Shown: positions 1 to 64,000 of the stretch, in pieces | How the letters are laid out: each line of letters opens with the position of its first letter | Numbering within the stretch: position 1 is the first letter of the stretch | Notes under the pieces: generated by a model | Seen by the model: the letters and a program-made list of their open reading frames with translations, nothing else | Database searches by the model: none | What the model was told of the DNA's origin: nothing | DNA from: a virus | Length of the DNA stretch: 64,000 nt | Virus record (IMG/VR): IMGVR_UViG_3300012973_000014 | Coordinates: 22-64,021 of that record | Reading direction: 5' to 3' (one strand) | Position numbers and translations under genes: made by a program

Positions 1-2
1 TG

Positions 3-92
3 GAGCAGATGAAGCAGAGAATCATCCAAGCAGATGAGTATCTGAACACGGGGCTGGAACTGGATTTGATAAATGAATATTACAAGAAATGA
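3..92 (+). CDS. C-terminal end of an upstream ORF (partial, runs off the window start)
   Basis: Open frame from the window edge to TGA at 90-92. ATGA overlap with the next gene start. Confidence 0.3.
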   Translation, partial: EQMKQRIIQADEYLNTGLELDLINEYYKK

Positions 93-322
93 GTGCATTA
101 GAACATCAAGAAGGCGGTATCCACTATCTAAAGCGTGAGATACAGCCAATAGAATACATTGCAAAAAACAACCTCAACTTCTCAGAGGGTAATATTGTGA
201 AGTACATCACACGTCACAGAGATAAGAATAGAGACGAGGATATCAGGAAGATAATTCACTATGCTAAGTTTATCCTTCAACTGGAGTATGGTTACACCGA
301 AGAACAATTAAAAGAACTATGA
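89..322 (+). CDS. hypothetical small phage protein (DUF3310-like by memory: 'IQPIEY...GNIVKY' pattern)
   Basis: 77-aa ORF, start overlaps the upstream stop. Motif resemblance only. Confidence 0.45.
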   Translation: MSALEHQEGGIHYLKREIQPIEYIAKNNLNFSEGNIVKYITRHRDKNRDEDIRKIIHYAKFILQLEYGYTEEQLKEL

Positions 323-555
323 GAGGACCTGAAAACATCGTAAAATTTCACCTTTCCCGGCACAAAGACGACGCAAAAGAATGCACACCTAAAGACTGGG
401 ATAGAATTGCCGAGGCTGAAAAGCTGCGCTATATTGACTGGGGCAGAGCTGCAGACCTCGAGGATGAAGCTGAGTCAGAATACGCAAGACGAGTACTGCA
501 CAGTATAAGAACTTACTTGTATCACATGGAAGAAGCATCAGCAGGATTGTTATAA
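319..555 (+). CDS. hypothetical protein
   Basis: 78-aa ORF, ATGA overlap with the upstream gene (translational coupling). Confidence 0.4.
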   Translation: MRGPENIVKFHLSRHKDDAKECTPKDWDRIAEAEKLRYIDWGRAADLEDEAESEYARRVLHSIRTYLYHMEEASAGLL

Positions 556-556
556 T

Positions 557-1201
557 ATGGACCAATCATATCTAATACTGAAAGACTTATACGCCCTCAG
601 TTCAATCTTTTACATTAAGGGTATCGCGGACGCTAACACCGTCTGCGACCCTTATCTTGTAGAAGAGATAATAGAACGGGACGACAACTACACCACACTG
701 CAGATAATAGTTGATGACCAGATATGGGAACAGGAGCCGGACGACTATATCCTGAATGTCACCCAAGCAGCATCTGCTCATAATCTGCTTTATATCCGAA
801 ACTTTATTTTGCATACAGCATCAGGAGTGATGAAAAAAGCATTATGCTGCCTCATGGATTACCTATATAGGCAGGGATTGAAAAAGCACGTGCTTTACGA
901 TGGACATCAGCCCGAAAAAATGCTCCGGGACGTTACCCCAAACTGCGCACAATACCTGACACCAAAAGGCAAGATGACACAAGCGGCATGGCACGACCAA
1001 CTCAGACAGTACATCATGCAGATAAAGCTTGTCCATACCAAAGTAGAACACCCCTCTATAATGCAGAATCTCAATGAGTTTATGGCGGTAGTATTAAAAA
1101 ATAAAACAGAACTTAATGAAGCAAAATTTCTAGAAAATGAAAGAAGATTATTCATCCTCTCGGGCGGAAATATTCCAACTAAACGAAGCGAGAACATCTA
1201 A
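557..1201 (+). CDS. hypothetical protein
   Basis: 214-aa ORF, tightly packed in a + strand operon. Confidence 0.5.
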   Translation: MDQSYLILKDLYALSSIFYIKGIADANTVCDPYLVEEIIERDDNYTTLQIIVDDQIWEQEPDDYILNVTQAASAHNLLYIRNFILHTASGVMKKALCCLMDYLYRQGLKKHVLYDGHQPEKMLRDVTPNCAQYLTPKGKMTQAAWHDQLRQYIMQIKLVHTKVEHPSIMQNLNEFMAVVLKNKTELNEAKFLENERRLFILSGGNIPTKRSENI

Positions 1202-1217
1202 TATCAACAGGGCAATA

Positions 1218-1487
1218 ATGGTCCCATTCGGCTACCCAAAGAACTTTGACCTATGCGATAGAGCCGAACTGGGCGATTTTATTCACTTTAAAGACGGAAA
1301 AGTCTATAAAATCAAGGCCCGAGTAGTGCTATTCGTTCAAAGTCCTATGGCAGAATGCATGGCTCAGATGATATACAACAAGACAATGAAAGAAGTCCTT
1401 CAGGATTTTCAGGAGAAACACAAGAGAGATATACAGTTAGACAAAATAGCAGTTATAATCTACGAAGCAAAGGAGGCAAAATTATGA
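1218..1487 (+). CDS. hypothetical protein
   Basis: In-frame ATG at 1218, just after the upstream stop (ORF track 1137..1487). Confidence 0.4.
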   Translation: MVPFGYPKNFDLCDRAELGDFIHFKDGKVYKIKARVVLFVQSPMAECMAQMIYNKTMKEVLQDFQEKHKRDIQLDKIAVIIYEAKEAKL

Positions 1488-1693
1488 CAACACCTAACGG
1501 ATTTTACATGATTTACGTGGAAGGACAAAATGGTCCTACACGCCAGCACCTAACTTACCATGACGCTAAAAAAGAAGCTGAGAGACTTGCAAGACTAATG
1601 CACAAAAAAACATACATTCTAGGCACGATTGAATGCTTGGAAGTAAATGATATAATCAGTACTAAGTGTAATGTTAGCGAAATACCGTTTTAG
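1484..1693 (+). CDS. hypothetical protein
   Basis: Start ATG at 1484 preceded by AAGGAGG. ATGA overlap with the previous gene. Confidence 0.45.
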   Translation: MTTPNGFYMIYVEGQNGPTRQHLTYHDAKKEAERLARLMHKKTYILGTIECLEVNDIISTKCNVSEIPF

Positions 1694-1696
1694 AGT

Positions 1697-2902
1697 ATGG
1701 AAAAACTAAGAATATTTACCGCCTTCAGTGGCTATGACAGTCAATGTATGGCACTTGACCGACTTCAAATAAACTATGAACTTATCGGGTGGAGCGAGAT
1801 TGACAAATATGCCATTCAAGCCCATAATGCTATCTATCCTCAATGGGCTGATAGAAACTATGGGGACATATCCAAGATAAACTGGGATGAAGTTCCTAAC
1901 TTTGACTTATTCACTTATAGTTTTCCTTGCACAGATATCTCCATAGCCGGCGCTCAAAAAGGATTTGAAGAAAACTCTGGTACAAGAAGCTCTCTACTCT
2001 GGGAGTGCAGAAAAGCCATTCTCACTAAGAAACCTAAATATCTATTATTGGAGAATGTCAAGGCACTGGTTCAAAAGAAAAATATCAGAAGTTTTAACAA
2101 ATGGCTAACTGAACTGGAGTCTTATGGGTATACAAACTTTACCAAAGTCCTTAACGCTAAAGATTATGGGGTTCCACAAAATAGAGAAAGAGTATTTGTA
2201 GTAAGCATTAGAGAGAGAGGTAGTTATGAATATCCTAAACCGTTTAAGTTAAATAAATGTATGGAGGATATTTTAGAAGATAAGGGGTATCCTATAAATA
2301 CCGACAGTATGGGAAACTGTAGGACTATACGAGCACAATACCACAAAAATAGCATTGCAAATTTTTTAGCCAAAGACGGTAAAAGCGCTACAGGAATAAT
2401 TATTAACCCATTAAAAGGTATATCTGGCAAAGGATGGCACTATGAACAAAATGTATATGACCCAAACGGTATATCCAGAGCGATTAAAGTTGGAGGTGGT
2501 AGTGGAAATATTCCCAAGATTATTCAAATCGGCAATATATACCCGGATAAACCAAACTTTAAAAATCGCACATCAGGGAGGATATATGACAAGAGAGGTA
2601 TATCACCAACGAGAAATACTTGCCAAGGCGGTGGACACGAGCCTAAAATATTAGATAAATCCAATATCCGCAAACTAACGCCAAGAGAGTGCTTCCGTCT
2701 TATGGGTGTAAGTGAAGAAAATATTGATAAAATACAATCTGCAGGAATAAGCAACTCTCAACAATATAAGTTAGCCGGTAATTCAATAGTTGTGGATGTT
2801 TTGTATTATATTTTTAAGAATTTATTATGTACGACCTCAGACCATACCAATCAGACCTTATTTTCCGCACAAGGCAATCACTCGCCAAACACAAACGAGT
2901 GA
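1697..2902 (+). CDS. dcm: DNA (cytosine-5)-methyltransferase
   Basis: Motif I 'FTAFSGYDS' (FxGxG), motif IV 'FPCTDIS' (PC catalytic Cys), motif VI 'ENV'. 401 aa. Confidence 0.85.
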   Translation: MEKLRIFTAFSGYDSQCMALDRLQINYELIGWSEIDKYAIQAHNAIYPQWADRNYGDISKINWDEVPNFDLFTYSFPCTDISIAGAQKGFEENSGTRSSLLWECRKAILTKKPKYLLLENVKALVQKKNIRSFNKWLTELESYGYTNFTKVLNAKDYGVPQNRERVFVVSIRERGSYEYPKPFKLNKCMEDILEDKGYPINTDSMGNCRTIRAQYHKNSIANFLAKDGKSATGIIINPLKGISGKGWHYEQNVYDPNGISRAIKVGGGSGNIPKIIQIGNIYPDKPNFKNRTSGRIYDKRGISPTRNTCQGGGHEPKILDKSNIRKLTPRECFRLMGVSEENIDKIQSAGISNSQQYKLAGNSIVVDVLYYIFKNLLCTTSDHTNQTLFSAQGNHSPNTNE

Positions 2903-4314
2903 TTATGCAAGCTCCTACCGGAGCCGGGAAATCTCTGATTATCGGAGAGATGGCCAGACTTTGCTCCCTAAAAGGGAGTAAGGTCTTGGTCGTTGCGCAT
3001 AGGACAGAGATTGTGAACCAGAATGCGGAGGCTATAGAGGAACGTGAAACGCGTTGTAGTATCATTTCTCCTAAAACTCGCTCTATACCAACCACCTCAG
3101 TAAGTTCTGCAATGGCGCAAACACTATTGCGTAGGATAGAGAAAGAGGATTGGGCCTCATATATAGCCAGTGTAGACATGCTCATCATTGATGAGGCTCA
3201 CGATAGCTCAGCAAACTTTCTCTTTGACCATATATCCAAAGACTGCTATGTGATAGGATTCACAGCTACTCCAGTCAGATACGGCAATCAGAGACAGCTG
3301 GGATACGACTACAACGATATTGTGCTGGGGCCACAAGTACAAGAATTGATAAACCTCGGATTCCTGTGTAAGTGTCGTCTTTTTTCGCTTGACGCACCCA
3401 AAATGGATGACGTGGACTTTGATTACGGACGAGGAGACTACTCACTTACTCAGATGGCTAATAAATTCAAATCCAAAGCCAGATACACCGGCACAGTAGA
3501 CAATTGGGAAAGAATTGCAAAAGGGACCAAAACAATCGTTTTTTGCTGTTCTTCCGAACAAACGATAGAGATTACCAAAGAGTTTGTAAAACGAGGATAT
3601 AGGGCTAAATATTGCCTTTCTGGCAGCTTTGATGAGGACGCGGAGTATTCAGGAGAGAGAAAAGAGATTATAGACGCTTTCGCAAGAAATGAATTTGACA
3701 TTCTGGTTAACCTAGGTATCCTAGTCGCAGGGTTTAACGAGAAAAGTGTCAAAACATGTGTTCTCTGTTACTCAACTATAAGCATCACAAAATTTCTACA
3801 GTCAATCGGACGCGCCAGTCGCCCCCACCCATCCAAGAACGGAGAATTTCTACTACTGGATATGGGAGCCAACTTTGAGAAACTGGGCCGTTACGAAGAT
3901 GACCGCAAGTGGTATCTATTCCATAATACAGGGAAAGGAGGAGGACCTGCACCTGTGAAAGAATGCGATATTGAAAAAGGAGGATGCGGACGAATCCTAC
4001 CAATCCAAGTCCAAGACTGTCCATTCTGCGGTTATCATTTTCCAACAAGACAAGAAGAGTATGAGGTAGAACTGCAAGAAATAGTAGCAAAATCCCATAG
4101 TGGCCCAGAGACAATCCAACAGTACGCCGCAAGGAAGAAACTAGAAGGATGGAGCAATCCGCGCATACTAGCATCTCTATGCGCCAAGAACCCTCACAAT
4201 CAGAAGGAGGTATTTATGAAAGCCATAGAGGTACTGAATACTAATCATGGCGCAAAAATTACACCCGCGTATTGGTTTTTCTTCAAAAAGAATATACTTT
4301 CCAAGAAAAAATAA
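2827..4314 (+). CDS. SF2 DEAD/DEAH-box helicase (phage DNA helicase, type III res-like) with C-terminal Zn ribbon
   Basis: 'LRPYQ' Q-motif, Walker A 'APTGAGKS', 'IIDEAHD' (DEAH), C-terminal 'CGRI...CPFCG'. Overlaps the MTase 3' end by 76 nt in another frame. Confidence 0.8.
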   Translation: MYDLRPYQSDLIFRTRQSLAKHKRVIMQAPTGAGKSLIIGEMARLCSLKGSKVLVVAHRTEIVNQNAEAIEERETRCSIISPKTRSIPTTSVSSAMAQTLLRRIEKEDWASYIASVDMLIIDEAHDSSANFLFDHISKDCYVIGFTATPVRYGNQRQLGYDYNDIVLGPQVQELINLGFLCKCRLFSLDAPKMDDVDFDYGRGDYSLTQMANKFKSKARYTGTVDNWERIAKGTKTIVFCCSSEQTIEITKEFVKRGYRAKYCLSGSFDEDAEYSGERKEIIDAFARNEFDILVNLGILVAGFNEKSVKTCVLCYSTISITKFLQSIGRASRPHPSKNGEFLLLDMGANFEKLGRYEDDRKWYLFHNTGKGGGPAPVKECDIEKGGCGRILPIQVQDCPFCGYHFPTRQEEYEVELQEIVAKSHSGPETIQQYAARKKLEGWSNPRILASLCAKNPHNQKEVFMKAIEVLNTNHGAKITPAYWFFFKKNILSKKK

Positions 4315-4380
4315 CTATCTTTGCATTGAAATTCATAACTATTTGTTTTTAGCATATTTGTATTTAAAGTTGGTTAATAA

Positions 4381-4411
4381 AAACCGCTCAGCTGTGAAGC
4401 CCAGCGGTTTT
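4381..4411. terminator. bidirectional intrinsic terminator hairpin
   Basis: aaaCCGCTcagctgtgaagcccAGCGGtttt. A-run and T-run flank the stem. Lies between the convergent + and - operons. Confidence 0.5.
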
Positions 4412-4417
4412 AAAAAC

Positions 4418-4493
4418 AGTCCAGTGGTGTAACGGTGAACACGCCGAGCAAGTCCCGGGGCCGGAGAAATGAGTTCGATTCTTGTCTGGACTA
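4418..4493 (+). tRNA. tRNA-like element (possible degenerate tRNA or tRNA-derived fragment)
   Basis: 76 nt. Perfect 7-bp acceptor AGTCCAG/CTGGACT, D-arm GTGT/ACAC with GG loop, canonical T-loop TTCGATT. The anticodon stem pairs poorly (3 of 5) and position 33 is A. Confidence 0.25.
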
Positions 4494-4695
4494 CTTATTC
4501 CATTATGGGATAAATGTGTCAATTTTTTCTGTCATAGTCGTTCCGTCGGGAGACGCAACTATTCATTCAATTTTTCATAAAGAAACACACGCGAAAGGCT
4601 CCCATAAGGAGCCTTTTCTATTTTACTGCGATACATATTTAAAATTGTAAGTTTTATTTCTTAAACAGAGTAAGTTTAGAGACATTACTCAGGTC

Positions 4696-4995
4696 TTAAC
4701 TAAAAGGCAAATCCCCTCCCTTCGGAGCCTTCTCTGTAACCTCTACCTTCCACGCTCTCACAGTAGTAAACCACTTACCCTGCCACTCACGCGAAGATAC
4801 ATCACACTGAGCTGTAACCTTATCTCCTTCACCTAACTTGCCACAATTATCTCCAGCAACATCGACTGCCACATCTTTCGGAAATTTCTCATCCTCAATA
4901 TGCAACACTACTGTCTGGCTTGACCACTGTCCGCCATCCCTTTTTGCGCCGCTTTTTACTTCCAAAACGGCTTTAACTGTTCCTTTAATTTCCAT
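4696..4995 (-). CDS. DUF3127-like protein (OB-fold, putative ssDNA-binding; Bacteroidota/phage family)
   Basis: 99 aa. 'MEIKGTVKAVLEVKSG...' resembles the DUF3127 N-terminus by memory. Confidence 0.5.
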   Translation of the reverse strand: MEIKGTVKAVLEVKSGAKRDGGQWSSQTVVLHIEDEKFPKDVAVDVAGDNCGKLGEGDKVTAQCDVSSREWQGKWFTTVRAWKVEVTEKAPKGGDLPFS

Positions 4996-5614
4996 CTTCT
5001 TTTTCTATATTAAGTTGTGTTTTATAATCATATTCAATACCTTGTTCCAAACATCGGGCCCTATAGTTACAACACTTACATTCATCCACGGTGTCGTCAG
5101 TTTCCTCAATGGCTACCCTATACCTACAGTTCAAGCAGTTCTCAGGAAGATATATCCTCGGAGGCTCCGGCGCCGAATCAGCTTTCTCATCATAATCCAG
5201 AACCTTATTCATGAACTTCTCAATGATAGCGCCCTGTTTATAATCCAATGTACCATCCTCTATAGACTGCACCAAATCATTACTGATTTTCTTCATGATG
5301 ACCGACTTAATCTCACTGCCATCAAAGCTTTTTCCATCCACTTGCTCACCACCCTCACGAGGCTTACCACCAAAATGAACCTCCAACTGAGCCTTTCTCG
5401 TCTTGATATAGTCAACTGCATCGCTGTTTCTCAATAATCCGGCCATCATAGTATTGGACTCTGCCTGATTCTTACCTGCAGCACACAGGTATCTGAACAG
5501 AATCTTCGGGTCTCCAATTCTCAAAATGTAACAATCCAAGAACACCTGTTGTATTTCCGTGAGCTCAGACGCTCTATTCTTCAACCTTTTAGGCAACACC
5601 AAATCTACTTCCAT
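4985..5614 (-). CDS. terminase-small-subunit-like HTH DNA-binding protein with C-terminal Cys cluster
   Basis: N-terminus 'LTEIQQVFLDCYI...GKNQAESNTMMAGLLRN..VDYI' matches the TerS/P27-family HTH pattern. C-terminus CxxC...CKCC. Sits in the replication module, far from TerL. Confidence 0.4.
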   Translation of the reverse strand: MEVDLVLPKRLKNRASELTEIQQVFLDCYILRIGDPKILFRYLCAAGKNQAESNTMMAGLLRNSDAVDYIKTRKAQLEVHFGGKPREGGEQVDGKSFDGSEIKSVIMKKISNDLVQSIEDGTLDYKQGAIIEKFMNKVLDYDEKADSAPEPPRIYLPENCLNCRYRVAIEETDDTVDECKCCNYRARCLEQGIEYDYKTQLNIEKEDGN

Positions 5615-6036
5615 AATTCATTCCTCCAAACTATACTGCCAGCCCTAACTGTATCCAGATACGCCTTGACTACCTCTGGCCTTGTACCACCCTTTCTTCG
5701 CAGCATAAAGGACTGGAAATCCTCAAAATTATCAATAAATACAGCCCTGTCCGGCAATACATCCATCATCCACCTAGCCTGCTTCCTCAAATGCTCTACC
5801 TTGTGTCCGGCGCCTTCAAATTTCAACTCTATCCCCCATAAATAGCCGTCATCATCCACATACAGCAAGTCACACACACCCGGAGTCATACCTACACCTA
5901 ATTTTAGCGTAACCGCCTGACCCTCATTGATTACCGCAAAAAGCCTCCTGCCCTTCTCAGGGTAAGTATTCTTCCACCACAACACACACTGTTGCTGCAG
6001 CTGGGCCTCACTTCTCGGTTCTTTCATACTCCTCAA
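5605..6036 (-). CDS. VRR-NUC domain nuclease
   Basis: 'CDLLYVDDDGYLWGIELKFEGAGHKVEHLRKQARW' matches PDLxx..G..IE(V/L)K...Q..W. Confidence 0.7.
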   Translation of the reverse strand: MRSMKEPRSEAQLQQQCVLWWKNTYPEKGRRLFAVINEGQAVTLKLGVGMTPGVCDLLYVDDDGYLWGIELKFEGAGHKVEHLRKQARWMMDVLPDRAVFIDNFEDFQSFMLRRKGGTRPEVVKAYLDTVRAGSIVWRNELWK

Positions 6037-6238
6037 GATAATTCAACCACTTGTCTTGTACAGAACACCAGAAAGTTGCACCCTCCCTTGTCCCTTCAAA
6101 CAAAAATAAACTCAAAAGCCAGTCCCTTGGTTCTTCATTATCCAACTCTCCCAAGATAGGCCGCTCGCAATTATCATATACCTTTCCGACTACTCCAGCT
6201 TCGGTTAAAAATCGCAGAAATGCGCCTTTATAGTTCAT
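6008..6238 (-). CDS. hypothetical small protein
   Basis: ORF track 6008..6436. Start placed at a downstream Met to avoid overlap with the upstream gene. Speculative. Confidence 0.25.
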   Translation of the reverse strand: MNYKGAFLRFLTEAGVVGKVYDNCERPILGELDNEEPRDWLLSLFLFEGTREGATFWCSVQDKWLNYLEEYERTEK

Positions 6239-6284
6239 GCCGTTTTTGTTTGCAAATTTACATAAATTAATCGGAAAACCCACC

Positions 6285-7214
6285 CTATTGAGCTTTTTTC
6301 GATAAAATGTAGTCTGCAATATCCCACTTTTCACCAACTTGACCGCATTTTTGCCACCATTTCCACACTTTCCCCATTTTCCCCCACTCTTCAGCTGCGT
6401 CAACATCCGGTACAAGCCACACATCGTACCCATCAAGATTCTTTAACGCGCGAAGTCCATTCTTACCTCCACAGGCAACCCAGTTATACTCCGGATATTC
6501 CAAGTACGCTATAATCGCACTCTTTTCACTCTCCACAACAAAGACCGGCCTACCCTCCACAAGAGAGTCCTCTCCAAACAAACAATCCGCCCTATACCCC
6601 CACTTCCTTTTATACTTTCGCATAGGAGGACAGTCCTTGATACGGTGTCCATCCGGAGCATAAAACATCGTTTTATCAAAACAAATCCTGCCTTGTCGGT
6701 CCTTATACCAAAAACGAGTACCTATAACGCCAGAATTACGCTCTTTTAAGCCCGTAGAGACATTATATCTACCGAAAGCATCTCTTACCTTATCTAGCCC
6801 GTAAAAGCTCGTCAAAAAGCAAAAAAGAGGGCAAAACCATTTTTTATCCGCTCCACCCTGCTCAATGAACATCCAAGGTTCCACATACTTTACCGGTCCG
6901 ATATACTCATCATCACTAAAAACAAGCTCCTTCTTCTCCCGTCCAAGCAAAACCGCCCGAACCTGCTCATTACTCATCCGTCCATACTGGACCATCCAAG
7001 ACCATAACGTCATACCATTACCGCCCTGCTCCATAACCAACGGCATCCTGTCCCGCGTCCCCTGCTTAATGACCATCTTATCCCAACGGTCATGCGGAGA
7101 ACCGTCAAGCCGATAAGGGCCGTACCATAAACGGCCCCTCAGCTTTAACCGCGGCAATCCCATCAAATCCGGCAACTGCGCATAAACACTGTCCCAATCT
7201 ATCTCTTCTCGCAT
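6285..7214 (-). CDS. Toprim domain protein (putative primase or primase-associated)
   Basis: C-terminal 'VFVVESEKSA...ACGG...DVWLVPDVDAAEE' resembles Toprim Glu plus DxD. 309 aa. Confidence 0.45.
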   Translation of the reverse strand: MREEIDWDSVYAQLPDLMGLPRLKLRGRLWYGPYRLDGSPHDRWDKMVIKQGTRDRMPLVMEQGGNGMTLWSWMVQYGRMSNEQVRAVLLGREKKELVFSDDEYIGPVKYVEPWMFIEQGGADKKWFCPLFCFLTSFYGLDKVRDAFGRYNVSTGLKERNSGVIGTRFWYKDRQGRICFDKTMFYAPDGHRIKDCPPMRKYKRKWGYRADCLFGEDSLVEGRPVFVVESEKSAIIAYLEYPEYNWVACGGKNGLRALKNLDGYDVWLVPDVDAAEEWGKMGKVWKWWQKCGQVGEKWDIADYILSKKAQ

Positions 7215-7447
7215 AACTTCTCAACAACTACAGCGACAGCATAGTCATTAATCCATCTCAAGTTATCCTCGCTCGCAAGAGCCAGAGTGGTAGCCTTGTC
7301 CCTATTCAAGTCATACAAGATACCTTGTGCCCCCTGCTGGATAAACTCATCCAAGTCGGCAATCATCGGTCCTTCACAGGTCATGAAGACAACCTTGCCT
7401 TCTTTCGCCTTCTCGCGTACGAAATTTTTTAATTCTCCAAGTTCCAT
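7199..7447 (-). CDS. hypothetical protein
   Basis: 82-aa ORF in an operon. Confidence 0.4.
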   Translation of the reverse strand: MELGELKNFVREKAKEGKVVFMTCEGPMIADLDEFIQQGAQGILYDLNRDKATTLALASEDNLRWINDYAVAVVVEKLCEKR

Positions 7448-7986
7448 AATATCAATTCTTTAGCAAATGGCAATGATTCAACACAAGAGCAGAAAACTCT
7501 CCAATGAGGCAACCTATGATTCTTTCTCTGGTGATATATCCTCCTTAATGTCTGATAACTAAACATCTGGATACGCCTCTGCATAGTACCTTCCTTAAGT
7601 TCAGACTTCATCTTAACTAACTCATCCTCGCTCAAACTCTTGCCTTGTATGTGCATAGTAGATTCCGAACTTAACCTCTCTGTCCCCACCTTATAAGTAT
7701 CCATCTCCTGCCACCAAAAACGCGGTGCGTCAATATCTAAATACACAACAACACCCCTCAAAACCTTAGCGTGTTCATCGCCACGCTTAACAAGAGTCTG
7801 CAAGAGAGCTAAATCTTTATCAGATACCTTAACCTTAGTCAGTGTTCCTACAATAGGCTCATCACATGAGTAATCTTCACTCCAAGTAGAATCAACCTCA
7901 CTTCTACATTCTAAGCCAAAAGGCAAACGCAACGCCTCCAAAGCACTCGCAAAACCTGCTATTTCTATAACATTTACTTTAATCAT
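7429..7986 (-). CDS. hypothetical protein with weak ThyX-like (flavin thymidylate synthase) similarity; RHR motif apparently absent
   Basis: 'GDEHAKVLRGVVVYLDIDAPRFWWQEMDTYKVGTERLSSES' aligns by memory to the ThyX 'GHETPFEH..F.V.API...RQWFRHR..S.NE.SGRY' core, with QEM in place of RHR. Confidence 0.3.
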   Translation of the reverse strand: MIKVNVIEIAGFASALEALRLPFGLECRSEVDSTWSEDYSCDEPIVGTLTKVKVSDKDLALLQTLVKRGDEHAKVLRGVVVYLDIDAPRFWWQEMDTYKVGTERLSSESTMHIQGKSLSEDELVKMKSELKEGTMQRRIQMFSYQTLRRIYHQRKNHRLPHWRVFCSCVESLPFAKELILWNLEN

Positions 7987-8288
7987 TTCTGCTCCTCCTT
8001 AAACTTTTTAACCAAAGCATCAGCGAGACTGAAAGAATAATAAGCAATATCTTTCACGGTCCATCTGTCAAGCGTCTCTTTACGAGCCAATAACCTTTGC
8101 ATAGCCGCCACCGCAGCCTCCCATTTACGAGATTCCCATCCTTTCTCCTGAACCTCTTCCCATGAAAAAGTATACGGAGTAACTTCAGGCTCTTCTTCTA
8201 TATTTCGGATAGTACCCAAACAAACCTTGCCATCATTGGTGCGAATCCCGACACGCATACCCGGTTCTATTTTTACTTTCTCTCCCAT
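7983..8288 (-). CDS. hypothetical protein
   Basis: 101-aa ORF, 4-nt overlap with its neighbour. Confidence 0.45.
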   Translation of the reverse strand: MGEKVKIEPGMRVGIRTNDGKVCLGTIRNIEEEPEVTPYTFSWEEVQEKGWESRKWEAAVAAMQRLLARKETLDRWTVKDIAYYSFSLADALVKKFKEEQK

Positions 8289-8291
8289 ACC

Positions 8292-8660
8292 TTACCTATT
8301 ATCTCCGTTACCATCAATAGTACCACTCACCCTCCTTGCAGCAAGCTTATCAAGGTTTATCTGGCCAATATTCTCTAGTTTCCACCCCATGACTTCACAT
8401 ATACCTGCCACGCCCCATAAAATATCACCACACTCTTTAGCCACCAAGTCTTCCCACTCGTAAACATCGGCACCTGTAGCCTTATTCGTAAAGACAAGCT
8501 CATTACCATCAAAACGCATCTTCCCCTTACGGATAGCTTTTGAGAATTTACCCTGCAACTCACCTATCTCCTCCCCTAACATAAACAACATATAGAGAGG
8601 ATTTGCACTAGTCTCCATACAAGTAGTCATCGCAAGTTTTTGATATTCATTAAGTTCCAT
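8292..8660 (-). CDS. mazG: MazG-like nucleotide pyrophosphohydrolase
   Basis: 'LGEEIGELQ' (EExGE), 'KECGDILWGV'. 122 aa, all-alpha NTP-PPase. Confidence 0.75.
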   Translation of the reverse strand: MELNEYQKLAMTTCMETSANPLYMLFMLGEEIGELQGKFSKAIRKGKMRFDGNELVFTNKATGADVYEWEDLVAKECGDILWGVAGICEVMGWKLENIGQINLDKLAARRVSGTIDGNGDNR

Positions 8661-8669
8661 ATCTCCTCC

Positions 8670-8939
8670 TTATTTTTCGTTAATTTCCTTCCACGCAGTA
8701 TTACCTACTGCTCTTTTAATCTCATTACCGTCCTCATCCACCACCACAAGAGTAGGCAGACTCCTCACGCCAAACTTCTCAGCCATATCAATACCTTCAT
8801 CGGTATCCATATCCATAAACTTAAGTTCATAACCGGCTTCAGGAGCCTCTTTCTCTACAATGGGCTTGATAGCCCTACAAGAACTGCAGTAAGATGCAGT
8901 AAAGAAATACAATAACTTTTTCATAATTCTATAAATCAA
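8670..8939 (-). CDS. thioredoxin-fold protein (CSSC active-site motif)
   Basis: 89 aa. 'FTASYCSSCRAIKP' CxxC near the N-terminus. beta-alpha-beta pattern, cis-Pro context 'LPTLVVVD'. Confidence 0.6.
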   Translation of the reverse strand: MIYRIMKKLLYFFTASYCSSCRAIKPIVEKEAPEAGYELKFMDMDTDEGIDMAEKFGVRSLPTLVVVDEDGNEIKRAVGNTAWKEINEK

Positions 8940-9324
8940 TAATCATTACATTATCCTTGCTTATAACCATAATCTGCTTATCCCCAAGTGTATCCCGGAC
9001 ACCCGTAAACACATCTTTCCATTTCACTTCCTCCACATCTATCTCTATCCCCAAGATATATTCAAGCGACAGACTCTCAAAAGTATGGGTGTCGCAAAAA
9101 ACCTTATCAACATAATCATCATAACCACAATGAGAGATATAACCATTTGAATCAATAAAGAACATACACATATCAGAATATAGCTTCATTATTTCAGGCT
9201 TCTCCATCGTCTGCCATTTATACCCAATCTTGAACAGAAACTCCTGCAACTTAACCTGCTCATCCTCTGTCCTGAGAAGCACTTTACTATTTTTCAAGTG
9301 CTCAAAAGCTTCCTTCTTTGTCAT
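8929..9324 (-). CDS. hypothetical protein
   Basis: 131-aa ORF. Confidence 0.4.
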   Translation of the reverse strand: MTKKEAFEHLKNSKVLLRTEDEQVKLQEFLFKIGYKWQTMEKPEIMKLYSDMCMFFIDSNGYISHCGYDDYVDKVFCDTHTFESLSLEYILGIEIDVEEVKWKDVFTGVRDTLGDKQIMVISKDNVMIIDL

Positions 9325-9361
9325 AATCTACTTATAGTTTTTAATACACGTTGCAATTTCA

Positions 9362-10870
9362 TTAATCTGGTAAATCCTCTCCCCACAAATCCATATCCTC
9401 CTCACCGGCATCAATTTCTATCTTAACCTCTTTCGGTAACTTATACAAGATATATCCACTGCTGACCACTCCGTCTACCTTCATACACTTAACCCAAGTG
9501 AACTTGCTGTTAATCATATCGTTCTTGAAACCTCCAATATGCTTAGGGTCCCTATATCCGTTCTCCAGACACCAGTCGCAGTACTGCTTGTAGATATCCT
9601 TGCTGAGCATCTTCCTGAGCTCACCTTTGCCACTGCTATCCGATGGACTGTAGCAATAGTCAGCAAGAAAACCATACACTCCCGTACTGCCGTTACGCAT
9701 ATCCTCAGTAATCTCATCAATACTCTTACTCTTGGTGAACACACCCCTCTGCTTGATAATCCTCTGCCGGCCAACCAACACCCAGTTGAATATGCCCGGA
9801 ATCTCACTCTTGAGAGTGCCCTTGAAGCTCCTGTCCGCCTTCAACTGTCCCATCCTCGGGTCAGGATTGTCACTAAAAACCTTGTTGAACCAAATGACGA
9901 TATTCCTTCTCCAAAAACCGTCACTACTGTCAGTGGTAATCAGTCCTCTATTGATATTCGCCATAAACATCGGCCAGTCATCACTCTCAAACGGCATCTG
10001 TCGTATAGGCCTCACCGCAATCTTCTCCTTACTGATGAGCTGCTTGAACTTACCACTACCGATATCCTTGGCCTCAGCATCAGAGTTATACGCCAAGAGC
10101 TTGCCTACCAGCGACGCAGTGAAGTAATCACCACCGTTCTTATTGTTCACATTCTCGATACCCACATTGGTAAGGTTGTCACCCAGCATAGCCTGCAGTG
10201 TCTCAAATATCACACTCTTACCGTTACTTCCGGTTCCATAGCAGAACAGCGCCTTCTCGATACTCAGCTCCTCCTTGTCAATCAGCATACAACCCAAGAA
10301 CTCCTGTATCACCTTGATAGCATCACCGTCATCAAGCACAATGCTCAGGAACTTCTCCCACCCCTCACAAGTGGCAAACTCATTGTACGCAAAATCCAAG
10401 TAGATATTGGTCATCAGCTTAGGACTCTTCTCCATCAGCTGCATGTCTCCACCTCTACCCAGCACAAGAGCAGTGTTCCTGAAGAACAGGATACTCCTTG
10501 ACGGCTCAAAGTTACCCATATCCGGAGACCTGAGCACCATCTTGCATATATGCCCCACACTGCGCACCTGATAACACGGAGCCACCTTCATCACCTTGAA
10601 GAATCCGGCCACCACAAGAGCTATCTGCTCGGGGTCTATCAGCTCCCACCGCGACCCGTTGAACACCATTAGCGAGTCATGGAACCGGCGGAACCTCTCT
10701 GCCATCAGCTCCACAAGGACAAGGCCTATCCTGCCTTCCACGTCCGGACTGCACTTCTTATCCTGCTCCGTATCCGGCAGCATCATCTGCTGTACCCCGC
10801 TCTCCACCCTCTTATTATAATCATATACAAGGGAAGAAATGATTCTTGTCACATCCAGCTCCGCCATCAC
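9362..10870 (-). CDS. D5/P4-family primase-helicase (SF3 NTPase)
   Basis: Walker A 'YGTGSNGKS', Walker B 'LLAYNSDAE'. P4-type primase C-terminal helicase architecture. 502 aa. Confidence 0.7.
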   Translation of the reverse strand: MMAELDVTRIISSLVYDYNKRVESGVQQMMLPDTEQDKKCSPDVEGRIGLVLVELMAERFRRFHDSLMVFNGSRWELIDPEQIALVVAGFFKVMKVAPCYQVRSVGHICKMVLRSPDMGNFEPSRSILFFRNTALVLGRGGDMQLMEKSPKLMTNIYLDFAYNEFATCEGWEKFLSIVLDDGDAIKVIQEFLGCMLIDKEELSIEKALFCYGTGSNGKSVIFETLQAMLGDNLTNVGIENVNNKNGGDYFTASLVGKLLAYNSDAEAKDIGSGKFKQLISKEKIAVRPIRQMPFESDDWPMFMANINRGLITTDSSDGFWRRNIVIWFNKVFSDNPDPRMGQLKADRSFKGTLKSEIPGIFNWVLVGRQRIIKQRGVFTKSKSIDEITEDMRNGSTGVYGFLADYCYSPSDSSGKGELRKMLSKDIYKQYCDWCLENGYRDPKHIGGFKNDMINSKFTWVKCMKVDGVVSSGYILYKLPKEVKIEIDAGEEDMDLWGEDLPD

Positions 10871-11127
10871 GCACCCTCCACCATAAGTACACTCCTTCTC
10901 GCACCCTCCTTCCTGACCACACCTTCCCTGAGCCTAACCCTCGGCCTTTTATCACCCTCCACATCCTTCCTCTCTACAAGACCTTGCTCAATCCAATCCC
11001 TGACACACTCGTCAGTAACTCCCAAGTCCTTCGCCAATCCGACTATCCTCCACCATCTCTCTCCGGTTTCATCTAAAAAACTATGTTGCGTTTCCATATC
11101 TTCCTTTTTTTCTGCAAACATACACAC
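10867..11127 (-). CDS. HTH DNA-binding protein (MerR/excisionase-like)
   Basis: 'WRIVGLAKDLGVTDECVRDWI' HTH. Paralogous to the N-terminus of the adjacent 184-aa protein. Confidence 0.45.
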   Translation of the reverse strand: MCMFAEKKEDMETQHSFLDETGERWWRIVGLAKDLGVTDECVRDWIEQGLVERKDVEGDKRPRVRLREGVVRKEGARRSVLMVEGA

Positions 11128-11133
11128 TTTTTC

Positions 11134-11688
11134 TTATTTTGCAAAATTAATTCGGTCCAACTTTTTCTGATACTCGCTTGGGTCCCTGAATACCAAGTGA
11201 TTGCCATGACTTGCAGATGCCCACTTTTTTCTTCTGTATTCTGACAAGTGCTCCCATTCCTCATCAGTCCTGAACATAAACCGGCCATCACGTCGACTCA
11301 AGTATATGCCGTTTCTCATCCGGATATGGAACTCAAGGTCTCCAATACCATCCATTTTCATAATCTCCTGTGCGGTATAAATCTGAAGGTAATCATCATC
11401 TCGCAGCGTCTCTTTCCGCACCTCTCTTTTCCTCAACCTTTCCGAATCCTCCCCGACCTTTGCAATCACCTTCTCACCTTTCTCTACCCTCGTCAAGATA
11501 TAGGAGCTTCGTATCTCCCATCCGACATTCACCCTGAAGTACAGCCCCTTCTCGGTCCGCACCCTTATCAACGCACCCAACCTGCGGTAATACCACAAGG
11601 CGTTATCAGTAACTCCCAAGTACTCCTTAAGAGCCTTCAGTGTCCAGTACTCGACACCATCTTCTTCATAATATCCAAGTTTTGCCAT
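11134..11688 (-). CDS. HTH domain protein; first gene of the leftward replication operon
   Basis: 'WTLKALKEYLGVTDNALWYY' HTH. Adjacent to the iteron region. Candidate origin-binding protein or regulator. Confidence 0.45.
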   Translation of the reverse strand: MAKLGYYEEDGVEYWTLKALKEYLGVTDNALWYYRRLGALIRVRTEKGLYFRVNVGWEIRSSYILTRVEKGEKVIAKVGEDSERLRKREVRKETLRDDDYLQIYTAQEIMKMDGIGDLEFHIRMRNGIYLSRRDGRFMFRTDEEWEHLSEYRRKKWASASHGNHLVFRDPSEYQKKLDRINFAK

Positions 11689-11789
11689 AATTTAAATGCA
11701 AGGAAGCTCTAATCTCATCTCCCTCGTCGCTGCAAAGGTAAAAATAAAACCTTAAATTTTCAAGTTTTTCGCAAAAAGTAGTACGAAAA

Positions 11790-12000
11790 CTACCTATCCA
11801 AACTACCTCACATCCCTTACAAACTGAACAATTTATGAGTCAAGGTAGTAAGGTAGTACAAATTTCGGGCAAAGGTTTGAAAAGTTACATGTGTGCATAT
11901 ACCCTATACACCTATGTACTACCTGTACTACCTTATTATATAAATTATTGATAATCTAAGAGTAGTGAGGTAGTTTTTATGGTAGTTTTGGGGTAGTTCA
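11790..12000. repeat. iteron array: GGTAGT(W)/ACTACC, 11 or more copies in both orientations
   Basis: aactacct, aggtagtaaggtagtac, gtactacctgtactacc, gaggtagtttttatggtagttttggggtagttcaggtagttc. Confidence 0.6.
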
Positions 12001-12300
12001 GGTAGTTCATTTTTTTAAAAAAAAATTTTTCAGGGTCCGATTTGGGGTTTCCGGGTGCTCCCGGCACCCCTCCCCTCCCTAATTTGCTGATATTCAGCTA
12101 CTTACATTTTGGCTGTGCAAGGTACCTATCAAATGTGAGGTTTATTTTGAGGTATTTTTGTTGTAACTTATTGATATACAGATAGTTACGGGTCGTCACC
12201 TAAAGTTTTACTTTAAATAAACCTATCTAACCCGCTGTGTTTTAATACTTTGTATGTAACCCTTTGAAAATCAAAACTTTACAAAATGATACTTTTTTGC

Positions 12301-12350
12301 AGGGGGGTAGCCGTGCCCGTTTTGGCCGTTTTTAGCCGTTTTTAGCCACT
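12301..12350. repeat. 3x direct repeat TTTT(T)RGCCR
   Basis: ccgttttggccgtttttagccgtttttagccac. Confidence 0.5.
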
Positions 12351-12589
12351 TTGGGTCCTTATTGGTACTTGTATACCAGTTAAGGGGAGATAATTTAAAA
12401 CGCTGATACTCAGATAGTTACAAAATGAAGATATAAATATAATGTATTGATAGTCAAGTATTTAGACCTATTTTGATACTATTTTAACAAAGTGATACTA
12501 TTTTGCAAAGTATTGATTTTTAGGTAGTTATAAAAAACTTTTGGTTTAAAAATGTATCTCAGTAGTCCAAAAATACACAACCTTGTAAA

Positions 12590-12720
12590 ATTGTGCAGTC
12601 CCTTGTAAGTAAATGTAAGGTTTTTAGTTATAATTTGTAAGGGTTGCGGGGTTATATGCTTATAAATTGCAAGGTATAAAGTATAAGTTTTTAAAAAGTG
12701 TAAGTTTTTAGGAAAATTAA
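12590..12720. repeat. about 7 copies of TGTAAG/TGCAAG motifs upstream of the first early gene
   Basis: cttgtaaaa, cttgtaagtaaatgtaagg, ttgtaaggg, ttgcaagg, gtataagttttt, gtgtaagttttt. Confidence 0.45.
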
Positions 12721-12795
12721 ATAATTGGTTTTAACTTGCACCCGTAAACGGGAGCCACTCAGGCATACCGATATAACCTATAAATATATAATACA

Positions 12796-13362
12796 ATGAA
12801 AACAAACAACACAACCCGCCCAAATGTAACCGTAAATTTTAACAACGTTGTAAGCGCGTATAAAGCAGACGCACGCACCCTAAACCGCTTATTCAGGGAC
12901 CTCAATGCTCAGGCAGAAGGATGTGAGGATACTAAAAAGGTTCTTGCAATTATCTGCAAGGGGTGCAAAAACAACAACGAGAAGAAGAGCGCATTTGTCG
13001 CGTTCTGCAAACGTTATACAAAGTATGCCAACGACAACGGCCAAATATGCAAAATGCGCAAAGTTGCAGGATATAAAGAGATACAACGCGCGTACATTAA
13101 GGAAACGTTCACTTTTGGCGATTTCCGCGGGGCATGGTTGCTGTGGCTTAAGGATGTCAACGATACATACCAAGCCAAGATTATCAGTTTTGCGACATTC
13201 TATAACACTAAGGGGTTGCCAATGACAGCCGAACACGCTCTTAATATACACCGACTACAGCAACGAGAATTGAGAAGTAAACGCGCCCTTACTAAGGATA
13301 CACGCGCGGAAATTGCAACCCTTCAGGCGCGCATTAAAGAATTGCAAGATACCTTGTTATAG
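12796..13362 (+). CDS. hypothetical protein (first rightward early gene)
   Basis: 188-aa ORF after the control region. Confidence 0.5.
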   Translation: MKTNNTTRPNVTVNFNNVVSAYKADARTLNRLFRDLNAQAEGCEDTKKVLAIICKGCKNNNEKKSAFVAFCKRYTKYANDNGQICKMRKVAGYKEIQRAYIKETFTFGDFRGAWLLWLKDVNDTYQAKIISFATFYNTKGLPMTAEHALNIHRLQQRELRSKRALTKDTRAEIATLQARIKELQDTLL

Positions 13363-14200
13363 GCTTTTTTGCTCCCCGTTATGGGGGGGCGCGTTAATGC
13401 AGGGCCCCATATGGGGCGCGGTTGCAACCCCGCGTAAAATGCAGAGCAACGCAACGTTCATTGATATAACAACCTTACAAGGTTACACGGGGGCGGGTAT
13501 CTTATACCCGTTGCACCGCGGGGGCGGGTATCTTATACCCTTAAGCCTTGCAATCTAGCAACCCGTTAAAATCTGCTGTAAGGACTGAAAACGCGCTAAA
13601 TTGCACCCGTTAATATAAGGTATTAACGCGGTTTAAATAGTCGGTTTAGCGGGGTATTTTGGCACTTTATACGCGTTGTGCAACGCGTTGCCAAATACCC
13701 GTTGCAGGTATCCAATGCCAAACTCCCAACGGGGGGGCGGTAGGGGAGAATTGCACCCGTTTTGAAACGTGCACGGGGCGCAAACGTACTAAACCCAAAC
13801 GGGGGCGGTATGGGTGAGCTATGTCCGTGTGTTTGAGGTTTTCCCGTTATCTTAGGTCTGCAATGACTGAACGGGTGAACGGATACCGAACTATTAAGGG
13901 AGGTAGGGGTACTTTGTGCCCGAACCGAACGAGGATAGTCCGACCTTGCCGAATCGAAGTAGGTGAGGCGCGAGGGTATCGTATAGGAGAGAGTGAGCGA
14001 ACGAAACACAGAGATATAGGGGAGAACTATATCCGGACCGTCTTGAACGGTTGCGATACGCACACTTGAGATAGTGTGAACGGGTTTAGTGTAGACTATA
14101 TCCTGTGTGTTTTTCATAATAATACAAAACAGCAAGGGCATACTGTGCCCGAGCGACAGGTGTACGAACGGCCTGTGGTTAGGAACTGTTCGTTTCGGGG
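13363..14200. other. GC-rich structured noncoding region with G-tract repeats and perfect palindromes (candidate ncRNA or regulatory region)
   Basis: No credible ORF. GGGGGCGGGTATCTTATACCC appears twice. GGGGGCGGTA appears three times. TTGCACCCGT appears three times (12737, 13597, 13751). Palindromes GCCCCATATGGGGC and ACGCGTTGTGCAACGCGT. Confidence 0.5.
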
Positions 14201-14488
14201 GTGGGGTACGAGAGTACTCTGCCCTTTCTAATTTATAAGAGTATGATAAACTTAAGAGAATTACGCAAGAGAGAGCCTGAGCGGTTCTTTATCTTGTGGC
14301 GGCAGCAGGACCCGATAGGATTCGGCTTAGCCAGAATACGTGCGAGTTACGAGGAAGTAACGAGTGCGAAGAAAAACGGAAGTGATGACTATGCCCGTAT
14401 GAGAGCGAATCATATTGCCCTTGTACGGAAGTGGACTGACCTGTGCGGTTTGGAGGCCAAGCAGGTACGAAAATATTATTATGTATAA
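14201..14488 (+). CDS. hypothetical protein
   Basis: 95-aa ORF, start uncertain. Confidence 0.3.
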   Translation: MGYESTLPFLIYKSMINLRELRKREPERFFILWRQQDPIGFGLARIRASYEEVTSAKKNGSDDYARMRANHIALVRKWTDLCGLEAKQVRKYYYV

Positions 14489-14544
14489 CCAGCCCGAATG
14501 CGGACGGGGGCGCACCTGAACGGGTGTATTGGGTCCGAACGATT

Positions 14545-14706
14545 ATGAGAAAAGAGATGCTACTTCTTGTAGCTGTGTTGTGGTCTGGCGAGGTATGCGA
14601 GGCTGCATTGTGTCCGAACGAGAATGTTGAGGATGCGAAGAACGCTGTTATTGTGAACTACTGCTTACCTTGTGGAGCAGTTAAAGAGTGGAGGATTGAA
14701 AAATGA
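14545..14706 (+). CDS. small secreted or membrane Cys-rich peptide (putative)
   Basis: In-frame Met of ORF 14443..14706. 'MRKEMLLLVAVLWSG' hydrophobic N-terminus, 4 Cys. Confidence 0.3.
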   Translation: MRKEMLLLVAVLWSGEVCEAALCPNENVEDAKNAVIVNYCLPCGAVKEWRIEK

Positions 14707-14789
14707 GACGCAGAGAAGTATTGGAGAACATTGCCCTAACTGTGATTTTGTTGGGCGGTATGTACTTAGTATGTTTGGCTGGGTACTTG

Positions 14790-14813
14790 TTTAACTAAAA
14801 ACGATGTATTATG
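14790..14813 (+). promoter_or_regulatory. class-1 conserved leader cassette TTAACtAAAAacgatGTATTATG
   Basis: One of about 20 copies of TTAACCAAwAA-N(4-9)-GTATTATG, placed immediately 5' of a small ORF start. Confidence 0.55.
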
Positions 14814-15020
14814 AGTGAATTTAAGACCCATGCCACCTTGTGCTTGAGTAATTTTGGTGGCGTTGCTATTGAACTATCTGATACGGGGGAGGCCGTCAGA
14901 TACAAATGGTATGATAATAAGCCGAGCCGTTGGTGCAAGGTGTATTACAACCTTAAGGGCGAACCGTATTTCAAGATGGCGGGCAAAAGGTACTACCTGA
15001 GCGAATTTATGCGGGTGTGA
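14811..15020 (+). CDS. hypothetical early protein
   Basis: 69 aa. Preceded by the class-1 cassette. Confidence 0.5.
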   Translation: MSEFKTHATLCLSNFGGVAIELSDTGEAVRYKWYDNKPSRWCKVYYNLKGEPYFKMAGKRYYLSEFMRV

Positions 15021-15084
15021 AGCCGAACCGGGCACGACTTGGGAGAGTTGTGTCTGGACGAATTAACTAAAACTGTATTGTATT

Positions 15085-15321
15085 ATGGAAATGATGAACA
15101 AATGGGTATACTTCTGTTTCAATTACCCGTACGACTTTATTGAGCAGATTTGGGGTGGAGAGTATATTTGCGACCACCTAAAGGGTAAATTTCAGATGTA
15201 CTATGACCTTGTAGGCAGTACCGGCGTGATGAACAAGTTTTATGCGAACTTGGACAAGACTAATCAAAGAAGGCTGCTGCAGTGGGTTATAGATAACTAT
15301 AACGATGAGCAGAAGTTGTAA
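15085..15321 (+). CDS. hypothetical early protein
   Basis: 78 aa. Class-1 cassette at 15062-15087. Confidence 0.5.
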   Translation: MEMMNKWVYFCFNYPYDFIEQIWGGEYICDHLKGKFQMYYDLVGSTGVMNKFYANLDKTNQRRLLQWVIDNYNDEQKL

Positions 15322-15384
15322 AGCAAGGAGGGTGCGTAGTGATACGTGCCCTTTTTCTATTTAACCAAAACGATAAGAAAAGTT

Positions 15385-15612
15385 ATGAAGACAATCAAAA
15401 TTGCTCCGAACCTTGATGAGATTGAGGTAGGGGCGAACTATGTTTCTACAGAGTGGAACGGTGGTATCAGGTACGAGGCTGAGGGATTGGACCGGTACAA
15501 GGAGGACTATCTGAAGCAGTGTTTCAGTACTGCGATAGCTATGAGTGGCCGACCATGGCAGCTTGAGGCTATATTGAACGACCATTTAGGATTGAAGGGA
15601 GTGGTGAAGTAG
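15385..15612 (+). CDS. hypothetical early protein
   Basis: Start placed at the Met after the cassette (TTAAC at 15361). ORF track 15346..15612. Confidence 0.45.
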   Translation: MKTIKIAPNLDEIEVGANYVSTEWNGGIRYEAEGLDRYKEDYLKQCFSTAIAMSGRPWQLEAILNDHLGLKGVVK

Positions 15613-15673
15613 AACGAGGAGCCGAGGCAGGGATGTCTTGGCTCTTGCAATTATTAACCAAAACGATTGTATT

Positions 15674-15937
15674 ATGCTAAACAGAAATGTAATTGAGGGC
15701 GTGGAAGGACTACGCGAACTAATTATGAGAGAGATTAGAGAACATTTGGCGGACGAATGTGAGGGCGGGCCGGTGGATATTGATATAAAGTTTAATTTGG
15801 ACGGTAACGCAGAATATTTGCGTAGTATTCAATTGGACGAGGATGGTGAAAATGTATTGGTAGTAACCGATACGGGAGTAAACGAGTTGTTCTTATATTC
15901 TCTTGATGAGATGATTAAAATTGTGGATGCGCTGTAG
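15674..15937 (+). CDS. hypothetical acidic early protein
   Basis: Start at the Met after the cassette (TTAAC at 15654). Acidic composition. Confidence 0.45.
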   Translation: MLNRNVIEGVEGLRELIMREIREHLADECEGGPVDIDIKFNLDGNAEYLRSIQLDEDGENVLVVTDTGVNELFLYSLDEMIKIVDAL

Positions 15938-15943
15938 TACTGG

Positions 15944-15971
15944 ACCCTACTTGGTGCGAATCAGGTAGGGT
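15944..15971 (+). terminator. conserved hairpin ACCCTAC-N14-GTAGGGT (copy 1)
   Basis: Identical 28-nt element repeated at 16282-16309. Followed by 'TAC..TTAACC'. Confidence 0.5.
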
Positions 15972-15999
15972 TACTATTATTAACCAAAAACGAACTATT

Positions 16000-16275
16000 A
16001 TGAAAGAGATTGAATTAGGTTCCGATGGGGGAACTATTGCTCTTATGGAATGGATTAGGGCGAACAATTACCCAGCCTTAGATACAACATTTTGTCGGTC
16101 AGCAAGCGGATACTATACTCTTATAGTATCTTCTTACGAACCGACCGAATTTGATTTAGACCTTTCCGATGGGGAGTGGTTTGAATGGAAGGGTATGAAG
16201 AGGCACTTTTGTGGTCTTCCACGAATGTGGGTGATGTATATTGACGGGTATTGGTATTACGCAACGCCTTATTGA
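16000..16275 (+). CDS. hypothetical early protein
   Basis: 91 aa. Cassette TTAAC at 15980. Confidence 0.5.
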   Translation: MKEIELGSDGGTIALMEWIRANNYPALDTTFCRSASGYYTLIVSSYEPTEFDLDLSDGEWFEWKGMKRHFCGLPRMWVMYIDGYWYYATPY

Positions 16276-16281
16276 TGAATG

Positions 16282-16309
16282 ACCCTACTTGGTGCGAATC
16301 AGGTAGGGT
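16282..16309 (+). terminator. conserved hairpin ACCCTAC-N14-GTAGGGT (copy 2)
   Basis: Identical to 15944-15971. Confidence 0.5.
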
Positions 16310-16315
16310 TACGAA

Positions 16316-16382
16316 TTTTTAACCAGCGGCGAACGGCTGTGCTGCGCTCCTACGGGAGTTTAATGGGCCGTGTTGTATTATG
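16316..16382 (+). promoter_or_regulatory. class-2 conserved leader (TTTTTAACCAGC...GCGC...TAATGGGCCG...TATTATG)
   Basis: One of 4 copies (16316, 20066, 26780, 28131) of a roughly 65-nt element with three conserved blocks. Confidence 0.5.
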
Positions 16383-17129
16383 ATGGAATATGTTAGACCT
16401 ACAGAGATGATGAGACTTACTGTTATCAATGGTAATGTTTGCGAAGGAACTATCTGCGGAGTTATCTTGACTATCGTGGAGGGTGATATTGTAATGGACG
16501 GTTACCGATTTAAGCACAATGGCAAAGGGATTATCTTGCCGGCGGATCAGGAGTTCTATTTTGATGAGAATACATTCAAGTTAGGGCAACCTATCATTCC
16601 TGACTGCTCTTGGAACGGCCTGTACAGCCTTGTTGGTTGGGACCGTCCGACCTTGTGGTACTACAAGAATGGTAAGGCAGAGCCATGGAAGTGGAAGAAT
16701 GAGCTTATTTCTTGGGAGATATTGCCTAACTATAACGCTAAGTTGTTGAACGGCTTTATCCCGGATGAGTTATTCGGCGAAGAGAAGGATGTCTATAGTT
16801 GGCACGACCTTATCGTACATAAGGATAACGGGGATATTGAGTTTAAGAAGGCTCCGCTATCTGTATTGCGATTGAATGATAATCAGCAGAAGCTGTTTGA
16901 ACAATTTAAGGCGTTACTTAAAGAGATGACCGATGCTGACATGTTGATTGTTGAAGATAGGGACCGCTGCGAACTGGCGGTATTGAACTGCAGTGAATAC
17001 AGAGTAGAGTTCGAGTGCGGCAACGATTTCGAACCGGCATTTCCGACAGATATGCAGGTTGTTATCCGTAATCATACCTATTATTACGGGGATGGTAGTG
17101 AGCGAATGAACATTTACAAGAAGAAGTAG
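16380..17129 (+). CDS. hypothetical protein
   Basis: 249 aa. Behind the class-2 leader. Confidence 0.55.
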   Translation: MMEYVRPTEMMRLTVINGNVCEGTICGVILTIVEGDIVMDGYRFKHNGKGIILPADQEFYFDENTFKLGQPIIPDCSWNGLYSLVGWDRPTLWYYKNGKAEPWKWKNELISWEILPNYNAKLLNGFIPDELFGEEKDVYSWHDLIVHKDNGDIEFKKAPLSVLRLNDNQQKLFEQFKALLKEMTDADMLIVEDRDRCELAVLNCSEYRVEFECGNDFEPAFPTDMQVVIRNHTYYYGDGSERMNIYKKK

Positions 17130-17193
17130 GTAAACGAACGGGGGCTGGTGCAGAGATGTGCCGGCCCTTACTATTAACCAATAAAATGATATT

Positions 17194-18093
17194 ATGAATT
17201 ACGAAGAGATGTACGAACGAGTTAAAGCTGAACTACAGACTGAGTACGACCTGTGCTATGTAGATTACCGGGACTCTTTTAGTGTCAAGATGGTAGCTGA
17301 ATGTCTTGAGCGAAAGAGTCTTCAACCTTTATGGGAGGAAGACTGCTACTGGGAACATCGGTCTGATGCAAGTTTTGATATTTTGGACAAGATAGGTCTG
17401 AAATTATATAAGGATTACGAGTGGCTTGAGTTTAAACAAGAGTCGTATTTGTACAATGACCTGCGTTACTTGATTCAGGAACGTGATGTAAGCGAACCAG
17501 AGAAAGACTGCTGGATGCAAACGAGGGTGGATGGCAGGGTGTTACTATTCAGTAATTATGACTGCTGGGTTCCGCCGTATGATGCCGGTGGGTTGGATGC
17601 TTTTCATGACTACCTTGAGACCGCTATGAGAGTACTATGCTTGAATCCTAAGAAAGTTAAGGAGGTTTGCAGTGAGTGGACGACTTGCAGAGGTAGGTGG
17701 CCGAATTACCATTGGAGAGATGGTAAAGAGGTGGTGAGTTATGAGGGATTTAGCAAGATATTGCGAGAGTCTTGTTCTTACGGCTTACTATGCTTTGTCG
17801 GCAAGATGAATATGAGCGAGTTATGGGATAAGATTGATAAGCAGGATGAGTTAGTTATCCCTAAGGGAACCACTGTAACTATGTTCAACCATTGGAATGG
17901 TGGTGGCAGCATGGATGATTGTAAAACTCTCAGAGATGTATCTTTGGGAGAAATGAACCGCAGAGCGCAAAAATGTCTTGTGGGAACCGAGTATGACTTC
18001 GTTGAGCTTGAGGTAGATGAGAGAGGTTGCTGTAGAGGATATAGTACCGGTGAGGTGTATGGTGGTAGCTTAAGCGATGATGACTTGTTTTAG
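17194..18093 (+). CDS. hypothetical protein
   Basis: 299 aa. Cassette TTAAC at 17174. Confidence 0.55.
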   Translation: MNYEEMYERVKAELQTEYDLCYVDYRDSFSVKMVAECLERKSLQPLWEEDCYWEHRSDASFDILDKIGLKLYKDYEWLEFKQESYLYNDLRYLIQERDVSEPEKDCWMQTRVDGRVLLFSNYDCWVPPYDAGGLDAFHDYLETAMRVLCLNPKKVKEVCSEWTTCRGRWPNYHWRDGKEVVSYEGFSKILRESCSYGLLCFVGKMNMSELWDKIDKQDELVIPKGTTVTMFNHWNGGGSMDDCKTLRDVSLGEMNRRAQKCLVGTEYDFVELEVDERGCCRGYSTGEVYGGSLSDDDLF

Positions 18094-18156
18094 TAAAACG
18101 CGGCTGTAATAGGGATATTGCAGTCGTGGCGAGTTATTAACCAAAATTGATGTATT

Positions 18157-18417
18157 ATGAAAATCAGAGAAATCAAAGCAAAGGACGGTGCAAGAGAGTG
18201 CCGTATTTTCGTGAGCAGTTGTGTAAAGAACGAGATTGATGATGGCCGTATAGTGAAGGGCTATTGGTATATTGTCAAAGGCGGACAGGTCGGACGATTT
18301 GTGCGAGAATATATCAAAAGCGGTAAGCAGCTGGATAACCTTGAGGATTATGATGTGTTCAATATCAACGGGAGCTGTGATACCAAGGAGTATTTTGCGG
18401 AATTGCTTGCTATGTAA
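18157..18417 (+). CDS. hypothetical early protein
   Basis: 86 aa. Cassette at 18137. Confidence 0.5.
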   Translation: MKIREIKAKDGARECRIFVSSCVKNEIDDGRIVKGYWYIVKGGQVGRFVREYIKSGKQLDNLEDYDVFNINGSCDTKEYFAELLAM

Positions 18418-18424
18418 CGAACGG

Positions 18425-18450
18425 GACCCCGGCAGAGATGTACGGGGTTT
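18425..18450 (+). terminator. intrinsic terminator hairpin with conserved loop GCAGAGATGT
   Basis: gaCCCCGgcagagatgtaCGGGGtttt. Confidence 0.55.
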
Positions 18451-18477
18451 TGCAATGTTTAACTAAAAGAATGTATT

Positions 18478-18735
18478 ATGACACACGAAGACCAACAGAG
18501 GTTTATTGAGCTTGCTAAAAAAGCGAGGTATAATGAGGCTATGGATGAGCTGACCACTTTTGTATGTAATCATGTCGGAGAGGGTTTTAGCGGGCCGGAC
18601 GCCGAGCGAATGGCGGACGACTTCGCACTTCTTGCGGCTTGGATATATGACCGGCTGAACGGCGAGAATCCAAGGGCAAGGAGGAGTGTAACGAACAAGA
18701 TTAGGAAGGCGCTGGGGTACATACCTATGCAGTAG
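18478..18735 (+). CDS. hypothetical early protein
   Basis: 85 aa. Cassette at 18459. Confidence 0.5.
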   Translation: MTHEDQQRFIELAKKARYNEAMDELTTFVCNHVGEGFSGPDAERMADDFALLAAWIYDRLNGENPRARRSVTNKIRKALGYIPMQ

Positions 18736-18799
18736 TGAACAAGGAGGATGCGGGGAGGCCGGCATCCTCTTGCTATTAACCAACTAAATTTTATGTATT

Positions 18800-19120
18800 A
18801 TGGAAAAAGAATGGACAGAAGCAGGTATTAAGTATGTATTTGAAACTATCAAGAAGTGGATTAAGACAAGAACCTTCAAGACTCTAAAGAATGGAACCAT
18901 AGGTGGCTCTATGACGATTAAACAAATGGAGAATCTTCTTGGCTTGCCTTACTCGAGTTCCGGTAGACATGCGGGATTATGGATATGTAACGACGTTGTA
19001 TACTTGGACCTTGAGTGTAAGTATCATATCGCTGGGTTCTGTATGGATGTACGAGGATGCGTCTATGCTGAATGTTTTGATAAAGATGAAAACGAGTTGT
19101 TTATACCTATAAATAAGTAA
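18800..19120 (+). CDS. hypothetical early protein
   Basis: 106 aa. Cassette upstream. Confidence 0.5.
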   Translation: MEKEWTEAGIKYVFETIKKWIKTRTFKTLKNGTIGGSMTIKQMENLLGLPYSSSGRHAGLWICNDVVYLDLECKYHIAGFCMDVRGCVYAECFDKDENELFIPINK

Positions 19121-19123
19121 GTT

Positions 19124-19318
19124 ATGACTATCAAGGAATTACGAAAAATGTTCTGGACTGAAGTAGCCACAGATGAGATGCGTAAGGAGTATCGCAGTAG
19201 GAAAACGCAGAATGACTATTCTACCGATGTACGATGTGCTTGGGTGGATTTTACTGACCATGCAGTAAAGAGCGGGTGGATAACACAGAAGCAGTGTGAT
19301 GAACGAGCCACCTTGTAA
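19124..19318 (+). CDS. hypothetical early protein
   Basis: 64 aa, 3-nt spacing after the previous gene. Confidence 0.4.
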   Translation: MTIKELRKMFWTEVATDEMRKEYRSRKTQNDYSTDVRCAWVDFTDHAVKSGWITQKQCDERATL

Positions 19319-19382
19319 CTATGCAGCGACCTCGCAGGGATGTGGGGTTGTTGGCGAGTATTAACTAATTAAAATATGTATT

Positions 19383-19604
19383 ATGAGACGACAAGTAGAG
19401 AAAATCCCTTCTTGGGCTATAAATGCAATTATTAATAATGATTGTACAGGGTTGGAATATAGTGAGATAGATTTAATACAGAGATGGTTTGAGGATACGG
19501 GCTATGACTATGTTTGTACTCCGGATTCGGACCCGTATTTTACTAATTACCCTGCATTTGGACTACCTTGTGATGTTTATGACTGCATCTGTGTAACCTT
19601 GTAG
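19383..19604 (+). CDS. hypothetical early protein (Cys-rich C-terminus)
   Basis: 73 aa. Cassette at 19361. Confidence 0.45.
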   Translation: MRRQVEKIPSWAINAIINNDCTGLEYSEIDLIQRWFEDTGYDYVCTPDSDPYFTNYPAFGLPCDVYDCICVTL

Positions 19605-19661
19605 AGCTGACTCAGCCCGAGTGGTATTGGGTTGGGTTACGAGTATTAACCAATAAAAATT

Positions 19662-20036
19662 ATGAAAATGGAACTAACATTAAAAGAGATGGCTCAGATT
19701 GAGAGAGCTAGAGTAGAGGCAGCTAAGAAAGAAGAGGAGAGAATCCGTGAAGAACGACTTAGGCTAAAGACGGAGGTTGTAGATGTGTTATTCAATGAGA
19801 TTAAGGATTTTATCTCTACTGTGAGAAAAAGTGATAATCCTAACAATCCATACCTTTTTATACCTATAAAAGGTTATCCTCTTGATGGGCTATGGGGGTA
19901 TACAATATACCCCGAGACAACGCTTGACTATTTCATTGTACATTATAGAGATAGTAGTTGTTCTTACGCCTTCGACTATGAGAAACGCATGAATAAAAGA
20001 GAGTTTGCGGAGAAGGTGCTAAGCTTGTATTTGTAG
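19662..20036 (+). CDS. hypothetical early protein
   Basis: 124 aa. Cassette upstream. Confidence 0.5.
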   Translation: MKMELTLKEMAQIERARVEAAKKEEERIREERLRLKTEVVDVLFNEIKDFISTVRKSDNPNNPYLFIPIKGYPLDGLWGYTIYPETTLDYFIVHYRDSSCSYAFDYEKRMNKREFAEKVLSLYL

Positions 20037-20134
20037 AACCAATCGGGCGTCAAACAGGCGCTCACTATTTTTAACCAGCACCGGACAGGGAGCGTGCGCA
20101 TCTTGTGGAAGATGTTAGAGGCCTGTTGAGTATT

Positions 20135-20791
20135 ATGAAAAAAGAGAGCGAGAAGCTATTGAACGAGATTTATGTAATGACCGAGGACCAGAAGATTAAG
20201 GACAAGGTGTTGCAAATTTTAAGGATTGAAGCGCCTCAACCGAACGGTAAGTTTGATTACTTCAAGTATGTAAGCAAGGAACTTGCGAGACCGATTATGA
20301 CTGGTGTATTCCATGATAATGGTTTTAAGGTTGCGAGCGATTGCCATATTATTGTAGCTATTAAGGACTACTACGATATAAGCGAATTGGAAGGCAAGGT
20401 CGTAGGCAAGGACGGCGCATTCATTGAGGGTAATTATCCAAAATGGAGGACTGTTATTCCTGACTTTACCTCTAAGATGCATGATTACAGGACTGAAACG
20501 GTTAAGATTGATTTTGATAAATGGGCCGAGTTCATGAAGGCATATAAGGCTGATAAGAAACTAAATTTAGAAAAGCGTTGGGTTAAGATTGGAGAACAGT
20601 ATTATAGTGTGGATTTGTTCAACTTGCTTACTATCGCCATGAGGAGGATAGGGACGGATGAGATTACTAATTCTTGGAGTCAGTATGGTGGTACTGCCGG
20701 CGTATGCAACGGGAGCGACGGTAGTATTGCACTCTTGATGCCAGCGATGAGAGCGTATGACATAGATGATGACCAGTTTTACGTATTCTAG
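20135..20791 (+). CDS. hypothetical protein
   Basis: Start at the Met after the class-2 leader 'GTATTATG'. ORF track 20105..20791. Confidence 0.5.
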   Translation: MKKESEKLLNEIYVMTEDQKIKDKVLQILRIEAPQPNGKFDYFKYVSKELARPIMTGVFHDNGFKVASDCHIIVAIKDYYDISELEGKVVGKDGAFIEGNYPKWRTVIPDFTSKMHDYRTETVKIDFDKWAEFMKAYKADKKLNLEKRWVKIGEQYYSVDLFNLLTIAMRRIGTDEITNSWSQYGGTAGVCNGSDGSIALLMPAMRAYDIDDDQFYVF

Positions 20792-20857
20792 CAGTATGAG
20801 GGGGCGTTATCCGAGAGGGTGGCGTCTCTGCTATGATTAACTAAAAAAAGAAGTATT

Positions 20858-21382
20858 ATGAAAAAATTTGAAGACCTAACAAGTAGTGAGTTGTGGAAGT
20901 TAAGAGATGAGATTACATTAAACTCTATCTATGTAGCTGACTATGAGAACTCTTTCCGTTTTAATGCAAAATGTATCTGTGCCTTTTTCGATGGTTATGT
21001 AGATTACCTCTTTGAACTAGCTGAGGAGGATAAATTCCCAGTTGACGATGAGTTTGCTGTATTTGATAAATACGACACAGAAGATAATCTTTATAACTGG
21101 TTTTGCTGCTATGACGATTTGTCTTGGGTTGAGAGCGATATCAAGGTATTCCGCTTCTCCCAGACTTACAAAAAGACCGTTACATGGCGCGAGTATTACG
21201 ATATTGAGGCTGAATCATTGGAGGAGGCTTTAGAAAAGGTTGAGGAGTGTGATGGCGACTTGGATGACTGCGAAGATGCTGAGTTTGTTGAGGCCGAACA
21301 GGAGGAGGAGAATGATGTCGATGCATATCAGAGACGAGACATTGATACCATTTATGACCCGGACGGAGAGGAGGTGGAGTAG
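20858..21382 (+). CDS. highly acidic protein, candidate DNA-mimic/anti-restriction
   Basis: 174 aa. C-terminal 70 aa very D/E-rich ('EECDGDLDDCEDAEFVEAEQEEENDVD'). Confidence 0.5.
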   Translation: MKKFEDLTSSELWKLRDEITLNSIYVADYENSFRFNAKCICAFFDGYVDYLFELAEEDKFPVDDEFAVFDKYDTEDNLYNWFCCYDDLSWVESDIKVFRFSQTYKKTVTWREYYDIEAESLEEALEKVEECDGDLDDCEDAEFVEAEQEEENDVDAYQRRDIDTIYDPDGEEVE

Positions 21383-21446
21383 AGCAAAGCAGGACCGAGC
21401 AGTGATGTTTGGTTCTGTGCGATGTTTAACCAAAAAGATGTGTATT

Positions 21447-21704
21447 ATGATAAAAAGAACTGAAATTAAGAAAGCTGTATCTGACTTGGAAGAGATGCTC
21501 TATTTCTATGTAAAAGAACAACTTGAAAAGAACGGTGATATTGATATCTCCGTACAACTTGTTAGTAATGATTTTGATTGTTACGAAGCACAAAGACTCT
21601 TCTTGAGTGAAATCGGCGAACCTATGGTAGCCACTGATATGGAGCACCTTGAGTTTTGGGGTCTTAACCTTGAGGATATGCTGGTGATTTTTGAGAATAT
21701 ATGA
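21447..21704 (+). CDS. hypothetical acidic early protein
   Basis: Start at the Met after the cassette (TTAAC at about 21432). Inside ORF 21240..21704. Confidence 0.45.
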   Translation: MIKRTEIKKAVSDLEEMLYFYVKEQLEKNGDIDISVQLVSNDFDCYEAQRLFLSEIGEPMVATDMEHLEFWGLNLEDMLVIFENI

Positions 21705-21705
21705 T

Positions 21706-21734
21706 AATTAACCCTTACTTGAGCGATTGAGTAA
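21706..21734 (+). terminator. hairpin ACCCTTACT-N10-AGTAAGGGT, same family as 15944/16282
   Basis: Followed by TACGAATTATTAACC. Confidence 0.5.
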
Positions 21735-21769
21735 GGGTTACGAATTATTAACCAAAAAAACGAATTATT

Positions 21770-22126
21770 ATGAGTATTAAAGAAAAAATTGAACAGCAGT
21801 TTATTGCAGATTTTGATTTGGATATCTTCCTGAAATTTGTAGAGGACCAATTAAGGAAGCATGGCAATGCCGAGATAGGATTGGAATTTGATAGGTCGAA
21901 TAAGTCATTAAAATCAGCTCCTTTCCAAACAGAGGGGTATTTTACTTCTAAGAAGTGGCCTACTTTTGAAAGAGCGCGCAAAAATTATTACTGGAACTCT
22001 AATTGCCAAATACCGCATCAGTTAGTCCCGTATGTCAAAAAGCAGTTAACGGAGCAAGGACTTAAAACTTCGTGCAAAGGGGCGTGCGGTTACGATACCT
22101 ATGACATTCTTGTTGTGACTATGTAG
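21770..22126 (+). CDS. hypothetical early protein
   Basis: 118 aa. Cassette upstream. Confidence 0.5.
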   Translation: MSIKEKIEQQFIADFDLDIFLKFVEDQLRKHGNAEIGLEFDRSNKSLKSAPFQTEGYFTSKKWPTFERARKNYYWNSNCQIPHQLVPYVKKQLTEQGLKTSCKGACGYDTYDILVVTM

Positions 22127-22224
22127 CGAACTGGCAGGGATGATGCGAATTATCTCTGCTTACCAATTATTAACCAACCCGAACGCGTGAGGGTGCTCCG
22201 AGAGGAGTTATGGCGCGTATAATT

Positions 22225-22530
22225 ATGAAAAATAGTCAAGATTTGTACGCTATGTACAATGTTTTGGTTTCTGATGCCAAGGAGAGTATTAGGGACATCT
22301 TGAGTAAGCAACCTAAACAGAGGGTTATAGTGGATATGTGGGTTGTTGCGGATTATCACGAAGGAGCTGAAAGGGAAGCTGTTACCGGTATTCAACTAAG
22401 GGATGGTATGATAGAGCTTATCCTTCCCGACGGCGACATTGTGAGAAGCAAAAACGTATTGAACAGCGAATGGCTCTACATCTTAGAATGCGTTGAGTAT
22501 GAACTAGCTGAGAAGGAGGGAAAGTTATGA
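22225..22530 (+). CDS. hypothetical early protein
   Basis: Start after 'TATAATTATG'. ORF track 22210..22530. Confidence 0.45.
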   Translation: MKNSQDLYAMYNVLVSDAKESIRDILSKQPKQRVIVDMWVVADYHEGAEREAVTGIQLRDGMIELILPDGDIVRSKNVLNSEWLYILECVEYELAEKEGKL

Positions 22531-22853
22531 GCAAAGTAACATGTCTCTGCTATGGGCAGGAGCGGACTTTCAAGAGCAGGAAGGCTGCTATAGACTTTTA
22601 CGCTGAGGCGATGTTTGCAACAGAGGGAGCTGAATCGGAGAGGTATAGAACCATCTTGAGTAAACTGTACCGGGGCGATAAGGTGTGTAGTGATGAGGAA
22701 ATCAGTTGGGCTGGATTAGCTGCGGCTGGAGAGGAGTTTTACCAGCAAGTAGAGGAACGGGGAGTTAAGTTTCGTGATGATGAGCACGAGCAGGAAGCTC
22801 TGTTTGACTTTATCGAGCAGGTAAAGATGTACGGAAGAGCGGAGGTGAGGTAG
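22527..22853 (+). CDS. hypothetical early protein
   Basis: ATGA overlap with the upstream gene. 108 aa. Confidence 0.45.
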   Translation: MSKVTCLCYGQERTFKSRKAAIDFYAEAMFATEGAESERYRTILSKLYRGDKVCSDEEISWAGLAAAGEEFYQQVEERGVKFRDDEHEQEALFDFIEQVKMYGRAEVR

Positions 22854-22921
22854 CGTATGCGGAGTCGAGTAGAGATATTCGGCTCTGTACTATGTTTAAC
22901 CAATTAAAAAATGAATGTATT

Positions 22922-23251
22922 ATGAAGAAATGTGAATCATGGAGCGATGTAGAGCAAATTATAGCTCCTTTTGTCAAGAGTTATTTTAGCATGGACGACG
23001 AGGTTGTACCGACATTCAAGGATAGTCTTGCACGGGTAGGAAATTCCTTCACTGGATATGACAGGGTAGTCTCGTTTCAGACTAAAGAGGGTGTTATCGG
23101 CGAGGTTAGGAAACCGGTAACGAATGGCTATGGAGAGGCTTATAGAGATAGATGTAAAGATGGGTTTGTGCTGGGACTTCTTGGTAAGAACAATAAATGG
23201 ATATATGGCCCTGTAGAGCACATTAAGAGTACGATTGAGCTTGCTAAGTAG
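22922..23251 (+). CDS. hypothetical early protein
   Basis: Start at the Met after the cassette. ORF track 22892..23251. Confidence 0.45.
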   Translation: MKKCESWSDVEQIIAPFVKSYFSMDDEVVPTFKDSLARVGNSFTGYDRVVSFQTKEGVIGEVRKPVTNGYGEAYRDRCKDGFVLGLLGKNNKWIYGPVEHIKSTIELAK

Positions 23252-23314
23252 TATTACTCCCTTGAACTCTGACAGGTTCTTGGGGGACGAATAACCAATA
23301 AAAAATTAAGTATT

Positions 23315-23605
23315 ATGATAAAATATGTATGGGTAGATGACCGAATTACTGGTAAACATACCTATGAAGTTGATATTGAGGATTTGCAGGACCTTTTAGA
23401 TTCTCTTAATGCCGTCATATATTATAAAAAGGTTTTTTATGAGAGGCTGTCTGATGTTCCACTAGAGGTTGAGCGTGAGCAAATCTGTAGCTATGGGCTT
23501 CCTACTAATCTTTATATCACAATGGCTCCTACTATAACAATAGTACCAAAGGGTACTACTATAAGGAAATGGTACATTTTTGAGGAGTTTGTGTTTCCTA
23601 GATAA
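23315..23605 (+). CDS. hypothetical early protein
   Basis: 96 aa. Cassette variant ATAACCAAT. Confidence 0.45.
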   Translation: MIKYVWVDDRITGKHTYEVDIEDLQDLLDSLNAVIYYKKVFYERLSDVPLEVEREQICSYGLPTNLYITMAPTITIVPKGTTIRKWYIFEEFVFPR

Positions 23606-23714
23606 GATATAGCCCGCCTGAGCTTTATCAGGCTTGTTTGTTTGTTTGTTTTCATAGCCCCGTACCGCTGGGAAGTGTTGCGGGGTACAATTATTAACCA
23701 TTAAAAGAAGTATT

Positions 23715-24011
23715 ATGGAAAGACCTAAATTTAAAGAAGAGCGGATTATGTTTTATACTAAAGCTGAGTTGAATAGAGAACTCTTGTGGTGGGAATGTCG
23801 ACTCTCTAATCTTAAATCTGGGATAAAAGATTATCGAGACCAGAAAGACTGGGAAGTTAATCAGGCTATAATGATGGCTAAGCATGCCATACAAAACACA
23901 CGGGCTTTGTTAAACTTAAATTTAGATGAGTATTATTTGCAAGGTTCAAAGGTGGTAGCTATTACCACTATAGCAGAGAAGCGTGATGACTTAAAGTATT
24001 ACTTCACATGA
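23715..24011 (+). CDS. hypothetical early protein
   Basis: 98 aa. Cassette upstream. Confidence 0.5.
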   Translation: MERPKFKEERIMFYTKAELNRELLWWECRLSNLKSGIKDYRDQKDWEVNQAIMMAKHAIQNTRALLNLNLDEYYLQGSKVVAITTIAEKRDDLKYYFT

Positions 24012-24054
24012 AGTGGGGTAATGCACTGATTGTTAACTAATTAAAAAAAGTATT

Positions 24055-24333
24055 ATGAATAGAAAACCATGCGTGTTTATAAAGGAGACACAAGAAAACC
24101 CTACAGCTGCGGTGTTGGTTGTACGGTTTGATGATTTAGACAAGATAGGTCATACTAGATTTGAAATAGATGGTAAGTTACACATTCTTACCCATCCTAC
24201 TACTGCCGGTATAGAGTCTATCCTACTCAGGAATATCTTGGCTATTAAAGGATATTCTATTATAGATGAGAGAGATTTTGTGTGGGAAGATGGAGCCATA
24301 GATGTTGAATTTGTAACTGATATGCCTTATTGA
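24055..24333 (+). CDS. hypothetical early protein
   Basis: 92 aa. Cassette upstream. Confidence 0.5.
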   Translation: MNRKPCVFIKETQENPTAAVLVVRFDDLDKIGHTRFEIDGKLHILTHPTTAGIESILLRNILAIKGYSIIDERDFVWEDGAIDVEFVTDMPY

Positions 24334-24349
24334 TAAAGGAGGACGAGTA

Positions 24350-24700
24350 ATGGATAAACAATTTTTAGACTTAAAGACGCGGATAGAAAACATGTCCACT
24401 GAGAAGTTCGTGCAGTGGATGAACGAGGTGTTCTTGAATCGTAATGACCACGGGTATTACTGCAAAATTCACGAGGTAGATGATGATAAATATTGGTCGG
24501 ACTATATGCGACCTATAGGGGCTGAGATTGCCATTGGCATCGCGAATGGTGTCGAATGGGGCCGTTTTAATCGCGGAGAGAGATATGTTATGTATGTAGA
24601 ATATGATGATAATTTCATCACTTTTGACACCAAGGAGCAGTTCTTTAACGAGATTTGGCCCTTGGATGATATTATTTATGAAATGAATTGTAGGAGGTAA
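24350..24700 (+). CDS. hypothetical protein
   Basis: 116 aa. Shine-Dalgarno-like AAGGAGGA upstream instead of the cassette. Confidence 0.5.
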   Translation: MDKQFLDLKTRIENMSTEKFVQWMNEVFLNRNDHGYYCKIHEVDDDKYWSDYMRPIGAEIAIGIANGVEWGRFNRGERYVMYVEYDDNFITFDTKEQFFNEIWPLDDIIYEMNCRR

Positions 24701-24779
24701 TATGAACAGAGCCGGATGCATACAGTTTACCAAGGGGTATCAGGATGATATCTTCTTGGATATAGGTAGTTAGGTCCAG

Positions 24780-25190
24780 ATGAAATCATTTAAGCTGGGC
24801 CTTGCTTTTGATATCCTGAATAACTTGCCTCTGCAGGCATATAACTTTGATTACGGGTATCATACAGACTTGTCTCCTTGCGCCCTATTCTTCAATCCTA
24901 TGATGCTGTACCAAGCCATTCAAACAGTAATGACGAGTGTGCAGATACGTTCAGGTGTTGGGGAAGACGGCGTTCTGGTCCGTAACAAGAAGGAACTTAC
25001 CAAGGCGATAATTGCCGGACACAAGGTGATATACACCGTCAAGCCTAAGTGTAAATCTCTGGCAGAACAGGCTGAGTTTTATATGGAATTATGCGAGTAT
25101 ACGGCGGTGATTGAACGGTATATATACAAGGTGGCAAGGAAGAGGATGTTCAAGATGTTTAAAGTTATGATGAGTGGGTCGGAGCAGTGA
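24780..25190 (+). CDS. hypothetical protein
   Basis: 136-aa ORF. Confidence 0.45.
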   Translation: MKSFKLGLAFDILNNLPLQAYNFDYGYHTDLSPCALFFNPMMLYQAIQTVMTSVQIRSGVGEDGVLVRNKKELTKAIIAGHKVIYTVKPKCKSLAEQAEFYMELCEYTAVIERYIYKVARKRMFKMFKVMMSGSEQ

Positions 25191-25229
25191 TGTTCCTTCC
25201 CTTCCAATTTTTAACTAAAATGAAGTATT

Positions 25230-25424
25230 ATGGAAACGAAAGAATGCAAGCAATGCCGAATAACACGCCCTTTGAGCGACTTTTGTATAAGGTTTGGTGT
25301 TATATCCAACACATGTAAACATTGTGGAAAAGCGTTAAGGAGGGAACGAAAGGAGTTTATTAAATCTATTATGCCAGCTGTGCTAAAATTAAGGGAGGAC
25401 TTAAGAAATGCCATCAGGAGATAG
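25230..25424 (+). CDS. small zinc-ribbon protein (paralog of 27213..27527 N-terminus)
   Basis: 'METKECKQC...CKHC'. Cassette upstream. Confidence 0.45.
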   Translation: METKECKQCRITRPLSDFCIRFGVISNTCKHCGKALRRERKEFIKSIMPAVLKLREDLRNAIRR

Positions 25425-26475
25425 ACCTGCAAAGAAGGTTGTTTGCGCTATTTGTGGCGTAGAGTTTTGGACTACGGGTACTAATACAAGGTACTGCGAT
25501 AATATCGCTTGTCGTAATGAAGCATCCCGGATTTCTGCTAAGAGGTGTTCTGAGAAGAAAGACGCAGATAAGATGAAGTACAAAGATTTGTATGACAAGG
25601 TTATAAAGGACGGTATAGACTGGGATTTACCAGCGACTTTGGATAAAATTACTGAAGCGATTAAACTCGTAGACGATTTATCTAAAATGATTAATGGTAA
25701 GTATTTAAACATGTCTATTACAGAACTAAAAGAAGCTTTGGTCATCTATAAGACAAAAAGATGTAATAGCGGTACATTAGAAACGGGTATTCCTGAAGTA
25801 GATGATTATGTAAGAGATAATATAATGGGTTTTATCGACTCATTATTTGATTACCAACGCTATTCATTGAAAGATATGGTTGATTGTTGCAGCCGTTTAT
25901 ATTTAGACAATACCCCTAACTATACATTATCAGAGGAAGATGCTAATTCTGGTAAGCCTTATAAATACTATGAGATTGTATATTTGAGCGAATTAGGTAA
26001 ATACCGTTTTCGTCAACTCAACGCTGGCGGACTTATAGAGGACTATTCGGGTAAGTGTTGTAATAAAGAGTGCCCATATAATTTTGAACCTTCTTATAAA
26101 TATTCATGGGAAAGGGGTCGTGGATGTTCTCTCATCTGCAACCAAGATGGCTCCCGCAGGTCATCTATTACACAAGGACGTTGTTCTTTATTTATAAGGT
26201 GTGAGTATAGAAGGCTGGTGGATGATAAGCAGAGAGCTATGAAAGCCTGTAGATATCATATTGCGAGAAGGTATTTAAAATACACCGTAGATTTTGAAAT
26301 TGTGAGAGCTTTACGAGAGTTATTCTTTTTAGAAAAGCTTCCTAATAAGAATGTTTCATCTCGTATGGTAAAACTGATTAGAGAAAATTGTGAAACTTTT
26401 ATAAAGAAAGATTTTTATTCTAAAAATAAGAAACTCATTGATAGATATAATTACTTACACAAAAAAACATTCTGA
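25408..26475 (+). CDS. hypothetical protein with N-terminal zinc ribbon
   Basis: 355 aa. 'CAICGVEF...YCDNIACRNE'. AAGGGAGGA upstream. Confidence 0.5.
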   Translation: MPSGDRPAKKVVCAICGVEFWTTGTNTRYCDNIACRNEASRISAKRCSEKKDADKMKYKDLYDKVIKDGIDWDLPATLDKITEAIKLVDDLSKMINGKYLNMSITELKEALVIYKTKRCNSGTLETGIPEVDDYVRDNIMGFIDSLFDYQRYSLKDMVDCCSRLYLDNTPNYTLSEEDANSGKPYKYYEIVYLSELGKYRFRQLNAGGLIEDYSGKCCNKECPYNFEPSYKYSWERGRGCSLICNQDGSRRSSITQGRCSLFIRCEYRRLVDDKQRAMKACRYHIARRYLKYTVDFEIVRALRELFFLEKLPNKNVSSRMVKLIRENCETFIKKDFYSKNKKLIDRYNYLHKKTF

Positions 26476-26478
26476 ATT

Positions 26479-26739
26479 ATGAAACCAGTAAACGAAAAAT
26501 CACTATTACATCACTTGTTTGAGCAGATGGATAAATTAGACAAGGGTGAAATTACTACCGAGCGAGCTGTTGCTCATGCTAAATTAGCAAATGAAGCCAC
26601 GAAATTATTCAAGCAGGAAATGGACCGAGCAAGGTTGTTTATGGATTTGCAAGACCATGCAGCCAAGACTGGTCAAATGATTGGGCTTAGAGAGTTAGCG
26701 TCAAAAGGATTTGATGATACGACCAAGGTGATTGGGTAG
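26479..26739 (+). CDS. hypothetical protein
   Basis: 86-aa ORF. Confidence 0.45.
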   Translation: MKPVNEKSLLHHLFEQMDKLDKGEITTERAVAHAKLANEATKLFKQEMDRARLFMDLQDHAAKTGQMIGLRELASKGFDDTTKVIG

Positions 26740-26835
26740 AACAAAGAGACTGGGACCTAATCGTCCCTTTCTCTGCCATTTTTAACCAGCACGGAGCCGG
26801 TGTAGTGCGCCTAAATAGGTAATGGCCGGATGATT

Positions 26836-26979
26836 TATGAGACAACAATTTGTGCAGTGCAGGTATCGCTACCAAGCATTAAAGGAATGCCCTTGGAGTA
26901 GTAGGGTTGCAAAAGTGAACGGTGGCTATATGTGCTTTGAATCAATTAGTGATTATTATACATGGAGGAATCAGAAATG
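26836..26979 (+). CDS. hypothetical small protein (47 aa)
   Basis: Read by hand behind the class-2 leader at 26780. Below the ORF-track size cutoff. Confidence 0.3.
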
Positions 26980-27210
26980 AACAAACAAAGAAGAAAGCGT
27001 TTAGAAGATGTTGTGTCCCGCCTTGAGGAATGCATGTCCGACTTGGAGTTTATCAAGGAAGAGGAGCAGGAGGCTTATGATAACCTACCTGAGTCAATCC
27101 AGTACTCAGAAAGGGGCGAGTTAATGCAGGAGATTGCTGATGATATAGATTATGCCATTAGCGATTTGGACCAAGTAATCGATAGTGTTAATGAAATAAT
27201 AAATAAATAG
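26962..27210 (+). CDS. small acidic helical protein
   Basis: 82 aa, D/E-rich. Confidence 0.45.
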   Translation: MEESEMNKQRRKRLEDVVSRLEECMSDLEFIKEEEQEAYDNLPESIQYSERGELMQEIADDIDYAISDLDQVIDSVNEIINK

Positions 27211-27212
27211 TT

Positions 27213-27527
27213 ATGGAAACAAAAGTATGTTCAGTGTGCGGTCAAGAGTTACCTCTTGAGGATTTCGTGAAAAATAGTAGATGCAAGGATGGGTATGGGG
27301 CTCATTGCAAGAAGTGTCATAACAAGAAATACCCTTATCATTATAAGGATAAAGCGAATAAGAAGGTTGAAGTTAAGGATGCTCCGGTTGTCTCTGATTA
27401 TGTAAAGAGAGAACTTGAGCAGAATAATCTGCTCGTCATTCCTCCACGCTTACTTATAGCAGCGTTGAGGTATCACGGTTATCGTGGTGAACTGCAGAAA
27501 GTGACAGTAGAGACTGTCGTTATTTAG
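27213..27527 (+). CDS. zinc-ribbon protein (paralog of 25230..25424)
   Basis: 'METKVCSVCGQELPLEDF...CKKCHNKK'. Confidence 0.45.
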   Translation: METKVCSVCGQELPLEDFVKNSRCKDGYGAHCKKCHNKKYPYHYKDKANKKVEVKDAPVVSDYVKRELEQNNLLVIPPRLLIAALRYHGYRGELQKVTVETVVI

Positions 27528-27577
27528 CAAGGGCTGGTGCGACGGCTTACAAGTATTAACCTTAAAAGATAAATGAT

Positions 27578-28093
27578 ATGGAATTATTGGAAACTATTGC
27601 TTACGAGCATGGATTGGATTTGATTGAAACGACTTCGGATGGAACCGGTTATCCTCGTGATTTGAAGTATGCTGTTATCGGTTTTGAAACCTTTGACGAG
27701 GCTCAGGAGTTGGCGGACAGGTATGGATTGACTGTTCGGGAGTTTACCAGACGTGATGGTTGGCAGCTTTGGGTGAGAGGTGGAAAGATGTTCGGGGAGT
27801 ATGATTATGAGAAAGTAATGGGCGAGGGGTATCCAAACGAAGTTATTAGAACGTATCGTCATACTGATGCTGAAGATGTTATATCCGATTTGAGAGAGCA
27901 CCTGCAGTATGCCAGCTTGCGTGATATGAAAATCCTGATTGAGAACGCTGAGGAGGTCTTAGAGAAGTTAGATGGCTGTCAACCGGATGAGTTTATTGTA
28001 ACATGCGCCGGAGAGTATGACGGCACTTATCATTGCAAAACCATGTCCTTCGCCTACGACTCTTCCCGATACGCAATCGGAATTGCGGAGTAA
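27578..28093 (+). CDS. hypothetical protein
   Basis: 171 aa. Cassette at 27559. Confidence 0.5.
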   Translation: MELLETIAYEHGLDLIETTSDGTGYPRDLKYAVIGFETFDEAQELADRYGLTVREFTRRDGWQLWVRGGKMFGEYDYEKVMGEGYPNEVIRTYRHTDAEDVISDLREHLQYASLRDMKILIENAEEVLEKLDGCQPDEFIVTCAGEYDGTYHCKTMSFAYDSSRYAIGIAE

Positions 28094-28187
28094 AAATAGG
28101 GCCGAGATGGCGAAAGCTGTCTCAGCCCACTTTTGTTAACCAGTGCCAAGCGGGGTGCGCACGCCCTTTTAGGGTTAATGGCCCGTA

Positions 28188-28637
28188 TTGCCTATGCAAG
28201 TATTCATTCCTTATGCAAGTCCGTTTGATACGGCAATGGCATTAAAAGGAGATAGACGCTTCTTAAAACAGATTCAAGAAACAAGACAGATTCTCTCTGC
28301 TATCTACGACCCGACAAGAGGATACGCTAATCATCCTGTGACTAAGATGTACAAGAATCATACTCAATGGCTTTATCTGTATCTCATGGTGTTTGAGTTT
28401 GTCAGAGACAACAATCTGATATCAGCCCGGTTCACTTCATTCTGCGCTGACAGATGCAGACCCGAGTGGATGACTGATGAGCTATGTGACCAGCATAAGA
28501 GACGCCTGTATACCAAGAATCCGCAGCGTTACCCACATTGGGCTCATCTTGGTACATCGCTGGAAAATTGGTATGTAGTGAACGGGGAGGTAAAAAAGTA
28601 CATTAATGGCAAAATAATTTTGCAAAATAAAAACTAA
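28188..28637 (+). CDS. hypothetical protein
   Basis: 149 aa. Behind the class-2 leader. Confidence 0.5.
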   Translation: MPMQVFIPYASPFDTAMALKGDRRFLKQIQETRQILSAIYDPTRGYANHPVTKMYKNHTQWLYLYLMVFEFVRDNNLISARFTSFCADRCRPEWMTDELCDQHKRRLYTKNPQRYPHWAHLGTSLENWYVVNGEVKKYINGKIILQNKN

Positions 28638-28736
28638 CCTATTAACTTTGTAAGAAAATTTGAGATATGACACTATTGTTTATTATATGGGGAATCGCGT
28701 ATTTCTGCGAGGAACTGATAAATGGAGGTAAATAGT

Positions 28737-29498
28737 ATGGTTTACGCGTATTATCGTTATTCTACAGGCAAGCAGACTGAGATGCAACAGGAGCATAGAG
28801 TTCGGGAATACTGCCATAACCGAGGCATAACTATCGACGCTGTGGTTATAGATAGAGCCGTAAGTGGAGCCATATCTATAGAAAACAGGAATCTCGCAGC
28901 GCTGATTGGAAAGATGAAGCCGGGGGATACATTGATTGTTTCAGAGGTATCACGTATATCCCGTTCTATTGGGGACTTCTGCGAGTTTATATTGGTTGCC
29001 ATGCCTAAGCTTAAAGCGAGGCTAATCGTCTGCAGTATGGGTCTGGATATAGATTGTGCTAATATGTCCGGTATGACGCAGATGCAGCTGATGATGTTTT
29101 CATGCTTCGCTCAGATAGAGCGAGAGCTTATTACGGACCGTATTCAGGCGGCAATAGACGCTCGCAAGGAAGCCGCTAAGGTTAACGGTGGTTGGACATC
29201 CAAGTCCGGCAATTACTGCACTCATTTGGGACGGGATTCGTTCAACGACCCTTCAGCAGCCGGTAAGAAATCGGCATTCAACAAGAAGAAGAAGTTTATG
29301 AAGGGTATGCGCCCGGTAGCGGAGCATATAAGGTTATTAAAAAGCACTACAGATTTGGATAATCTACGAATAGCTATTGCCCTTAATAATGCCGGATTCA
29401 GAACTGGCAACGGAGGTAAGTTCCATCATTCACATATACCTAAAATACTGAAATATGACGAAGAAGGTATCTATTACGAAGAAGCAGACTTCATGTAA
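28737..29498 (+). CDS. small serine recombinase (resolvase/invertase family)
   Basis: 'VYAYYRYSTGKQ' catalytic Ser motif, 'SEVSRISRS', C-terminal HTH. Start placed at the Met before the motif (ORF track 28722). Confidence 0.75.
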   Translation: MVYAYYRYSTGKQTEMQQEHRVREYCHNRGITIDAVVIDRAVSGAISIENRNLAALIGKMKPGDTLIVSEVSRISRSIGDFCEFILVAMPKLKARLIVCSMGLDIDCANMSGMTQMQLMMFSCFAQIERELITDRIQAAIDARKEAAKVNGGWTSKSGNYCTHLGRDSFNDPSAAGKKSAFNKKKKFMKGMRPVAEHIRLLKSTTDLDNLRIAIALNNAGFRTGNGGKFHHSHIPKILKYDEEGIYYEEADFM

Positions 29499-29556
29499 GA
29501 AATGTAAGGACTGCTATTGGGTTATCCCTGACATGAGCAACTTGTCAATACCGACA

Positions 29557-29579
29557 CAGGAACCTATAATGGGTTCCTG
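29557..29579. promoter_or_regulatory. 23-bp perfect palindrome CAGGAACC-TATAATG-GGTTCCTG (candidate recombinase site or operator)
   Basis: Seen directly in the sequence, 58 nt downstream of the recombinase stop. Confidence 0.35.
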
Positions 29580-29623
29580 CCGGTTCCAAAAATATAAAGT
29601 ATTACTTAATCAAAACGCATGCA

Positions 29624-30067
29624 ATGAGAACTTTAAGAAGAGAGATGAACGATAAGGAGAAAAATGAAATAAACTCCCTTATTAACAGCTATTTTGTCCT
29701 TATGGAGGGTGCTGATATGCTCATAAGGAGAAGTGAAGCTTTGTTTAACAATTTTGGACAAGGATGGGATGGTAATCGAAAGATGAGACACAACCGTATA
29801 ATGCGCCATGTGTCCGCATTAAAGCTGGAGCTGGATTCATTCTTCAAAGACTATGAGTGCTTCGGTAAGGGCGAGAACTATGTAACCAAGTATGACATGA
29901 TGCGTGATGCAGCTTCATATATAACAAGATTGACACTCCTTATAGGAGATAGGACCTGCAGGGAAGATGAGAAGAGAGTTAGGCAGAATATCTGGGATTA
30001 CATCTATTACTTGCCTGAGCAAGGGTTGATTACTGATGAGGCTTTGGATAAACTTAAAATGAGGTAG
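29624..30067 (+). CDS. hypothetical protein
   Basis: 147-aa ORF. Start may be Met-8. Confidence 0.45.
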   Translation: MRTLRREMNDKEKNEINSLINSYFVLMEGADMLIRRSEALFNNFGQGWDGNRKMRHNRIMRHVSALKLELDSFFKDYECFGKGENYVTKYDMMRDAASYITRLTLLIGDRTCREDEKRVRQNIWDYIYYLPEQGLITDEALDKLKMR

Positions 30068-30091
30068 CGCAACAGGTGGAAATAAAATTGA

Positions 30092-30427
30092 TTGAAGATA
30101 AAGAGAGCAGTAATGAATAGTGAATTATCAGAAGGTATATACATTATCCCAAAGCAATATAAGGTTATTGTTAGTGGAAATGAAGTTCACGTCCTTCCTC
30201 GCAAAGTGCTTAAAGAATATCGTTGTAAGGACTGCGAGTACAGACAGGAGGGGTATGCCACGATAAACGCATATCATAAGTCTTGGGTATGTAAACAACG
30301 CCCCAAAGAGATACTTAACCCAAATTATTGCAATCAAACTATATTCTATTGTGCTCCATATTATGGGAGGCCCTGTAAGGAGTTCAAATTGAAAGGAGGT
30401 GATAGTCATGAAAGAAGAAAGAGGTAA
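30092..30427 (+). CDS. Cys-rich zinc-finger-like protein
   Basis: 'CKDCEY...WVCKQRP...YCNQ'. Confidence 0.4.
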   Translation: MKIKRAVMNSELSEGIYIIPKQYKVIVSGNEVHVLPRKVLKEYRCKDCEYRQEGYATINAYHKSWVCKQRPKEILNPNYCNQTIFYCAPYYGRPCKEFKLKGGDSHERRKR

Positions 30428-30562
30428 AGAATATCTGCTACACCCTATAGACCAGTTGCAGATGTTGGAAATGCAAAAGATGGATGCAGTGCTGAAGCAG
30501 CGCAAAGCAGAACTTGCGAGAGAGTTCCCGTTCAAGAAAAGAGGATTCAGGAAACATGTAAG

Positions 30563-30961
30563 ATGATTATGAAAAACTTTGAATTTAAGAGTCAAGTGGC
30601 AACGAGCGTAGAACAAAGTAAACGCTTGTTAGAATTAGGTCTCAAGAAGGAGACTGCGGATATGACAATCCATATCAAGAAAGATAACTCTTGGTATGTG
30701 ACCGCAGAACCTTTCTACGAATGGGAAGATGATATGAACACTCTTCCGAGTTGGGAAGAACCAGAGTTGATAATCCCCGCTTGGAGCCTGCACAGGTTGG
30801 TTGAAATGATAAATTATCCTTCTAATATAGATGCTATTAAAGAATTACTTGCTGCAAAAACTATGTTTAATGATAGATTATATGATAGGGTAATTGATAT
30901 AATTGAATATCTTATTAGTAATAATAATTTTAACAAAGATTATCTGGAGGAGAGGAAATGA
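30563..30961 (+). CDS. hypothetical protein
   Basis: 132-aa ORF. Confidence 0.45.
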   Translation: MIMKNFEFKSQVATSVEQSKRLLELGLKKETADMTIHIKKDNSWYVTAEPFYEWEDDMNTLPSWEEPELIIPAWSLHRLVEMINYPSNIDAIKELLAAKTMFNDRLYDRVIDIIEYLISNNNFNKDYLEERK

Positions 30962-31258
30962 TAAAAGACCAAATCATAAACAAAGAACTACAAGACATTC
31001 TAAAGCAATACCCAGATGATGCGATAGTGAGTATTGAGTATTGCAACATTAGAGAGTTGAAGTATTACGAAGATAAGAACTTAATTGTAATTAATTAGTT
31101 ATGACTGCAAATGAAGTTATACACTATATGAGGTATGGCGTATTGATGAACACTCTTGATATACCTGTCAAAGTAAATGGTAAGGAGATAACTGATATTA
31201 AGTTGGTAGGGAGCAATGAGGATGGTAACTTTTATTTTAATCTTAAAACTGAATAGAA

Positions 31259-31447
31259 ATGAAATATAGGATTATAAAAAGGTCTTTTGGTTCCATAAAT
31301 GAATATATGCCTCAAAGAAAATGGTTAGGCATCTGGTGGAATATATCTACTTTTTGGTGTAAGTGTTACTCAACTGCTGAAGATAGAATTTTGGAATCAA
31401 AAGCAAGTAGACAAAAAAAGATATACGAAGTTATTTGGGAGGAATAA
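31259..31447 (+). CDS. hypothetical protein
   Basis: 62-aa ORF. Confidence 0.3.
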   Translation: MKYRIIKRSFGSINEYMPQRKWLGIWWNISTFWCKCYSTAEDRILESKASRQKKIYEVIWEE

Positions 31448-31863
31448 AAATGAACGGAGAAATACAAGAAAGACCAACAAATAAAACACCTATGATATAT
31501 ACAGGTGGAGATTTTATTACTCCTTATCCTATGACTGAGGAGTTTATTAGAGAACTTGCAGACCTATACAATAAGTACGGGATAGATTCAAAGTTGAATA
31601 TGCGAGATTTCTTACTTGCAGAAATGTCTTACAACTTCCTTGCTGTAATGCACAATACAATGCGAAAAGAGAGTGAGATGCAAGAATCCAACGAAGGTCG
31701 TGCACTACTATACGCAGTTGAAAAGACCGCAGAGAGGACTAAGAGGGAGATGATTGAAAAGGCGGCGGAGTGGATGCGAAATTTTAAAGATGGTCAAGGT
31801 AATTTTCCACTATACGATTATGTCGGGAATCTTAAACAAGCAATGGAAGATGAAAGCAAGTGA
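31435..31863 (+). CDS. hypothetical protein
   Basis: 142-aa ORF. Confidence 0.45.
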   Translation: MGGIKMNGEIQERPTNKTPMIYTGGDFITPYPMTEEFIRELADLYNKYGIDSKLNMRDFLLAEMSYNFLAVMHNTMRKESEMQESNEGRALLYAVEKTAERTKREMIEKAAEWMRNFKDGQGNFPLYDYVGNLKQAMEDESK

Positions 31864-32071
31864 TTGGATTAAGGTAGAGGATAGGTTGCCAGAGATATGT
31901 GAGGATGTGCTTTTCTCTTGGGTTGGTAATAGTAATGTAAGGGAGTATGGAGTTGGGTATTATACGAATCTTTACATAAATAAAGAAGGGTTTATCTTAA
32001 AATACAAAGGTATCATACCATTAAAGTTTGTTGATTATTGGATGCCTATCGTACCACCAAAGGAAGATTGA
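31850..32071 (+). CDS. hypothetical protein
   Basis: Start at Met 'MKASDW', overlapping the previous stop. ORF track 31754..32071. Confidence 0.35.
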   Translation: MKASDWIKVEDRLPEICEDVLFSWVGNSNVREYGVGYYTNLYINKEGFILKYKGIIPLKFVDYWMPIVPPKED

Positions 32072-32380
32072 GTATGAAAGACTGCATAGCATACGATAAC
32101 GGTTGTTGTAAGACCGAAGAAGCACGATGGGGATTCCCTTGTGAGTGCTTGAATGAATATTACAAGGACGGTAAAAATTATTGTGTGGAGTATGAGCCGA
32201 ACAAAGAGACATAAACTAAAGTAAAGGAGAATGAGTTATGAACATCACGTCTTTTGCTATCCGTCTCTATTGGTTCCTTAAAGATATTGAGGTCCCGGAT
32301 GATATCAGTAGGGACGAAAAGGAATATTTAATGGATATTGCATTACAATTAATATCTGGAAAATCCCAATGACACCATTT

Positions 32381-32388
32381 TTATCTTA
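32381..32388 (+). promoter_or_regulatory. Bacteroidota-type -7 promoter element TATATTTG (TAnnTTTG) upstream of the HU gene
   Basis: Motif match. Established Bacteroides sigma-AB consensus TAnnTTTG. Confidence 0.3.
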
Positions 32389-32492
32389 TATTTGCACCGT
32401 AGTATTTTTGCTGATTATGCTGGCCGGTGCAGCGGCTATACTAACCGTAATATTCAGCATAGCAGCGTTTATTTTTAATTTAATTTCAAAAG

Positions 32493-32768
32493 ATGAAGAA
32501 AGCAGATTTGAAAAGTAGAGTAGCTAAGGCTACCGGCGTAGAGCATCACATCGTAGGTGCTATTGTTGACGCAGTTTTTCACGAACTAAAAGAAGGATTT
32601 GTTACCGGCGAGAAAATGGAGTTCCGAGGGTTCGGGACTTTCACCAAACGCACCTCTGGAGCTAAGGTCGGTAGAGTTATTGCCACCGGAGAATCTATCA
32701 ATATCCCTGCCCGTAATACTATTAAGTTCAAGGTGAGCAAGGAGATTTTAAACGAGATGAATAAATAG
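32493..32768 (+). CDS. hup: HU/IHF-family DNA-binding protein
   Basis: 'GFGTFTKRTSGAKVGRVIATGESINIPARNTIKFK'. Classic HU beta-arm and signature. Confidence 0.85.
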   Translation: MKKADLKSRVAKATGVEHHIVGAIVDAVFHELKEGFVTGEKMEFRGFGTFTKRTSGAKVGRVIATGESINIPARNTIKFKVSKEILNEMNK

Positions 32769-32771
32769 TTG

Positions 32772-32805
32772 AAGAGGACTCATTTAGAGTCCTCTTTCTC
32801 TTTGT
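32772..32805 (+). terminator. intrinsic terminator
   Basis: aaGAGGACTCatttaGAGTCCTCtttctctttg. Confidence 0.6.
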
Positions 32806-32871
32806 TTTCACATGCGCAGCCGGGGCATCCACCACAGCAATGTTCGCAACAGCAATCATGATTTTCCATGG

Positions 32872-33282
32872 TCAACATTCGTTTTCAAGCACACAATAAA
32901 TTTTCTGTGTCAAATCTCCAACCAAGTAGGAAGCCTCTTCGGAGAATACATCTATACCGTTAGCCTCAACGATATGTTTTGCTAAGTGGTCTATCTCATG
33001 GGCCGAGGAGTTCATCAGTTCATCAAATGAGCTCGCCTGACCTACAACAAGCACGCTCACTCTCTTTATGTAATTAGAATACGTCAAACCCTCGTTTTTT
33101 CGCCCATTTTTAAGACTTCTCTTTGCGTTGTATAGATTATCCCCTTTACATCCGAAACTCCTTAAATAAGCCAGAATTTCATCCGAATCCGATGGGCGGC
33201 TATAAAAGAATATATACACCGTCCAGTCGTATTCCCTCAAGTCAATCTTTGCTTTTTTCATAATTAAAGCATATCCTCCCAC
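32872..33282 (-). CDS. putative zinc metallopeptidase (HExxH; ImmA/IrrE- or minimal-zincin-like)
   Basis: 'SAHEIDHLAKH' HExxH. 136 aa. Confidence 0.45.
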   Translation of the reverse strand: MGGYALIMKKAKIDLREYDWTVYIFFYSRPSDSDEILAYLRSFGCKGDNLYNAKRSLKNGRKNEGLTYSNYIKRVSVLVVGQASSFDELMNSSAHEIDHLAKHIVEANGIDVFSEEASYLVGDLTQKIYCVLENEC

Positions 33283-33686
33283 ATAATAGGGATGCCTTTT
33301 GCGATACAGTCTGCATAGAAATGAGTAAAAGTCTTAGAGTCATACCCATCCACATCGCAGATATTATCTTTTATATGCAAAGCCGCCTGTTGCTCATCCT
33401 TAATAGAGGACCCGTAATAGTCGGCTTTTATCATATTGTAAAGATAAACCGCATCGTAGCCATTAATATCTTCTATCTCTACACTGTGCTTTTTGAGAAG
33501 TTCATCCACATGGTCTTTACTCGCAGGTTGGATTTTGACCATTTTCTCAGAACCCTCTGCTTTCTTCTTCATATTGGATACTGCCCATTTGCACATCTTA
33601 GGGCTGAAATGCCAGCCATATATGGAAAGGTAATCTTCCATTCCCGAAGGGAACACATCCCTCGCATCAAGTCTTTGCCTACACAT
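33264..33686 (-). CDS. hypothetical protein
   Basis: 140 aa. Overlaps the downstream peptidase-like gene by 19 nt. Confidence 0.45.
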   Translation of the reverse strand: MCRQRLDARDVFPSGMEDYLSIYGWHFSPKMCKWAVSNMKKKAEGSEKMVKIQPASKDHVDELLKKHSVEIEDINGYDAVYLYNMIKADYYGSSIKDEQQAALHIKDNICDVDGYDSKTFTHFYADCIAKGIPIMWEDML

Positions 33687-33728
33687 AACTCTAAATGTTT
33701 TAAGAGAGGGGCGAACCCCTCTCCGGTT

Positions 33729-33947
33729 CTAAATGTATCTTCCACGAGAGTCCCTACGTCTTCTCTCACCCATATAGTCCATATCGTCCCAGTCTTCTTT
33801 CATACCGTAACGATTACCATATCTAGAGCCACCTCTGTGGCCCATCTCTTCCATGGCTTTCTGGTATCCGTGCTCACATCCTTCCTCGTAAGCCTCTTCA
33901 ACCTCGTCTTTTCGGCCATAGCCTTCTCTGATTTCCCACATTCTCAT
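33729..33947 (-). CDS. small R/G/Y/E-rich protein
   Basis: 72 aa. 'GHRGGSRYGNRYG...RRRRDSRGRY'. Confidence 0.35.
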   Translation of the reverse strand: MRMWEIREGYGRKDEVEEAYEEGCEHGYQKAMEEMGHRGGSRYGNRYGMKEDWDDMDYMGERRRRDSRGRYI

Positions 33948-33951
33948 AACA

Positions 33952-34485
33952 TTACTCTTTTTTAGGATTAGAACTACGCTTTTCAGCCCTCAAGTCAGCA
34001 ATCAGACCAGCAAGCTCTGTCATACTCTTGCTGAACACTTGCATCTGGTCTTTCAAGCTGTTTATCTCAGCTTGCTGCTGCTGTTTCTCAGCATACTCAG
34101 GATTCAAGGTCTGCAAGATAGTGTCGCATCCGGCAATCATTTCCTGATGGAACCCTACACTATTGATAAGGTCGATGCTCTTTTGCTTCATGGACATCAC
34201 CTCTGCGTTCATAGCATCCCTACTTGTGGATATCACCTGCATTCCTGCCCCGCCAAAGTCTGCTATGTCTTGGTTAGCCGGAAGCTTTTGATATGTGATA
34301 TTCTGTTCCCCTACCCTGACAACCAAATCCACCACCATCTCCGGAGCCTGTCCGAACTGCTGAGGAACTGGATATTTCGGAGTAGGCATAGAAACGCTTA
34401 CTACGGTCGCTTTCTCAACAAAAGGTTTGTTGTCCTTGTGCAAAATATAAATCTGATTACTTGGTCTTAAATTCTGAAAAGCCAT
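33952..34485 (-). CDS. hypothetical protein with C-terminal coiled coil
   Basis: 177-aa ORF. Q/E-rich heptads at the C-terminus. Confidence 0.5.
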   Translation of the reverse strand: MAFQNLRPSNQIYILHKDNKPFVEKATVVSVSMPTPKYPVPQQFGQAPEMVVDLVVRVGEQNITYQKLPANQDIADFGGAGMQVISTSRDAMNAEVMSMKQKSIDLINSVGFHQEMIAGCDTILQTLNPEYAEKQQQQAEINSLKDQMQVFSKSMTELAGLIADLRAEKRSSNPKKE

Positions 34486-34507
34486 AGTTCTAAATGTTTG
34501 TTAATAA

Positions 34508-34861
34508 TTAAAATGAACTTGTTGCATCAGCCGCCGCTGCTGCCGCAGGTGCTTCATAAGTCCCTACTAATTGCAATCTTCCTGTACGGCTATTGTAATA
34601 AACAAGTACTAAACTTGATGTACCTACCCCTCCTATATCGGCTACGGTAGCCTGCCCTCCTATTGAGTTAAGAAGTTGTACCGAGCCGAAAAGAATAGGC
34701 AGTTCATCTGTAGCAGTCGTCGGGATTGGCTGCTGTAAATCCACGAGCAGCAAACCTGTAAAAGCTGTATTACGGAAAGCCTCAAATGTGTATGTTACAT
34801 TTGTTGCAGTCGCAGTAACACCTATACTCTCAATCCCTATCGTTCTGTTCAAGATAAACAT
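34508..34861 (-). CDS. hypothetical beta-rich protein with C-terminal poly-Ala
   Basis: 117 aa. T/V/G-rich. Confidence 0.45.
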   Translation of the reverse strand: MFILNRTIGIESIGVTATATNVTYTFEAFRNTAFTGLLLVDLQQPIPTTATDELPILFGSVQLLNSIGGQATVADIGGVGTSSLVLVYYNSRTGRLQLVGTYEAPAAAAAADATSSF

Positions 34862-34872
34862 AGTCTCAGAAA

Positions 34873-35811
34873 TTAAAATGCGTTATTAAAGCCATTGCAG
34901 AAGTTTCCGTAAGGGAAACCATAACCGGCTCCGAAGCCATAACCACAGTAAGGAGCATAAGCTACATTAATACTGCGATTTACTGGAACATACTCAGGAG
35001 TCGCAGTGATTACCTCAGTCTTAGGAAGACGGCATTTAATACTCTCAAGCTCAGCCGCAATAGGGTTTGTAGCTGCGGCAATCATATTGCCAAGCTTATA
35101 AGTCTGTTTCTCCTCCTGAAGAGTAGCAATCTCTCTCTGAAGCTCTCTCTTCTCGATAGCAGCCTGACCAGCAAGAATCTGAGCAGTAGAATCCTTAATC
35201 GCATTCTCAAGAGCACAAGTCTGGTCTTTCTGAGCATAAGCTACTGATGAAAAACCTTGGCTCAAAATCTGATTGGTATTACAAAAACCTCTTTCTGTTA
35301 GGTAATTAGACTCAAGAATACCCTTCTCTATTGAACAGCAACAAGAAGCAATCTGGCTTGCTAGAGCGTTATTACCCTGCATCAATGAAGTGATAATCTG
35401 GTTAGTACTCTGACCCATCTGAGTACCAAGGTTACAAATCTGGGTTGATACCTGACCGATAGCGTCTCTTACGCGGTCTACTGAACAGTTAATTGACTGA
35501 GCCAACTGTGAAAGGTCTACACCGTTTCTCTGGATGGCTGACATAAGCATCTCACGCTCTGCATTAGCAGCTGCGTAATTACCATTGCCATTGTTACCAA
35601 AACCGAAGTTACCGTTGCCGAAGATGGCTGCTACTACGATTAGAGCCAAGATATCTTGGAACCCGTTACCGCCCCAAAAACCATTGCCACCACCATTGTT
35701 CATAATACCCATCAAGTAAGCTGGGTCAATACCTTTGCTCTGGAGCAAAGAAGGAAGCATAGCGCTTAGATTGCCGGCTCCCGAGTCAAAAACATAAGTT
35801 TTGTCTGACAT
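34873..35811 (-). CDS. glycine-rich, Cys-cluster protein of unknown function
   Basis: 312 aa. 'GGGNGFWGGNGFQD', hydrophobic 'ILALIVVAAIFGNGNFGFGNNGNGNY', 'SCCCS', C-terminal 'CGYGFGAGYGFPYGNFCNGF'. Confidence 0.5.
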   Translation of the reverse strand: MSDKTYVFDSGAGNLSAMLPSLLQSKGIDPAYLMGIMNNGGGNGFWGGNGFQDILALIVVAAIFGNGNFGFGNNGNGNYAAANAEREMLMSAIQRNGVDLSQLAQSINCSVDRVRDAIGQVSTQICNLGTQMGQSTNQIITSLMQGNNALASQIASCCCSIEKGILESNYLTERGFCNTNQILSQGFSSVAYAQKDQTCALENAIKDSTAQILAGQAAIEKRELQREIATLQEEKQTYKLGNMIAAATNPIAAELESIKCRLPKTEVITATPEYVPVNRSINVAYAPYCGYGFGAGYGFPYGNFCNGFNNAF

Positions 35812-36034
35812 AATGTTTTTTCGTTATAACAAAATTGAGTGCGCTTTATGGGAGGCACTGTTGTCCCTTGTTGCAACAATACGAAGGTATAACAAGGCAA
35901 ATCGGGAAAAGTTCATTCTATCAAGAAAAAATTATTGTACTGAATATGTGAGTGTTACCTGATAGGTGTGAAGATAATTTTGCAAAATAGGAGTTAAATA
36001 CCTTACTTTGTAGAAATTTTAAAAGAAAGCGGAT

Positions 36035-36277
36035 ATGAAAAAATTGTTTATTCTTATGCTCGGAGTGGTTCTGCTCGCGAGTTGTTGCGCCAGCGACCCA
36101 AGTAATTACAAGAAGTATGAAGTCAAATTACCGGATGGCTCTGTGGAGTATGTCAGAGCAGCGTATTGTCATGAACACGGTAGCGGAGTAGTAGAGTTTG
36201 GACCGGGACGCATCGTTATCTACAAAAATTTTGTTTCAATCAGAAAAGTGGAGATAAGAGCTCATGAGAGACGATAA
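36035..36277 (+). CDS. small lipoprotein
   Basis: Signal peptide plus lipobox 'VLLASCCAS'. 80 aa. Confidence 0.55.
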   Translation: MKKLFILMLGVVLLASCCASDPSNYKKYEVKLPDGSVEYVRAAYCHEHGSGVVEFGPGRIVIYKNFVSIRKVEIRAHERR

Positions 36278-36506
36278 CAACTGGATGTTTGTTGCAGTAG
36301 CTTGTCTTGGGAGTTTTTTAATAGCCGTGGCAATGAGCTACCTTATAACACAAAGCGAACTGCAGCCTTATATGAAGCTCAAGGAGGAGCTAGAAGTTAT
36401 TAAAGACAGTCTGGCTATCCAACACAACCATTTTCACATCACTATAGAGAAAGACACAATAATAACACAGAAAGTATGTATAGACTTATCATCACTCTCG
36501 CAATAG
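36264..36506 (+). CDS. small membrane protein
   Basis: TM helix 'MFVAVACLGSFLIAVAMSYLI'. Confidence 0.4.
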   Translation: MRDDNNWMFVAVACLGSFLIAVAMSYLITQSELQPYMKLKEELEVIKDSLAIQHNHFHITIEKDTIITQKVCIDLSSLSQ

Positions 36507-36637
36507 CATGCCTTATCGTTTACTACATAGTATGCTTCGCTGAGATTTTCGGGCTCATGAAGATTACCAAAAAGGGTAGTATCAAGCCATCAAAACTGTT
36601 AATCCCATTTTATTACTTATTTAAAAACTAAAACATT

Positions 36638-37816
36638 ATGAACAAAAAACAATTAGGCTCCATCATTCTTGGAGCGGCTGTAATCCTTATGCTTTGCTTT
36701 GTAGGCAAGTTCGGAGAGGATGTGTCAAATGAGAAAATCGTTGTTAACCAGTTTCCATTCTCAGGTAAGATGGCGTACTGGACCACTCCGGGTTGGAAAT
36801 GGCAAGGCTGGGGTTCCACCACCGAGTACTACAAGACTCAGCAGTATTGGTTCGGAGGTAAGGATGCGGACGGAAATGAGCATGGTACTCCAATTAGAGT
36901 TATCTTCAATGACGCGTCGGTAGGATATATCTATGGCTCCTTGCGAATCAAGCTCCCTACAAGCGAGGATAAGTTGGCCAAGATTCATACAGACTACAAC
37001 GGAATGGACCGCTTGATGAATGACCTTGTATCACAAACTGTAGTAAAAGTAGTATACGCTTCCGGTCCGCTAATGTCAGCGTTTGAGTCTTACGCAGAAA
37101 AGAAAAACGACCTTATCGCTTATGTTGATGACCAGCTGACCAACGGTGTATACAAGACCTCAGTAAAAGAGATTGTAACCGTAGATTCATTTACCGGAGA
37201 GGAGAAGAAAATCAAAGTGGCGTCGCTATTCGCTGACGAGAACGCTCCGGGCGGATACAAACGTTCAGAGACCTCACCATTCGCGTATTACGGCATTGAG
37301 ATTGGTCAGGTAGCTATCTCAGAGATTCAGTATGACGAGAAGGTAACCAAGCAGATTGAGACTCAGCAACAGGCTAACATGTCTATCCAGACCAAGAAAT
37401 CAGAGGCATTGGCAGCACAGCAGGATGCTATCAAAGCCGAGGCTGAAGGTAAAGCTGCTGCAGCAAAAGCCAAGTGGGAGCAGGAGAGAATCAAGGCTAC
37501 GGAGGTAACTAAAGCGGAGCAGGAGTTTGAGGTTGCAAGACTAGCTGCTCTTAAAGCGAAGGAGGAGGCTAAGAGAATTGAAGCTGAAGGTGCTGCTAAG
37601 GCTGCCGCTAACAGAGCATTGGTAAGTGCAGGTCTTACTCCACTTGAGAAAGCGACTATTGAGAAAGAGACCAAGATTGGCGTAGCTCAAGCTCTTTCAC
37701 AAATCAAACTCCCTACTATCGTAAGCGCAGGAGGTCAGGGCGGAAACGGCAACACAGCCATGGACGCTATGGGCCTTAAAATGATGAAATCACTGGTAGA
37801 TGAGATGAGTAAATAA
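36638..37816 (+). CDS. SPFH/band-7 (flotillin/HflK-like) membrane protein
   Basis: N-terminal TM, central SPFH-like domain, C-terminal A/K/E-rich coiled coil 'AEAEGKAAAAKAKWEQERIKA...'. Confidence 0.6.
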   Translation: MNKKQLGSIILGAAVILMLCFVGKFGEDVSNEKIVVNQFPFSGKMAYWTTPGWKWQGWGSTTEYYKTQQYWFGGKDADGNEHGTPIRVIFNDASVGYIYGSLRIKLPTSEDKLAKIHTDYNGMDRLMNDLVSQTVVKVVYASGPLMSAFESYAEKKNDLIAYVDDQLTNGVYKTSVKEIVTVDSFTGEEKKIKVASLFADENAPGGYKRSETSPFAYYGIEIGQVAISEIQYDEKVTKQIETQQQANMSIQTKKSEALAAQQDAIKAEAEGKAAAAKAKWEQERIKATEVTKAEQEFEVARLAALKAKEEAKRIEAEGAAKAAANRALVSAGLTPLEKATIEKETKIGVAQALSQIKLPTIVSAGGQGGNGNTAMDAMGLKMMKSLVDEMSK

Positions 37817-37820
37817 AAAG

Positions 37821-37847
37821 AGGGACCATTAAGGTCCCTTTATTTTT
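37821..37847. terminator. bidirectional terminator hairpin
   Basis: AGGGACCattaAGGTCCCTttattttt, with an A-run on the 5' side. Confidence 0.55.
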
Positions 37848-38133
37848 GCAATATCCTCTTGAAATCTCGAAAGCGAAAGAACGCCTTGGCAGTTACTTTC
37901 TTCTCTTTAGGAAGCTTGCGCGACACATCATTCATCAGGACTCTCTTATCCTTATTGAAATACTTCGCCGCAGTATCATAATCAACCAAAGGATTCATAA
38001 GTGTCATCAGGAAATTACTGGCTGTTTCAGCCGTATTGGAATCTATATTGTCGAAAGCACCTGCCTCTGACATTTGGTACAGCTCTTTAATCAGGCCGCG
38101 GGACCTATCGTTTTGTTCTGACATATCTAACAA
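37840..38133 (-). CDS. hypothetical protein
   Basis: 97-aa ORF. Confidence 0.4.
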   Translation of the reverse strand: MLDMSEQNDRSRGLIKELYQMSEAGAFDNIDSNTAETASNFLMTLMNPLVDYDTAAKYFNKDKRVLMNDVSRKLPKEKKVTAKAFFRFRDFKRILQK

Positions 38134-38506
38134 AGTCTTTAATTTGTATTCCGAAATGGATTAAGCATCCTATTATACCGGCTAAGATAAGTAAAATTGC
38201 TAATATGTTGGTAATATTGTAGAATGCAATGGAAGGGAAGGAGTCGTAGAAATAGCAAGAAAGTGAGGCGTAAAGCACGCTGAGTATGACTAAACGGTAA
38301 TAGATACAGAAGTGTTCGTATAAAGAGATGATGAAGCAGAGGGCGAGAGTGAAATAACTGAAAAGACAAAAGTTGGCCATCCATTTTAAGTCAATCTCCA
38401 GTTCAAGTAACCAGTTTAAGAAATGAATGACTTGATAAACACCAAGCAAAATAGGGATAACTGCTATCAAGGGTAAGTATATAAATGCTAACACAGACCG
38501 TTTCAT
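38105..38506 (-). CDS. polytopic membrane protein (4 predicted TM; holin candidate)
   Basis: 133 aa. Hydrophobic segments. Near the lysis genes. Confidence 0.4.
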   Translation of the reverse strand: MKRSVLAFIYLPLIAVIPILLGVYQVIHFLNWLLELEIDLKWMANFCLFSYFTLALCFIISLYEHFCIYYRLVILSVLYASLSCYFYDSFPSIAFYNITNILAILLILAGIIGCLIHFGIQIKDFVRYVRTKR

Positions 38507-38742
38507 TTAACTCTTACTTTTATAACTTGCTTCAAACTATCGTTTTCTATTTGTAGAGAATCATTTTGCTCACTAAGAGAATCATTTTGCTCACTAAGAG
38601 AATCAACTTGTTTCTCTAATTCTTTCACTTTTCTATCCATCTCCTCATTCCTATTCCCCACATACACCTTTCCCTTGATTTTCTTCTTAAGTTCTTCAAG
38701 TGAAGGTAACTTTTTCAGCTTTTTCCTTTGCTTTTTCGCCAT
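38503..38742 (-). CDS. small coiled-coil protein with an in-frame 21-bp tandem repeat
   Basis: 'DSLSEQNDSLSEQNDSL'. The DNA 'aagagaatcattttgctcact' is duplicated at 38559-38600. Confidence 0.4.
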   Translation of the reverse strand: MAKKQRKKLKKLPSLEELKKKIKGKVYVGNRNEEMDRKVKELEKQVDSLSEQNDSLSEQNDSLQIENDSLKQVIKVRVK

Positions 38743-39055
38743 AACTAACTATATTTGCACCGAACAATGCAGGTTAAATAGTTTTTTAAGTTATCCCCGC
38801 CGTTTTCGCAACGGTGGGGTTTTTATTTATAAAGAACGGCCCTCAAGTGACAAGCCTGAGAGCCTTATTTAAGTAGTCTATATGGCTATTTCCATTTTGG
38901 AAACACCCACTAAATCATCTCCCATTGAGGTATTCCATCCTTCTTGCCAATACATCTCAACTTCTCGCCTTTTTCTGTCTCAATGATGTCGCCAATCTCA
39001 GTAACAGCATTAAGTTCTTCCTGTGTCATTTCAATCTTTTCCATACTATTATTAA

Positions 39056-39535
39056 CTAAAATTGTATAAAATTATAACTTATTCCTATTCCTATATACGG
39101 GTAAAATCCTTCACCACTTATAGCGTATCCTCCTTGTATGCCTATTCCCCATTTTTTCGGCCTCTCCCGCACATATTCGGTTTGGGTAATATATTTAGTC
39201 GTAATTCGTGGATAGATTCTTATTTCTTCCAAGTAAGCGTTAATACCGCTAATCTTTGCGTAGTAGGTGCTATCCTTGTACTCCTTAACCTCTTGGAACA
39301 ACATCTGACCGGCTAAATAAATAGTGTCTTTCAATATAACTGTATCTCTTACCTCCACCCTATACGGCACAGGCTTGGGAAAATATTGCGTATCAATCTG
39401 CACATCAATCACTGTATCCCTCACTATTTTCATCTCTGGCCCCTTTACTGGGCTCTGGCACGATTTCATTAGCATCATACCGAGCAAGGCCCCAACAAAG
39501 AGTAGCAGCAAATATATACCCCCAGTCCTTACCAT
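39056..39535 (-). CDS. putative lipoprotein / o-spanin-like protein
   Basis: N-terminal signal 'LLLLFVGALLGMMLMKSC'. Sits in the lysis cassette. Confidence 0.4.
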   Translation of the reverse strand: MVRTGGIYLLLLFVGALLGMMLMKSCQSPVKGPEMKIVRDTVIDVQIDTQYFPKPVPYRVEVRDTVILKDTIYLAGQMLFQEVKEYKDSTYYAKISGINAYLEEIRIYPRITTKYITQTEYVRERPKKWGIGIQGGYAISGEGFYPYIGIGISYNFIQF

Positions 39536-39927
39536 TCTCTGATTGCATTCTTAAGAGCCTCCTCAGCTTTATTTACCGCATCCTTAAGACGCTCTATTTC
39601 CCGCAGCTGCTCTTCGCTTTTAACCGGTGCTCCTCTAAGCCAATTGTTATAATTGCAGTGTACTACACCTAACATACTGCATCGTAAAGCGTAATCATAA
39701 TACTTCCAATATTCACCGCGTGGAGCATCCTTCTCGATATCTACCATCATATCTGCAAGAGAGACGTAGTAGTCACAGATATTAGCTACCCCGCCAATAT
39801 CTATCCATTCAGCATCTCTTACATCAAACTCATGTTTCTTACAAAACTCAGCGAGATATGCATTACAAGCATTCTCGTAATTACTTCTTAATGACTGAAC
39901 CATTGAAATCCTTTTTAAATAATTCAA
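39529..39927 (-). CDS. hypothetical protein
   Basis: 132-aa ORF. Confidence 0.4.
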   Translation of the reverse strand: MNYLKRISMVQSLRSNYENACNAYLAEFCKKHEFDVRDAEWIDIGGVANICDYYVSLADMMVDIEKDAPRGEYWKYYDYALRCSMLGVVHCNYNNWLRGAPVKSEEQLREIERLKDAVNKAEEALKNAIREW

Positions 39928-40336
39928 ATTCTGCTGCTCGGCGCCTCTCGAGGCCTTTAAGTTTCTTACCTCTGGATTTAACCCACATCATCCACGCCTT
40001 GCGATACTCGTTAATATCACTGATTTTATAGTTAATAACCTTACGGATTGTAGATGTACAGAAATTACCTGAGCCTATATTGTATACCAGAGACACAAGA
40101 GCATCAAACTGACTTTGTCTAAGAGGTGTGCTGACAAGATGTGATACAGCCTCCTCAGCTTCTCGTAAATCTTCCTTGAGGAGGTCTTCTGCCTCCGACT
40201 CCAATATGGAATCTCCAGCCCTAACGCCACGAGTATGACCATAGCCTATAGTCCATACACCTCCGGGGCACAGATAAGCATTCTTTCGGAAGCCTTCAAA
40301 CTCCTTAATTAAATCAATTCCTTCCTTACTTGTTTT
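39881..40336 (-). CDS. GH24 lysozyme (endolysin)
   Basis: 'EGIDLIKEFEGFRKNAYLCPGGVWTIGYGHT' T4-lysozyme signature. Start placed at 'MKTSKEG' (ORF track extends to 40414). Confidence 0.85.
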   Translation of the reverse strand, partial: KTSKEGIDLIKEFEGFRKNAYLCPGGVWTIGYGHTRGVRAGDSILESEAEDLLKEDLREAEEAVSHLVSTPLRQSQFDALVSLVYNIGSGNFCTSTIRKVINYKISDINEYRKAWMMWVKSRGKKLKGLERRRAAEFELFKKDFNGSVIKK

Positions 40337-40757
40337 CATCCTTTCGTAAACAATGTGGTTTATAAGTTCCTTTTTCTGGCTTTCTATTAGGACAAGGGTC
40401 CACAAAGCATACATTCACACTGGTAAACCCAAGAGCTTCCTCAAGCGCCTCCATCCTGTTTTCCAATTTCAATAAACGCCTACTGAGTTCATAGTTCTCG
40501 GACTCCTTCTCTAAGTTCTCCTTTCTAGAATCAGCAAGACGCTCCAAAGCCTGAGAAGCTATCTCCTCCGATGCCCCGATACGCCTATGGTCCAAATCAA
40601 AATCCTTCTCCTGTGTCGATATATGCTCCTGAACAGTATGCTCTTTCTCCTGTCTAACTCCCTCTCTATCCATGCGCGTTTTATAACGCTCCTGACGGAC
40701 CTTGTCCCAGAAGGTAAAAAGCGCAAGTACTACAACTAGTATCTGTTCCCAATCCAT
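40326..40757 (-). CDS. membrane/coiled-coil protein (holin or i-spanin candidate)
   Basis: N-terminal TM 'ILVVVLALFTFW', then a charged coiled coil. Overlaps the lysozyme start. Confidence 0.4.
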   Translation of the reverse strand: MDWEQILVVVLALFTFWDKVRQERYKTRMDREGVRQEKEHTVQEHISTQEKDFDLDHRRIGASEEIASQALERLADSRKENLEKESENYELSRRLLKLENRMEALEEALGFTSVNVCFVDPCPNRKPEKGTYKPHCLRKDENK

Positions 40758-40852
40758 GCAATAAAGAGTAAATTATTATACAACAAAGGTAATAATTTTT
40801 TACGGCTAGGCAAATTATTACTATCTTTGTGATAATAATAATTTTATACTGT

Positions 40853-41320
40853 ATGAAAATCACAAATAATCAAGTGTTTGTTGTACACAATTTCCTGTCT
40901 GGCTTGAAACTCGGCAAGTTTGATAAGGATATTCGTGTCGCTATCTACAAGAATGTAGGCGAATTGACAACTGCGGTTAAAGCAGTTCAAGAGAAAATGG
41001 AGGCTTCCAAAAAAGAGCTTTTCAAGGATTTGGAAAAGGATGCACAAAAAGTGGGTGCTTTGCGTGAGGAATTTAACAAAGAGGAAACTACCAAAGAAAG
41101 ACGAGAGGCTATCGTAAAAGAGATTATGACCTATGAGGCTTTCCTTAACGCAGAGAACGAATTTAACAAAGTAGCCATAGAGTTCGGTCAAGATGAGGTT
41201 GAGATAAAACTTATTGCCGTAGACTTCGGCAAATTCATAGATGGTTTGGTAGATAGTGAAGTTGATTTCACTGCACCACAACTGCAAATGATATCATTTC
41301 TTTTTAACAAAATAAAATAA
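40853..41320 (+). CDS. hypothetical protein
   Basis: Start at 'MKITNN'. ORF track 40829..41320. Confidence 0.4.
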   Translation: MKITNNQVFVVHNFLSGLKLGKFDKDIRVAIYKNVGELTTAVKAVQEKMEASKKELFKDLEKDAQKVGALREEFNKEETTKERREAIVKEIMTYEAFLNAENEFNKVAIEFGQDEVEIKLIAVDFGKFIDGLVDSEVDFTAPQLQMISFLFNKIK

Positions 41321-41321
41321 T

Positions 41322-41615
41322 ATGGTTGGAATTTTGATTAACAGTAACTACAAGTACGAGAATGTTGTACTTGAGGGCGGTGAGAAAGTATCCGCAAATC
41401 AAGTGACCGTTGAGAAAGATAAAGTCGCAAGAGTAGAGGGCGGTAATGTTACCATTAAAGATGGCGACAATACTCTTTCATTCTCTTTCTCTATCTACAA
41501 TTACGGTGTTGATGGTCGTAAAACTTACAACCTGAGCGGTGTGCCAGAGGGCGTAGATGGTCAGGCTATCGTTAAGGAATTTGTAGAGTTCGTTGAGAAC
41601 GATATAGTTTCATAA
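41322..41615 (+). CDS. hypothetical protein
   Basis: 97 aa. Convergent with the tail genes. Confidence 0.4.
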   Translation: MVGILINSNYKYENVVLEGGEKVSANQVTVEKDKVARVEGGNVTIKDGDNTLSFSFSIYNYGVDGRKTYNLSGVPEGVDGQAIVKEFVEFVENDIVS

Positions 41616-41630
41616 TGGTTTTTAAAAAAG

Positions 41631-41667
41631 AAAAGGGGAGTCTTAATTGATTCCCCTTTTTTTTTCG
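41631..41667. terminator. bidirectional terminator
   Basis: aaaaGGGGAGtcttaattgattCCCCttttttttt. Confidence 0.6.
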
Positions 41668-41678
41668 TTTTGTAACTA

Positions 41679-42857
41679 TCAATATGTTACTGTTACACTC
41701 GAACTGAATGATGTTGCAGTCCACGCTGAACCACTTGATGATTGATACTCAAATGTACCCGTAACAACAAATTGGTCTTGGCCTGTTGGGAATTGCACAT
41801 AATTACCAATCAACTCAAACAAAGCAGGACCATCATAAGTGCCATCTGCCGTAGTCTTTGCAATAGAAGACACCGAATTACAAGGAACAACTGTCCCAGA
41901 AGCAGTTTTAACAGACCATCTCACTTGATATGCTGCTGCACTATCCCAACTATCCCCCCTAGCAAATGTATATTGCACTTGGTCTTGATTTCTGTATGTG
42001 TATTTAGTTACAGAGAAAGACTTGATATACTCCATCAACTGCCTTACAAACTTGACTTGTTTATTTACTTGCTCAGGGCAACTTATAAGGGGGTGACTAA
42101 AGTTAATACCAAAAGGATTTACCCATTCTGTCTTCATTGCAGGTGTCAGTGTTAATGCTGTTTCGTTCGCAAAAAACAATGTTACTGGCCTTAAAGTATC
42201 CTCATTGTATCCATAGATTGGAGATACTGCTGGTATAGTAAATGATGTGCAATATGTACCATTATATAAGATAGGATATATTCCACCTGCGGTATTGTTA
42301 ATACAGCATCTAATATAACTGCCAACCATTACACATAGGTATATCTTACTATAATCAGCGGAGCCTTGATAAGCGGAGATAACCTCTGCTAAATCAACAA
42401 CAGTTGTAAGGTCTGTCCTCCATATAAGATTGACAACTTTATTATCGGTATCATATCTTATTCTTTCCCCATCAACTAAGCCATATCCCTTTAGTGTTGG
42501 ACCATCATACTCATATTCGTATCCCCAAAAATCATCCACTCTGCGAGGAGATGTGCCGATAATACCTTTCGGTTTACCGACATACTCCCAATTCGCAGTA
42601 TGGAGTTCTTCGGGCCGTTGCAATGCTGCTCCAGCCCTAAGACCATATATAATACCATCACCATTTTGCTCTTTTGTACCTTTGAATTGAGCGTGTGATA
42701 ATGGCGCATTCTGGGGATAATCTATTGGTTTATGGATACTCCACTTGTTGACTTTATTACTTAATACGCTATCACTAAATATTTCATCGGTGCTTTGCCC
42801 CACTTGAAAGAATGATGCTAACTGTGCTATTGTTACGCTTGTGCCGAATGTTGCCAT
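41679..42857 (-). CDS. tail fibre / putative receptor-binding protein
   Basis: 392 aa. Last gene of the tail operon. S/T/G/Y-rich, beta-rich. Confidence 0.45.
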   Translation of the reverse strand: MATFGTSVTIAQLASFFQVGQSTDEIFSDSVLSNKVNKWSIHKPIDYPQNAPLSHAQFKGTKEQNGDGIIYGLRAGAALQRPEELHTANWEYVGKPKGIIGTSPRRVDDFWGYEYEYDGPTLKGYGLVDGERIRYDTDNKVVNLIWRTDLTTVVDLAEVISAYQGSADYSKIYLCVMVGSYIRCCINNTAGGIYPILYNGTYCTSFTIPAVSPIYGYNEDTLRPVTLFFANETALTLTPAMKTEWVNPFGINFSHPLISCPEQVNKQVKFVRQLMEYIKSFSVTKYTYRNQDQVQYTFARGDSWDSAAAYQVRWSVKTASGTVVPCNSVSSIAKTTADGTYDGPALFELIGNYVQFPTGQDQFVVTGTFEYQSSSGSAWTATSFSSSVTVTY

Positions 42858-42858
42858 A

Positions 42859-45800
42859 TTATGCCCTCCTATATTGTGCTAATTCTTGTTCTAATTGATT
42901 AACTTTTTCTCTTAATAGTTGCACCTCAGTCTTAACTCCTTTAACCTCTCTCGCAACGGAAATGCCTATACCAACTGCCAAAGCACCATAATCAAGATGG
43001 TAGAAGTCTTTATTGGTTGTATTAACAGCATCCTTGAACTGAGTATCCAACCAATACTGAGCAGATGTACCTAAGTGTTGTTCCTTATCATCTCTGTCAG
43101 TCCATTTGAATGTAAACAACGGAGCATTGACTATTGTTTCAAGGTCTATCTGCTTGTATGAGGTAATATCCTTGTAGCGGATATCCGAACCAAATGCACC
43201 ACCACCTGTGGCCACAAGATTGCCGTTCCCATCTATATAAGCAATATCTGTATTAACGCCATTGGCTGACCGGTAGAATGTTAGTCCTTTTGTTGTTTGG
43301 GCATAAAGACCATAATCCCAATAGTCATCACTTTCTGTTCTTCTTAAAAATTTGAGTTTTCTTGAAATACTTGATGTTCCTGTAGTATCGTTTAGTATAA
43401 TATCTCCATTTGTATGTATATTAGAACTTACTGTAAGGGTATGCGACATTGTTACATCTCCAGACTGAGCAATCACAACACCTATTCCAGCATTTGCACT
43501 ACCACTATTAGGCCTTAGATATATACCTTCAGCAGCATATATACCGAGACCTCCAGCACTTGATAAGCCTATTCTCGCTAAATGACTGCTTCCGAATAAA
43601 ATTCCAACATCATTAAAAGCACTGCTACTCGCATTGTTTAGTACAAGTCCGTTACTTACATTAAGAGACTTAATAGTTCCTGTCCCATAATAATCAATCT
43701 TAAAAGCTGTAGTCCACCCTCCGTAATTATGCTGCAAATACCAATCTCCTCCGCTAACAAAGGTTTTCCAATCAAAAGTGGTAGTATAATCATCAATAGC
43801 TCCTCGTTGAAAAATCAAAGCTGGAGAATCTCCACTCTCTGAATAAAGAGTTAAATCACCTGTGGCGTAATTTACTAATGCTTTAGGAGCATACCATAAA
43901 CTATTACTCTTATTAGTTAGCACAATGGGCCTATTGATATTATCTGTACCAGCTTGACAAAGAACTGTATTTACCGTAGGAATATCAGCAGCCACCAATG
44001 CTCTAAATGTAGCAGCCCCATTGCCACCATTTGGGGCTGCAAGGACAGTATTCGCTGTTCTTGAAACACTCGCATCATACCAAGAAATAGTTTCCCAGAT
44101 AGGTGCTCCTGTACCAGAACTTCTTAAAAATTGACCGCTACTTCCTTTTGTTATAGGTGCATAAATATCAAATGTTGTTGGAGTGTTGGTTGTACCAGCT
44201 ATATTCCACGATGTGCCATTAACAGTGGCGGTTCTTGCATATACCCCCAAAGCCTCCTTTGTAAGATTTCCGCTATCGTATATCTTATATTGCTTTCCTG
44301 CTGAGAGGTTGTAGTGATATAAATTATCAGCATTTGTTCTTATGACAGTTTTATGAGCAGAAGAACCGACAGCCACAACAGCTTCACCAGATACGCCTGT
44401 CCAAGTATTTGAAGCACTTAAAGGAGCAAGAATACCATTGCCAGCATTATCATATATGCCAATATTACCGCTTGTAATATTTAGATTTCCTGTTATTGTA
44501 CCTCCTGTAAGCTGTAAATACCTATTATCTACAGTGGTTGAATAATTCCCAGTATGTAATACTTCCCAAGTTCTAGGAATACTAGACGCACTATTACAAT
44601 ACCATAACTTGCCATCATTACCTAACATTAACGCTTTATCTGATTGTATGTTTGTAATAAACACGCCAAAAGCTGCAGCAGAGTTATGCCCTATTAGGGA
44701 CGTATTTACTCCTTTAGTCCTAAATGAAAGGGTAGTGCCTATTGTTCCGTCGGTATCTAAAAATAAAGCCTCACGACTAGTACCATCTTTTACAGTACCA
44801 CCAGACAATTTTAGATATCTATTATCAGTAGTAGTTGAATAGTTACCTTCATGGATAATAGCATTAGCATTAAAAGATAGCCAGTCTTTATATATAACAA
44901 CGCCATTCGTGCTTCTTTCTCCTAAAGTAACATTACCTCTTAAATAAATATTACCAACAGAATACACTCCTATCCCTCCACTAGAATCTGTACCTATTCT
45001 CGCTTGTTCTACGCTATTTAAGGTTCTAATAAAAGACAATGCTGTCTTATCATAAGCAGCATCTGTTCCCGATGAAAGAGTTAGAGGACCTGTAAGAGTG
45101 CCACCACTCAACGGCAAATACCCTGCTAATTTACTATCAAGAGTAACACCATTTTGATAAATGGTAGTTGCATTGAGAGTGCCGTTGACGTCTAACTTAT
45201 AACCATTATCATCAGTAGTGCCTATAAGGACATTGCCATCTTGTGTAATTTGCATTAAATCAGATGCACTTGTTACCCCTCCTCTAAATCTCAAACTACC
45301 TGAATTTGACGCAGAAATACCCCACATCCCTGCATCATACCCATATGAATTTACAGTGGCTAACCATATACTTGCCACATTTGAAACACTAACTTGGTTA
45401 ATTCTTATGCCTTGAGTGTATGAATTTACATTATCTTCTGTTATATGTAAACAACCATTAACTGCAGCACTACCATCAAAACTCTGACCCCAAATGGTTC
45501 TTGCAGTTTGTAGTTTGGTTGCACTACCAGCATTGTATGAGCCTATGTTGCCAGAGTGTATGAGAGTGTTAGTATTATATACAGGAGTACCATCATCTTT
45601 TATGCTCAAATATGATGAAGAAGCAAAGCTATATAGATATGTTCCAATGCTACTATCCCATCCCATCTCAACTTTGTTTGCACTCTTACACTCTATGCGC
45701 ATTGCAACTGCATATGTAGTTGCATTTGAGTTAATTACTAAAGGAGTAATAGCACTGTTATTACTAATCGTTCCCCCACTCAAAGGCAAATACTTCCCAC

Positions 45801-48800
45801 TCAAATCTGGGATATGGCTACTATGGATTGTCTGAGTGCCACTCGCACCCAAGATATTCCATAGCTGTGTTTCATCAATACCTCCACCGCTCGGCACATC
45901 TCCACCGCCACCAGAGCCTTTACCGAATGCACCGCCACCATCAACTATAAGGTTCAATGTCGTATGAACCGCTTTATTCTCCTCGTCATAAGACCACAGT
46001 TTTCGCAATTCATTGACATACTCCAGAATACTACCAAGTGTTGCATCTACATCTCCACTAATCTTTATGGCGCCGCCCAGTGTAATCACACCATCCTTAT
46101 CCCAACTTATGTCTCCACCGGCAACGCTACCAGCTCCATCCTTATCCCAAGTGATATTACCCCCGGCAAGGTATCCGGAGCCATCAAACCTGAATAGAGA
46201 CTGAGCATATTTTGCAAGCGTATTGTCAGCTTCAATATCAGCCATAGGACCACCGTACCATGCAGCTATGCCACCACCCTTCTTGGTTGCATCGTATAAT
46301 CCATTGGTTCCACTCATGACGTTGAATACACCATTTTCGGTATAACCAAGCATCAAGAGTGAAGATTGTATCAGACCGCCCTCTGTAATCGTGCTTTCTC
46401 CTAAAGCTCTGCGTAGGTAGTCATAACCAGCAATCAAATCACTTGCATCCTCAAAAGCTTCTTTCGCTTTATCTTCTGCATATTTTTTTGCTTCCTTAAG
46501 ATTCTTCTCAGCCTGTTCTATACGAGCCTTTTCCTCTTCTGTTACAATTCCGTCCGCGTATGCTCTTGTTTTCTCATCAGCTAGTGCAATTGCGGCATCT
46601 GCAGCTTTCTGAGCAGCATCAATAGCATCTTGCTCCGCTCTGGTTATCTGCTTGTCAGCTTCTGCCTTCGAATAAACATCATCTATATTAGCTTTAGCTT
46701 TTTCAAGTTCACTAATTGTATCCTGTATGGCAATTTTCGCGTCATCTGTATATTTTTCACTTGCAGCCTTAGTATCAGAAATACTCTTATCTAAAGCCGT
46801 CTTGGTTGTAAGTATACTCTCCTCCAATTCAGCTTTAACGGCGTCACTATACGCATGAGAATCATCAGCCAAAGCCCAATCACTAGCAGCATAGCTACCA
46901 TTCTCGCCTTTAGCTTTCACGCATCGTTTCAACGGACTATTTTCTCCTCCGGCCCAAAGGTCTCCCAAGTCATAGGGAGGATAAGGCGTATCAATGAATA
47001 CTCTACGTTTGCCGTCAGCCGTATCCAGAGCCTTCTGGGCGAGTTCTAGAGCTTTAACTACTTCTGAATCCTCTATTACAGCCCAATAATAACCATCAGC
47101 CAAGGTATACTGAAACCTGAAAGCCTTACCATCATTAGTATAAAACAAGTCTCCAAGATGAGAATCCTTATCAGTATCCGTTACCCAGTCTGAAGCGGGA
47201 TAATTGTTCAATGTAGGAACCTCCTCGCCAAACCAAGTATCAATAGCTCCATCCATCTCGTTACGGATATTCTCAAACTCCTTAGTAACCTGCTCTACAA
47301 ACTCCTCATAACCCTCCGGTGTAGCCTCATTGATAGCCTGTTCCAAATCTCGTCCGTCACTCAGTTTAGTCCCAACTTCCAAGCGACCTTTTACTTGAAG
47401 AACACCGTTCTCATACTTAATGTACTGAGTCTGCTCTCTATCTCCTATATAACCAGCGCCATACACCTGAAGCCAAGTCTTACCACCAACACGACCTATA
47501 TTTACACTATCTTTGTTAGAAAGTGTAAAATCAGTTATATCATCATACCAAGTGACCAGACCGCCGCCATCATGTGTCTCATCAATCATCAGAGCTGCTT
47601 GTCTTGACTTGTCAGCACTGTTACCCAACTGCGCGATATTATCACCTACAACAGGGTCAAACGAACCCTGCATACGGTCGGTTTTGCTTATATCAATATA
47701 ATCTGCCCCAATTGCAGTAACACGAGCCCAATACTGACGTATACCGGCATCGGTGAACCTTTGAGAGAATGCACCATCATTTACCGCAAAATAATTACGG
47801 ACAGTACCGTTCTTAGTATCAAAGTAACACCTCCAGCTTGTCCCGGCATCTTCCACTCTACTTACGACCATACCCGCTGCAGAGAAAACTTGCTTGCCGG
47901 CGCTGTAAGAAACTTGATTGATAACAACTTCATTAAACCTTGCTCCTATACGACCGACAAGAACATCAGCCTCAATAACTCTGTTTCCATCATCGTCGGT
48001 ATACACGCCAAAACCTTGACCTTGGATATCTCCGGCACGGAACCCTTTATCGGCGATTCCTTCACCTAACTTTATATTCTTTTTAAACTCCGTAGGAGAG
48101 TAAGACACATCAGCAATACCATCTTTGCGTACAAATGTACTACTCAAAGAACGCACAGCTTCCTGTACTGCGCTTCTATTGCTATATACCCTTTGAGTCA
48201 GCACATTTACTTGACCTTCCAAAACCTCCACCGGATTACCGCTGGCAACAACAAGGTCGGAGAGTGTCAAATTCCACTCTGGATTGAGAGAATTGGCGTT
48301 ATAACGCTTAGTTAATGATTGAATATATAGTGAGATATACGAATCCCCAATAAGAGCAACATTTCGAACCCTTATCTTAGCTCCTGCTTTAATCTTGTCA
48401 ACCTCTCCGAATGAGCTACAGAATATCTTACTCGGAGTAATTGTAAATGATGGGAACTCCTCATCCTTCATCGCCAGCTGCTCTTCCAAGTAAGCATTGA
48501 GACGAGCCTCCGCATCATACACATACGGGTCATAAGGCATAGAGATATTGATAAAGAAGAAGTGGTCTCCGGGCTTAGCGTTCTGTTGAGTATTAGGAAG
48601 ATAGGTGTTAGACGCCTCCAATTCAGCCTCAGACTTCTGAAGCGTTAGCCTCCAGCCTCCTTCGATAGGTTTAATTGCAGTAGTAATGACTTGGTATAAG
48701 TTATCCGAATCAGAACTGAAACCTACAATTCTGAACTCATAATCTTCGCCGGCAAGTAATCCATCAGAGAACATTACCGTCATATCCTCACTGACCGCAC

Positions 48801-50463
48801 GAGGCTCCCAAACCCTATAAGTATAATCCTCATCAGACTCATCAGCATTGCGAGCAATACCCCACACATCGCGTATCTCGATATCAAATGTCTCCTTCCA
48901 TTCACCTTTATCTGTTGCTCGGGCATACTCTTTAACTGTGGCTCCAGTCAACCTTGTATCAACATTTACCACCACATCACTAGCCGTAGGGTCGTACTCA
49001 GCCCTCTGTATATTGGCACTCCACACAACATTAGCCTTAAAGCGATAATCGCCGGAAGGAATATCATCCAATTCCCAAAGGTAAGAATCAGTATCAGAGA
49101 TAGTTTGCGTGCGGACAACCTCACCAGTAACACTGTTAGCAAAATCTACAAGTTGCAACTCGGCTGAGCTGCGAACAGTACTGGTAGCACCAAACTCTAC
49201 CGGCACAGGAAAACCGTCATCTCCGATATATGAAGGCGACATAGTAATACGAATCTGCGCAGTGTTGATAGGATTCGTCACTTGGAAGCGGTCAGTAAAG
49301 ATAGTGAACTCTATACCACCACGACAATCCTCAAGATAGTTATTTTTTGGACTATTGCCGCACTTACCTGAAGACGACTCCTGCCCTGCAGCGTCTATGC
49401 CGATAGCAATGGTATTCTGCGGCTCCTTCACTCCGTCAACCAACACTTTCTCCACCGCAAGAACCTCATCTAGCCTAACACCGTTACGAGTAGCACCTTG
49501 CAGTGTCGGGAATATCTTCTCATTAGGTTCTATTGCACCATAAGAAATACCCCACAAGTCCTCCTTATCCGACAAAGCATAATCTATCGGAGCTATATGC
49601 CTTCCAGCAGCCTTATCCGATACACCCTGATTATAAGCCCAAGTACCTGAACCGGAACCTGCATTGTAACCGCGAACATAATCACGATATACCTTAGGCA
49701 TCAAATTCTTAAAGAAAACAGCCTGTAAGGAAGAGTTGGTATCCGGGTCGCCAGCATGGAAATAATCCGGCGGTAAGTTTTTCTCGGAACCACGGCCCCT
49801 CAAACGTGTGATAATACGCTCAAGAGGATTGTTTCGTTCCACGCTAACTAAACCATTATCCTTGCCGTACTCAAATACATGCTCTATTTCTATTTCCTGA
49901 AAGCCTACCTGAATCTGTAGCACATTACCGGCACTGCGGATAACCCATCGTACACCGTACATCTCATAAACCTTGATAAGCACGTCCCAAAGCGTAGCAT
50001 TATCAAAAGATATTGAGATAGCATTACCATCTTCGGTATAATCCTGAGGCAGTACCATTCGCCACCTATCACCCATATAATGGCGCAAGTTAAGATTGAA
50101 GCGGTCTACAAACTCAGAAAGGGTAGCATACAAAGGAACATTGTATGAACTAGGCTGCGGATTGCCACTACCAAGCTCTACAAAATCCATAAAGGTATAC
50201 CTTTTCAAATCCTCACGCTCCGATTTGAATACAAGGGTATATGTCGTAGAGAGCGAAGATGTATCCTTCTTACCGGTAGGTTTGCGCACCCCAAGGTAAA
50301 ACTTCTCGCCGTTATACACCACATACCAGTCTGGGTGGAAATCCTGTTCCTCGCTAAAAGAAACAGTAGCTGATATAGAACTCTCGCCCATATCAGCATC
50401 ATTAAACTCAAACACACTGATAAGCTTGAGCTTCTCGTTTTTCTCGTTGTATAATGTAATCAT
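42859..50463 (-). CDS. giant tail fibre / tail-tip protein (2534 aa) with phage-fibre repeats and C-terminal S74-type intramolecular chaperone domain
   Basis: 4 or more repeats of 'YLPLSGGT(I/L)TG.L' (Phage_fiber_2-like). C-terminal 'GSDIRYKDI...' matches the SDxRxK autoproteolytic chaperone signature. Long coiled coil mid-protein. Confidence 0.75.
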   Translation of the reverse strand: MITLYNEKNEKLKLISVFEFNDADMGESSISATVSFSEEQDFHPDWYVVYNGEKFYLGVRKPTGKKDTSSLSTTYTLVFKSEREDLKRYTFMDFVELGSGNPQPSSYNVPLYATLSEFVDRFNLNLRHYMGDRWRMVLPQDYTEDGNAISISFDNATLWDVLIKVYEMYGVRWVIRSAGNVLQIQVGFQEIEIEHVFEYGKDNGLVSVERNNPLERIITRLRGRGSEKNLPPDYFHAGDPDTNSSLQAVFFKNLMPKVYRDYVRGYNAGSGSGTWAYNQGVSDKAAGRHIAPIDYALSDKEDLWGISYGAIEPNEKIFPTLQGATRNGVRLDEVLAVEKVLVDGVKEPQNTIAIGIDAAGQESSSGKCGNSPKNNYLEDCRGGIEFTIFTDRFQVTNPINTAQIRITMSPSYIGDDGFPVPVEFGATSTVRSSAELQLVDFANSVTGEVVRTQTISDTDSYLWELDDIPSGDYRFKANVVWSANIQRAEYDPTASDVVVNVDTRLTGATVKEYARATDKGEWKETFDIEIRDVWGIARNADESDEDYTYRVWEPRAVSEDMTVMFSDGLLAGEDYEFRIVGFSSDSDNLYQVITTAIKPIEGGWRLTLQKSEAELEASNTYLPNTQQNAKPGDHFFFINISMPYDPYVYDAEARLNAYLEEQLAMKDEEFPSFTITPSKIFCSSFGEVDKIKAGAKIRVRNVALIGDSYISLYIQSLTKRYNANSLNPEWNLTLSDLVVASGNPVEVLEGQVNVLTQRVYSNRSAVQEAVRSLSSTFVRKDGIADVSYSPTEFKKNIKLGEGIADKGFRAGDIQGQGFGVYTDDDGNRVIEADVLVGRIGARFNEVVINQVSYSAGKQVFSAAGMVVSRVEDAGTSWRCYFDTKNGTVRNYFAVNDGAFSQRFTDAGIRQYWARVTAIGADYIDISKTDRMQGSFDPVVGDNIAQLGNSADKSRQAALMIDETHDGGGLVTWYDDITDFTLSNKDSVNIGRVGGKTWLQVYGAGYIGDREQTQYIKYENGVLQVKGRLEVGTKLSDGRDLEQAINEATPEGYEEFVEQVTKEFENIRNEMDGAIDTWFGEEVPTLNNYPASDWVTDTDKDSHLGDLFYTNDGKAFRFQYTLADGYYWAVIEDSEVVKALELAQKALDTADGKRRVFIDTPYPPYDLGDLWAGGENSPLKRCVKAKGENGSYAASDWALADDSHAYSDAVKAELEESILTTKTALDKSISDTKAASEKYTDDAKIAIQDTISELEKAKANIDDVYSKAEADKQITRAEQDAIDAAQKAADAAIALADEKTRAYADGIVTEEEKARIEQAEKNLKEAKKYAEDKAKEAFEDASDLIAGYDYLRRALGESTITEGGLIQSSLLMLGYTENGVFNVMSGTNGLYDATKKGGGIAAWYGGPMADIEADNTLAKYAQSLFRFDGSGYLAGGNITWDKDGAGSVAGGDISWDKDGVITLGGAIKISGDVDATLGSILEYVNELRKLWSYDEENKAVHTTLNLIVDGGGAFGKGSGGGGDVPSGGGIDETQLWNILGASGTQTIHSSHIPDLSGKYLPLSGGTISNNSAITPLVINSNATTYAVAMRIECKSANKVEMGWDSSIGTYLYSFASSSYLSIKDDGTPVYNTNTLIHSGNIGSYNAGSATKLQTARTIWGQSFDGSAAVNGCLHITEDNVNSYTQGIRINQVSVSNVASIWLATVNSYGYDAGMWGISASNSGSLRFRGGVTSASDLMQITQDGNVLIGTTDDNGYKLDVNGTLNATTIYQNGVTLDSKLAGYLPLSGGTLTGPLTLSSGTDAAYDKTALSFIRTLNSVEQARIGTDSSGGIGVYSVGNIYLRGNVTLGERSTNGVVIYKDWLSFNANAIIHEGNYSTTTDNRYLKLSGGTVKDGTSREALFLDTDGTIGTTLSFRTKGVNTSLIGHNSAAAFGVFITNIQSDKALMLGNDGKLWYCNSASSIPRTWEVLHTGNYSTTVDNRYLQLTGGTITGNLNITSGNIGIYDNAGNGILAPLSASNTWTGVSGEAVVAVGSSAHKTVIRTNADNLYHYNLSAGKQYKIYDSGNLTKEALGVYARTATVNGTSWNIAGTTNTPTTFDIYAPITKGSSGQFLRSSGTGAPIWETISWYDASVSRTANTVLAAPNGGNGAATFRALVAADIPTVNTVLCQAGTDNINRPIVLTNKSNSLWYAPKALVNYATGDLTLYSESGDSPALIFQRGAIDDYTTTFDWKTFVSGGDWYLQHNYGGWTTAFKIDYYGTGTIKSLNVSNGLVLNNASSSAFNDVGILFGSSHLARIGLSSAGGLGIYAAEGIYLRPNSGSANAGIGVVIAQSGDVTMSHTLTVSSNIHTNGDIILNDTTGTSSISRKLKFLRRTESDDYWDYGLYAQTTKGLTFYRSANGVNTDIAYIDGNGNLVATGGGAFGSDIRYKDITSYKQIDLETIVNAPLFTFKWTDRDDKEQHLGTSAQYWLDTQFKDAVNTTNKDFYHLDYGALAVGIGISVAREVKGVKTEVQLLREKVNQLEQELAQYRRA

Positions 50464-50930
50464 TATCTTATATCAGTTAAAGATGTTGGGTCATTGACAT
50501 ACAGAACAAAGTCAAATACGAGCAGACCTTTCTCACCTTCTATGGTATAGGTTTTCTCGTCCCATTTCTTCGCAAATCCCTTCATTCGCACGTTCTTATA
50601 ATTATTGAACAGCTCTACTTCTTTAGCAACCATAACGTCCGAACCTTTCTCTTGAGTAAATAGACTGCTAAAGAAATCACGGATATTCTTATTCACAGTG
50701 TCCTCATTAGCCCAACACCCCAAAGAAATCTGATAATCAAAAGGCTGCTTAACAGTTCGGCGGTCAATCTCGGGAGCCGCAGACTCCGGGAACTCCTGCT
50801 TATCGTAATCCCTTATAGGGGCCGTCACACGAGCCGGAGATTCCAATAAATGAAAGTCATAAGTATCTATCAGGTCAACCTTCTCGCCTCCTTCAATACT
50901 TATCTCTATGCTACATAATCTTCTTACCAT
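50463..50930 (-). CDS. tail protein (distal tail protein candidate)
   Basis: 155 aa. Lies between the TMP and the fibre. Confidence 0.35.
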   Translation of the reverse strand: MVRRLCSIEISIEGGEKVDLIDTYDFHLLESPARVTAPIRDYDKQEFPESAAPEIDRRTVKQPFDYQISLGCWANEDTVNKNIRDFFSSLFTQEKGSDVMVAKEVELFNNYKNVRMKGFAKKWDEKTYTIEGEKGLLVFDFVLYVNDPTSLTDIR

Positions 50931-50941
50931 GACATAATATA

Positions 50942-51442
50942 TTAGTGTTTATGCTTTTCTCTTATTTTAAAGTTCTTGGAGCCTGTTATATTTATCTCGT
51001 AATCACCACGCTTATAAACAATGCAACGCGCCGAGCCTCGCAATTCTATATTTATCTTACCATGGTCATAGCAATCAATAACCAAGTCACCACCATCCTC
51101 TACGATTATATGAGCCTCAGTCTCCAATCCAAAATATAACCTCGTAACAGCATTGGTAATTATACCAGCCTTGCAATTGTTGAATATATAACAAAGGCCA
51201 GTTGCTCGTAAGGTTACGAAAGAGTCAATATAAACACCCTGTTGCCGGGTATCATCATCATTAAAATACTCTTTGAGAATAGTAAGAGCCGGGTAATGAC
51301 GCTCTAAACACCAATCCGGATTAGCTTTATAGTATTCTACCAATGCAGCTTTATTCCACCCGGTATTCCACCTGTCGGTATGCTCGGCACACAACCCAGC
51401 TCCCACTGCTTCTGTTTTTAGTTTTATGTTCAAGTCACCCAT
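50942..51442 (-). CDS. tail protein, unknown role
   Basis: 166 aa. Immediately downstream of the TMP. Confidence 0.35.
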   Translation of the reverse strand: MGDLNIKLKTEAVGAGLCAEHTDRWNTGWNKAALVEYYKANPDWCLERHYPALTILKEYFNDDDTRQQGVYIDSFVTLRATGLCYIFNNCKAGIITNAVTRLYFGLETEAHIIVEDGGDLVIDCYDHGKINIELRGSARCIVYKRGDYEINITGSKNFKIREKHKH

Positions 51443-51490
51443 AGGACAAAGTTAATAAAATTTAAGAGAGGGGCAAAAAACCCCTCTCAG

Positions 51491-54400
51491 TTAATTGGAT
51501 AATCTGGTATTCACCACTTTGCGTGACGAAGTGCCAGCAGTAGAGATTATAGAGTCAATCTTGCCGTTTAGAGTCTGGAGTTGTGATACCGTGTTACCAG
51601 TATTGGCGTTAATCGCCTGCAACTGGCTCAGCGACTGCTGTTGCAATGTCACAAGTTGTCCGACATTGAATCCGTTATCCCCGCCAGTCGCCGGAGCAAC
51701 CGCCGCAGCCTTACCCTCAAGGATAGCCCTGATAGCAGCCACGTCATCCTTAATCCATACCTGATAATACAAGATGGAGTTGGCATAACCAGCAAGAGTA
51801 AGCACTGTCTCCTCTGACGCCTGAGCAACACCCTTGGCGATACCGGTGAGATTACTTGTATCTTGCTCCCCTAACTGACTACGTAACCCAAGCATCTCAG
51901 CCAAATGAGTCAAGTCCTCATCAATAAACTCGATAGCCTTGTTACCCATATCCATGATACTCTGCCATTCAGCCGGAGTGAGCTCAGCATCCTCATAAGC
52001 CTTATCAATAGCTGCGAAGACTGGCTCCAACCTTTTCTGCACCAGCTTGGCCATCATAGAGTTCTGGACCATAGTCTTCATCATATCTTTGAATGAAGCT
52101 TTGAGAGCACCCATAGTATCATCAAACGACAGATAAGCATCCAACCACGATTGTGCGAAATCTTTTGCGGCGTCAGGGAGTCCGGTTCCAACCATTTCCT
52201 CAGTTACACTGCGTTGCAACTCTCGTATTTGCTTCTGAGCATCAAGAATCTTGTCGGTGTAATCCTCAATAGCATCATCATCCCTCTTCTTGCCTTTACT
52301 CTGCTCAGCGGCTCTCTGTTTCTCAAACGCGGAAATCTGACTCTGAAGGTTAGCAATTTGTTGTTGCTGATTCCTTATCCAATCAGTGCCCACCAATCCT
52401 TCCTGAACCTCCTCAAGTCGCTCATAAGCGCGCTCAAGGCCTTTCAATAGCTTCTCCTGCCTCTCAATTTCCTTATTAGCAGCACGAACTTTCTTGTTAG
52501 AAAACCAGTTAATAGCAGCAAAGGCGGCGCCTAAAGCTAACCCGACAGCCAACAAAGGAGCCATCTCTGCCTCAAGAATAGCCACTACGGCAACCATAGC
52601 TGACAATACAGACGTCATAGTACTAAATCCAGCCTGAAAAGCTTTAATAGCCTCTTCTGTTTCAGGAGAGAATGCTATACCCAGCGATTCCGCTACTCCG
52701 GTTGCTGCATCAATAACACCATTGATAGCTGACTCCACTTTCTGAGACCTCTGCTGAATAACTCCAAGTGACTTCTCTAAATTATCCATAGCAGCAGCCT
52801 TGGCGACCTTGTCACCTTTCTTTATCGCATCGATGAGATTTTTCCAAGCATCCTTAAACTCTACAATAGGTTGCTTATCGAATTTAATATTCCTGAGCTT
52901 TTCAATCAAATCCACAAGCGACTTGAGATTAGTGGCATCAAACTGTCCCGACGCAAGCATCCCTTGCAGTTCAGTAAGCATCTGCTCCACCACATCCACC
53001 GCAACTGCATCAAGGTTTTCCAATTCCTTGGCAAATCTTTCCTGAAAATCAGTAAGGTCAAGCTTCGCAAATTCCTGATTATACTTACGCTGAATAGCAG
53101 CTACAGCATCAGCAATATAAGCATTCCATTCGGCTTGGTCAACGCCATCTGGAGCCTTAAGCTTAGTCACAGCGTCCATTTCTGATTGCATTTGCTGCCC
53201 CAATAGCTTTACTTGTGTATCAAAATCCCCGAACTTATCAATAGTCTTGAATAGACTCTCAACTTGCTGCTTATTAAAATCAACAAACGAAGCTAAGGCT
53301 TCTTTAAACTTAGGCTGGACATCTTTAGGAAGTGCATCCGCCAATGATTGCAACTTCCGTACGCTAATCTCACCATTACTGATAGCCTCTTCCAAATCAG
53401 AAGCATTCCAGTCTCCGGTCAAATCTATCTCAGTCGCAATGGCAGCTTTCGTAGGTTCGTTAGAAACAAGAATCTCAGACAACTGTCTCGACAATAACTG
53501 TCCCACATTCCCACTCTGTAACTCTACGCCAGTCACACCTAATGTAAGATTTGTAGACAATTCTACATCACCTGTAAGACCCAACATCTTTTCAAAGAAC
53601 TCAGAAGCATCACGTTGCTGCCTTATCTGACCTGAAAGTTTATCAAGCGCAGCTTCAAGTTTTTCCTTAGCAGTTGCAAGGTCTACATCTTGAATTTTAA
53701 GAGCAATCTGCATAGCAAGACTATCATCCTTCAAATCCTGAGCCTTCTTAAGCATCTGCTGCAATCTCGCCTTGAAAGCAGCCGGGTCAAGGAAATCCAC
53801 ATCAGTAAGATTACCGTAAATCTCCTCAATATCAGCTTTAGCAGCTTCATCCGACATTAGTCTACGCAACTCGCCATATCTCTTATAAATCTTCTCTACA
53901 AGAGAGAGCTCAGATTTGAGATTATCAAGAGGAGTGGTGTCTACCTTGCCGCCAGTCTGAAGAGAGAACCCAGCAAACTTAGCATAACTCTCAGCATTCT
54001 TAATTATCTGTTGCTGAGTAGCCAACTGCTTCTGATAAGCCTCGACATTCTTACGAACTTCATCCGTCTGCTTTTGACTCTTTGCAGAAGCAATAGCATC
54101 TTGATATTCTTTTGCCCTATCGGTAGCATCTTTCCACGCATCGCGAGTTTCTTTGATAGTATCGGAAAAATTCAACGCAGCAAGCTCAGCATCCTTTAGA
54201 TTACCAGCCTTCATAAATTTATTATACTCCTTTCGCCATAAAAGTTGAGCGGCAGCAGCGTCATCTGTAGCCTTCTTAAGAGCCTCTAATTCACGATTAT
54301 ACCCAGCTAAATCCTTCTCTAACCCTTCAATCTTTTTCTCTTCAGCCTCCATCATGGCATTCCATATACGTTGCTGGTCAACATCACTGGTAGAGTCTCT

Positions 54401-56377
54401 TCTCTCCTGCCATGATATCAAATTCCGCTTAGCAGTGGCTATCAAAGCTTCAGTATTAGACTTCTTAGCCTTTATAGCCTCTACCTCATTATCTCTCATA
54501 GCTTGAGTAACATTACCCCATGCGTCTGCAAGTTGCTGGACAGTAGCTTTTTCCGAGTCTACAGCCGACAATAATTCTGGACTCAAGGCTTTCAATTCCT
54601 CTATCGCCGCAACACGCTTCTTAGTAGCCTCTGTTACAGCATTCTGCCTCTCCTCATCAGTTTTATATTGAGAAAAAAGTTCTGGATAAATACGCTTCAA
54701 ATCAGAAAGAGATTTATCTTGAGTCTTAAGGAGTATGTCGTATTCCTTGATTTTTTTAATAATACGCTCATAACTTTTATCAGCATCCAGTAAAGGTTTC
54801 TGAATCTCCTCTACCGACTTAGCTACCCTCTTGTTAGACTCTGCTGAAGAAGAAAGAGTCTCCTTATACTTGTTCCACAGGGTAATTGAACCAGCCAAAA
54901 TTGCAGCAGTACCCGTAAACACTGCTATTAATGGATTCGCAATCAATGCAGCTTGAATCTTATAAAGAGAACGGGCAAAAACATTGTTAGCAGCAGCAGC
55001 TTTCAATAACGCCAAACTGTATCTATCATTAGCGACTCTCGCTTTATGTACTAAAGCGGCATGTAAATGAGCAGCCCTATTAGTCCTATCCATAGATGCT
55101 TTTAAGGACATTTCTGCCTTTTGTAATAAAGCCGTTGAAATAGCAGTACGGCTAGTGAGAGTACCTCCGAGTTTTACAGCAATAGCATACGCGCCCCAAG
55201 TAGCCAGCAACGGGTTTAACGAAGCAGCAACAATATCCAGATTCTTTGCGAGAAATGTAGCAGCCTTACCAAAAGTAACAAGGAACCCCATATTACTCTG
55301 ACCAATCTCATCAAAGGAGTTCTGAATATTATCAGCCAAGTTCTCATAAATACCATATACTGACTCTGCCAACTTCTTCTGCATCTCGTAGAATCGTCCA
55401 CCTTCTGCAGTCATCTCTTTGAAGATATCAGCAACCATCTCAAACGGAACCTGACGGGTAGAGATAAGGTCAAACACCTCTCCGGTGCTCACTACTTCTC
55501 CACGCAACTGACTAAATTTCTTAGCCAACTCATCCACAAGCGGAATACCAGCCTCAGTAAACTGCCTAAGCTCAGTACCACGCAATACCGAAGCCGCCTT
55601 AACCTGACCATAAGCTAAGATTAGCCTATCCATACTTACGCCCAATCCGGCAGATACGTCCGCCAGCATATTCATAGTACCATACAACTGCTCATTTTCT
55701 ATACGATATGCAGCGAGTTGTTTTGTGTAAGTCACCAAATCCTTAGTACTAAAAGGAGATTCAGTTGCACTCACCTTAATTTTCGCAAACAAAGCGTCTG
55801 CAAAAGCAGCATCCTGAGTAATAGCCCTCAATGATACTCTCTGTTTCTCAAATTCAAGAGTTAGGTCTTTGATATTGTTCAACAACCTATAACCTCCTAG
55901 CAAACTCAAATAAGAGTTAGTGAACTGCTTAAGTCCATTGAGAACGCCAGACTGAGTTCGATAAGCTTGAGTTTGACGATTCGTCGCAGATATTCCTCGC
56001 TCTTGAGCAGTAGCCAACGATAACAGCCTCTTCTCTTTTAATGCAGCAGCAGCAGCAGTTTTTTCCATCTCTGTTCTCTTACGCTGCTCCTCAATAGCCG
56101 CCTTTTTATTCACGAGAATCATTCGTTCAGCGTGTAGATTCTGCTCTCGTAAAGCTCTACCAGCAGTCAACTTAGTACCAGAGCCTTTTTGCAACTGCTG
56201 TATTTCCTTTAACTGGTCACGTATCTTATCCAACCCTTCAACGCCTTCAAGTTTTATTTTAAAGGCGCTATCGTCAATCATTTTTTGAATATCCTTTTCC
56301 TTATCCTCCCACTCTTTTTTTAGGGCATCCATATCTATCCCTAATCGTAAGCCAAATTCCAAATTATCATTAGCCAT
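51491..56377 (-). CDS. tail tape measure protein
   Basis: 1628 aa. Extensive coiled coil, internal hydrophobic segments. Position after the chaperone genes. Confidence 0.75.
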   Translation of the reverse strand: MANDNLEFGLRLGIDMDALKKEWEDKEKDIQKMIDDSAFKIKLEGVEGLDKIRDQLKEIQQLQKGSGTKLTAGRALREQNLHAERMILVNKKAAIEEQRKRTEMEKTAAAAALKEKRLLSLATAQERGISATNRQTQAYRTQSGVLNGLKQFTNSYLSLLGGYRLLNNIKDLTLEFEKQRVSLRAITQDAAFADALFAKIKVSATESPFSTKDLVTYTKQLAAYRIENEQLYGTMNMLADVSAGLGVSMDRLILAYGQVKAASVLRGTELRQFTEAGIPLVDELAKKFSQLRGEVVSTGEVFDLISTRQVPFEMVADIFKEMTAEGGRFYEMQKKLAESVYGIYENLADNIQNSFDEIGQSNMGFLVTFGKAATFLAKNLDIVAASLNPLLATWGAYAIAVKLGGTLTSRTAISTALLQKAEMSLKASMDRTNRAAHLHAALVHKARVANDRYSLALLKAAAANNVFARSLYKIQAALIANPLIAVFTGTAAILAGSITLWNKYKETLSSSAESNKRVAKSVEEIQKPLLDADKSYERIIKKIKEYDILLKTQDKSLSDLKRIYPELFSQYKTDEERQNAVTEATKKRVAAIEELKALSPELLSAVDSEKATVQQLADAWGNVTQAMRDNEVEAIKAKKSNTEALIATAKRNLISWQERRDSTSDVDQQRIWNAMMEAEEKKIEGLEKDLAGYNRELEALKKATDDAAAAQLLWRKEYNKFMKAGNLKDAELAALNFSDTIKETRDAWKDATDRAKEYQDAIASAKSQKQTDEVRKNVEAYQKQLATQQQIIKNAESYAKFAGFSLQTGGKVDTTPLDNLKSELSLVEKIYKRYGELRRLMSDEAAKADIEEIYGNLTDVDFLDPAAFKARLQQMLKKAQDLKDDSLAMQIALKIQDVDLATAKEKLEAALDKLSGQIRQQRDASEFFEKMLGLTGDVELSTNLTLGVTGVELQSGNVGQLLSRQLSEILVSNEPTKAAIATEIDLTGDWNASDLEEAISNGEISVRKLQSLADALPKDVQPKFKEALASFVDFNKQQVESLFKTIDKFGDFDTQVKLLGQQMQSEMDAVTKLKAPDGVDQAEWNAYIADAVAAIQRKYNQEFAKLDLTDFQERFAKELENLDAVAVDVVEQMLTELQGMLASGQFDATNLKSLVDLIEKLRNIKFDKQPIVEFKDAWKNLIDAIKKGDKVAKAAAMDNLEKSLGVIQQRSQKVESAINGVIDAATGVAESLGIAFSPETEEAIKAFQAGFSTMTSVLSAMVAVVAILEAEMAPLLAVGLALGAAFAAINWFSNKKVRAANKEIERQEKLLKGLERAYERLEEVQEGLVGTDWIRNQQQQIANLQSQISAFEKQRAAEQSKGKKRDDDAIEDYTDKILDAQKQIRELQRSVTEEMVGTGLPDAAKDFAQSWLDAYLSFDDTMGALKASFKDMMKTMVQNSMMAKLVQKRLEPVFAAIDKAYEDAELTPAEWQSIMDMGNKAIEFIDEDLTHLAEMLGLRSQLGEQDTSNLTGIAKGVAQASEETVLTLAGYANSILYYQVWIKDDVAAIRAILEGKAAAVAPATGGDNGFNVGQLVTLQQQSLSQLQAINANTGNTVSQLQTLNGKIDSIISTAGTSSRKVVNTRLSN

Positions 56378-56380
56378 ACA

Positions 56381-56638
56381 TTATCCTCCAATATTATCCT
56401 GCACAATAGCAGGGGATTGTTCCAATCTTTGTCTGATTCTCTCAGCCCTTATATCATCCACTTCTTTCTTATACTGGTTATAACCTATGCCGAATCTAAG
56501 CGCCATCTGAATAGCCTTCTCACGTTGTTGCTCCTCAGTCAAAGCTTTGCTACCCGACTTTTTCTTGCCAGCACTAACCTTCTCAGGCTTACCCTTGCGT
56601 AATCCGGTCTTATCCATCAACATCAACGTCTGTTTCAA
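56381..56638 (-). CDS. tail assembly chaperone (second ORF; possible frameshift partner)
   Basis: 85 aa. Between the 178-aa chaperone-like ORF and the TMP. Different frame from the upstream ORF. Confidence 0.35.
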   Translation of the reverse strand: MKQTLMLMDKTGLRKGKPEKVSAGKKKSGSKALTEEQQREKAIQMALRFGIGYNQYKKEVDDIRAERIRQRLEQSPAIVQDNIGG

Positions 56639-56700
56639 GATACTATCCCTATGCCAGTAGCACCATTCAGTCCACCAGTTAACAGAACCATATAAGGCAA

Positions 56701-57237
56701 TTATGATGTCGTTTCTTGCTCCGATTTTAGTCTTGCTGCGATATTCGTAATAGTCTCCTTGGTTATCTCTGTCTCCATCATCGCAGCCATGTGGAGAGAT
56801 GCCAAGTTCTTGGAAAAAAAAGCCATGTCGGAGTTATCTATGATTTTACTGATAATCGGCAGAAAATCCTCCTGACTGTACTTCCTATCCAACTTACGCC
56901 ATAGATACCAGTGGAACAGCTTTATCTTCCAAGGATACTTCAAGATAGCCAGCGATATCACTTTTGGAACCAGCAATCTATCCTCATCGCTCTCCCTAAT
57001 ATCTTCCTCGCTTCTCGCTCTCTGAATATCAAATACGAGCCTGTTAATTTTACGCGAAGTCCACTGACCCAACCTCGCAATTTTATATATCTTTTTGCCT
57101 AGCTGGAAAGTGAGTTTTTCATTCTCCTCCAGCTCCTGCAGTTTCTCTCTAATCTCTATTATTTTATCCATATCTAAAAATAACAAAGGGGAGAGTTTAA
57201 CACCCTCCCCCACCGTTAATAAATCTTGCTGCTTCAA
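56701..57237 (-). CDS. tail assembly chaperone candidate
   Basis: 178 aa. Position between the major tail protein and the TMP. Confidence 0.4.
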   Translation of the reverse strand: MKQQDLLTVGEGVKLSPLLFLDMDKIIEIREKLQELEENEKLTFQLGKKIYKIARLGQWTSRKINRLVFDIQRARSEEDIRESDEDRLLVPKVISLAILKYPWKIKLFHWYLWRKLDRKYSQEDFLPIISKIIDNSDMAFFSKNLASLHMAAMMETEITKETITNIAARLKSEQETTS

Positions 57238-57240
57238 AGA

Positions 57241-57819
57241 TTATGCTGCGTAATCAAGAGCACCGTTAAGAATCATACCGGTTTTCAAGTTGGCAGTGTC
57301 GATAGCCTGAGCTGTGATTGACATGTGGATAGCAAACATCTTATCCTCATAAGTCAAAGCAGAAACGATTTTCGCTTTAGGGAAGATAAGGGTTTTGTTC
57401 TTCGCATCATTGGTTACTGCAACAGGACACTCAATTACAGGAAGTGCCACTCCAAAACCTACAGCGGTAGCGGTAGACTCCTGTTTAATCCAATCAGCAT
57501 CCAAGCCTGAAACCTGAATATCTGTTCCAGCCAACAGTAGTTTTACCAAAGCGTTGTCCATATCAGCCAAAGTAGCCTCAAATGCAAGAGTACCTGCAGT
57601 TGAAGTAGTGGTAATAACGTTACCCTGCTCATTTCTCACAACGGTGTCAGTAATATCCTCGCCGGTCCAAGAAGTAGTGTCCTCCTTAATATTACCGAAA
57701 GACTTACCATTTGTGAATGAAGCAAGTGTTGCAGTCGCGTAATTCGCAATAGCATCCCAGTAAATCATATCACCCTGACCAATGAAAAAGTCACCAAGAG
57801 ATTGTCTAGTAATACTCAT
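57241..57819 (-). CDS. major tail (tube) protein
   Basis: 192 aa. T/A/G-rich beta protein immediately upstream of the chaperones. Confidence 0.5.
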   Translation of the reverse strand: MSITRQSLGDFFIGQGDMIYWDAIANYATATLASFTNGKSFGNIKEDTTSWTGEDITDTVVRNEQGNVITTTSTAGTLAFEATLADMDNALVKLLLAGTDIQVSGLDADWIKQESTATAVGFGVALPVIECPVAVTNDAKNKTLIFPKAKIVSALTYEDKMFAIHMSITAQAIDTANLKTGMILNGALDYAA

Positions 57820-57821
57820 AC

Positions 57822-58292
57822 TTAATAAATTTTTACGTTAATATTTATAATTTTAGTTGAATAACCGTCCGTCAAACTCTTTCCTGAGTAGACCATGTTA
57901 TTTTTATCTATAGAATAGTGAAATTGACCCAAAACGAGTTGGTCACCAATATACTTATCCAGCAAACCTAATAAGTAATTCTCGCGAATTGTATTCACTG
58001 AACCAACGCTTAATAGTTTAGTGTTAACAATAAGCATTAAAGCGTAATCTTTAACACCTCCTTGCGAAACCCTAGTGTAAAGAGGCCCATTCCCCAATAT
58101 TTCCAAATAACTATCTGGAAGATTTGAAGCGGGAGTAGTATCATTAGGGTAAATGGCATCAAAACCATCACCTTCAGCGACACCATCTTGACCTATTAGA
58201 TATAAGGCAAGCTCCTCAGAGATACTATTGATTATTTTTAAGTTCATTTGCGATTCGTCTAAATTCTTTTTCAATTTGCGGAACAAGTTCAT
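57822..58292 (-). CDS. tail/neck protein
   Basis: 156-aa ORF. Confidence 0.35.
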   Translation of the reverse strand: MNLFRKLKKNLDESQMNLKIINSISEELALYLIGQDGVAEGDGFDAIYPNDTTPASNLPDSYLEILGNGPLYTRVSQGGVKDYALMLIVNTKLLSVGSVNTIRENYLLGLLDKYIGDQLVLGQFHYSIDKNNMVYSGKSLTDGYSTKIININVKIY

Positions 58293-58740
58293 TACTCCAC
58301 CAACCGTATCCTTTCTTAGCAGGATTACCTGACCCCATCTTATCAGGTCCTAATCCGTATTCAAGAAAGAATCCGTAATTCAAAGGACATCTAAATACGA
58401 TATGTGTTCCGGGCGCTGTATAAGGACGCTGCAAAAAGACTGATTTTACCAATCTGGCTCCATCTGCAGACATCCTCATTTTATGGTAAGTATATGTTTT
58501 TGGAGTACCTTTTGCCGGTTCCATGGTAAATAATCTTACCAACATTCCGTCCTGATATACGCCACAAGCAATACTATCCCTCAAATTGTAAGTATCATTA
58601 TCCCAAGATAGATTTCCGGCATCTATCCAAGAAGCGATTGAACTCCACAATCTTGACGCTAATTCCTCAGCGCCCGACGCAGGTACTCCAATACCCATCT
58701 TAGCCAATCTTGCCCTAATCTTATCCCAGTTGGAAGCCAT
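58225..58740 (-). CDS. head-tail joining protein candidate
   Basis: 171-aa ORF. Confidence 0.35.
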   Translation of the reverse strand: MASNWDKIRARLAKMGIGVPASGAEELASRLWSSIASWIDAGNLSWDNDTYNLRDSIACGVYQDGMLVRLFTMEPAKGTPKTYTYHKMRMSADGARLVKSVFLQRPYTAPGTHIVFRCPLNYGFFLEYGLGPDKMGSGNPAKKGYGWWSNELVPQIEKEFRRIANELKNNQ

Positions 58741-59057
58741 TACTGATACACCTCCAAATCTTGTCCGCCAAAATCACTATCCTTAATAGGATAAGCCTGT
58801 TTGACCGTAGCTTTATATACGCTCCCGTTTTCCAGTGTAACTTCAACCATATCGCCTTTCATTACAACCAACTCTGAGTTGTCCAACATAACAGTGTTCT
58901 CCACACTGTACCTATTACCTCGGAACCAAGTCTGACCTTTGGTAAGGTAGCATCTACCGCGATAATACTCATTAGGCTTCTCTTTTCCACTTACTTTATC
59001 TAAGGTAGAGCCTCTGTAGAGCACGCATGTATGTGGGTAAAACTCAAAATTATCCAT
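58740..59057 (-). CDS. head-tail connector/closure protein candidate
   Basis: 105-aa ORF. Confidence 0.35.
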   Translation of the reverse strand: MDNFEFYPHTCVLYRGSTLDKVSGKEKPNEYYRGRCYLTKGQTWFRGNRYSVENTVMLDNSELVVMKGDMVEVTLENGSVYKATVKQAYPIKDSDFGGQDLEVYQ

Positions 59058-59058
59058 A

Positions 59059-59418
59059 TTACCAGAAAAGTGATTGGTCCATAATTATCGGAGCATAAGC
59101 CTCAGTCACCTCTTCGCCCCATTTAGCGCGAAGTTGCGCCGCCTTAGCGCTCCAAGCTGAGCGGTCCTGTTGCGAGGTTTGCAGGTTAGCCGTAGTGATA
59201 CTCCTATCGCCAATCTGTTTGCGGTAAGCACCGCCATTTACCAGACCGGCAGCAGAGTCCCACATCATAGCCTCTGCCAAGTCACGCTCTTTTTCGGGAA
59301 CATCAAAAGCAGGGGTCCCCGGCTCAATTTTGTAGAAACCTAAAGCTCTCGCCACAATCCTATCCGGGAAAGTGTAGTTAGGTAAAACTTGTAGATAATC
59401 TTCAATCAATAGTGCCAT
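59059..59418 (-). CDS. head-tail adaptor candidate
   Basis: 119 aa. Immediately after the MCP gene. Confidence 0.35.
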   Translation of the reverse strand: MALLIEDYLQVLPNYTFPDRIVARALGFYKIEPGTPAFDVPEKERDLAEAMMWDSAAGLVNGGAYRKQIGDRSITTANLQTSQQDRSAWSAKAAQLRAKWGEEVTEAYAPIIMDQSLFW

Positions 59419-59435
59419 AACCCCTGCGTTTTAAA

Positions 59436-60545
59436 TTACGATTCAACAGCCTGTGTATCCAAAGACACAATCTTCCTTGGGTCTTTGAATGAAGGGAATG
59501 TCCAAGACTCCATGTTGGTTACAACCTCAATAGGGTCTGAACCGAATATCTCAATAGCACCAATCAAACCACCCTCAAATGTAGTTTTTACAGTCGCAGG
59601 GTTCTGGTCCTTCAAGTAGTCTGAAGGTGAGTTGTGCATATTAAACAACTTAGAAGTAGGGATAAGAGAAACCTTATTCTCATTGAATTTAGCAGAATCC
59701 AATGTAGGAACGCCGTCAATCTCAATCCTGCTCTTCTCGTCAATAGCAACCATTGGAGGAAGACCCAACGCTCTAAGGCCAGCAAGAATCTCGTTATCAG
59801 TCAAGATAGCAAGAGTACTGTTCATCAAAGGCATACGAGCCTTTATAGCCTCAATAACACCAGCGTCAGCAAGAATCTTATCGTATAGAGATTTTGCAAC
59901 AACAAATACTCTGTCTGATGACATATTAACATCGTCATCATCAGCACGTTTGCTCATTTTACGAAGGTCACCTATGATGTCATAACCACCATCTGCTGCA
60001 AACCACTTAGCTTTGGAAGCTTTAAGCTTATTCTTAGCAGGAGTACGAAGGTCAATGGTATAAGCCAATTTGCCCTGATTGTACAGTTTAATGGTCTGGT
60101 CTGACAAACCTTGGAAAATCCAATCATTCCATGTAGCATGGAAACCACCAATAATCATATTGGCACGGTTAATGTATTTCTTAACCATCTCGGCAGCCAT
60201 ATCTACATTAACGAGGTTCATCTCCTCAATAGCATTCAAGTCAGACTGGTCAACTTTGAAACCATGACCAATTTTATGGATAGAGTCGCTGTAGCTCTGT
60301 CCACCCTCTACTGAGCGCAAAGGTTTCTTACCCATAGAGCCAAGCACTGAAGCTTTAACAACGATACCGGTCTCCTCAACGATAGTAGAGAACTTCTTAC
60401 TACGTGAAGCAGGAAGAACCTCTGTGAAAGCTCTCCAAAGAGAGTTATTATACTTACTGTTTACAGTATCAAGCATGTACTGCAACTCGCCCTGATTACC
60501 GGGAACACCCACGAGGGCCTGATAAACTGATAGATGTCTTTCCAT
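59436..60545 (-). CDS. major capsid protein
   Basis: 369 aa. Position after scaffold and decoration genes. Composition typical of HK97-fold MCPs. Confidence 0.6.
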   Translation of the reverse strand: MERHLSVYQALVGVPGNQGELQYMLDTVNSKYNNSLWRAFTEVLPASRSKKFSTIVEETGIVVKASVLGSMGKKPLRSVEGGQSYSDSIHKIGHGFKVDQSDLNAIEEMNLVNVDMAAEMVKKYINRANMIIGGFHATWNDWIFQGLSDQTIKLYNQGKLAYTIDLRTPAKNKLKASKAKWFAADGGYDIIGDLRKMSKRADDDDVNMSSDRVFVVAKSLYDKILADAGVIEAIKARMPLMNSTLAILTDNEILAGLRALGLPPMVAIDEKSRIEIDGVPTLDSAKFNENKVSLIPTSKLFNMHNSPSDYLKDQNPATVKTTFEGGLIGAIEIFGSDPIEVVTNMESWTFPSFKDPRKIVSLDTQAVES

Positions 60546-60558
60546 ATCTTATTCCTCC

Positions 60559-61218
60559 TTACTCTCTAGAATTAGAATATCTTACATAAACATCATTCTC
60601 CCTCATATACTGACGGACTGCAGGAGCGATAGGCGGAACCCTTCTAGTAAGAAGAACGCCGTCAACCTGAGCGAACAGTGCATCCACACCCCACATATTG
60701 ATAGCGTTAGGGTCTTTTACAACATCGTAGAAAAGGAATGCGTTAGGAAGAACTTTAATTTTTGCTGAATCAGCGCTGGCTGCATCAGCTTCCACCAAGA
60801 TAGTACCGGCCTCAAGAGTACCAAGAGTAGGGATAGTCAATACATCATACTCCTCATTAGACCTGTCAACAGCAGTAATAGCAACTGCCTTGCCTGTACC
60901 ATCAATAGTCGCTGGCATAACCATGATAGCCATGCCGGCTCTTGCTCTTGAACCCTCAAAGCCTTTCTTGACTCTGACAGCAGTAGTTGTACCACCAGCT
61001 ACAACCTCAAAAGCATAGTGAACTTTAATAGTTCTTGCATCTGGAGCATCATCAACAGCAACCGGAGTACCAGCAGGAACGAAACCATTGGCAACCTCTG
61101 GAAGAGTAGCCAAGTCTACATCGTACTGTCCGCTAGTAACACCTTTTACTGTACCTGTGAACACGACTCTTGCTCCACCGTAGTTTCTAGAGGCTCGTGT
61201 CATCTGATAATTCTGCAT
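60559..61218 (-). CDS. head decoration protein candidate
   Basis: 219 aa. A/G/V/T-rich. Lambda-like order scaffold, decoration, MCP. Confidence 0.4.
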   Translation of the reverse strand: MQNYQMTRASRNYGGARVVFTGTVKGVTSGQYDVDLATLPEVANGFVPAGTPVAVDDAPDARTIKVHYAFEVVAGGTTTAVRVKKGFEGSRARAGMAIMVMPATIDGTGKAVAITAVDRSNEEYDVLTIPTLGTLEAGTILVEADAASADSAKIKVLPNAFLFYDVVKDPNAINMWGVDALFAQVDGVLLTRRVPPIAPAVRQYMRENDVYVRYSNSRE

Positions 61219-61245
61219 AATACGAATCTGTTTTTAATTAATACT

Positions 61246-61983
61246 TTATTTATCAAGGCCGAGAGCGGCTTTCACTCCACTCTGACCGCTTTCTTGCGAT
61301 TTATTCGCATTATCCACCAATGCCTTAAATCCGGCAGATGCGCTGCCATCACCAATATTTGACTCAAGAGGTTTAGTATTAACACCGAACATCTCCGCCA
61401 ATTCATGAAACTTCTTATACGCAGCATCATGCAACTGGTCAGCAGTAGCGTCATTACCCAAGTCTTTCTGTACAAACAGCATTGCTTGGTCAAAGACTTT
61501 CAACTGCTGCTGAGAGAAATTCAAACCAGCTCTTTTCTCGCTAAGTTGTGCAGCTCTGGCTTTTACACTATTCTCCTGCTCCAACTGTGCAATCTTTGCA
61601 GTCAAAGGTGAAAGGGCAGCCTCCATACTAGCTTTCTGTGTCTCAGAAATCTGTTTTAGGAAATCCTCCATATTAAAAGGCTGTGGTGTAGGTGCTGGCT
61701 CAACAGGCTTAGGAGCCGGGGTAGGCTCTGTAGGTTTAGGAGGCTGATAATTCTTTACAAAATCTGTAGTGTCTTTGATATAGTTCTTATTCATAGACTC
61801 AATGGTCTTGAAAGCAAACTTATCAACAAAGTCAGCCAACTCCATCTCTTCACCAGCAATAGGCAGTAACGACTCAAGGGTCTCTTTAACCGTTCTGTCA
61901 CTAACCTGAAGAGATGTCTTCCCTTCAGCGTTCATAAATTTTGCCTTGATGGCTTCAAGGACTTGTTCAATAGTAAACTTCAT
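61246..61983 (-). CDS. scaffolding protein
   Basis: 245 aa. Helical, Pro-rich linker 'PPKPTEPTPAPKPVEPAPTPQP', coiled coil. Confidence 0.5.
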   Translation of the reverse strand: MKFTIEQVLEAIKAKFMNAEGKTSLQVSDRTVKETLESLLPIAGEEMELADFVDKFAFKTIESMNKNYIKDTTDFVKNYQPPKPTEPTPAPKPVEPAPTPQPFNMEDFLKQISETQKASMEAALSPLTAKIAQLEQENSVKARAAQLSEKRAGLNFSQQQLKVFDQAMLFVQKDLGNDATADQLHDAAYKKFHELAEMFGVNTKPLESNIGDGSASAGFKALVDNANKSQESGQSGVKAALGLDK

Positions 61984-62075
61984 AGTGTCTCTATGTTTTA
62001 TTAAAAAAAAAAGAGCCGGTCATCCCCGTCGGGACAATCGGCTCAAAGGCTCTATATGTATAATGGTAAAAAAGT

Positions 62076-62258
62076 CTATTTATTCCAAGTTTCTAGTATC
62101 GTCACCATCTTGCAATGCTTACAGAATATCGCTATTGACGCGCCACCACGAATATCCATAATCTGCACTGGTAACTTCTTGCCACAATTTCCACAGGTCA
62201 CTTGCTCTGTAAAAACCATTTCCAAAACTTTCTTTGCTTCCATAATGCAAATATACAA
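62076..62258 (-). CDS. small zinc-ribbon protein (uncertain)
   Basis: 60 aa. 'CGNCG...CKHC'. Lies between divergent operons. Confidence 0.25.
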   Translation of the reverse strand: MYICIMEAKKVLEMVFTEQVTCGNCGKKLPVQIMDIRGGASIAIFCKHCKMVTILETWNK

Positions 62259-62306
62259 AGAGTTTCGTAAAATACAAATTCATTGTATATTTGTAAAAAT
62301 TTTATT

Positions 62307-64000
62307 ATGAGGCTTAGATTCAAAGACCCTAAAAAGATACCAGAAAAGTACCCTACCGTAGTAAGGCAAGACCCAACTATGGATGACCCCGGCTTCGTGG
62401 AAGTCGGCGGATACCGTCTGCGCCCCAATGTAGACCTGATACCACAAAGGGGGATGCAGGAGGAGTTGTCACACTCCGACTGTAACCTTATATTTCTAAC
62501 TGGCTCGGCAACAGGAGGCAAGATGCAACCGTATGACGCAGATATAATTACCCCAAGTGGTATAAGAAAGATGGGAGACCTTCAAGTAGGTGATATTATA
62601 TCGTCGGTGGACGGAAATATGCAAACTGTGGAAGAAATCTACGAGCATGGAATGCAGGATGTGTATGAGGTAATATTTGATGATGGGCGCAAGACAGAGT
62701 GCGGACTTGAGCATCTCTGGGAAGTAAGTATAAAACGTAATTCTTGGACTAACTACTCAGAATGGACTACTATAACAGCGAGAGAGATGTTTGACGAGTT
62801 CGACAAAGGACATGGTATAGTAATTCCCTACTGTAACCCAGTTCAGTTTGCTCAAAACAAAGAACTTCCTATTGGTCCATATACCTTGGGATGTATCTTA
62901 GGAGACGCATATTTCAATCCTTATCATGTCCCTATTCTATTCAGTGAACATTCAGACATGTTAGATAAAGTTAAAGCAGAAGGTTACTTATGCAAAGAAT
63001 ACCCTTCTGCGCCAAGATATTTCCATATACAAGGTAGGGATATTCGCAATGCTATAAAAGCAGTAGGTTTGCACGGAAAGCATTCTTGGGATAAATTCGT
63101 ACCCGATATCTTCAAATACACATCAGTGGAAAACAGGCTTGCACTTATACAAGGGCTTATGGATACCGATGGTACAGTATCTGGAAAATGGAAGGAAAGT
63201 ACTTTTAGTACCGTAAGTGGACAATTAGCTTTAGACTTACAATGGTTAATTAGGTCAATAGGAGGTAGGGCAACAGTAAAAAGACATAAAAATATACGAG
63301 GATATACTGACGGGAAAGACAATGCGCGAGACTACTACAAAGTCTGTATCAAAACTCCTTGCAATAAAAATCTTTACCATATAGCCTATAAAAAAGATAA
63401 AGCACTAGGGACTTACAGGAACGGCAAATGGCCGATGAGAAATAAAATAACAGGATACAGATACATCGGTAAAAAACAATGCCGTTGTATCCGCGTATCA
63501 TCCCCAGATAGGCTCTATCTTACCGATGATTTTATCGTAACGCACAACACTTTTGGTGGGCTTCTTGCATCCATGAAGGGTATAGGCAAACAAAACTACA
63601 CAGGCCGTATTATCACAATGCAATCTAAAGACGGCGAAGGAGGTACATCAATGGCTCGTGATGCAGAACAGATTTATGGTAGTTTTGCCGGATGTAAACT
63701 AAGTAAGAGCGGTGGTATTACAGCCGAATGGCCTCAATGGAATAACGCTATTAAGTTTATACACGTTAACTTTAATCCTGATAACCCAAAGGAATGGAAT
63801 GACTTCAAGCAACACGCGAAAGCTAATACAGCTATTTTCATGTACGGCGATGAAGCCTCGGGTATAGAGACTTGGAAGAAATTTGCATACTTGTTTTCCC
63901 GAAACCGTGACTCTTCTGGTGCGATGAGACCAAAGATGATAATATCGTTCAATCCAGAGCATGAACACTGGACCACAGCTTTCCTAAAGAGAGCAGGATA
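62307..64000 (+). CDS. terL: terminase large subunit, intein-containing (partial; continues past the window end)
   Basis: Read by hand; absent from the ORF track because no stop falls in the window. Walker A 'GSATGGK|T' is split by the intein. Walker B 'AIFMYGDEA'. Divergent from the head operon. Confidence 0.6.
   Translation, partial: MRLRFKDPKKIPEKYPTVVRQDPTMDDPGFVEVGGYRLRPNVDLIPQRGMQEELSHSDCNLIFLTGSATGGKMQPYDADIITPSGIRKMGDLQVGDIISSVDGNMQTVEEIYEHGMQDVYEVIFDDGRKTECGLEHLWEVSIKRNSWTNYSEWTTITAREMFDEFDKGHGIVIPYCNPVQFAQNKELPIGPYTLGCILGDAYFNPYHVPILFSEHSDMLDKVKAEGYLCKEYPSAPRYFHIQGRDIRNAIKAVGLHGKHSWDKFVPDIFKYTSVENRLALIQGLMDTDGTVSGKWKESTFSTVSGQLALDLQWLIRSIGGRATVKRHKNIRGYTDGKDNARDYYKVCIKTPCNKNLYHIAYKKDKALGTYRNGKWPMRNKITGYRYIGKKQCRCIRVSSPDRLYLTDDFIVTHNTFGGLLASMKGIGKQNYTGRIITMQSKDGEGGTSMARDAEQIYGSFAGCKLSKSGGITAEWPQWNNAIKFIHVNFNPDNPKEWNDFKQHAKANTAIFMYGDEASGIETWKKFAYLFSRNRDSSGAMRPKMIISFNPEHEHWTTAFLKRAG
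62523..63548 (+). mobile_element. intein (342 aa) with LAGLIDADG homing endonuclease, inserted in the TerL P-loop
   Basis: Hint N-block 'DADIITPSG...LQVGD.I.S.DG'. LAGLIDADG motifs 'LGCILGDAYF' and 'LIQGLMDTDGTV'. C-terminal 'FIVTHN' followed by +1 Thr. Splicing out restores GSATGGKT. Confidence 0.7.

What the first reader, a model, noticed from the sequence alone, without database searches (positions are those of the whole stretch)
32872..35811. Opposite-strand island encoding unusual Gly/Cys-rich, beta-rich and coiled-coil proteins plus an HExxH peptidase-like protein: function unknown
Seven minus-strand genes are embedded between + strand genes (HU upstream, lipoprotein and SPFH downstream). 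The 312-aa protein has a Gly/Asn/Phe-rich hydrophobic segment (FGNGNFGFGNNGNGNY), a 'SCCCS' cluster and a G/Y/F-rich C-terminus. The 117-aa protein is beta-rich with a poly-Ala tail. The 177-aa protein has a C-terminal Q/E coiled coil. A 72-aa protein is R/G/Y-rich. The 136-aa protein carries 'HEIDH' (HExxH). None resemble standard virion or lysis proteins by inspection. The block could be a membrane-acting or abortive-infection-like cassette, a virion-associated toxin or injection module, or a novel accessory system. A serine recombinase about 3.3 kb upstream raises the possibility that this block is invertible or acquired as a unit.
Basis: inference. Interest (0 to 1): 0.7.

Follow-up and report, generated by a model that had tools for sequence, protein, structure and literature searches.

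The report
Conserved six-gene Bacteroidales phage cassette
The genes are real and form a six-gene unit of unknown function, shared in the same order by thousands of gut Bacteroidales phages. It is not an invertible or foreign island but the end of the phage's late gene region, usually next to the lysis genes.

Summary
The "opposite-strand island" reading is wrong. A 93%-identical relative lacks the + strand lipoprotein/SPFH genes, so window 35973-37795 is a 1.8-kb insertion. Without it, the block continues the minus-strand tail and lysis genes.

The block is a fixed cassette: A (312 aa, one hydrophobic segment, long helical rod, CCC cluster), B (117 aa), C (177 aa, SH3/Tudor-like barrel plus helices), D (72 aa, disordered acidic/RG-rich), E (DUF7841) and F (129 aa, HExxH zincin). 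The order A-B-C-D-E-F recurs in about 120 loci. These include crAss-like phages, siphoviruses, a ~150-kb lineage and Bacteroidales prophages. Protein A alone has 4482 database relatives.

In 60 of 77 loci, verified lysis genes lie just upstream on the same strand. No flanking inverted repeats or orientation variants were found. There were no defence-system hits, and no significant match to any family of known function.

Best guess (about 0.3): a late, membrane-anchored, host-envelope module linked to lysis. Virion-associated and superinfection-exclusion or anti-defence roles remain open.

The parts
34873..35811 (-). Gene A, 312 aa. It has a conserved N-terminal ~50 aa (KTYVF...LPxLQxKGIDPxYL) and a Gly-rich flank. 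A single hydrophobic segment spans 54-72, followed by a ~180-residue helical rod carrying an invariant CCC (157-159) and other conserved Cys. The C-terminal tail is G/Y/F/N/C-rich.
   Evidence: ORF. PHROG 16490, unknown function, 3e-35. 4482 relatives. Conservation in A1/A3. Kyte-Doolittle 19-residue maximum 1.83 at 54-72. AF2 predicts helices 51-64 and 79-259, but pLDDT is only 46.
34508..34861 (-). Gene B, 117 aa. A small protein with conserved IPTGTTxTLPV and G.Y..Y motifs and an Ala/Pro/Thr-rich tail. Length varies from 104 to 180 aa among relatives.
   Evidence: ORF. PHROG 31654, unknown function, 3e-8. HMM-detected directly after A in 79 of 84 loci. Alignments. No Pfam or PDB match.
33952..34485 (-). 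Gene C, 177 aa. A six-stranded SH3/Tudor/KOW-like beta-barrel (11-86), then helices 89-108, 110-127 and 129-172.
33729..33947 (-). Gene D, 72 aa. An N-terminal helix, then an acidic and G/Y/R-rich low-complexity region, then a basic C-terminal motif (RRRRDSRGRYI). A protein of this type occupies the slot between C and E in nearly all loci.
   Evidence: ORF. PHROG 34053, unknown function. Positional family of 42 distinct sequences. Found fused to the E domain in crAss-like cr4_1 gp15.
33264..33686 (-). Gene E, 140 aa, a DUF7841 domain protein.
   Evidence: Pfam PF25223, 7.4e-23, above its cut-off. PHROG 38431. 1865 relatives. 845 representatives at 50% identity.
32872..33261 (-). Gene F, 129 aa from the ATG (136 aa if read from the GTG at 33282). 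A small zincin-type protein with HEIDH plus a Glu 19 residues downstream and a Tyr. Most relatives end in a Cys cluster (LCECDCCK).
   Evidence: Alignment A2: H95, E96, H99, E115 and Y119 are nearly invariant. Start site from relatives. Only weak SprT-like hits, 4 of 28 members, E 0.1. No PDB sequence match.
32780..32878 (-). Candidate mini-gene G, 32 aa (MLTMENHDCCCEHCCGGCPGCACENKEKEDSK). Its start overlaps F's stop (ATGTTGA).
   Evidence: ORF. Retained in two 97%-identical relatives, which is too close to be informative. Absent after F in 84 other loci. It may stand in for the Cys tail that F lacks here (inference).
32771..32797 (.). Hairpin with T-runs between the cassette and the convergent HU gene. 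Likely a bidirectional terminator closing the cassette.
   Evidence: Terminator scan and inverted repeat I1; sequence.
35812..35972 (-). 161-nt non-coding leader upstream of A, conserved in the close relative. It presumably holds the cassette's promoter, but no consensus Bacteroides promoter was found.
   Evidence: Sequence. blastn block window 35972..32405 = L088 5840..9436. No TTTG-N17-23-TAnnTTTG match here.
37811..37839 (-). Intrinsic-terminator-like hairpin (AGGGACC...GGTCCCT plus a T-run) after the 97-aa ORF that ends the lysis gene run. In this lineage it separates the lysis genes from the cassette.
35973..37795 (+). Not part of the cassette. A 1.8-kb + strand insertion carrying a lipoprotein, two small membrane ORFs and an SPFH/Band_7 protein. 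It splits the cassette from the lysis genes and creates the island appearance.
   Evidence: Absent from relative L088. Band_7 by Pfam. Promoter-like repeat D1 at 35971-36012.

Best explanation
The block is one copy of a widely shared late-region operon of phages that infect Bacteroidales. It encodes six proteins that probably work together at the host cytoplasmic membrane, late in infection.

**Shown**
- The order A-B-C-D-E-F is fixed and tightly packed.
- The cassette travels with host clade rather than with virion type.
- It usually lies directly after the holin, endolysin and DUF6808 genes, on the same strand.
- Only A has a membrane-type segment.
- F keeps an intact zincin motif.
- D and E occur fused in some phages.

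**Inferred**
- A anchors in the inner membrane through residues 54-72. It presents a ~180-residue helical rod with a Cys cluster and an aromatic/Gly-rich end.
- C, with its small beta-barrel and long helices, together with B, docks on A.
- The D/E pair is recruited through D's basic RG-rich tail.
- F cleaves one of the partners to switch the assembly on.

**Proposed output**
An action on the host envelope that accompanies lysis: control of lysis timing, or completion of envelope disruption.
For: **Synteny and tight spacing**
- The cassette order holds in 84 viral loci, 34 genome loci, several ENA contigs and GenBank phages.
- The median gap between cassette genes is 16 nt.

**Host-clade distribution across unrelated phage types**
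- It occurs in Crassvirales, in Bacteroides phage C3_41T2LP and in a ~150-kb lineage.
- It also occurs in prophages of Alistipes putredinis DSM 17216 and a Muribaculaceae genome.

**Lysis linkage**
- 60 of 77 loci have lysis genes within 7 kb upstream, all on the cassette's strand, at a median distance of 720 bp. The families are Phage_holin_4_1, Amidase_2, Amidase_3, GH108, Peptidase_M15_3 and DUF6808; one representative of each gene cluster was verified by Pfam.
- The same adjacency is seen in three crAss-like genomes and in the window's close relative.

**Protein features**
- A is the only protein with a hydrophobic segment, and it is predicted to be mostly long helix.
- C's fold is modelled with confidence.
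- The F motif is conserved.
- An E-D fusion exists.
Against: - No component is homologous to a characterised lysis protein.
- These phages already carry holin-like, endolysin and DUF6808 or lipoprotein-plus-TM genes, so a core lysis role is not required.
- B to F have no signal peptides. A's topology is undecided: flanking charges are nearly equal.
- Several lineages place the cassette away from lysis genes. It lies between tail-fibre-like genes in the abundant ~150-kb lineage, after a tape-measure gene, and among replication genes in C3_41T2LP.
- Gene adjacency may only reflect a common insertion hot spot for accessory genes.
- The 80 viral loci kept are the best-scoring ones and are not phylogenetically independent.
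- The A model is too poor to support any structural claim.
Confidence: 0.3

Rival explanations
1. The cassette encodes virion-associated proteins. A would be a coiled-coil fibre or an ejected membrane-inserting protein. B and C would be small particle or assembly proteins. D would be a basic/acidic internal protein, and F a packaged or maturation peptidase.
For: - The cassette always lies in late regions, co-oriented with structural genes.
- In the abundant ~150-kb lineage it sits between a Laminin_G_3 protein and a Peptidase_S74 tail-fibre-like protein.
- In csAssE-Sib and cr4_1 it is next to annotated structural proteins.
- Depositors labelled A 'viral fiber' or 'spike'.
- A is mostly long helix with Gly-rich ends.
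Against: - The same cassette occurs in crAss-like phages, siphovirus-like phages and larger phages, whose particles differ.
- C matches no solved virion protein.
- PHROGs place all members in 'unknown function'.
- A hydrophobic segment and a zincin are unusual for decoration or fibre modules.
- The depositors' names probably reflect coiled-coil similarity only; that is my inference.
Confidence: 0.2
2. The cassette is an accessory system used against competitors or host immunity. It would act in superinfection exclusion at the membrane, or in counter-defence and host takeover, and would sit in the usual accessory-gene hot spot near the tail-fibre, lysis and integrase genes.
For: - In this lineage the cassette is bounded by terminator-like hairpins.
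- In temperate relatives it lies between the lysis genes and the integrase, where lysogenic-conversion and exclusion genes of other temperate phages are often found (general phage knowledge).
- A small HTH gene of the Bac_DnaA_C type (Pfam hit recorded for one relative) or the HTH_17 type lies within three genes upstream of A in 56 of 77 loci.
- Its distribution follows the host clade.
Against: - No PADLOC or NCBIfam defence or anti-defence hit.
- It is also present in crAss-like phages, which are generally regarded as virulent (my knowledge), inside late gene runs.
- In most loci the upstream gap is short (median 74 nt) and has no terminator.
- Six conserved genes are many for known exclusion systems.
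Confidence: 0.2
3. The block would be an invertible or recently acquired island, flipped by the serine recombinase 3.4 kb away, and would encode an abortive-infection or toxin cassette.
For: - A resolvase-family gene exists at 28722-29498.
- The block is on the opposite strand to its immediate neighbours.
Against: - No inverted repeats bracket the block.
- Orientation relative to the late genes is fixed in all relatives.
- The strand contrast comes from a 1.8-kb insertion next to the block.
- G+C equals the genome background.
- No defence-family hits.
Confidence: 0.02

Closest known systems
Phage spanins (lambda Rz/Rz1 two-component type; T1 gp11 unimolecular type)
   Same: Protein A has a single membrane segment, a long helical region with conserved cysteines, and a gene position next to holin and endolysin genes. 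A helical rod of about 180 residues would be long enough to cross a periplasm.
   Different: - A's hydrophobic segment starts at residue 54, not at the N-terminus.
- There is no partner lipoprotein gene in or beside the cassette.
- There is no sequence similarity.
- Five soluble partners are co-conserved.
- The same phages carry separate DUF6808 or lipoprotein-plus-TM genes that fit a spanin role better.
T4 holin T with antiholins RI and RIII (lysis-timing control)
   Same: One bitopic membrane protein has a short N-terminal part and a large C-terminal domain, and it works with small soluble partners encoded by the phage.
   Different: No homology. T4's partner genes are scattered rather than forming an operon. 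No peptidase or disordered RG-rich protein is involved in T4. The comparison rests on recalled knowledge and was not tested here.
Small zincin peptidases (SprT-like/WLM; the 'PolyVal metallopeptidase' label used for the F-position gene of phage C3_41T2LP)
   Same: F has HExxH plus a downstream Glu in a domain of about 130 aa, and it occurs in a phage.
   Different: Pfam gives only marginal SprT-like hits (E 0.1 in 4 of 28 members) and no MPTase-PolyVal hit. F is a stand-alone protein with a Cys-rich tail, not a domain of a giant polyvalent protein.
Morons (autonomous accessory transcription units of temperate phages)
   Same: In this lineage the cassette is bounded by terminator-like hairpins and lies at the end of the late region.
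   Different: It is present in every relative, has background G+C, has six genes, and is also found in phages generally regarded as virulent. The neighbouring lipoprotein/SPFH insertion fits the moron definition far better.

Membership tests
Two-component spanin (i-spanin, Rz-like) | N-terminal transmembrane domain with type II topology | tested here: inconclusive
   One hydrophobic segment lies at 54-72 (KD19 1.83). It is preceded by 53 residues, and flanking K+R counts are similar (0.9 vs 0.6), so topology is undecided.
Two-component spanin (i-spanin, Rz-like) | Periplasmic coiled-coil domain | tested here: inconclusive
   Helices 79-259 are predicted, but model confidence is low (pLDDT 46). 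The compartment is unknown.
Two-component spanin (i-spanin, Rz-like) | Cognate outer-membrane lipoprotein gene embedded in, overlapping or adjacent to it | tested here: not met
   B to F have no signal or lipobox-type N-termini and no hydrophobic segment. The lipoprotein-like genes lie upstream, separated from A by other genes.
Invertible DNA segment (Hin/Gin/shufflon type) | Inverted repeats at both boundaries | tested here: not met
   No inverted-repeat pair brackets 32.8 and 35.9 kb.
Invertible DNA segment (Hin/Gin/shufflon type) | Both orientations seen among relatives | tested here: not met
   The cassette is on the same strand as the upstream lysis genes in 60 of 60 informative loci and in the close relative. 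Raw reads could not be examined.
Known anti-phage defence or abortive-infection systems | Match to a PADLOC model | tested here: not met
   Only a coiled-coil-type hit of A to ZorA (E 5e-4, 17 bits). Nothing for B to G.
MPTase-PolyVal / zincin metallopeptidases | HExxH with a third ligand downstream | tested here: met
   H95, E96, H99, E115 and Y119 are nearly invariant in 28 sequences.
MPTase-PolyVal / zincin metallopeptidases | Significant match to the family profile | tested here: not met
   No MPTase-PolyVal hit. SprT-like at E 0.1 in 4 of 28 members and DUF6782 at E 0.15 in one. No PDB sequence hit.
DUF7841 (Pfam PF25223) | Score above Pfam's gathering threshold | tested here: met
   E scores 81.4 bits against a cut-off of 25.2. 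Relatives carry the precomputed hit.
Moron (autonomous accessory unit) | Present or absent polymorphism among close relatives, with deviating composition | tested here: not met
   The cassette is present in all relatives with background G+C. By contrast, window 35973-37795 is absent from L088.

The most novel reading that the evidence does not exclude
The cassette is a previously unrecognised multi-protein system specific to phages of gut Bacteroidales, crAss-like phages included. It would be a membrane-anchored assembly built from a helical Cys-cluster protein, an SH3/Tudor-like adaptor, an RG-rich disordered protein paired with DUF7841, and a dedicated zincin. It would carry out a late host-directed step, such as a new way of timing or completing lysis or of excluding rival phages, with no counterpart among characterised phage systems.
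Probability: 0.45. Interest if true: 0.75.

Novelty: categorically new. Interest (0 to 1): 0.55.

Why it matters
Phages of Bacteroidales, crAss-like phages among them, are among the most abundant viruses of the human gut, and most of their genes have no known role.

A six-gene unit kept in one order across unrelated phage types, and present in thousands of variants, is likely to matter for phage fitness in these hosts. It is also a tractable target, because it occurs in a cultured phage (C3_41T2LP on Bacteroides uniformis) and in a prophage of a type strain (Alistipes putredinis DSM 17216).

If it acts in lysis or phage-phage exclusion, it would fill a gap: outer-membrane disruption and lysis control in Bacteroidales phages remain little characterised, as far as I know.

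The analysis also corrects the annotation of this region. The cassette is native, and the lipoprotein/SPFH pair is the inserted element.

Tried and rejected
**Searches that gave no significant match to a family of known function**
- Family searches of all cassette proteins in Pfam, PHROGs, NCBIfam and PADLOC gave only unknown-function families or coiled-coil noise.
- PF28217, listed for some A relatives, is a weak FAM81B coiled-coil hit.
- PDB sequence searches with single sequences and profiles of A, B, C, E and F found nothing significant.
- The E-15 TAL-effector hits to A arise from a 29-residue stretch scored against every TAL repeat, with no single stretch passing. I rejected them as artefacts.

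**Structure**
- The AF2 model of A was too poor to search.
- The afdb50 library was unavailable.

**Other checks**
- Scanning 28 F-family members in Pfam gave no MPTase-PolyVal hit, so membership in that family was not supported.
- Mini-ORF G is not conserved in distant loci.
- No Bacteroides-type promoter consensus and no repeated motif were found upstream of A.
- The idea that the 97-aa ORF at 37840-38133 is an HTH_17 relative was rejected.
- I tried using TGA recoding in the ~150-kb lineage as a marker of late expression. Recoding is pervasive across that locus, so it does not discriminate.
- Literature searches found no description of the cassette, of DUF7841, or of MPTase-PolyVal in this context.
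- A profile search with E found only chimeric or truncated predicted proteins, with no fusion to a known domain.
Full report
**1. What is there**

The window is a siphovirus-like phage of a Bacteroidota host.
- Minus-strand late genes: major head protein 59436-60545, tape measure 51491-56377 and a 2534-aa tail protein 42859-50463. They are followed by Phage_lysozyme 39881-40414 and a DUF6808 protein 39056-39535.
- Replication genes: a helicase at 2827-4314 (+) and a primase at 9362-10870 (-).
- A run of + strand genes spans about 12.8-32.8 kb. It includes a resolvase at 28722-29498 and ends in an HU gene at 32493-32768.

The flagged block holds six tightly spaced minus-strand genes:

| Gene | Coordinates | Length |
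|---|---|---|
| A | 34873-35811 | 312 aa |
| B | 34508-34861 | 117 aa |
| C | 33952-34485 | 177 aa |
| D | 33729-33947 | 72 aa |
| E | 33264-33686 | 140 aa |
| F | 32872-33282 | 136 aa as listed |

- F more likely starts at the ATG at 33261, giving 129 aa.
- A 32-aa Cys-rich ORF (32780-32878) overlaps F's stop.
- A hairpin with T-runs at 32771-32797 lies between the block and the convergent HU gene.

**2. It is not an island**

A contig whose protein A is 92% identical (L088, 63.8 kb) has this order: lysozyme, DUF6808, three small genes, then A to F, all on one strand, then HU on the other. It has no lipoprotein or SPFH genes.
- By blastn, window 35972..32405 equals L088 5840..9436 at 93% identity. 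Window 38848..37796 equals L088 4805..5844.
- So window 35973-37795 is a 1.8-kb insertion. It carries the + strand lipoprotein, two small membrane ORFs and the Band_7/SPFH gene.
- The block itself is the far end of the minus-strand late region.
- No inverted repeats bracket it, and its G+C (0.42-0.44) equals the background.
- The resolvase is 3.4 kb away, beyond about a dozen ORFs.
- In this lineage a terminator-like hairpin (37811-37839, minus strand) follows the last gene of the lysis run. Together with the hairpin at 32771-32797, this means A to F probably form their own transcription unit.
- No consensus Bacteroides promoter was found in the 161-nt leader.

**3. A conserved, widespread cassette**

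- Database relatives: A has 4482 at E <= 1e-5, C has 973 and E has 1865.
- A scan of viral contigs gave at least 573 loci.
- In the 84 loci analysed, HMMs built from the window proteins recovered A, B, C, E and F in the same order and on the same strand in essentially every untruncated locus. A D-type protein always lay between C and E.
- The median gap between cassette genes is 16 nt.
- The same order holds in 34 loci from bacterial genome assemblies, mostly Bacteroidales. These include Alistipes putredinis DSM 17216 and a 1.68-Mb Muribaculaceae scaffold, so they are prophages.

The cassette occurs in several unrelated phage types:
- crAss-like phages of several families (cr116_1, cr273_1, cr4_1);
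- the cultured Bacteroides phage C3_41T2LP;
- csAssE-Sib;
- a very abundant lineage of 145-172 kb contigs.

Some loci have endonuclease-like ORFs inserted on the opposite strand between cassette genes.

**4. The proteins**

- **A** is the only protein with a membrane-type segment (54-72). AF2 predicts helices 79-259 and disordered ends, but confidence is low (pLDDT 46). The N-terminal 50 residues, the CCC triplet and several other Cys are invariant or nearly so.
- **D** is a low-complexity protein: an N-terminal helix, acidic runs, G/Y/R repeats and a conserved basic end (RGTGRY/RDSRGRY).
- **E** is DUF7841. In cr4_1 and related contigs, an E domain is fused to a D-like tail and sits upstream of A and B. 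This links D and E functionally.
- **F** keeps HExxH, a Glu 19 residues on, and a Tyr. It usually ends in LCECDCCK. Pfam gives only marginal SprT-like hits.
- **B** has no detectable relatives outside the family.
- Nothing matches PADLOC or NCBIfam.

**5. Context**

- I clustered the flanking genes by BLASTP and checked one representative of each lysis-type cluster with Pfam. By this cluster assignment, 60 of 77 loci with at least 4 kb upstream have lysis genes within 7 kb. The families are Phage_holin_4_1, Amidase_2, Amidase_3, GH108 with PG_binding_3, Peptidase_M15_3 and DUF6808.
- All of these lie on the cassette's strand, and the nearest ends a median 720 bp before A.
- A small HTH gene usually sits just before A.
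- In temperate relatives, an integrase-like gene (recognised by inspection of its sequence) follows a few genes downstream on the other strand.

Exceptions exist:
- in the ~150-kb lineage the cassette lies between tail-fibre-like genes;
- in one lineage it follows a tape-measure gene;
- in C3_41T2LP it lies among recombination genes.

**6. Interpretation**

The distribution follows the host clade, not the virion type. This argues for a host-directed function rather than a particle component. The position and strand argue for late expression. The one membrane protein and the recurrent lysis neighbourhood point to the envelope.

I therefore favour a late, membrane-anchored module that accompanies lysis, with confidence of about 0.3. 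All mechanistic steps beyond the anatomy are inference. Virion association (0.2) and exclusion or counter-defence (0.2) are not excluded. The invertible-island and abortive-infection idea is contradicted.

**7. Novelty**

The member families exist in databases only as unknown-function groups (PHROGs 16490, 31654, 28898, 34053 and 38431, and DUF7841). Depositors' names such as 'spike glycoprotein' or 'viral fiber' appear to be coiled-coil artefacts. The literature searches found no description of the cassette. It does not fit any characterised kind of phage system tested here.

Noticed in passing
window 35973-37795: A 1.8-kb + strand insertion carries a lipoprotein (36035-36277), two small membrane ORFs (36264-36631) and an SPFH/Band_7 protein (36638-37816). 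It is absent from a 93%-identical relative. It is preceded by a promoter-like element (35971-36012) that resembles the one before the resolvase gene (28611-28652). It looks like a classic moron.
   Followed up: partly
window 32780-32878 (-): A 32-aa ORF with 8 Cys (MLTMENHDCCCEHCCGGCPGCACENKEKEDSK) overlaps F's stop codon. F here lacks the Cys-rich tail (LCECDCCK) that most homologues have. The mini-ORF may therefore be that tail split off as a separate peptide.
   Followed up: partly
L029, L048, L074 (between E and F); L064-L066 (between A and B); L070: Opposite-strand ORFs of 384, 218 and 289 aa are inserted between cassette genes. The 218-aa one carries an HNH-type motif by inspection. They appear to be free-standing homing endonucleases that use the cassette as a target.
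   Followed up: no
L126 and L127 (contigs of 144 and 155 kb): This very abundant lineage reads TGA as tryptophan throughout the locus. For example, YG*HFSKKMCE*AVS aligns to YGWHFSKKMCEWAVS. Standard-code gene calls there are therefore broken.
   Followed up: partly
L091 5093-5716 (cr4_1 gp15); also L118-L120 and L123: In some crAss-like phages the DUF7841 domain is fused to a D-like acidic/RG-rich tail and moved upstream of A. The GenBank name 'RNA polymerase sigma factor/ubiquitin-like protein' for this gene is doubtful.
   Followed up: partly
P0442, P0505, P0458, P0480, P0489: These predicted proteins join the N-terminal part of A or C in frame to the C-terminal half of E. They could be natural deletion derivatives of the cassette or assembly chimeras.
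   Followed up: no
many loci, 1-3 genes upstream of A (e.g. L072 5981-6400; window 39056-39535): Two recurrent small envelope proteins sit in the lysis run. One has a lipoprotein signal plus a C-terminal membrane helix, an architecture like a unimolecular spanin. The other is DUF6808. Both are candidate outer-membrane disruption proteins of Bacteroidales phages.
   Followed up: no
L001 8757-8957 and 10041-10861 (cr116_1): Two separate features, the first only 66 aa long, are annotated 'major capsid protein' about 1 kb apart. This suggests a split or interrupted capsid gene.
   Followed up: no

Follow-up and report, generated by a model that had tools for sequence, protein, structure and literature searches.

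An SPFH/Band-7 protein and a conserved micro-protein partner encoded in a probable accessory operon of a Bacteroidales phage

The operon and its surroundings

The DNA analyzed here, called the window in the following, is a stretch of 64,000 nucleotides (positions 22 to 64,021 of IMG/VR record IMGVR_UViG_3300012973_000014). It stems from a phage, as it encodes a major head protein, a 2,534-aa tail fibre, a lysozyme, a primase and a helicase, and the carrier of the SPFH gene described below is a Bacteroidales phage. The genetic code is standard, and ORFs are not lengthened by read-through of TAG or TGA. Classification as a crAss-like phage was considered and rejected: only the SPFH gene and its partner gene resemble crAss001, there is no match at the DNA level, and neither giant RNAP-type ORFs nor stop-codon recoding was found in the window. 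The locus comprises the following features:

35975..35982, + strand: candidate Bacteroides-type -7 promoter element, TAATTTTG = TAnnTTTG, about 55 nt 5' of the first gene
36035..36277, + strand: gene of an 80-aa lipoprotein with signal peptide and lipobox L-A-S-C-C
36264..36506, + strand: gene of an 80-aa single-pass TM protein (TM80), one TM helix at residues 10-28
36476..36631, + strand: gene of the 51-aa single-pass partner (class A), the only neighbour common to the loci, corresponding to crAss001 gp92
36638..37816, + strand: gene of the 392-aa SPFH/Band-7 protein (Pfam, PHROG, AF2/Foldseek)
36650..36706, + strand: N-terminal TM helix of the SPFH protein, residues 5-23 (hydrophobic window, AF2 model)
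36734..37408, + strand: Band_7/SPFH core, residues 33-257 (Pfam; alpha/beta core in the model)
37337..37699, + strand: Ala/Lys/Glu-rich helical hairpin, residues 234-354, counterpart of the CC1/CC2 helices that form the wall of SPFH cages
37819..37841, both strands: bidirectional intrinsic terminator, also serving the convergent - strand gene 37840-38133

All features claimed in an earlier note on this DNA exist where it had placed them, and the 51-aa ORF, not listed separately there, is an addition. The four + strand genes are closely packed, with overlaps of 14 nt and 31 nt followed by a 6-nt gap before the SPFH gene. All three small ORFs are real genes, their reading frames being kept intact in relatives. 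The operon forms an isolated + strand island flanked by - strand blocks on both sides; the block at 38-62 kb carries genes for lysis, tail and head. It ends, as had been noted before, with a strong bidirectional terminator, whose GC-rich stem of 9 bp is flanked by an A-run and a T-run; its folding energy is -14.8 kcal/mol on the + strand (z = -4.5) and -14.0 kcal/mol on the - strand (z = -3.6), and none of 200 shuffled sequences was equally stable. At the other end, the -7 element is the sole match to its pattern in the 223-bp gap 35812-36034, and the operon itself contains none. Window-wide, the pattern occurs 0.55 times per kb on the + strand; for the element found here, about 0.12 chance matches are expected. 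From this motif only, we infer that 35975..35982 may be the promoter element of the operon.

The signal peptide and lipobox of the lipoprotein are present, as previously read, and the SCC lipobox is invariant in 13 close homologue clusters (70-100% identity). Its AF2 model (pLDDT 72) shows a small all-beta mature domain, for which Foldseek returned no significant match in PDB and a weak resemblance to small lipoproteins of YgdR/DUF903 type (E≥0.2). The gene is missing in the loci L163-L166, already at 80% SPFH identity, and represents a lineage-specific add-on of the phage's closest relatives. The lipoprotein, TM protein and SPFH protein had been proposed as a trio acting together, a grouping which is not supported, as the lipoprotein has few close homologues and is missing from near relatives; the conserved partner is the 51-aa ORF instead. 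TM80, which spans the membrane once and has a short coiled coil and a beta tail, is encoded by a third operon gene in Bacteroidales phages, sharing 71% identity with its counterpart in L162 and 60% over 45 aa with those in L165/L166. Its position and architecture are those of neighbour cluster C8 (32 loci); membership of the window's TM80 in that family was rejected as not significant, since 18 of 200 shuffles scored equally high. An o-/i-spanin pair formed by the lipoprotein and TM80 was likewise ruled out, because L163-L166 have retained the TM coiled-coil gene but lack that of the lipoprotein, and because both genes lie on the strand opposite to the lysis block, which holds its own DUF2514 and DUF6808 candidates.

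The SPFH protein and its micro-protein partner

The 392-aa protein matches Pfam Band_7 (PF01145) over residues 33-257 with E=3.7e-9 (37.3 bits compared to a cut-off of 23.6) and phrog_11908 with 2.4e-43, and most of its homologues carry a precomputed PF01145 assignment. A hydrophobic window covers residues 5-23, and an N-terminal TM helix was present in 136 of 137 representatives. Ala, Lys and Glu make up 54% of residues 234-354 vs. 31% across the whole protein; the helical hairpin contains an invariant KAKWEQE motif. The architecture reported earlier, i.e., an N-terminal TM segment, an SPFH core and an Ala/Lys/Glu coiled coil, is hereby confirmed. An AF2 monomer model of moderate confidence (pLDDT 63, pTM 0.42) consists of the TM helix, an alpha/beta core, a 56-residue helix, a return helix and a C-terminal helix. 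When this model was searched against PDB using Foldseek, at least 40 top matches were all SPFH cage proteins (probability 1.0), with no other fold among them; HflC (5e-8) and prohibitin (1e-7) ranked best, and erlin, flotillin, stomatin, vault and QmcA-YbbJ were found as well. In a PDB profile search, prohibitin-1 was the best match (E=0.005) and HflC was hit at E=0.14, the matches being weak and confined to the coiled coil, and a single-sequence PDB search gave no match. The NCBIfam models of HflK/HflC did not match the protein at E≤0.1. Its clade comprises approximately 1,030 clusters, from which sequence searches give no link to HflK/C, stomatins or flotillins. With a profile match above cut-off and a fold matching SPFH cages, the SPFH/Band-7 identity assigned earlier is borne out: the protein is an SPFH/Band-7 membrane scaffold belonging to a divergent, separate clade. 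A second, paralogous SPFH gene is absent from the operon and from related loci. Further, no Flot or NfeD domain was detected in the operon proteins (Pfam) or in nine partner homologues at E≤1.

The 51-aa partner consists of a TM helix ending in YY, a basic K-I-T-x-K loop and an invariant I-P-F-Y-Y motif, with Y16, P44, F45, Y46 and Y47 as invariant residues. It matches nothing in Pfam or PHROG, and a protein-database search returned a family of 214 unannotated clusters. Upstream of the SPFH gene, a motif-bearing TM ORF was found within 450 bp in 62 of 80 viral loci and a TM ORF in 14 more. Clustering of the neighbours at 162 loci yielded only two conserved families, in 52 and 77 loci, both consisting of small single-pass proteins encoded upstream on the same strand; the gap between partner and SPFH gene has a median of about 30 nt. 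In the reciprocal direction, four of five independently found partner homologues precede an SPFH gene and the fifth retains an SPFH remnant. The conserved core of the module is a pair of genes encoding the micro-protein and the SPFH protein. A class B partner adds only a coiled coil to the class A layout; homology between the two classes is not demonstrable (hhalign probability 23%). Clusters C1, C2, C5 and C6 contain antisense or alternate-frame “conserved ORFs” within the SPFH gene; as these overlap conserved SPFH coding sequence, they were set aside as spurious.

NfeD proteins combine a multi-TM region with a C-terminal OB-fold domain (PF01957). The partner, with 51 aa, one TM helix, no soluble domain, no OB-fold and no Pfam NfeD match, is ruled out as an NfeD protein. 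A conserved non-NfeD partner of SPFH proteins appears to be undescribed so far.

Membrane topology was called by the positive-inside rule alone. K/R residues before and after the TM helix of the SPFH proteins number 2.1 vs. 0.7, and 104 of 136 representatives are predicted N-in compared to 8 of opposite bias; in the partners, the bias is reversed in 103 of 105. For the window's own SPFH protein the count is 2 vs. 2, and N-in is favoured only by its acidic C-flank and the family trend. By this prediction, the SPFH domain would face the periplasm, as in HflK/C, and the partner would be oriented N-out and C-in, so that its tail, basic and aromatic and bearing I-P-F-Y-Y, would be on the cytoplasmic side. 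In this predicted arrangement the membrane separates the partner motif from the SPFH domain, so that contact would be restricted to the TM helices. Within the former description as a flotillin/HflK/YqiK-type protein, flotillin and YqiK are not the closest comparison, as the predicted topology is that of HflK/C and as Flot and NfeD are missing.

Expression, distribution and possible role

The SPFH protein is 45% identical over its full length to gp91 of crAss001, and the 51-aa partner is 37% identical to gp92, encoded directly upstream of gp91. In crAss001, which is a different phage from that of the window and carries a 45%-identity orthologue, gp91-gp93 rise by about 8 log2 units from 10 to 30 min, like the replication genes gp84-90, and gp91 is absent from the reported virion proteins. 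A crAss001-like genome (L173) has gp91 deleted. No paper that we found links crAss001 to SPFH or gp91 by name, and our literature search returned no work on the function of an SPFH protein from a phage; the phage SPFH gene as such is already contained in public annotations (“SPFH/band 7” next to “hypothetical”). The possibility that the protein is structural or acts in virion assembly, e.g., as a scaffold with an incidental Band_7 match, could draw on the head and tail genes in the flanking - strand block and on the long coiled coil. However, the N-terminal TM helix, the full-length fold match to SPFH cages, the opposite strand with its own terminator, an orthologue that is a middle gene missing from the virion protein list, and the presence of the module in bacterial chromosomes all point elsewhere. 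The structural reading, which the earlier note had named as an outcome that would refute its own, is largely refuted and in our view scarcely credible.

The layout of partner and SPFH gene recurs in T5-like Vibrio phages. Four Bacteroidota chromosomes also carry the two-gene unit, set amid housekeeping genes, which would fit a cellular origin or role. Occurring in many phages and in some bacterial chromosomes, the pair makes up a portable accessory module. Genomic linkage of the module to ftsH was not observed at any of the loci sampled.

Among the roles suggested for the module before is one in lysis timing. An SPFH cage would corral a holin- or pinholin-like protein, either the partner or TM80, or would stabilize the membrane, delaying holes until assembly is complete. 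The operon does converge on a lysis block (lysozyme or M15 peptidase, spanin-like DUF2514 protein, DUF6808 protein) in the window and in L162 and L165. Besides, a peptidoglycan hydrolase lies 1-2 genes downstream of the module in Kehishuvirus and in L174, a glucosaminidase lies upstream in L163, and lysis by crAss001 is delayed and desynchronized. On the other hand, an endolysin homologue of any of four families was present within the fetched flanks of just 2 of 161 loci, and no lysis gene adjoins the chromosomal and T5-like copies. In crAss001, gp89-gp93 are middle genes, whereas the holin and endolysin were placed among the late genes in the crAss001 paper, and the natural deletion suggests that gp91 is dispensable. 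Lysis timing thus finds no support across the family, and we consider it quite improbable.

A further possible role is superinfection exclusion, likewise suggested before, or anti-defence. Here the scaffold and its partner, in this phage together with the lipoprotein, would alter or sequester components of the inner membrane or envelope on which DNA entry of other phages depends, or would blunt membrane-acting abortive-infection systems, and so protect the infected cell against competitors. [quoted passage not shown] An AIPR abortive-infection gene is found at a distance of about 5 kb from one chromosomal copy, but only housekeeping neighbours surround the other three of the four sampled copies, and PADLOC defence models gave no match. 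T5 Llp, a small lipoprotein blocking the FhuA receptor, offers a precedent insofar as both are small phage-encoded lipoproteins. Nevertheless, this analogy, drawn in the earlier note, lacks support from sequence or fold: the lipoprotein is not conserved with the module, it has no Pfam, PHROG or NCBIfam link to Llp, and Llp is not among its top 50 Foldseek PDB matches (all E≥0.1). Overall, an exclusion or anti-defence role seems doubtful, albeit with a real chance of being correct.

We put at about even the chance that the pair is an accessory inner-membrane module, neither structural nor part of core lysis, in which a periplasmic SPFH ring or cage with its micro-protein partner conditions the membrane. 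In such a module, the SPFH protein would begin with a short stretch in the cytoplasm, cross the membrane by a single TM helix and have its core and helical hairpin in the periplasm. Going by all SPFH assemblies solved so far, it would oligomerize to a ring or cage that stands on the host cytoplasmic membrane at its periplasmic side. The cage may fence off a membrane patch, with the TM helix of the partner packed between the SPFH TM helices or in the interior of their ring, and the partner could be a minimal, non-homologous functional counterpart of NfeD. Expressed along with the replication (middle) genes, the module would condition the membrane of the infected cell at a time when transcription of the host is shut down. 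It may do so by keeping proteins of the inner membrane sequestered or shielded, for instance an FtsH-type protease or membrane proteins of the phage itself. FtsH as a client is suggested only by the precedent of HflK/C and prohibitin. Modulation of host membrane proteases, as raised in the earlier note, is a possible role as well. In the lineage of the window, the TM and coiled-coil protein and the lipoprotein would have been added upstream. A bolder version, which we deem unlikely, would be a mobile “membrane compartment” cassette exchanged by bacteria and phages, with which phages wall off part of the host inner membrane, for instance in order to exclude superinfecting phages or to neutralize FtsH or membrane-acting abortive-infection effectors; it would constitute the first functional class of virus-encoded SPFH cages, with a new, NfeD-independent type of partner.

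Structures of SPFH cages (HflK/C, prohibitin, flotillin, stomatin, erlin) have been solved recently, and their function is still debated. A compact, dispensable viral SPFH protein with a single partner of 50 aa would offer a simple system for asking what such cages enclose and why, and since the module occurs in cultured phages (crAss001, T5-like Vibrio phages), it is accessible to experiment. A gene pair that is common in Bacteroidales phages of the gut would thereby receive a role. Should exclusion or anti-defence be true, the pair would be relevant to phage competition in the gut; with a housekeeping-like role, the module would be an auxiliary gene for membrane maintenance.

Comparison with known systems

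The closest known counterpart is gp91/gp92 of crAss001 (Kehishuvirus; PHROG 11908), comprising the same SPFH orthologue and the same upstream partner. There, the module is part of the early/middle arm and co-directional with the replication genes, whereas in the window it forms a + strand island beside the lysis block and has two extra upstream genes.

HflK/HflC of E. coli form a periplasm-facing SPFH cage around FtsH. The phage protein shares with them the SPFH fold, with HflC as best Foldseek match, the helical hairpin and the lack of an NfeD partner. By the topology prediction, it would also resemble them in having a brief N-terminal segment in the cytoplasm, a single TM helix and most of its mass in the periplasm. 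In contrast to HflK/C, there is one SPFH gene instead of a K/C paralogue pair, a dedicated micro-protein partner is present, and sequence similarity is limited to the coiled coil (E=0.14).

As in QmcA-YbbJ, YqiK-YqiJ and FloT-YuaF, an SPFH protein and a small membrane partner, often encoded upstream, form a two-gene operon, and QmcA is a fold match (8z5g, 1e-4). Unlike in SPFH and NfeD operons, the partner crosses the membrane with one TM helix and lacks the OB-fold NfeD domain, and the SPFH protein has no Flot domain; further, its predicted orientation is opposite to that of the cytoplasm-facing QmcA and flotillins.

A survey of the superfamily described the prokaryotic, prohibitin-like SPFH4 and the small uncharacterized subfamilies SPFH6-12 and noted lateral transfer, without mentioning phages or describing a micro-protein partner (Hinderhofer et al., 2009, PMC2636767). 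The phage protein resembles SPFH4 in that prohibitin-1 is its best sequence-profile match in PDB.

The SPFH protein and its operon

The SPFH gene closes a series of four + strand ORFs, in which successive genes overlap by 14 nt and 31 nt and are then separated by a gap of 6 nt:

36035-36277, +, 80-aa ORF starting with MKKLFILMLGVVLLASCC, lipoprotein
36264-36506, +, 80-aa ORF with one TM helix
36476-36631, +, 51-aa ORF with one TM helix, not listed separately in the earlier note
36638-37816, +, 392-aa ORF, SPFH protein

All four end in standard stop codons, and no ORF anywhere in the window is lengthened by TAG or TGA read-through. A candidate Bacteroides-type -7 element (TAATTTTG, position 35975) is the single match in the 223-bp gap upstream of the operon; inside the operon no such element was matched. 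Immediately 3′ of the SPFH stop codon, a 9-bp GC-rich hairpin flanked by an A-run and a T-run is shared with the convergent gene 37840-38133. It folds at -14.8 kcal/mol on the + strand and -14.0 kcal/mol on the - strand, energies equalled by 0 of 200 shuffles, confirming the strong bidirectional terminator that had been proposed here.

The assignment of the 392-aa protein to the SPFH/Band-7 proteins, made initially from sequence features, is upheld by three lines of evidence. The Pfam Band_7 score is 37.3 bits (curated cut-off 23.6). In an AlphaFold2 model (27-sequence alignment, pLDDT 63), an N-terminal TM helix precedes an alpha/beta core, after which come a 56-residue helix, a return helix and a helix at the C-terminus. 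The top Foldseek matches of this model in PDB are SPFH cage proteins only, namely HflC (5e-8), prohibitin, erlin, flotillin, stomatin, major vault protein and QmcA-YbbJ, all at probability 1.0. At the level of sequence, the protein is remote from these solved cages: a single-sequence search of PDB gave zero matches, and a 29-sequence profile reached prohibitin-1 at E=0.005 via the coiled coil only. NCBIfam and PADLOC searches gave no matches. When 1.84 billion representatives were scanned exhaustively with HMMER, 1,030 clusters matched (304 at E<=1e-30), and most of the best 150 were ~380-450 aa long. Since this count is far below the size of the canonical HflK/C or stomatin families, we conclude that the protein belongs to a discrete SPFH clade.

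A micro-protein partner encoded upstream of SPFH

Neighborhoods of SPFH relatives (31-71% identity) were fetched from 79 viral and 80 genome or MAG loci. When 19 neighbor genes of the window were compared by tblastn with the viral loci and two annotated Kehishuvirus loci, the 51-aa ORF was the single gene in common; it corresponds to gp92 of the Kehishuvirus crAss001, whose gp91 is the SPFH orthologue (45% identity). A single-pass ORF with a hydrophobic-Pro-hydrophobic-aromatic motif just past the TM helix lies at most 450 bp upstream of SPFH in 62 of 80 viral loci, and 14 more have a near variant in a TM ORF; the background of this motif among small ORFs is ~3%, mostly partner genes themselves. 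When all ORFs within 5 kb of SPFH at 162 loci were clustered without supervision, only two broadly distributed families remained, both composed of small genes located upstream of SPFH on its strand. Class A (52 loci, ~51 aa, consensus YY...K-I-T-x-K...I-P-F-Y-Y) includes the window and crAss001, and class B (77 loci, ~93 aa) has a TM helix ending in T-Q-V-I-x-P, followed by L-F-P-x-F-R-K and a coiled coil. Homology between the two classes was not demonstrable, and neither gave a Pfam match, NfeD included. The median gap between partner and SPFH gene is ~30 nt; in T5-like Vibrio phages, SPFH starts 2 nt after the gene of a 52-aa TM protein. Reciprocally, a partner-only profile retrieved 214 clusters, all unannotated, and among five divergent matches sampled, SPFH was the next gene in four and a 43-codon SPFH remnant in the fifth.

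The two remaining genes of the operon differ in conservation. Lipoprotein homologues form only 13 clusters (70-100% identity, SCC lipobox invariant), and the gene is present in the closest syntenic relative, L162 (89% SPFH identity), but missing from L163-L166 (~80%). The lipoprotein is modelled (pLDDT 72) as a small beta domain, weakly similar to YgdR/DUF903 lipoproteins and without a significant PDB match; T5 Llp, to which the earlier note had likened it, was not among the matches, and the analogy is not supported. The 80-aa TM protein is kept in all close relatives (71% and 60% identity). At 32 other Bacteroidales-phage loci, a gene of like architecture (TM, coiled coil, beta tail) occupies the same position 5′ of the partner; the copies of L163 and of a further locus, L003, score as members of this family, and the window copy falls below significance. 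Given the sparse lipoprotein homologues and the persistence of the TM gene, the operon in the window lineage comprises a conserved two-gene core, a probably conserved third gene and a recently added lipoprotein. The trio of lipoprotein, TM protein and SPFH suggested earlier as a module is not supported as the functional unit: the conserved partner of SPFH is the 51-aa ORF.

A large Bacteroidales-phage group (L013-L026, L036-L038, L043, L045 and others) carries a 26-aa hydrophobic mini-ORF, MAPLFIILVICLLILLIDCFKNKRKH, between partner and SPFH gene (e.g., L015 5840-5920). Upstream lie genes of an unrelated lipoprotein (80 aa, AVSCC lipobox) and of a 99-aa TM protein with a coiled coil, repeating the four-gene architecture of the window with a lipoprotein that has no detectable sequence similarity to that of the window.

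Expression, dispensability and genomic surroundings

In crAss001, expression of gp91 changed by 1.7 / 2.3 log2 units at 10 min and by 8.8 / 8.2 at 30 min. The replication genes gp84-gp90 changed by ~0 to 1.6 and ~8.4 to 10.9 at these times, early genes gp100-104 by ~8-10 at 10 min and little at 30 min, and late gene gp9 by ~7.5 at 60 min. Being in step with the replication genes, gp91 behaves as a middle gene. A structural role of the protein is essentially excluded; MALDI of crAss001 virions reported structural proteins and RNAP subunits, not gp91 (PMC6235969). A crAss001-like metagenomic genome (L173, 2501-2921), in which the neighboring genes share 93-100% identity with crAss001, has lost gp91 and half of gp90, and its gp92 ORF continues into what remains of gp91, the first ~43 codons. 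Either SPFH has been deleted in a natural variant or the assembly is defective; barring the latter, the genome indicates that gp91 is dispensable.

The window phage is a tailed phage with a major head protein (59436-60545), further ORFs of 2,534 and 1,628 aa, and primase, helicase and methyltransferase genes; no DNA-level relatives were found among deposited phages. GC skew is strongly strand-specific (~+0.28 at 12000-32000, + strand; ~-0.35 at 4000-12000, - strand), and nearly all ORFs of these two regions are short (few of at least 230 aa), most without a PHROG match, with neither tRNAs nor signs of stop-codon reassignment. A serine recombinase (28722-29498, +; PHROG DNA invertase or integrase match, 7e-29) may point to an invertible segment or to a temperate lifestyle in this otherwise lytic-looking phage. 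In L162, a NUMOD4/HNH homing-endonuclease gene (3583-4257) is inserted between two - strand genes that are direct neighbors in the window (34508-34861 and 34873-35811). Convergent with the SPFH operon is a lysis block at 38105-40757:

38105-38506, -, 133-aa multi-TM protein, possibly a holin
39056-39535, -, DUF6808 protein with N-terminal signal and Gly/aromatic-rich C-terminus
39881-40414, -, GH24 lysozyme
40326-40757, -, TM and coiled-coil protein overlapping the lysozyme start, weak DUF2514 (spanin-like) match

At the lysozyme position, the relative L165 has a Peptidase_M15_3 gene (8545-8943), a classic endolysin swap.

A role of the module in lysis timing, as the earlier note had considered, draws on peptidoglycan hydrolases of various families near the module in Kehishuvirus and the lineage of the window phage. 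Across the family, only 2 of 161 loci have such a hydrolase in the fetched flanks, and the support for lysis timing is weak and only local. On Bacteroidota chromosomes (contigs of 0.5 to 6 Mb), four copies each have unrelated housekeeping genes around them: LigD, an MFS transporter and arginase; a histidine kinase, CinA and peptidase S46; DAG kinase and UvrD; or MacB, rhomboid and EF-G, with an AIPR abortive-infection gene ~5 kb off in this one copy of the four. The neighbors of another copy, L118, are phage-like. Among the rivals to a scaffold function, superinfection exclusion (likewise raised earlier) or anti-defence ranks as the most attractive.

On a Chryseolinea chromosome (L115, 551-2275), ORFs of 176, 778 and 248 aa, none with a Pfam match, separate the partner-SPFH pair from the AIPR gene ~5 kb upstream. 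At L172 (3892-5126), two TerD-domain genes (tellurite/stress resistance family) directly follow the pair, and an RNase H and an AAA gene lie 5′ of it. At L004 only, a ClpP-like serine protease gene (5025-5711) directly precedes the partner gene; it is reminiscent of the long NfeD/ClpP-type proteases in stomatin operons, though a prohead protease of a phage is just as plausible. Many rumen “Bacteroidales MAG” contigs of 100-300 kb (L082-L096) bear the module at 60-70% identity; these contigs may be genomes of large phages that were binned as bacteria. Patescibacteria and Nanoarchaeota bins contain copies as well.

Proposed role and comparison with known SPFH systems

SPFH proteins of the clade have 2.1 K/R before and 0.7 after the TM helix, followed by an acidic C-flank, and the excess lies before the helix in 104 and after it in 8 of 136 representatives. 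By the positive-inside rule, this predicts N-in proteins whose SPFH domain is periplasmic, a prediction that is ambiguous for the window protein alone. The partners have the reversed pattern in 103 of 105 cases, predicting N-out with a cytoplasmic basic tail. Of the readings of the partner-SPFH module, an accessory scaffold in the inner membrane has the best support. In this reading, SPFH would form a ring or cage, probably facing the periplasm, together with its dedicated micro-protein; made alongside the replication genes, this assembly would condition or partition the membrane of the infected host. Cage, partner contact and client are here carried over from solved SPFH complexes.

The bare observation of a phage SPFH gene is known, since such genes have been on record since 2006 in T4-like and Vi01-like phages and crAss001 gp91 already carries an SPFH/band 7 annotation. 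The separation of the clade from the HflK/C, flotillin and stomatin groups appears to be undescribed, as does the almost universal pairing of its members with a micro-protein other than NfeD, in phages and bacteria alike; the partners named in the classification of prokaryotic SPFH proteins (Hinderhofer et al., 2009; PMC2636767) and in a 2026 Pseudomonas survey are NfeD only. In HflK/C, the SPFH domain is periplasmic, the same orientation as predicted for this clade.

Follow-up and report, generated by a model that had tools for sequence, protein, structure and literature searches.

That the large terminase subunits (TerL) of phages can contain class 3 inteins, mostly in their P-loops, was already noted by Tori et al. 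2010 (PMC2807308), and since such inteins have been described from that date onwards, the arrangement reported here is not new. The class 3 prototype, the 'MP-Be DnaB' intein of the actinobacteriophage Bethlehem (Tori et al. 2010, PMC2807308), requires its His, Trp, Cys and Thr-His-Asn residues for splicing (PMC2807308). The same paper describes N-terminal cleavage, the outcome anticipated when Thr+1 is changed to Ala, as a hallmark of class 3. We looked for the prototype around the DnaB-like gene annotated in Bethlehem (33 to 52 kb) and it was not there; it is located in the 904-aa gene gp11, and because this gene directly precedes the portal gene, the prototype too interrupts a terminase. 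A class 3 intein of Bethlehem, TerL1-c, is listed by Kelley 2016 (PMC5050341). Kelley et al. 2016 demonstrated splicing of TerL inteins, along with cleavage of intein-less alleles by two of them, while for those of BAKA and Bethlehem an intein-containing lysate was tested on an intein-less PCR product (PMC5050341).

Against this background, we analyzed a stretch of viral DNA of 64,000 nucleotides (the window), whose last gene starts at position 62307. This gene very probably codes for a tailed-phage TerL whose Walker A motif is interrupted, after Lys72 and before Thr, by a class 3 intein of 342 aa that carries a two-motif LAGLIDADG homing endonuclease. The community from which the phage came was probably that of the gut or rumen. 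The features of the locus, all on the plus strand, are the following.

62307..62522, plus strand: TerL N-extein, 72 aa (translation); its last residues are the start of Walker A, GSATGGK (62502-62522)
62523..63548, plus strand: class 3 intein, 342 aa (Met1 to Asn342), 1026 nt, in frame with the N- and C-exteins, between Lys72 and the Thr of GSATGGKT
62523..62720, plus strand: N-terminal splicing lobe, blocks A and B, intein aa 1-66, matching the PDB class 3 DnaB inteins 6bs8 and 6rix
62706-62720, plus strand: LEHLW, containing His64 and Trp66
62712-62714, plus strand: His64 (B:10), aligned to His65 of the Bethlehem prototype
62718-62720, plus strand: Trp66 (B:12), aligned to Trp67 of the prototype
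62714..63458, plus strand: linker and LAGLIDADG homing-endonuclease cassette, intein aa ~65-312 (Pfam, Foldseek; edges from blastn against contig L018 and per-segment identities)
62886-62915, plus strand: LAGLIDADG motif 1, LGCILGDAYF, with Asp128 at 62904-62906
63144-63179, plus strand: LAGLIDADG motif 2, LIQGLMDTDGTV, with Asp216 at 63168-63170
63459..63548, plus strand: C-terminal splicing lobe, blocks F and G, intein aa 313-342 (alignment to the prototype)
63477-63497, plus strand: QCRCIRV, containing Cys322
63486-63488, plus strand: Cys322 (F:4), aligned to Cys320 of the prototype
63540-63542, plus strand: Thr340 (G:5), aligned to Thr339 of the prototype
63543-63545, plus strand: His341 (Thr-His-Asn aligning with prototype Thr339-Asn341)
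63546-63548, plus strand: Asn342, last intein residue
63549..64000, plus strand: TerL C-extein, first 150 aa (translation); the gene continues beyond the window
63549-63551, plus strand: Thr+1, completing Walker A (translation)
63831-63857, plus strand: Walker B-like AIFMYGDEA (translation)

The prototype (341 aa against 342) resembles the intein of the window in having a splicing domain split around a two-motif LAGLIDADG endonuclease, in the shared His B:10, Trp B:12, Cys F:4, Thr G:5, His, Asn and Thr+1, and in a residue 1 that is not a nucleophile. The two differ in that they are only 25-28% identical, in that residue 1 is Pro in the prototype and Met here, in the insertion site (between VSQDQ and TKNTF, as opposed to the P-loop), and in the actinobacteriophage host. 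Mycobacteriophage TerL1-a and other 'classic' P-loop inteins (PMC5050341) belong to TerLs of the terminase_1 family, whereas the TerL of the window is of the PHROG 979 type and lacks a Pfam match; TerL1-a inteins also come from a phage lineage other than that of the window. In Parabacteroides phages PF672P1/P2 (OP172819, OP172820), the orthologous TerL (extein identity 35-45%) is interrupted at the identical GK/T site by an intein with the class 3 signature, in a gene annotated only as a hypothetical protein and preceded by genes syntenic with those of the window; that intein, however, has Ala1, measures 365 aa and is 37% identical to ours. The DnaB inteins of Mycobacterium smegmatis (DnaBi1) and M. 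chimaera (DnaB1) (PDB 6bs8, 6rix) share the splicing fold, the WCT triplet and an insertion after the P-loop Lys (sequence matches with E=3e-4 and 9e-4), but are mini-inteins without an endonuclease domain, in a bacterial DnaB. The best overall structural match, PI-SceI (the yeast VMA1 intein), is likewise a bifunctional HINT and LAGLIDADG protein, although it belongs to class 1 (Cys1), has a eukaryotic host and is only 13-15% identical.

The frame opened by the ATG at 62307 runs through 564 codons without a stop to the end of the window, and its translation is identical to the one given in the initial annotation. The insert starts with MQPYDAD and ends with FIVTHN, followed by TFGG; removing it leaves GSATGGKTFGG, with the Walker A motif GSATGGKT restored, as had been proposed from the letters. 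The spliced extein matched PHROG 979 (terminase large subunit) in a single stretch spanning the junction (E=3.7e-16), and a full-length intein-free orthologue of 580 aa, the length of the intein-free TerL orthologues, matched the same family with E=3.2e-31. Further matches were obtained by tblastn to annotated TerLs of Citrobacter, Hafnia, Methanoculleus and Rhizobium phages. Genes for a major head protein, a tape measure protein and tail components lie in the neighborhood, and in the sister contig L018 the 912-aa TerL gene is followed by one with a Pfam SPP1_portal match (SPP1-type portal). Pfam terminase models matched neither the spliced fragment nor the 580-aa orthologue, the gene being assigned to TerL on the basis of PHROG 979, of tblastn to annotated TerLs and of synteny. 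A PDB sequence search with the intein-free orthologue gave nothing useful, and megablast of positions 61900-64000 against GenBank phages gave zero matches, relatives being found at the protein level only. Only the first 150 aa of the C-extein lie within the window, and the nuclease half of TerL can therefore be seen only in relatives. The N-extein has the same length of 72 aa in PF672P2 and in contig L009.

The insert is an ordinary member of the very large and well-described class 3 intein family. It aligned end to end with the Bethlehem prototype intein by BLASTP (E=7e-19), the PHROG families of intein-bearing TerLs matched it over its whole length (E=9e-25), and an exhaustive HMMER search recovered 3,883 cluster representatives at E<=1e-30. 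Pfam LAGLIDADG_3 scored 26.6 bits against a cutoff of 22.5, while in NCBIfam the endonuclease domain accounted for the only matches, all weak, which were to models of RecA, GyrA and DnaB that contain inteins. The AF2 model of the insert (pLDDT 93.5, pTM 0.92) had as best Foldseek matches PI-SceI (E=1e-15, TM 0.68-0.73), the TliVMA intein and PI-PfuI. Its endonuclease domain matched PI-SceI, PI-PfuI and I-DmoI, and its HINT fold covered the class 3 DnaB inteins 6bs8/6rix at TM 0.77-0.80 of target length and matched domain I of PI-SceI. Thus the Hint block, the two LAGLIDADG motifs and the likeness to class 3 (WCT) inteins noticed in the initial annotation are borne out by profile search, predicted fold and structural alignment. 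An antisense ORF at 62984-63322 (112 aa) was also considered as an antisense endonuclease and rejected, because it is the plus strand that encodes the endonuclease, in frame.

All the signature residues of class 3 were found: His64, Trp66, Cys322, Thr340, His341, Asn342 and Thr+1. In a census of 176 related intein segments, the His (176/176), Trp (175/176), Cys (176/176), Thr (173/176) and Asn (176/176) were nearly invariant, and the +1 residue was Thr in 119, Ser in 50 and Cys in 7 (Thr or Ser in 169/176). Position 1, in contrast, was the most variable of the junction positions (Ala 107, Pro 24, Met 10, Leu 8, Gly 7, and others). Here it is occupied by Met1 (ATG at 62523-62525), which provides no Cys, Ser or Thr nucleophile and aligns with Ala, Glu and Pro of relatives. 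Its codon is part of AGGAGG(N4)ATG (62513-62525), a candidate internal start of translation. The non-canonical first residue pointed out in the initial annotation is therefore real, but it is no oddity: Met is the third commonest residue at this position, which is free to vary, and we rejected it as a mechanistic novelty. Splicing by a class 1 or a class 2 (KlbA-type) route, which would not involve the block F cysteine, appears extremely improbable. An N-terminal nucleophile is absent from class 2 inteins too, yet these are characterized by Ala1, Cys+1 and a missing WCT triplet (PMC2807308), while the insert combines Met1, Thr+1 and the full triplet with homology to the class 3 prototype along its whole length; for class 1, position 1 would have to be Cys, Ser or Thr.

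On the model of the class 3 prototype, we infer that the thiol of Cys322 (F:4) would attack the Lys72-Met1 peptide bond, activated by His64 (B:10) and Trp66 (B:12), so that the N-extein would be transferred to Cys322 as a thioester branch and then handed to the side chain of Thr+1. Cyclization of Asn342, aided by His341, would free the intein, and an O-to-N acyl shift would leave an ordinary Lys-Thr bond, restoring GSATGGKT within a spliced TerL whose junction would read ...TGSATGGKTFGGLL... Position 1 would have no chemical role in this scheme, which is why it may be Met. Since only spliced TerL would be able to bind ATP, splicing would be obligatory for DNA packaging. Non-splicing class 3-like inteins are known (PMC3196547), such as the 'class 3' intein of Arthrobacter Arth_1007, and the insert could by analogy be an inactive relic in a TerL pseudogene. 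We consider this very unlikely: Arth_1007 lacks both Cys F:4 and His B:10, which are present here, the frame of 564 codons is intact, and no second TerL was seen within the window. Moreover, the C-extein is identical at 150/150 positions to that of the sister phage protein P0066 (a TerL of 912 aa), although the DNA has diverged by ~10%, which indicates purifying selection on TerL; the N-exteins are identical at 70/72.

Intein-containing and intein-free alleles occur at the same GK/T site, in answer to the comparison of TerL alleles suggested in the initial annotation. The site is uninterrupted in the TerLs of contigs L005 (73% identity), L013 (76%) and L007/L008 (51%), with Walker A motifs such as GSGTSGKT and GAATMGKT, and three other intein alleles occupy it in L018/L006 (Met1), L009 (Glu1) and PF672P2 (Ala1). 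Positions 60554-62691, which include the N-terminal junction, recur with 100% identity in L017, a metagenome contig of independent origin, and therefore the fusion is not a one-off sequencing error, the possibility that had been raised against it. The window is probably a metagenomic assembly, its central cassette is unlike that of the sister contig, and we found no independent contig spanning both cassette breakpoints of its own variant; nevertheless, an assembly or sequencing artefact is hardly credible, given that L006 and L018 have the same junctions and that the insert measures exactly 1026 nt, is in frame and is predicted to fold as a complete intein.

The comparison with the sister phage also bears on the state of the endonuclease. 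The two phages are ~90% identical in DNA, their N-terminal lobes at 64/66 residues and the last 30 residues of the intein at 28/30. However, in L018 the 745-nt block at 62714-63458 is replaced by an unrelated block of equal length (blastn). Between His64 (block B) and aa 313 (start of block F) the cassettes of both phages encode different LAGLIDADG domains, only 38% identical in protein, with no detectable similarity in DNA. On these data, the chances that the endonuclease part of the intein is an exchangeable cassette seem to us roughly even. No donor of the window's cassette was found: the best match in an IMG/VR search was 28% identical, and an exhaustive protein search gave none above ~37% identity over the cassette.

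If active, the endonuclease would cut intein-free TerL alleles at the sequence coding for GK/T during co-infection, and repair would copy the intein into them (homing). Activity is suggested by the conservation of both catalytic residues, Asp128 and Asp216, in the alignment and by a domain fold predicted with high confidence. Nonetheless, motif 1 reads GDA where the family norm is GDG, the Ala being unique among 48 aligned sequences, so the endonuclease could be impaired. The sister cassette has GNG in motif 1, with the catalytic Asp changed to Asn, which indicates that the domain does undergo decay within this lineage. Hence an intein that still splices with a dead endonuclease, a fixed and vertically inherited passenger that has lost its mobility, is a real if less probable alternative. 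The flanks of the known intein-free alleles match at only 21-26/40 nt around the site, and we found no close pair showing recent invasion, both points in favor of such a passenger. On the other hand, the patchy presence and absence of the intein across TerL relatives, as well as the replacement of the cassette by another intact one, fit with homing, and we favor a mobile intein that would retain a functional nuclease.

The finding brings no new mechanism, but it provides a clean case of an essential phage packaging gene interrupted by a class 3 intein, outside the actinobacteriophages in which such inteins have mostly been catalogued. It is also of use for annotation, since gene callers and Pfam miss the PHROG 979-type TerL family, and the orthologue in the cultured Parabacteroides phages is named only as hypothetical. 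The natural series of alleles at a single site, with Met, Glu or Ala at residue 1 together with intein-free versions, could be used to probe the freedom of position 1 in class 3 splicing. In turn, the nearly identical pair of inteins with swapped cassettes offers a system to study how endonucleases get replaced and whether their specificity shifts. If such exchanges are general, a class 3 intein already in place would be able to trade its endonuclease for another by recombining at the conserved splicing blocks. A swap could then renew a decayed nuclease or alter its target while the intein stays at its site, and the usual cycle, in which inteins invade, become fixed, decay and are lost, would gain a step.

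The gene that starts at 62307 on the plus strand keeps an open frame to 64000 (564 stop-free codons on translation), matching the interrupted terminase large subunit (TerL) sequence read in the initial annotation. The insertion point is exact, between the AAG (Lys) and ACT (Thr) codons of Walker A, GSATGGK|T (hereafter GK|T), with ...FLTGSATGGK on the N side and TFGGLLASMK... on the C side. The start codon is supported by the orthologous N-exteins of Parabacteroides phage PF672P2 and one IMG/VR contig, which also measure 72 aa. The GC content of the intein (39%, versus 42% for the window) is unremarkable, and a JGI metagenome contig (L017), 100% identical to window positions 60554-62691, independently backs the N-terminal intein junction. 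The features considered are the following.

Features of the window
62523-63548, plus strand: intein insert, precursor Met73 to Asn414 (342 aa, 1026 nt)
59436-60545, opposite to TerL: major head protein, upstream of TerL
51491-56377, opposite to TerL: tape measure protein, upstream of TerL
42859-50463, opposite to TerL: 2534-aa tail protein, upstream of TerL
28722-29498: serine recombinase or invertase
9362-10870: primase
1697-4314: DNA methyltransferase, its frame overlapping the next helicase ORF by ~75 nt

The identity of the host gene as TerL held up: the spliced 222-aa fragment gave a single unbroken match to PHROG 979 (terminase large subunit; E=3.7e-16) that spans the junction and, by tblastn, hit the annotated TerLs of several phages, while searches with the fragment and an orthologue found no Pfam model for this TerL family. 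The methyltransferase, primase, recombinase or invertase, and tail ORFs confirm a phage genome; the recombinase or invertase possibly indicates a temperate phage or phase variation. An 84-aa ORF (62056-62310, plus strand), located in the 324-nt intergenic stretch between divergent genes, overlaps the TerL start by 4 nt (ATGA); it had no match in a PHROG search and may either encode a small terminase subunit or have arisen by chance. Elsewhere, an Rfam tRNA model matches 4418-4493 (plus strand) at 42.2 bits (gathering score 29) with fitting acceptor, D, and T arms. There, the anticodon-arm region exceeds the model by 4 nt, the anticodon is unreadable, and minimum-energy folding does not give a cloverleaf; ARAGORN called no tRNA in the whole window. 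At 38555-38605, apparently between genes, there is a perfect 21-nt tandem repeat (AGAGAATCATTTTGCTCACTA, 2.4 copies).

Several lines of evidence identify the insert as a HINT and LAGLIDADG intein, as had been proposed. Pfam LAGLIDADG_3 scored 26.6 bits on the insert (gathering score, 22.5), Hint_2 matched weakly, and PHROG families made from intein-bearing terminases covered it from end to end (E=9e-25 and 5e-22). An AlphaFold2 model built from an alignment of the insert with 47 metagenomic relatives (mean pLDDT, 93.5; pTM, 0.92) had PI-SceI as its best Foldseek match in the PDB (E=1e-15, TM 0.68-0.73), with the TliVMA and PhoVMA inteins and PI-PfuI ranking next. The class 3 DnaB inteins of Mycobacterium smegmatis (6bs8) and M. 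chimaera (6rix and 6riy), which sequence search alone also recovers, were covered at TM 0.77-0.80 of their length, bearing out the suggested structural likeness to class 3. This likeness runs through the N- and C-terminal lobes, whereas the endonuclease is an insertion in the window intein.

Class 3 inteins lack an N-terminal nucleophile and carry Trp B:12, Cys F:4, and Thr G:5, usually with Thr or Ser at +1 (PMC2807308, PMC3196547). BLASTP aligned the window intein over its full length (E=7e-19) with the prototype, the “MP-Be DnaB” intein of mycobacteriophage Bethlehem, pairing (window/prototype) His64/His65, Trp66/Trp67, Cys322/Cys320, and Thr340-His341-Asn342/Thr339-His340-Asn341. In the prototype, mutagenesis found Cys320, His65, and Trp67 essential, while Thr339 substitutions make splicing temperature dependent, and the penultimate His has little effect (PMC2807308). 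Run exhaustively against 1.84 billion cluster representatives, HMMER gave 15,967 matches at E<=1e-3 (3,883 at E<=1e-30), and 176 full-length intein segments were taken from the best 140 proteins.

Residue census (n=176 segments)
His B:10: 176/176
Trp B:12: 175/176
Cys F:4: 176/176
Thr G:5: 173/176
C-terminal Asn: 176/176
+1 residue: T 119, S 50, C 7
-1 residue: Lys 130/176
Residue 1: A 107, P 24, M 10, L 8, G 7, F 4, S 4, E 3, C 3, others

With every signature residue present and aligned to the prototype, the sequence argues strongly for the class 3 (WCT) reading. Met1 is indeed there but is not the oddity first supposed: residue 1 varies and is Met in 10 of the 176 relatives, so Met1 is an unremarkable choice at a site with no role in the chemistry and no new feature.

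To the observed anatomy, fold, signature residues, site, and allele pattern we add splicing steps inferred from prototype biochemistry (PMC2807308, PMC5222942). His64 and Trp66 would activate the Lys72-Met1 bond for attack by Cys322, Thr+1 would then receive the N-extein, Asn342 would cyclize, and an acyl shift would restore GSATGGKT. Because 342 residues split Walker A, unspliced TerL should not bind ATP, and efficient splicing would therefore be needed for DNA packaging. In the endonuclease, Asp128 and Asp216, the two catalytic residues, are intact, and the first LAGLIDADG motif reads GDA, versus GDG in 40 of 48 relatives; that the enzyme is inactive strikes us as a real but lesser possibility. 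The Walker A glycine codons also form AGGAGG 4 nt 5' of the intein ATG (AGGAGGCAAGATG, 62513-62525), a textbook ribosome-binding site and start codon, and Shine-Dalgarno-like sequences precede about 10 of 28 window genes, that for the major head protein (AAGGAGG) among them. Translation initiated internally at the intein ATG would yield the intein plus C-extein, without the N-extein. The motif may be a mere by-product of coding Gly-Gly-Lys-Met, and the orthologous inteins of contig L009 and PF672P2 do not have it.

The window intein joins an already described group, and the initial interpretation is supported. Tori et al. 2010 (PMC2807308) had reported class 3 inteins in TerLs of phages, for the most part in P-loops. 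Kelley et al. 2016 (PMC5050341) called the Lys|Thr P-loop site (TerL1-a) a “classic” insertion and demonstrated splicing for TerL inteins and cleavage of intein-less alleles by two of them; a 2025 survey counted 287 class 3 inteins in actinobacteriophages, almost all in TerL and Cas4. With the window intein as tblastn query, 663 GenBank phage records match, including crAss-like, Bacteroides, Methanosarcina, and jumbo phages. We located the prototype (VSQDQ|P...THN|TKNTF, 341 aa) in Bethlehem gp11 (904 aa; AY500153, 4261-6972), annotated as a hypothetical protein, in the terminase position directly upstream of the portal gene; its literature name is “MP-Be DnaB,” yet no intein interrupts gp62 (273 aa), the gene annotated as DnaB-like. 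The intein-bearing TerLs of cultured PF672P1 and PF672P2 (2764-5604, WAX17163.1) are likewise annotated only as hypothetical protein. Bacteroides phage BS-TP3 gp36 (2414-4381), annotated as terminase large subunit, also has a class 3 intein in its P-loop; the extein resembles a small ATPase of the P-loop type, and a note in the record itself refers to DnaB.

Intein-free TerLs at GK|T, for which a comparison had been suggested, were found among the relatives.

Alleles at GK|T (extein identity to the window)
L005/P0063, 73%: intein-free, GSGTSGK|TFGALL
L013, 76%: intein-free, 580-aa TerL, 72.5-kb contig
P0064, 47%: intein-free
L007, L008, L015, and L016, 51%: intein-free
L018/P0066 and L006/P0065, 94-100%: intein, Met1
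L009, about 50%: intein, Glu1, 344 aa, intein identity 41%
PF672P2, 35-45%: intein, Ala1, 365 aa

The closest intein-free alleles lie on contigs binned to MAGs, L013 (JAFZGJ010000147.1, 72.5 kb) and L014 (CALYTI010000059.1). One bin is a Lachnospiraceae MAG from water buffalo rectum and the other is a Bacteroidales MAG; that the host hints disagree is probably due to phage contigs having been placed in bacterial bins.

The closest relative, sister phage contig L018 (TerL P0066, 912 aa), shares the three genes upstream and has a portal gene downstream. It matches window positions 59305-62713 and 63459-64000 at 90.2% DNA identity, while blastn found no similarity in the 745 nt between (62714-63458 versus L018 3408-4152, also 745 nt).

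Identity of the window TerL to P0066
N-extein: 70/72
Intein aa 1-66: 64/66
Intein aa 67-312: 92/240 (38%)
Last 30 intein aa: 28/30
C-extein: 150/150

One breakpoint lies at block B and the other immediately ahead of block F, so that the two coincide with the limits of the module formed by linker and endonuclease. The L018 cassette encodes a different LAGLIDADG domain (motif 1 GNG, versus GDA in the window) and is independently present in L006. Accelerated divergence cannot account for so abrupt a step on both sides, where identity drops from ~90% to background within roughly 60 nt; the simplest reading of the sequences is that the cassette was replaced through recombination. No other contig that spans the cassette of the window was found, and neither IMG/VR nor an exhaustive protein search yielded a donor for it. 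This cassette exchange deserves more attention than the intein call itself and, together with the natural series of Met, Glu, Ala, and empty-site alleles, adds slightly to the value of the case.
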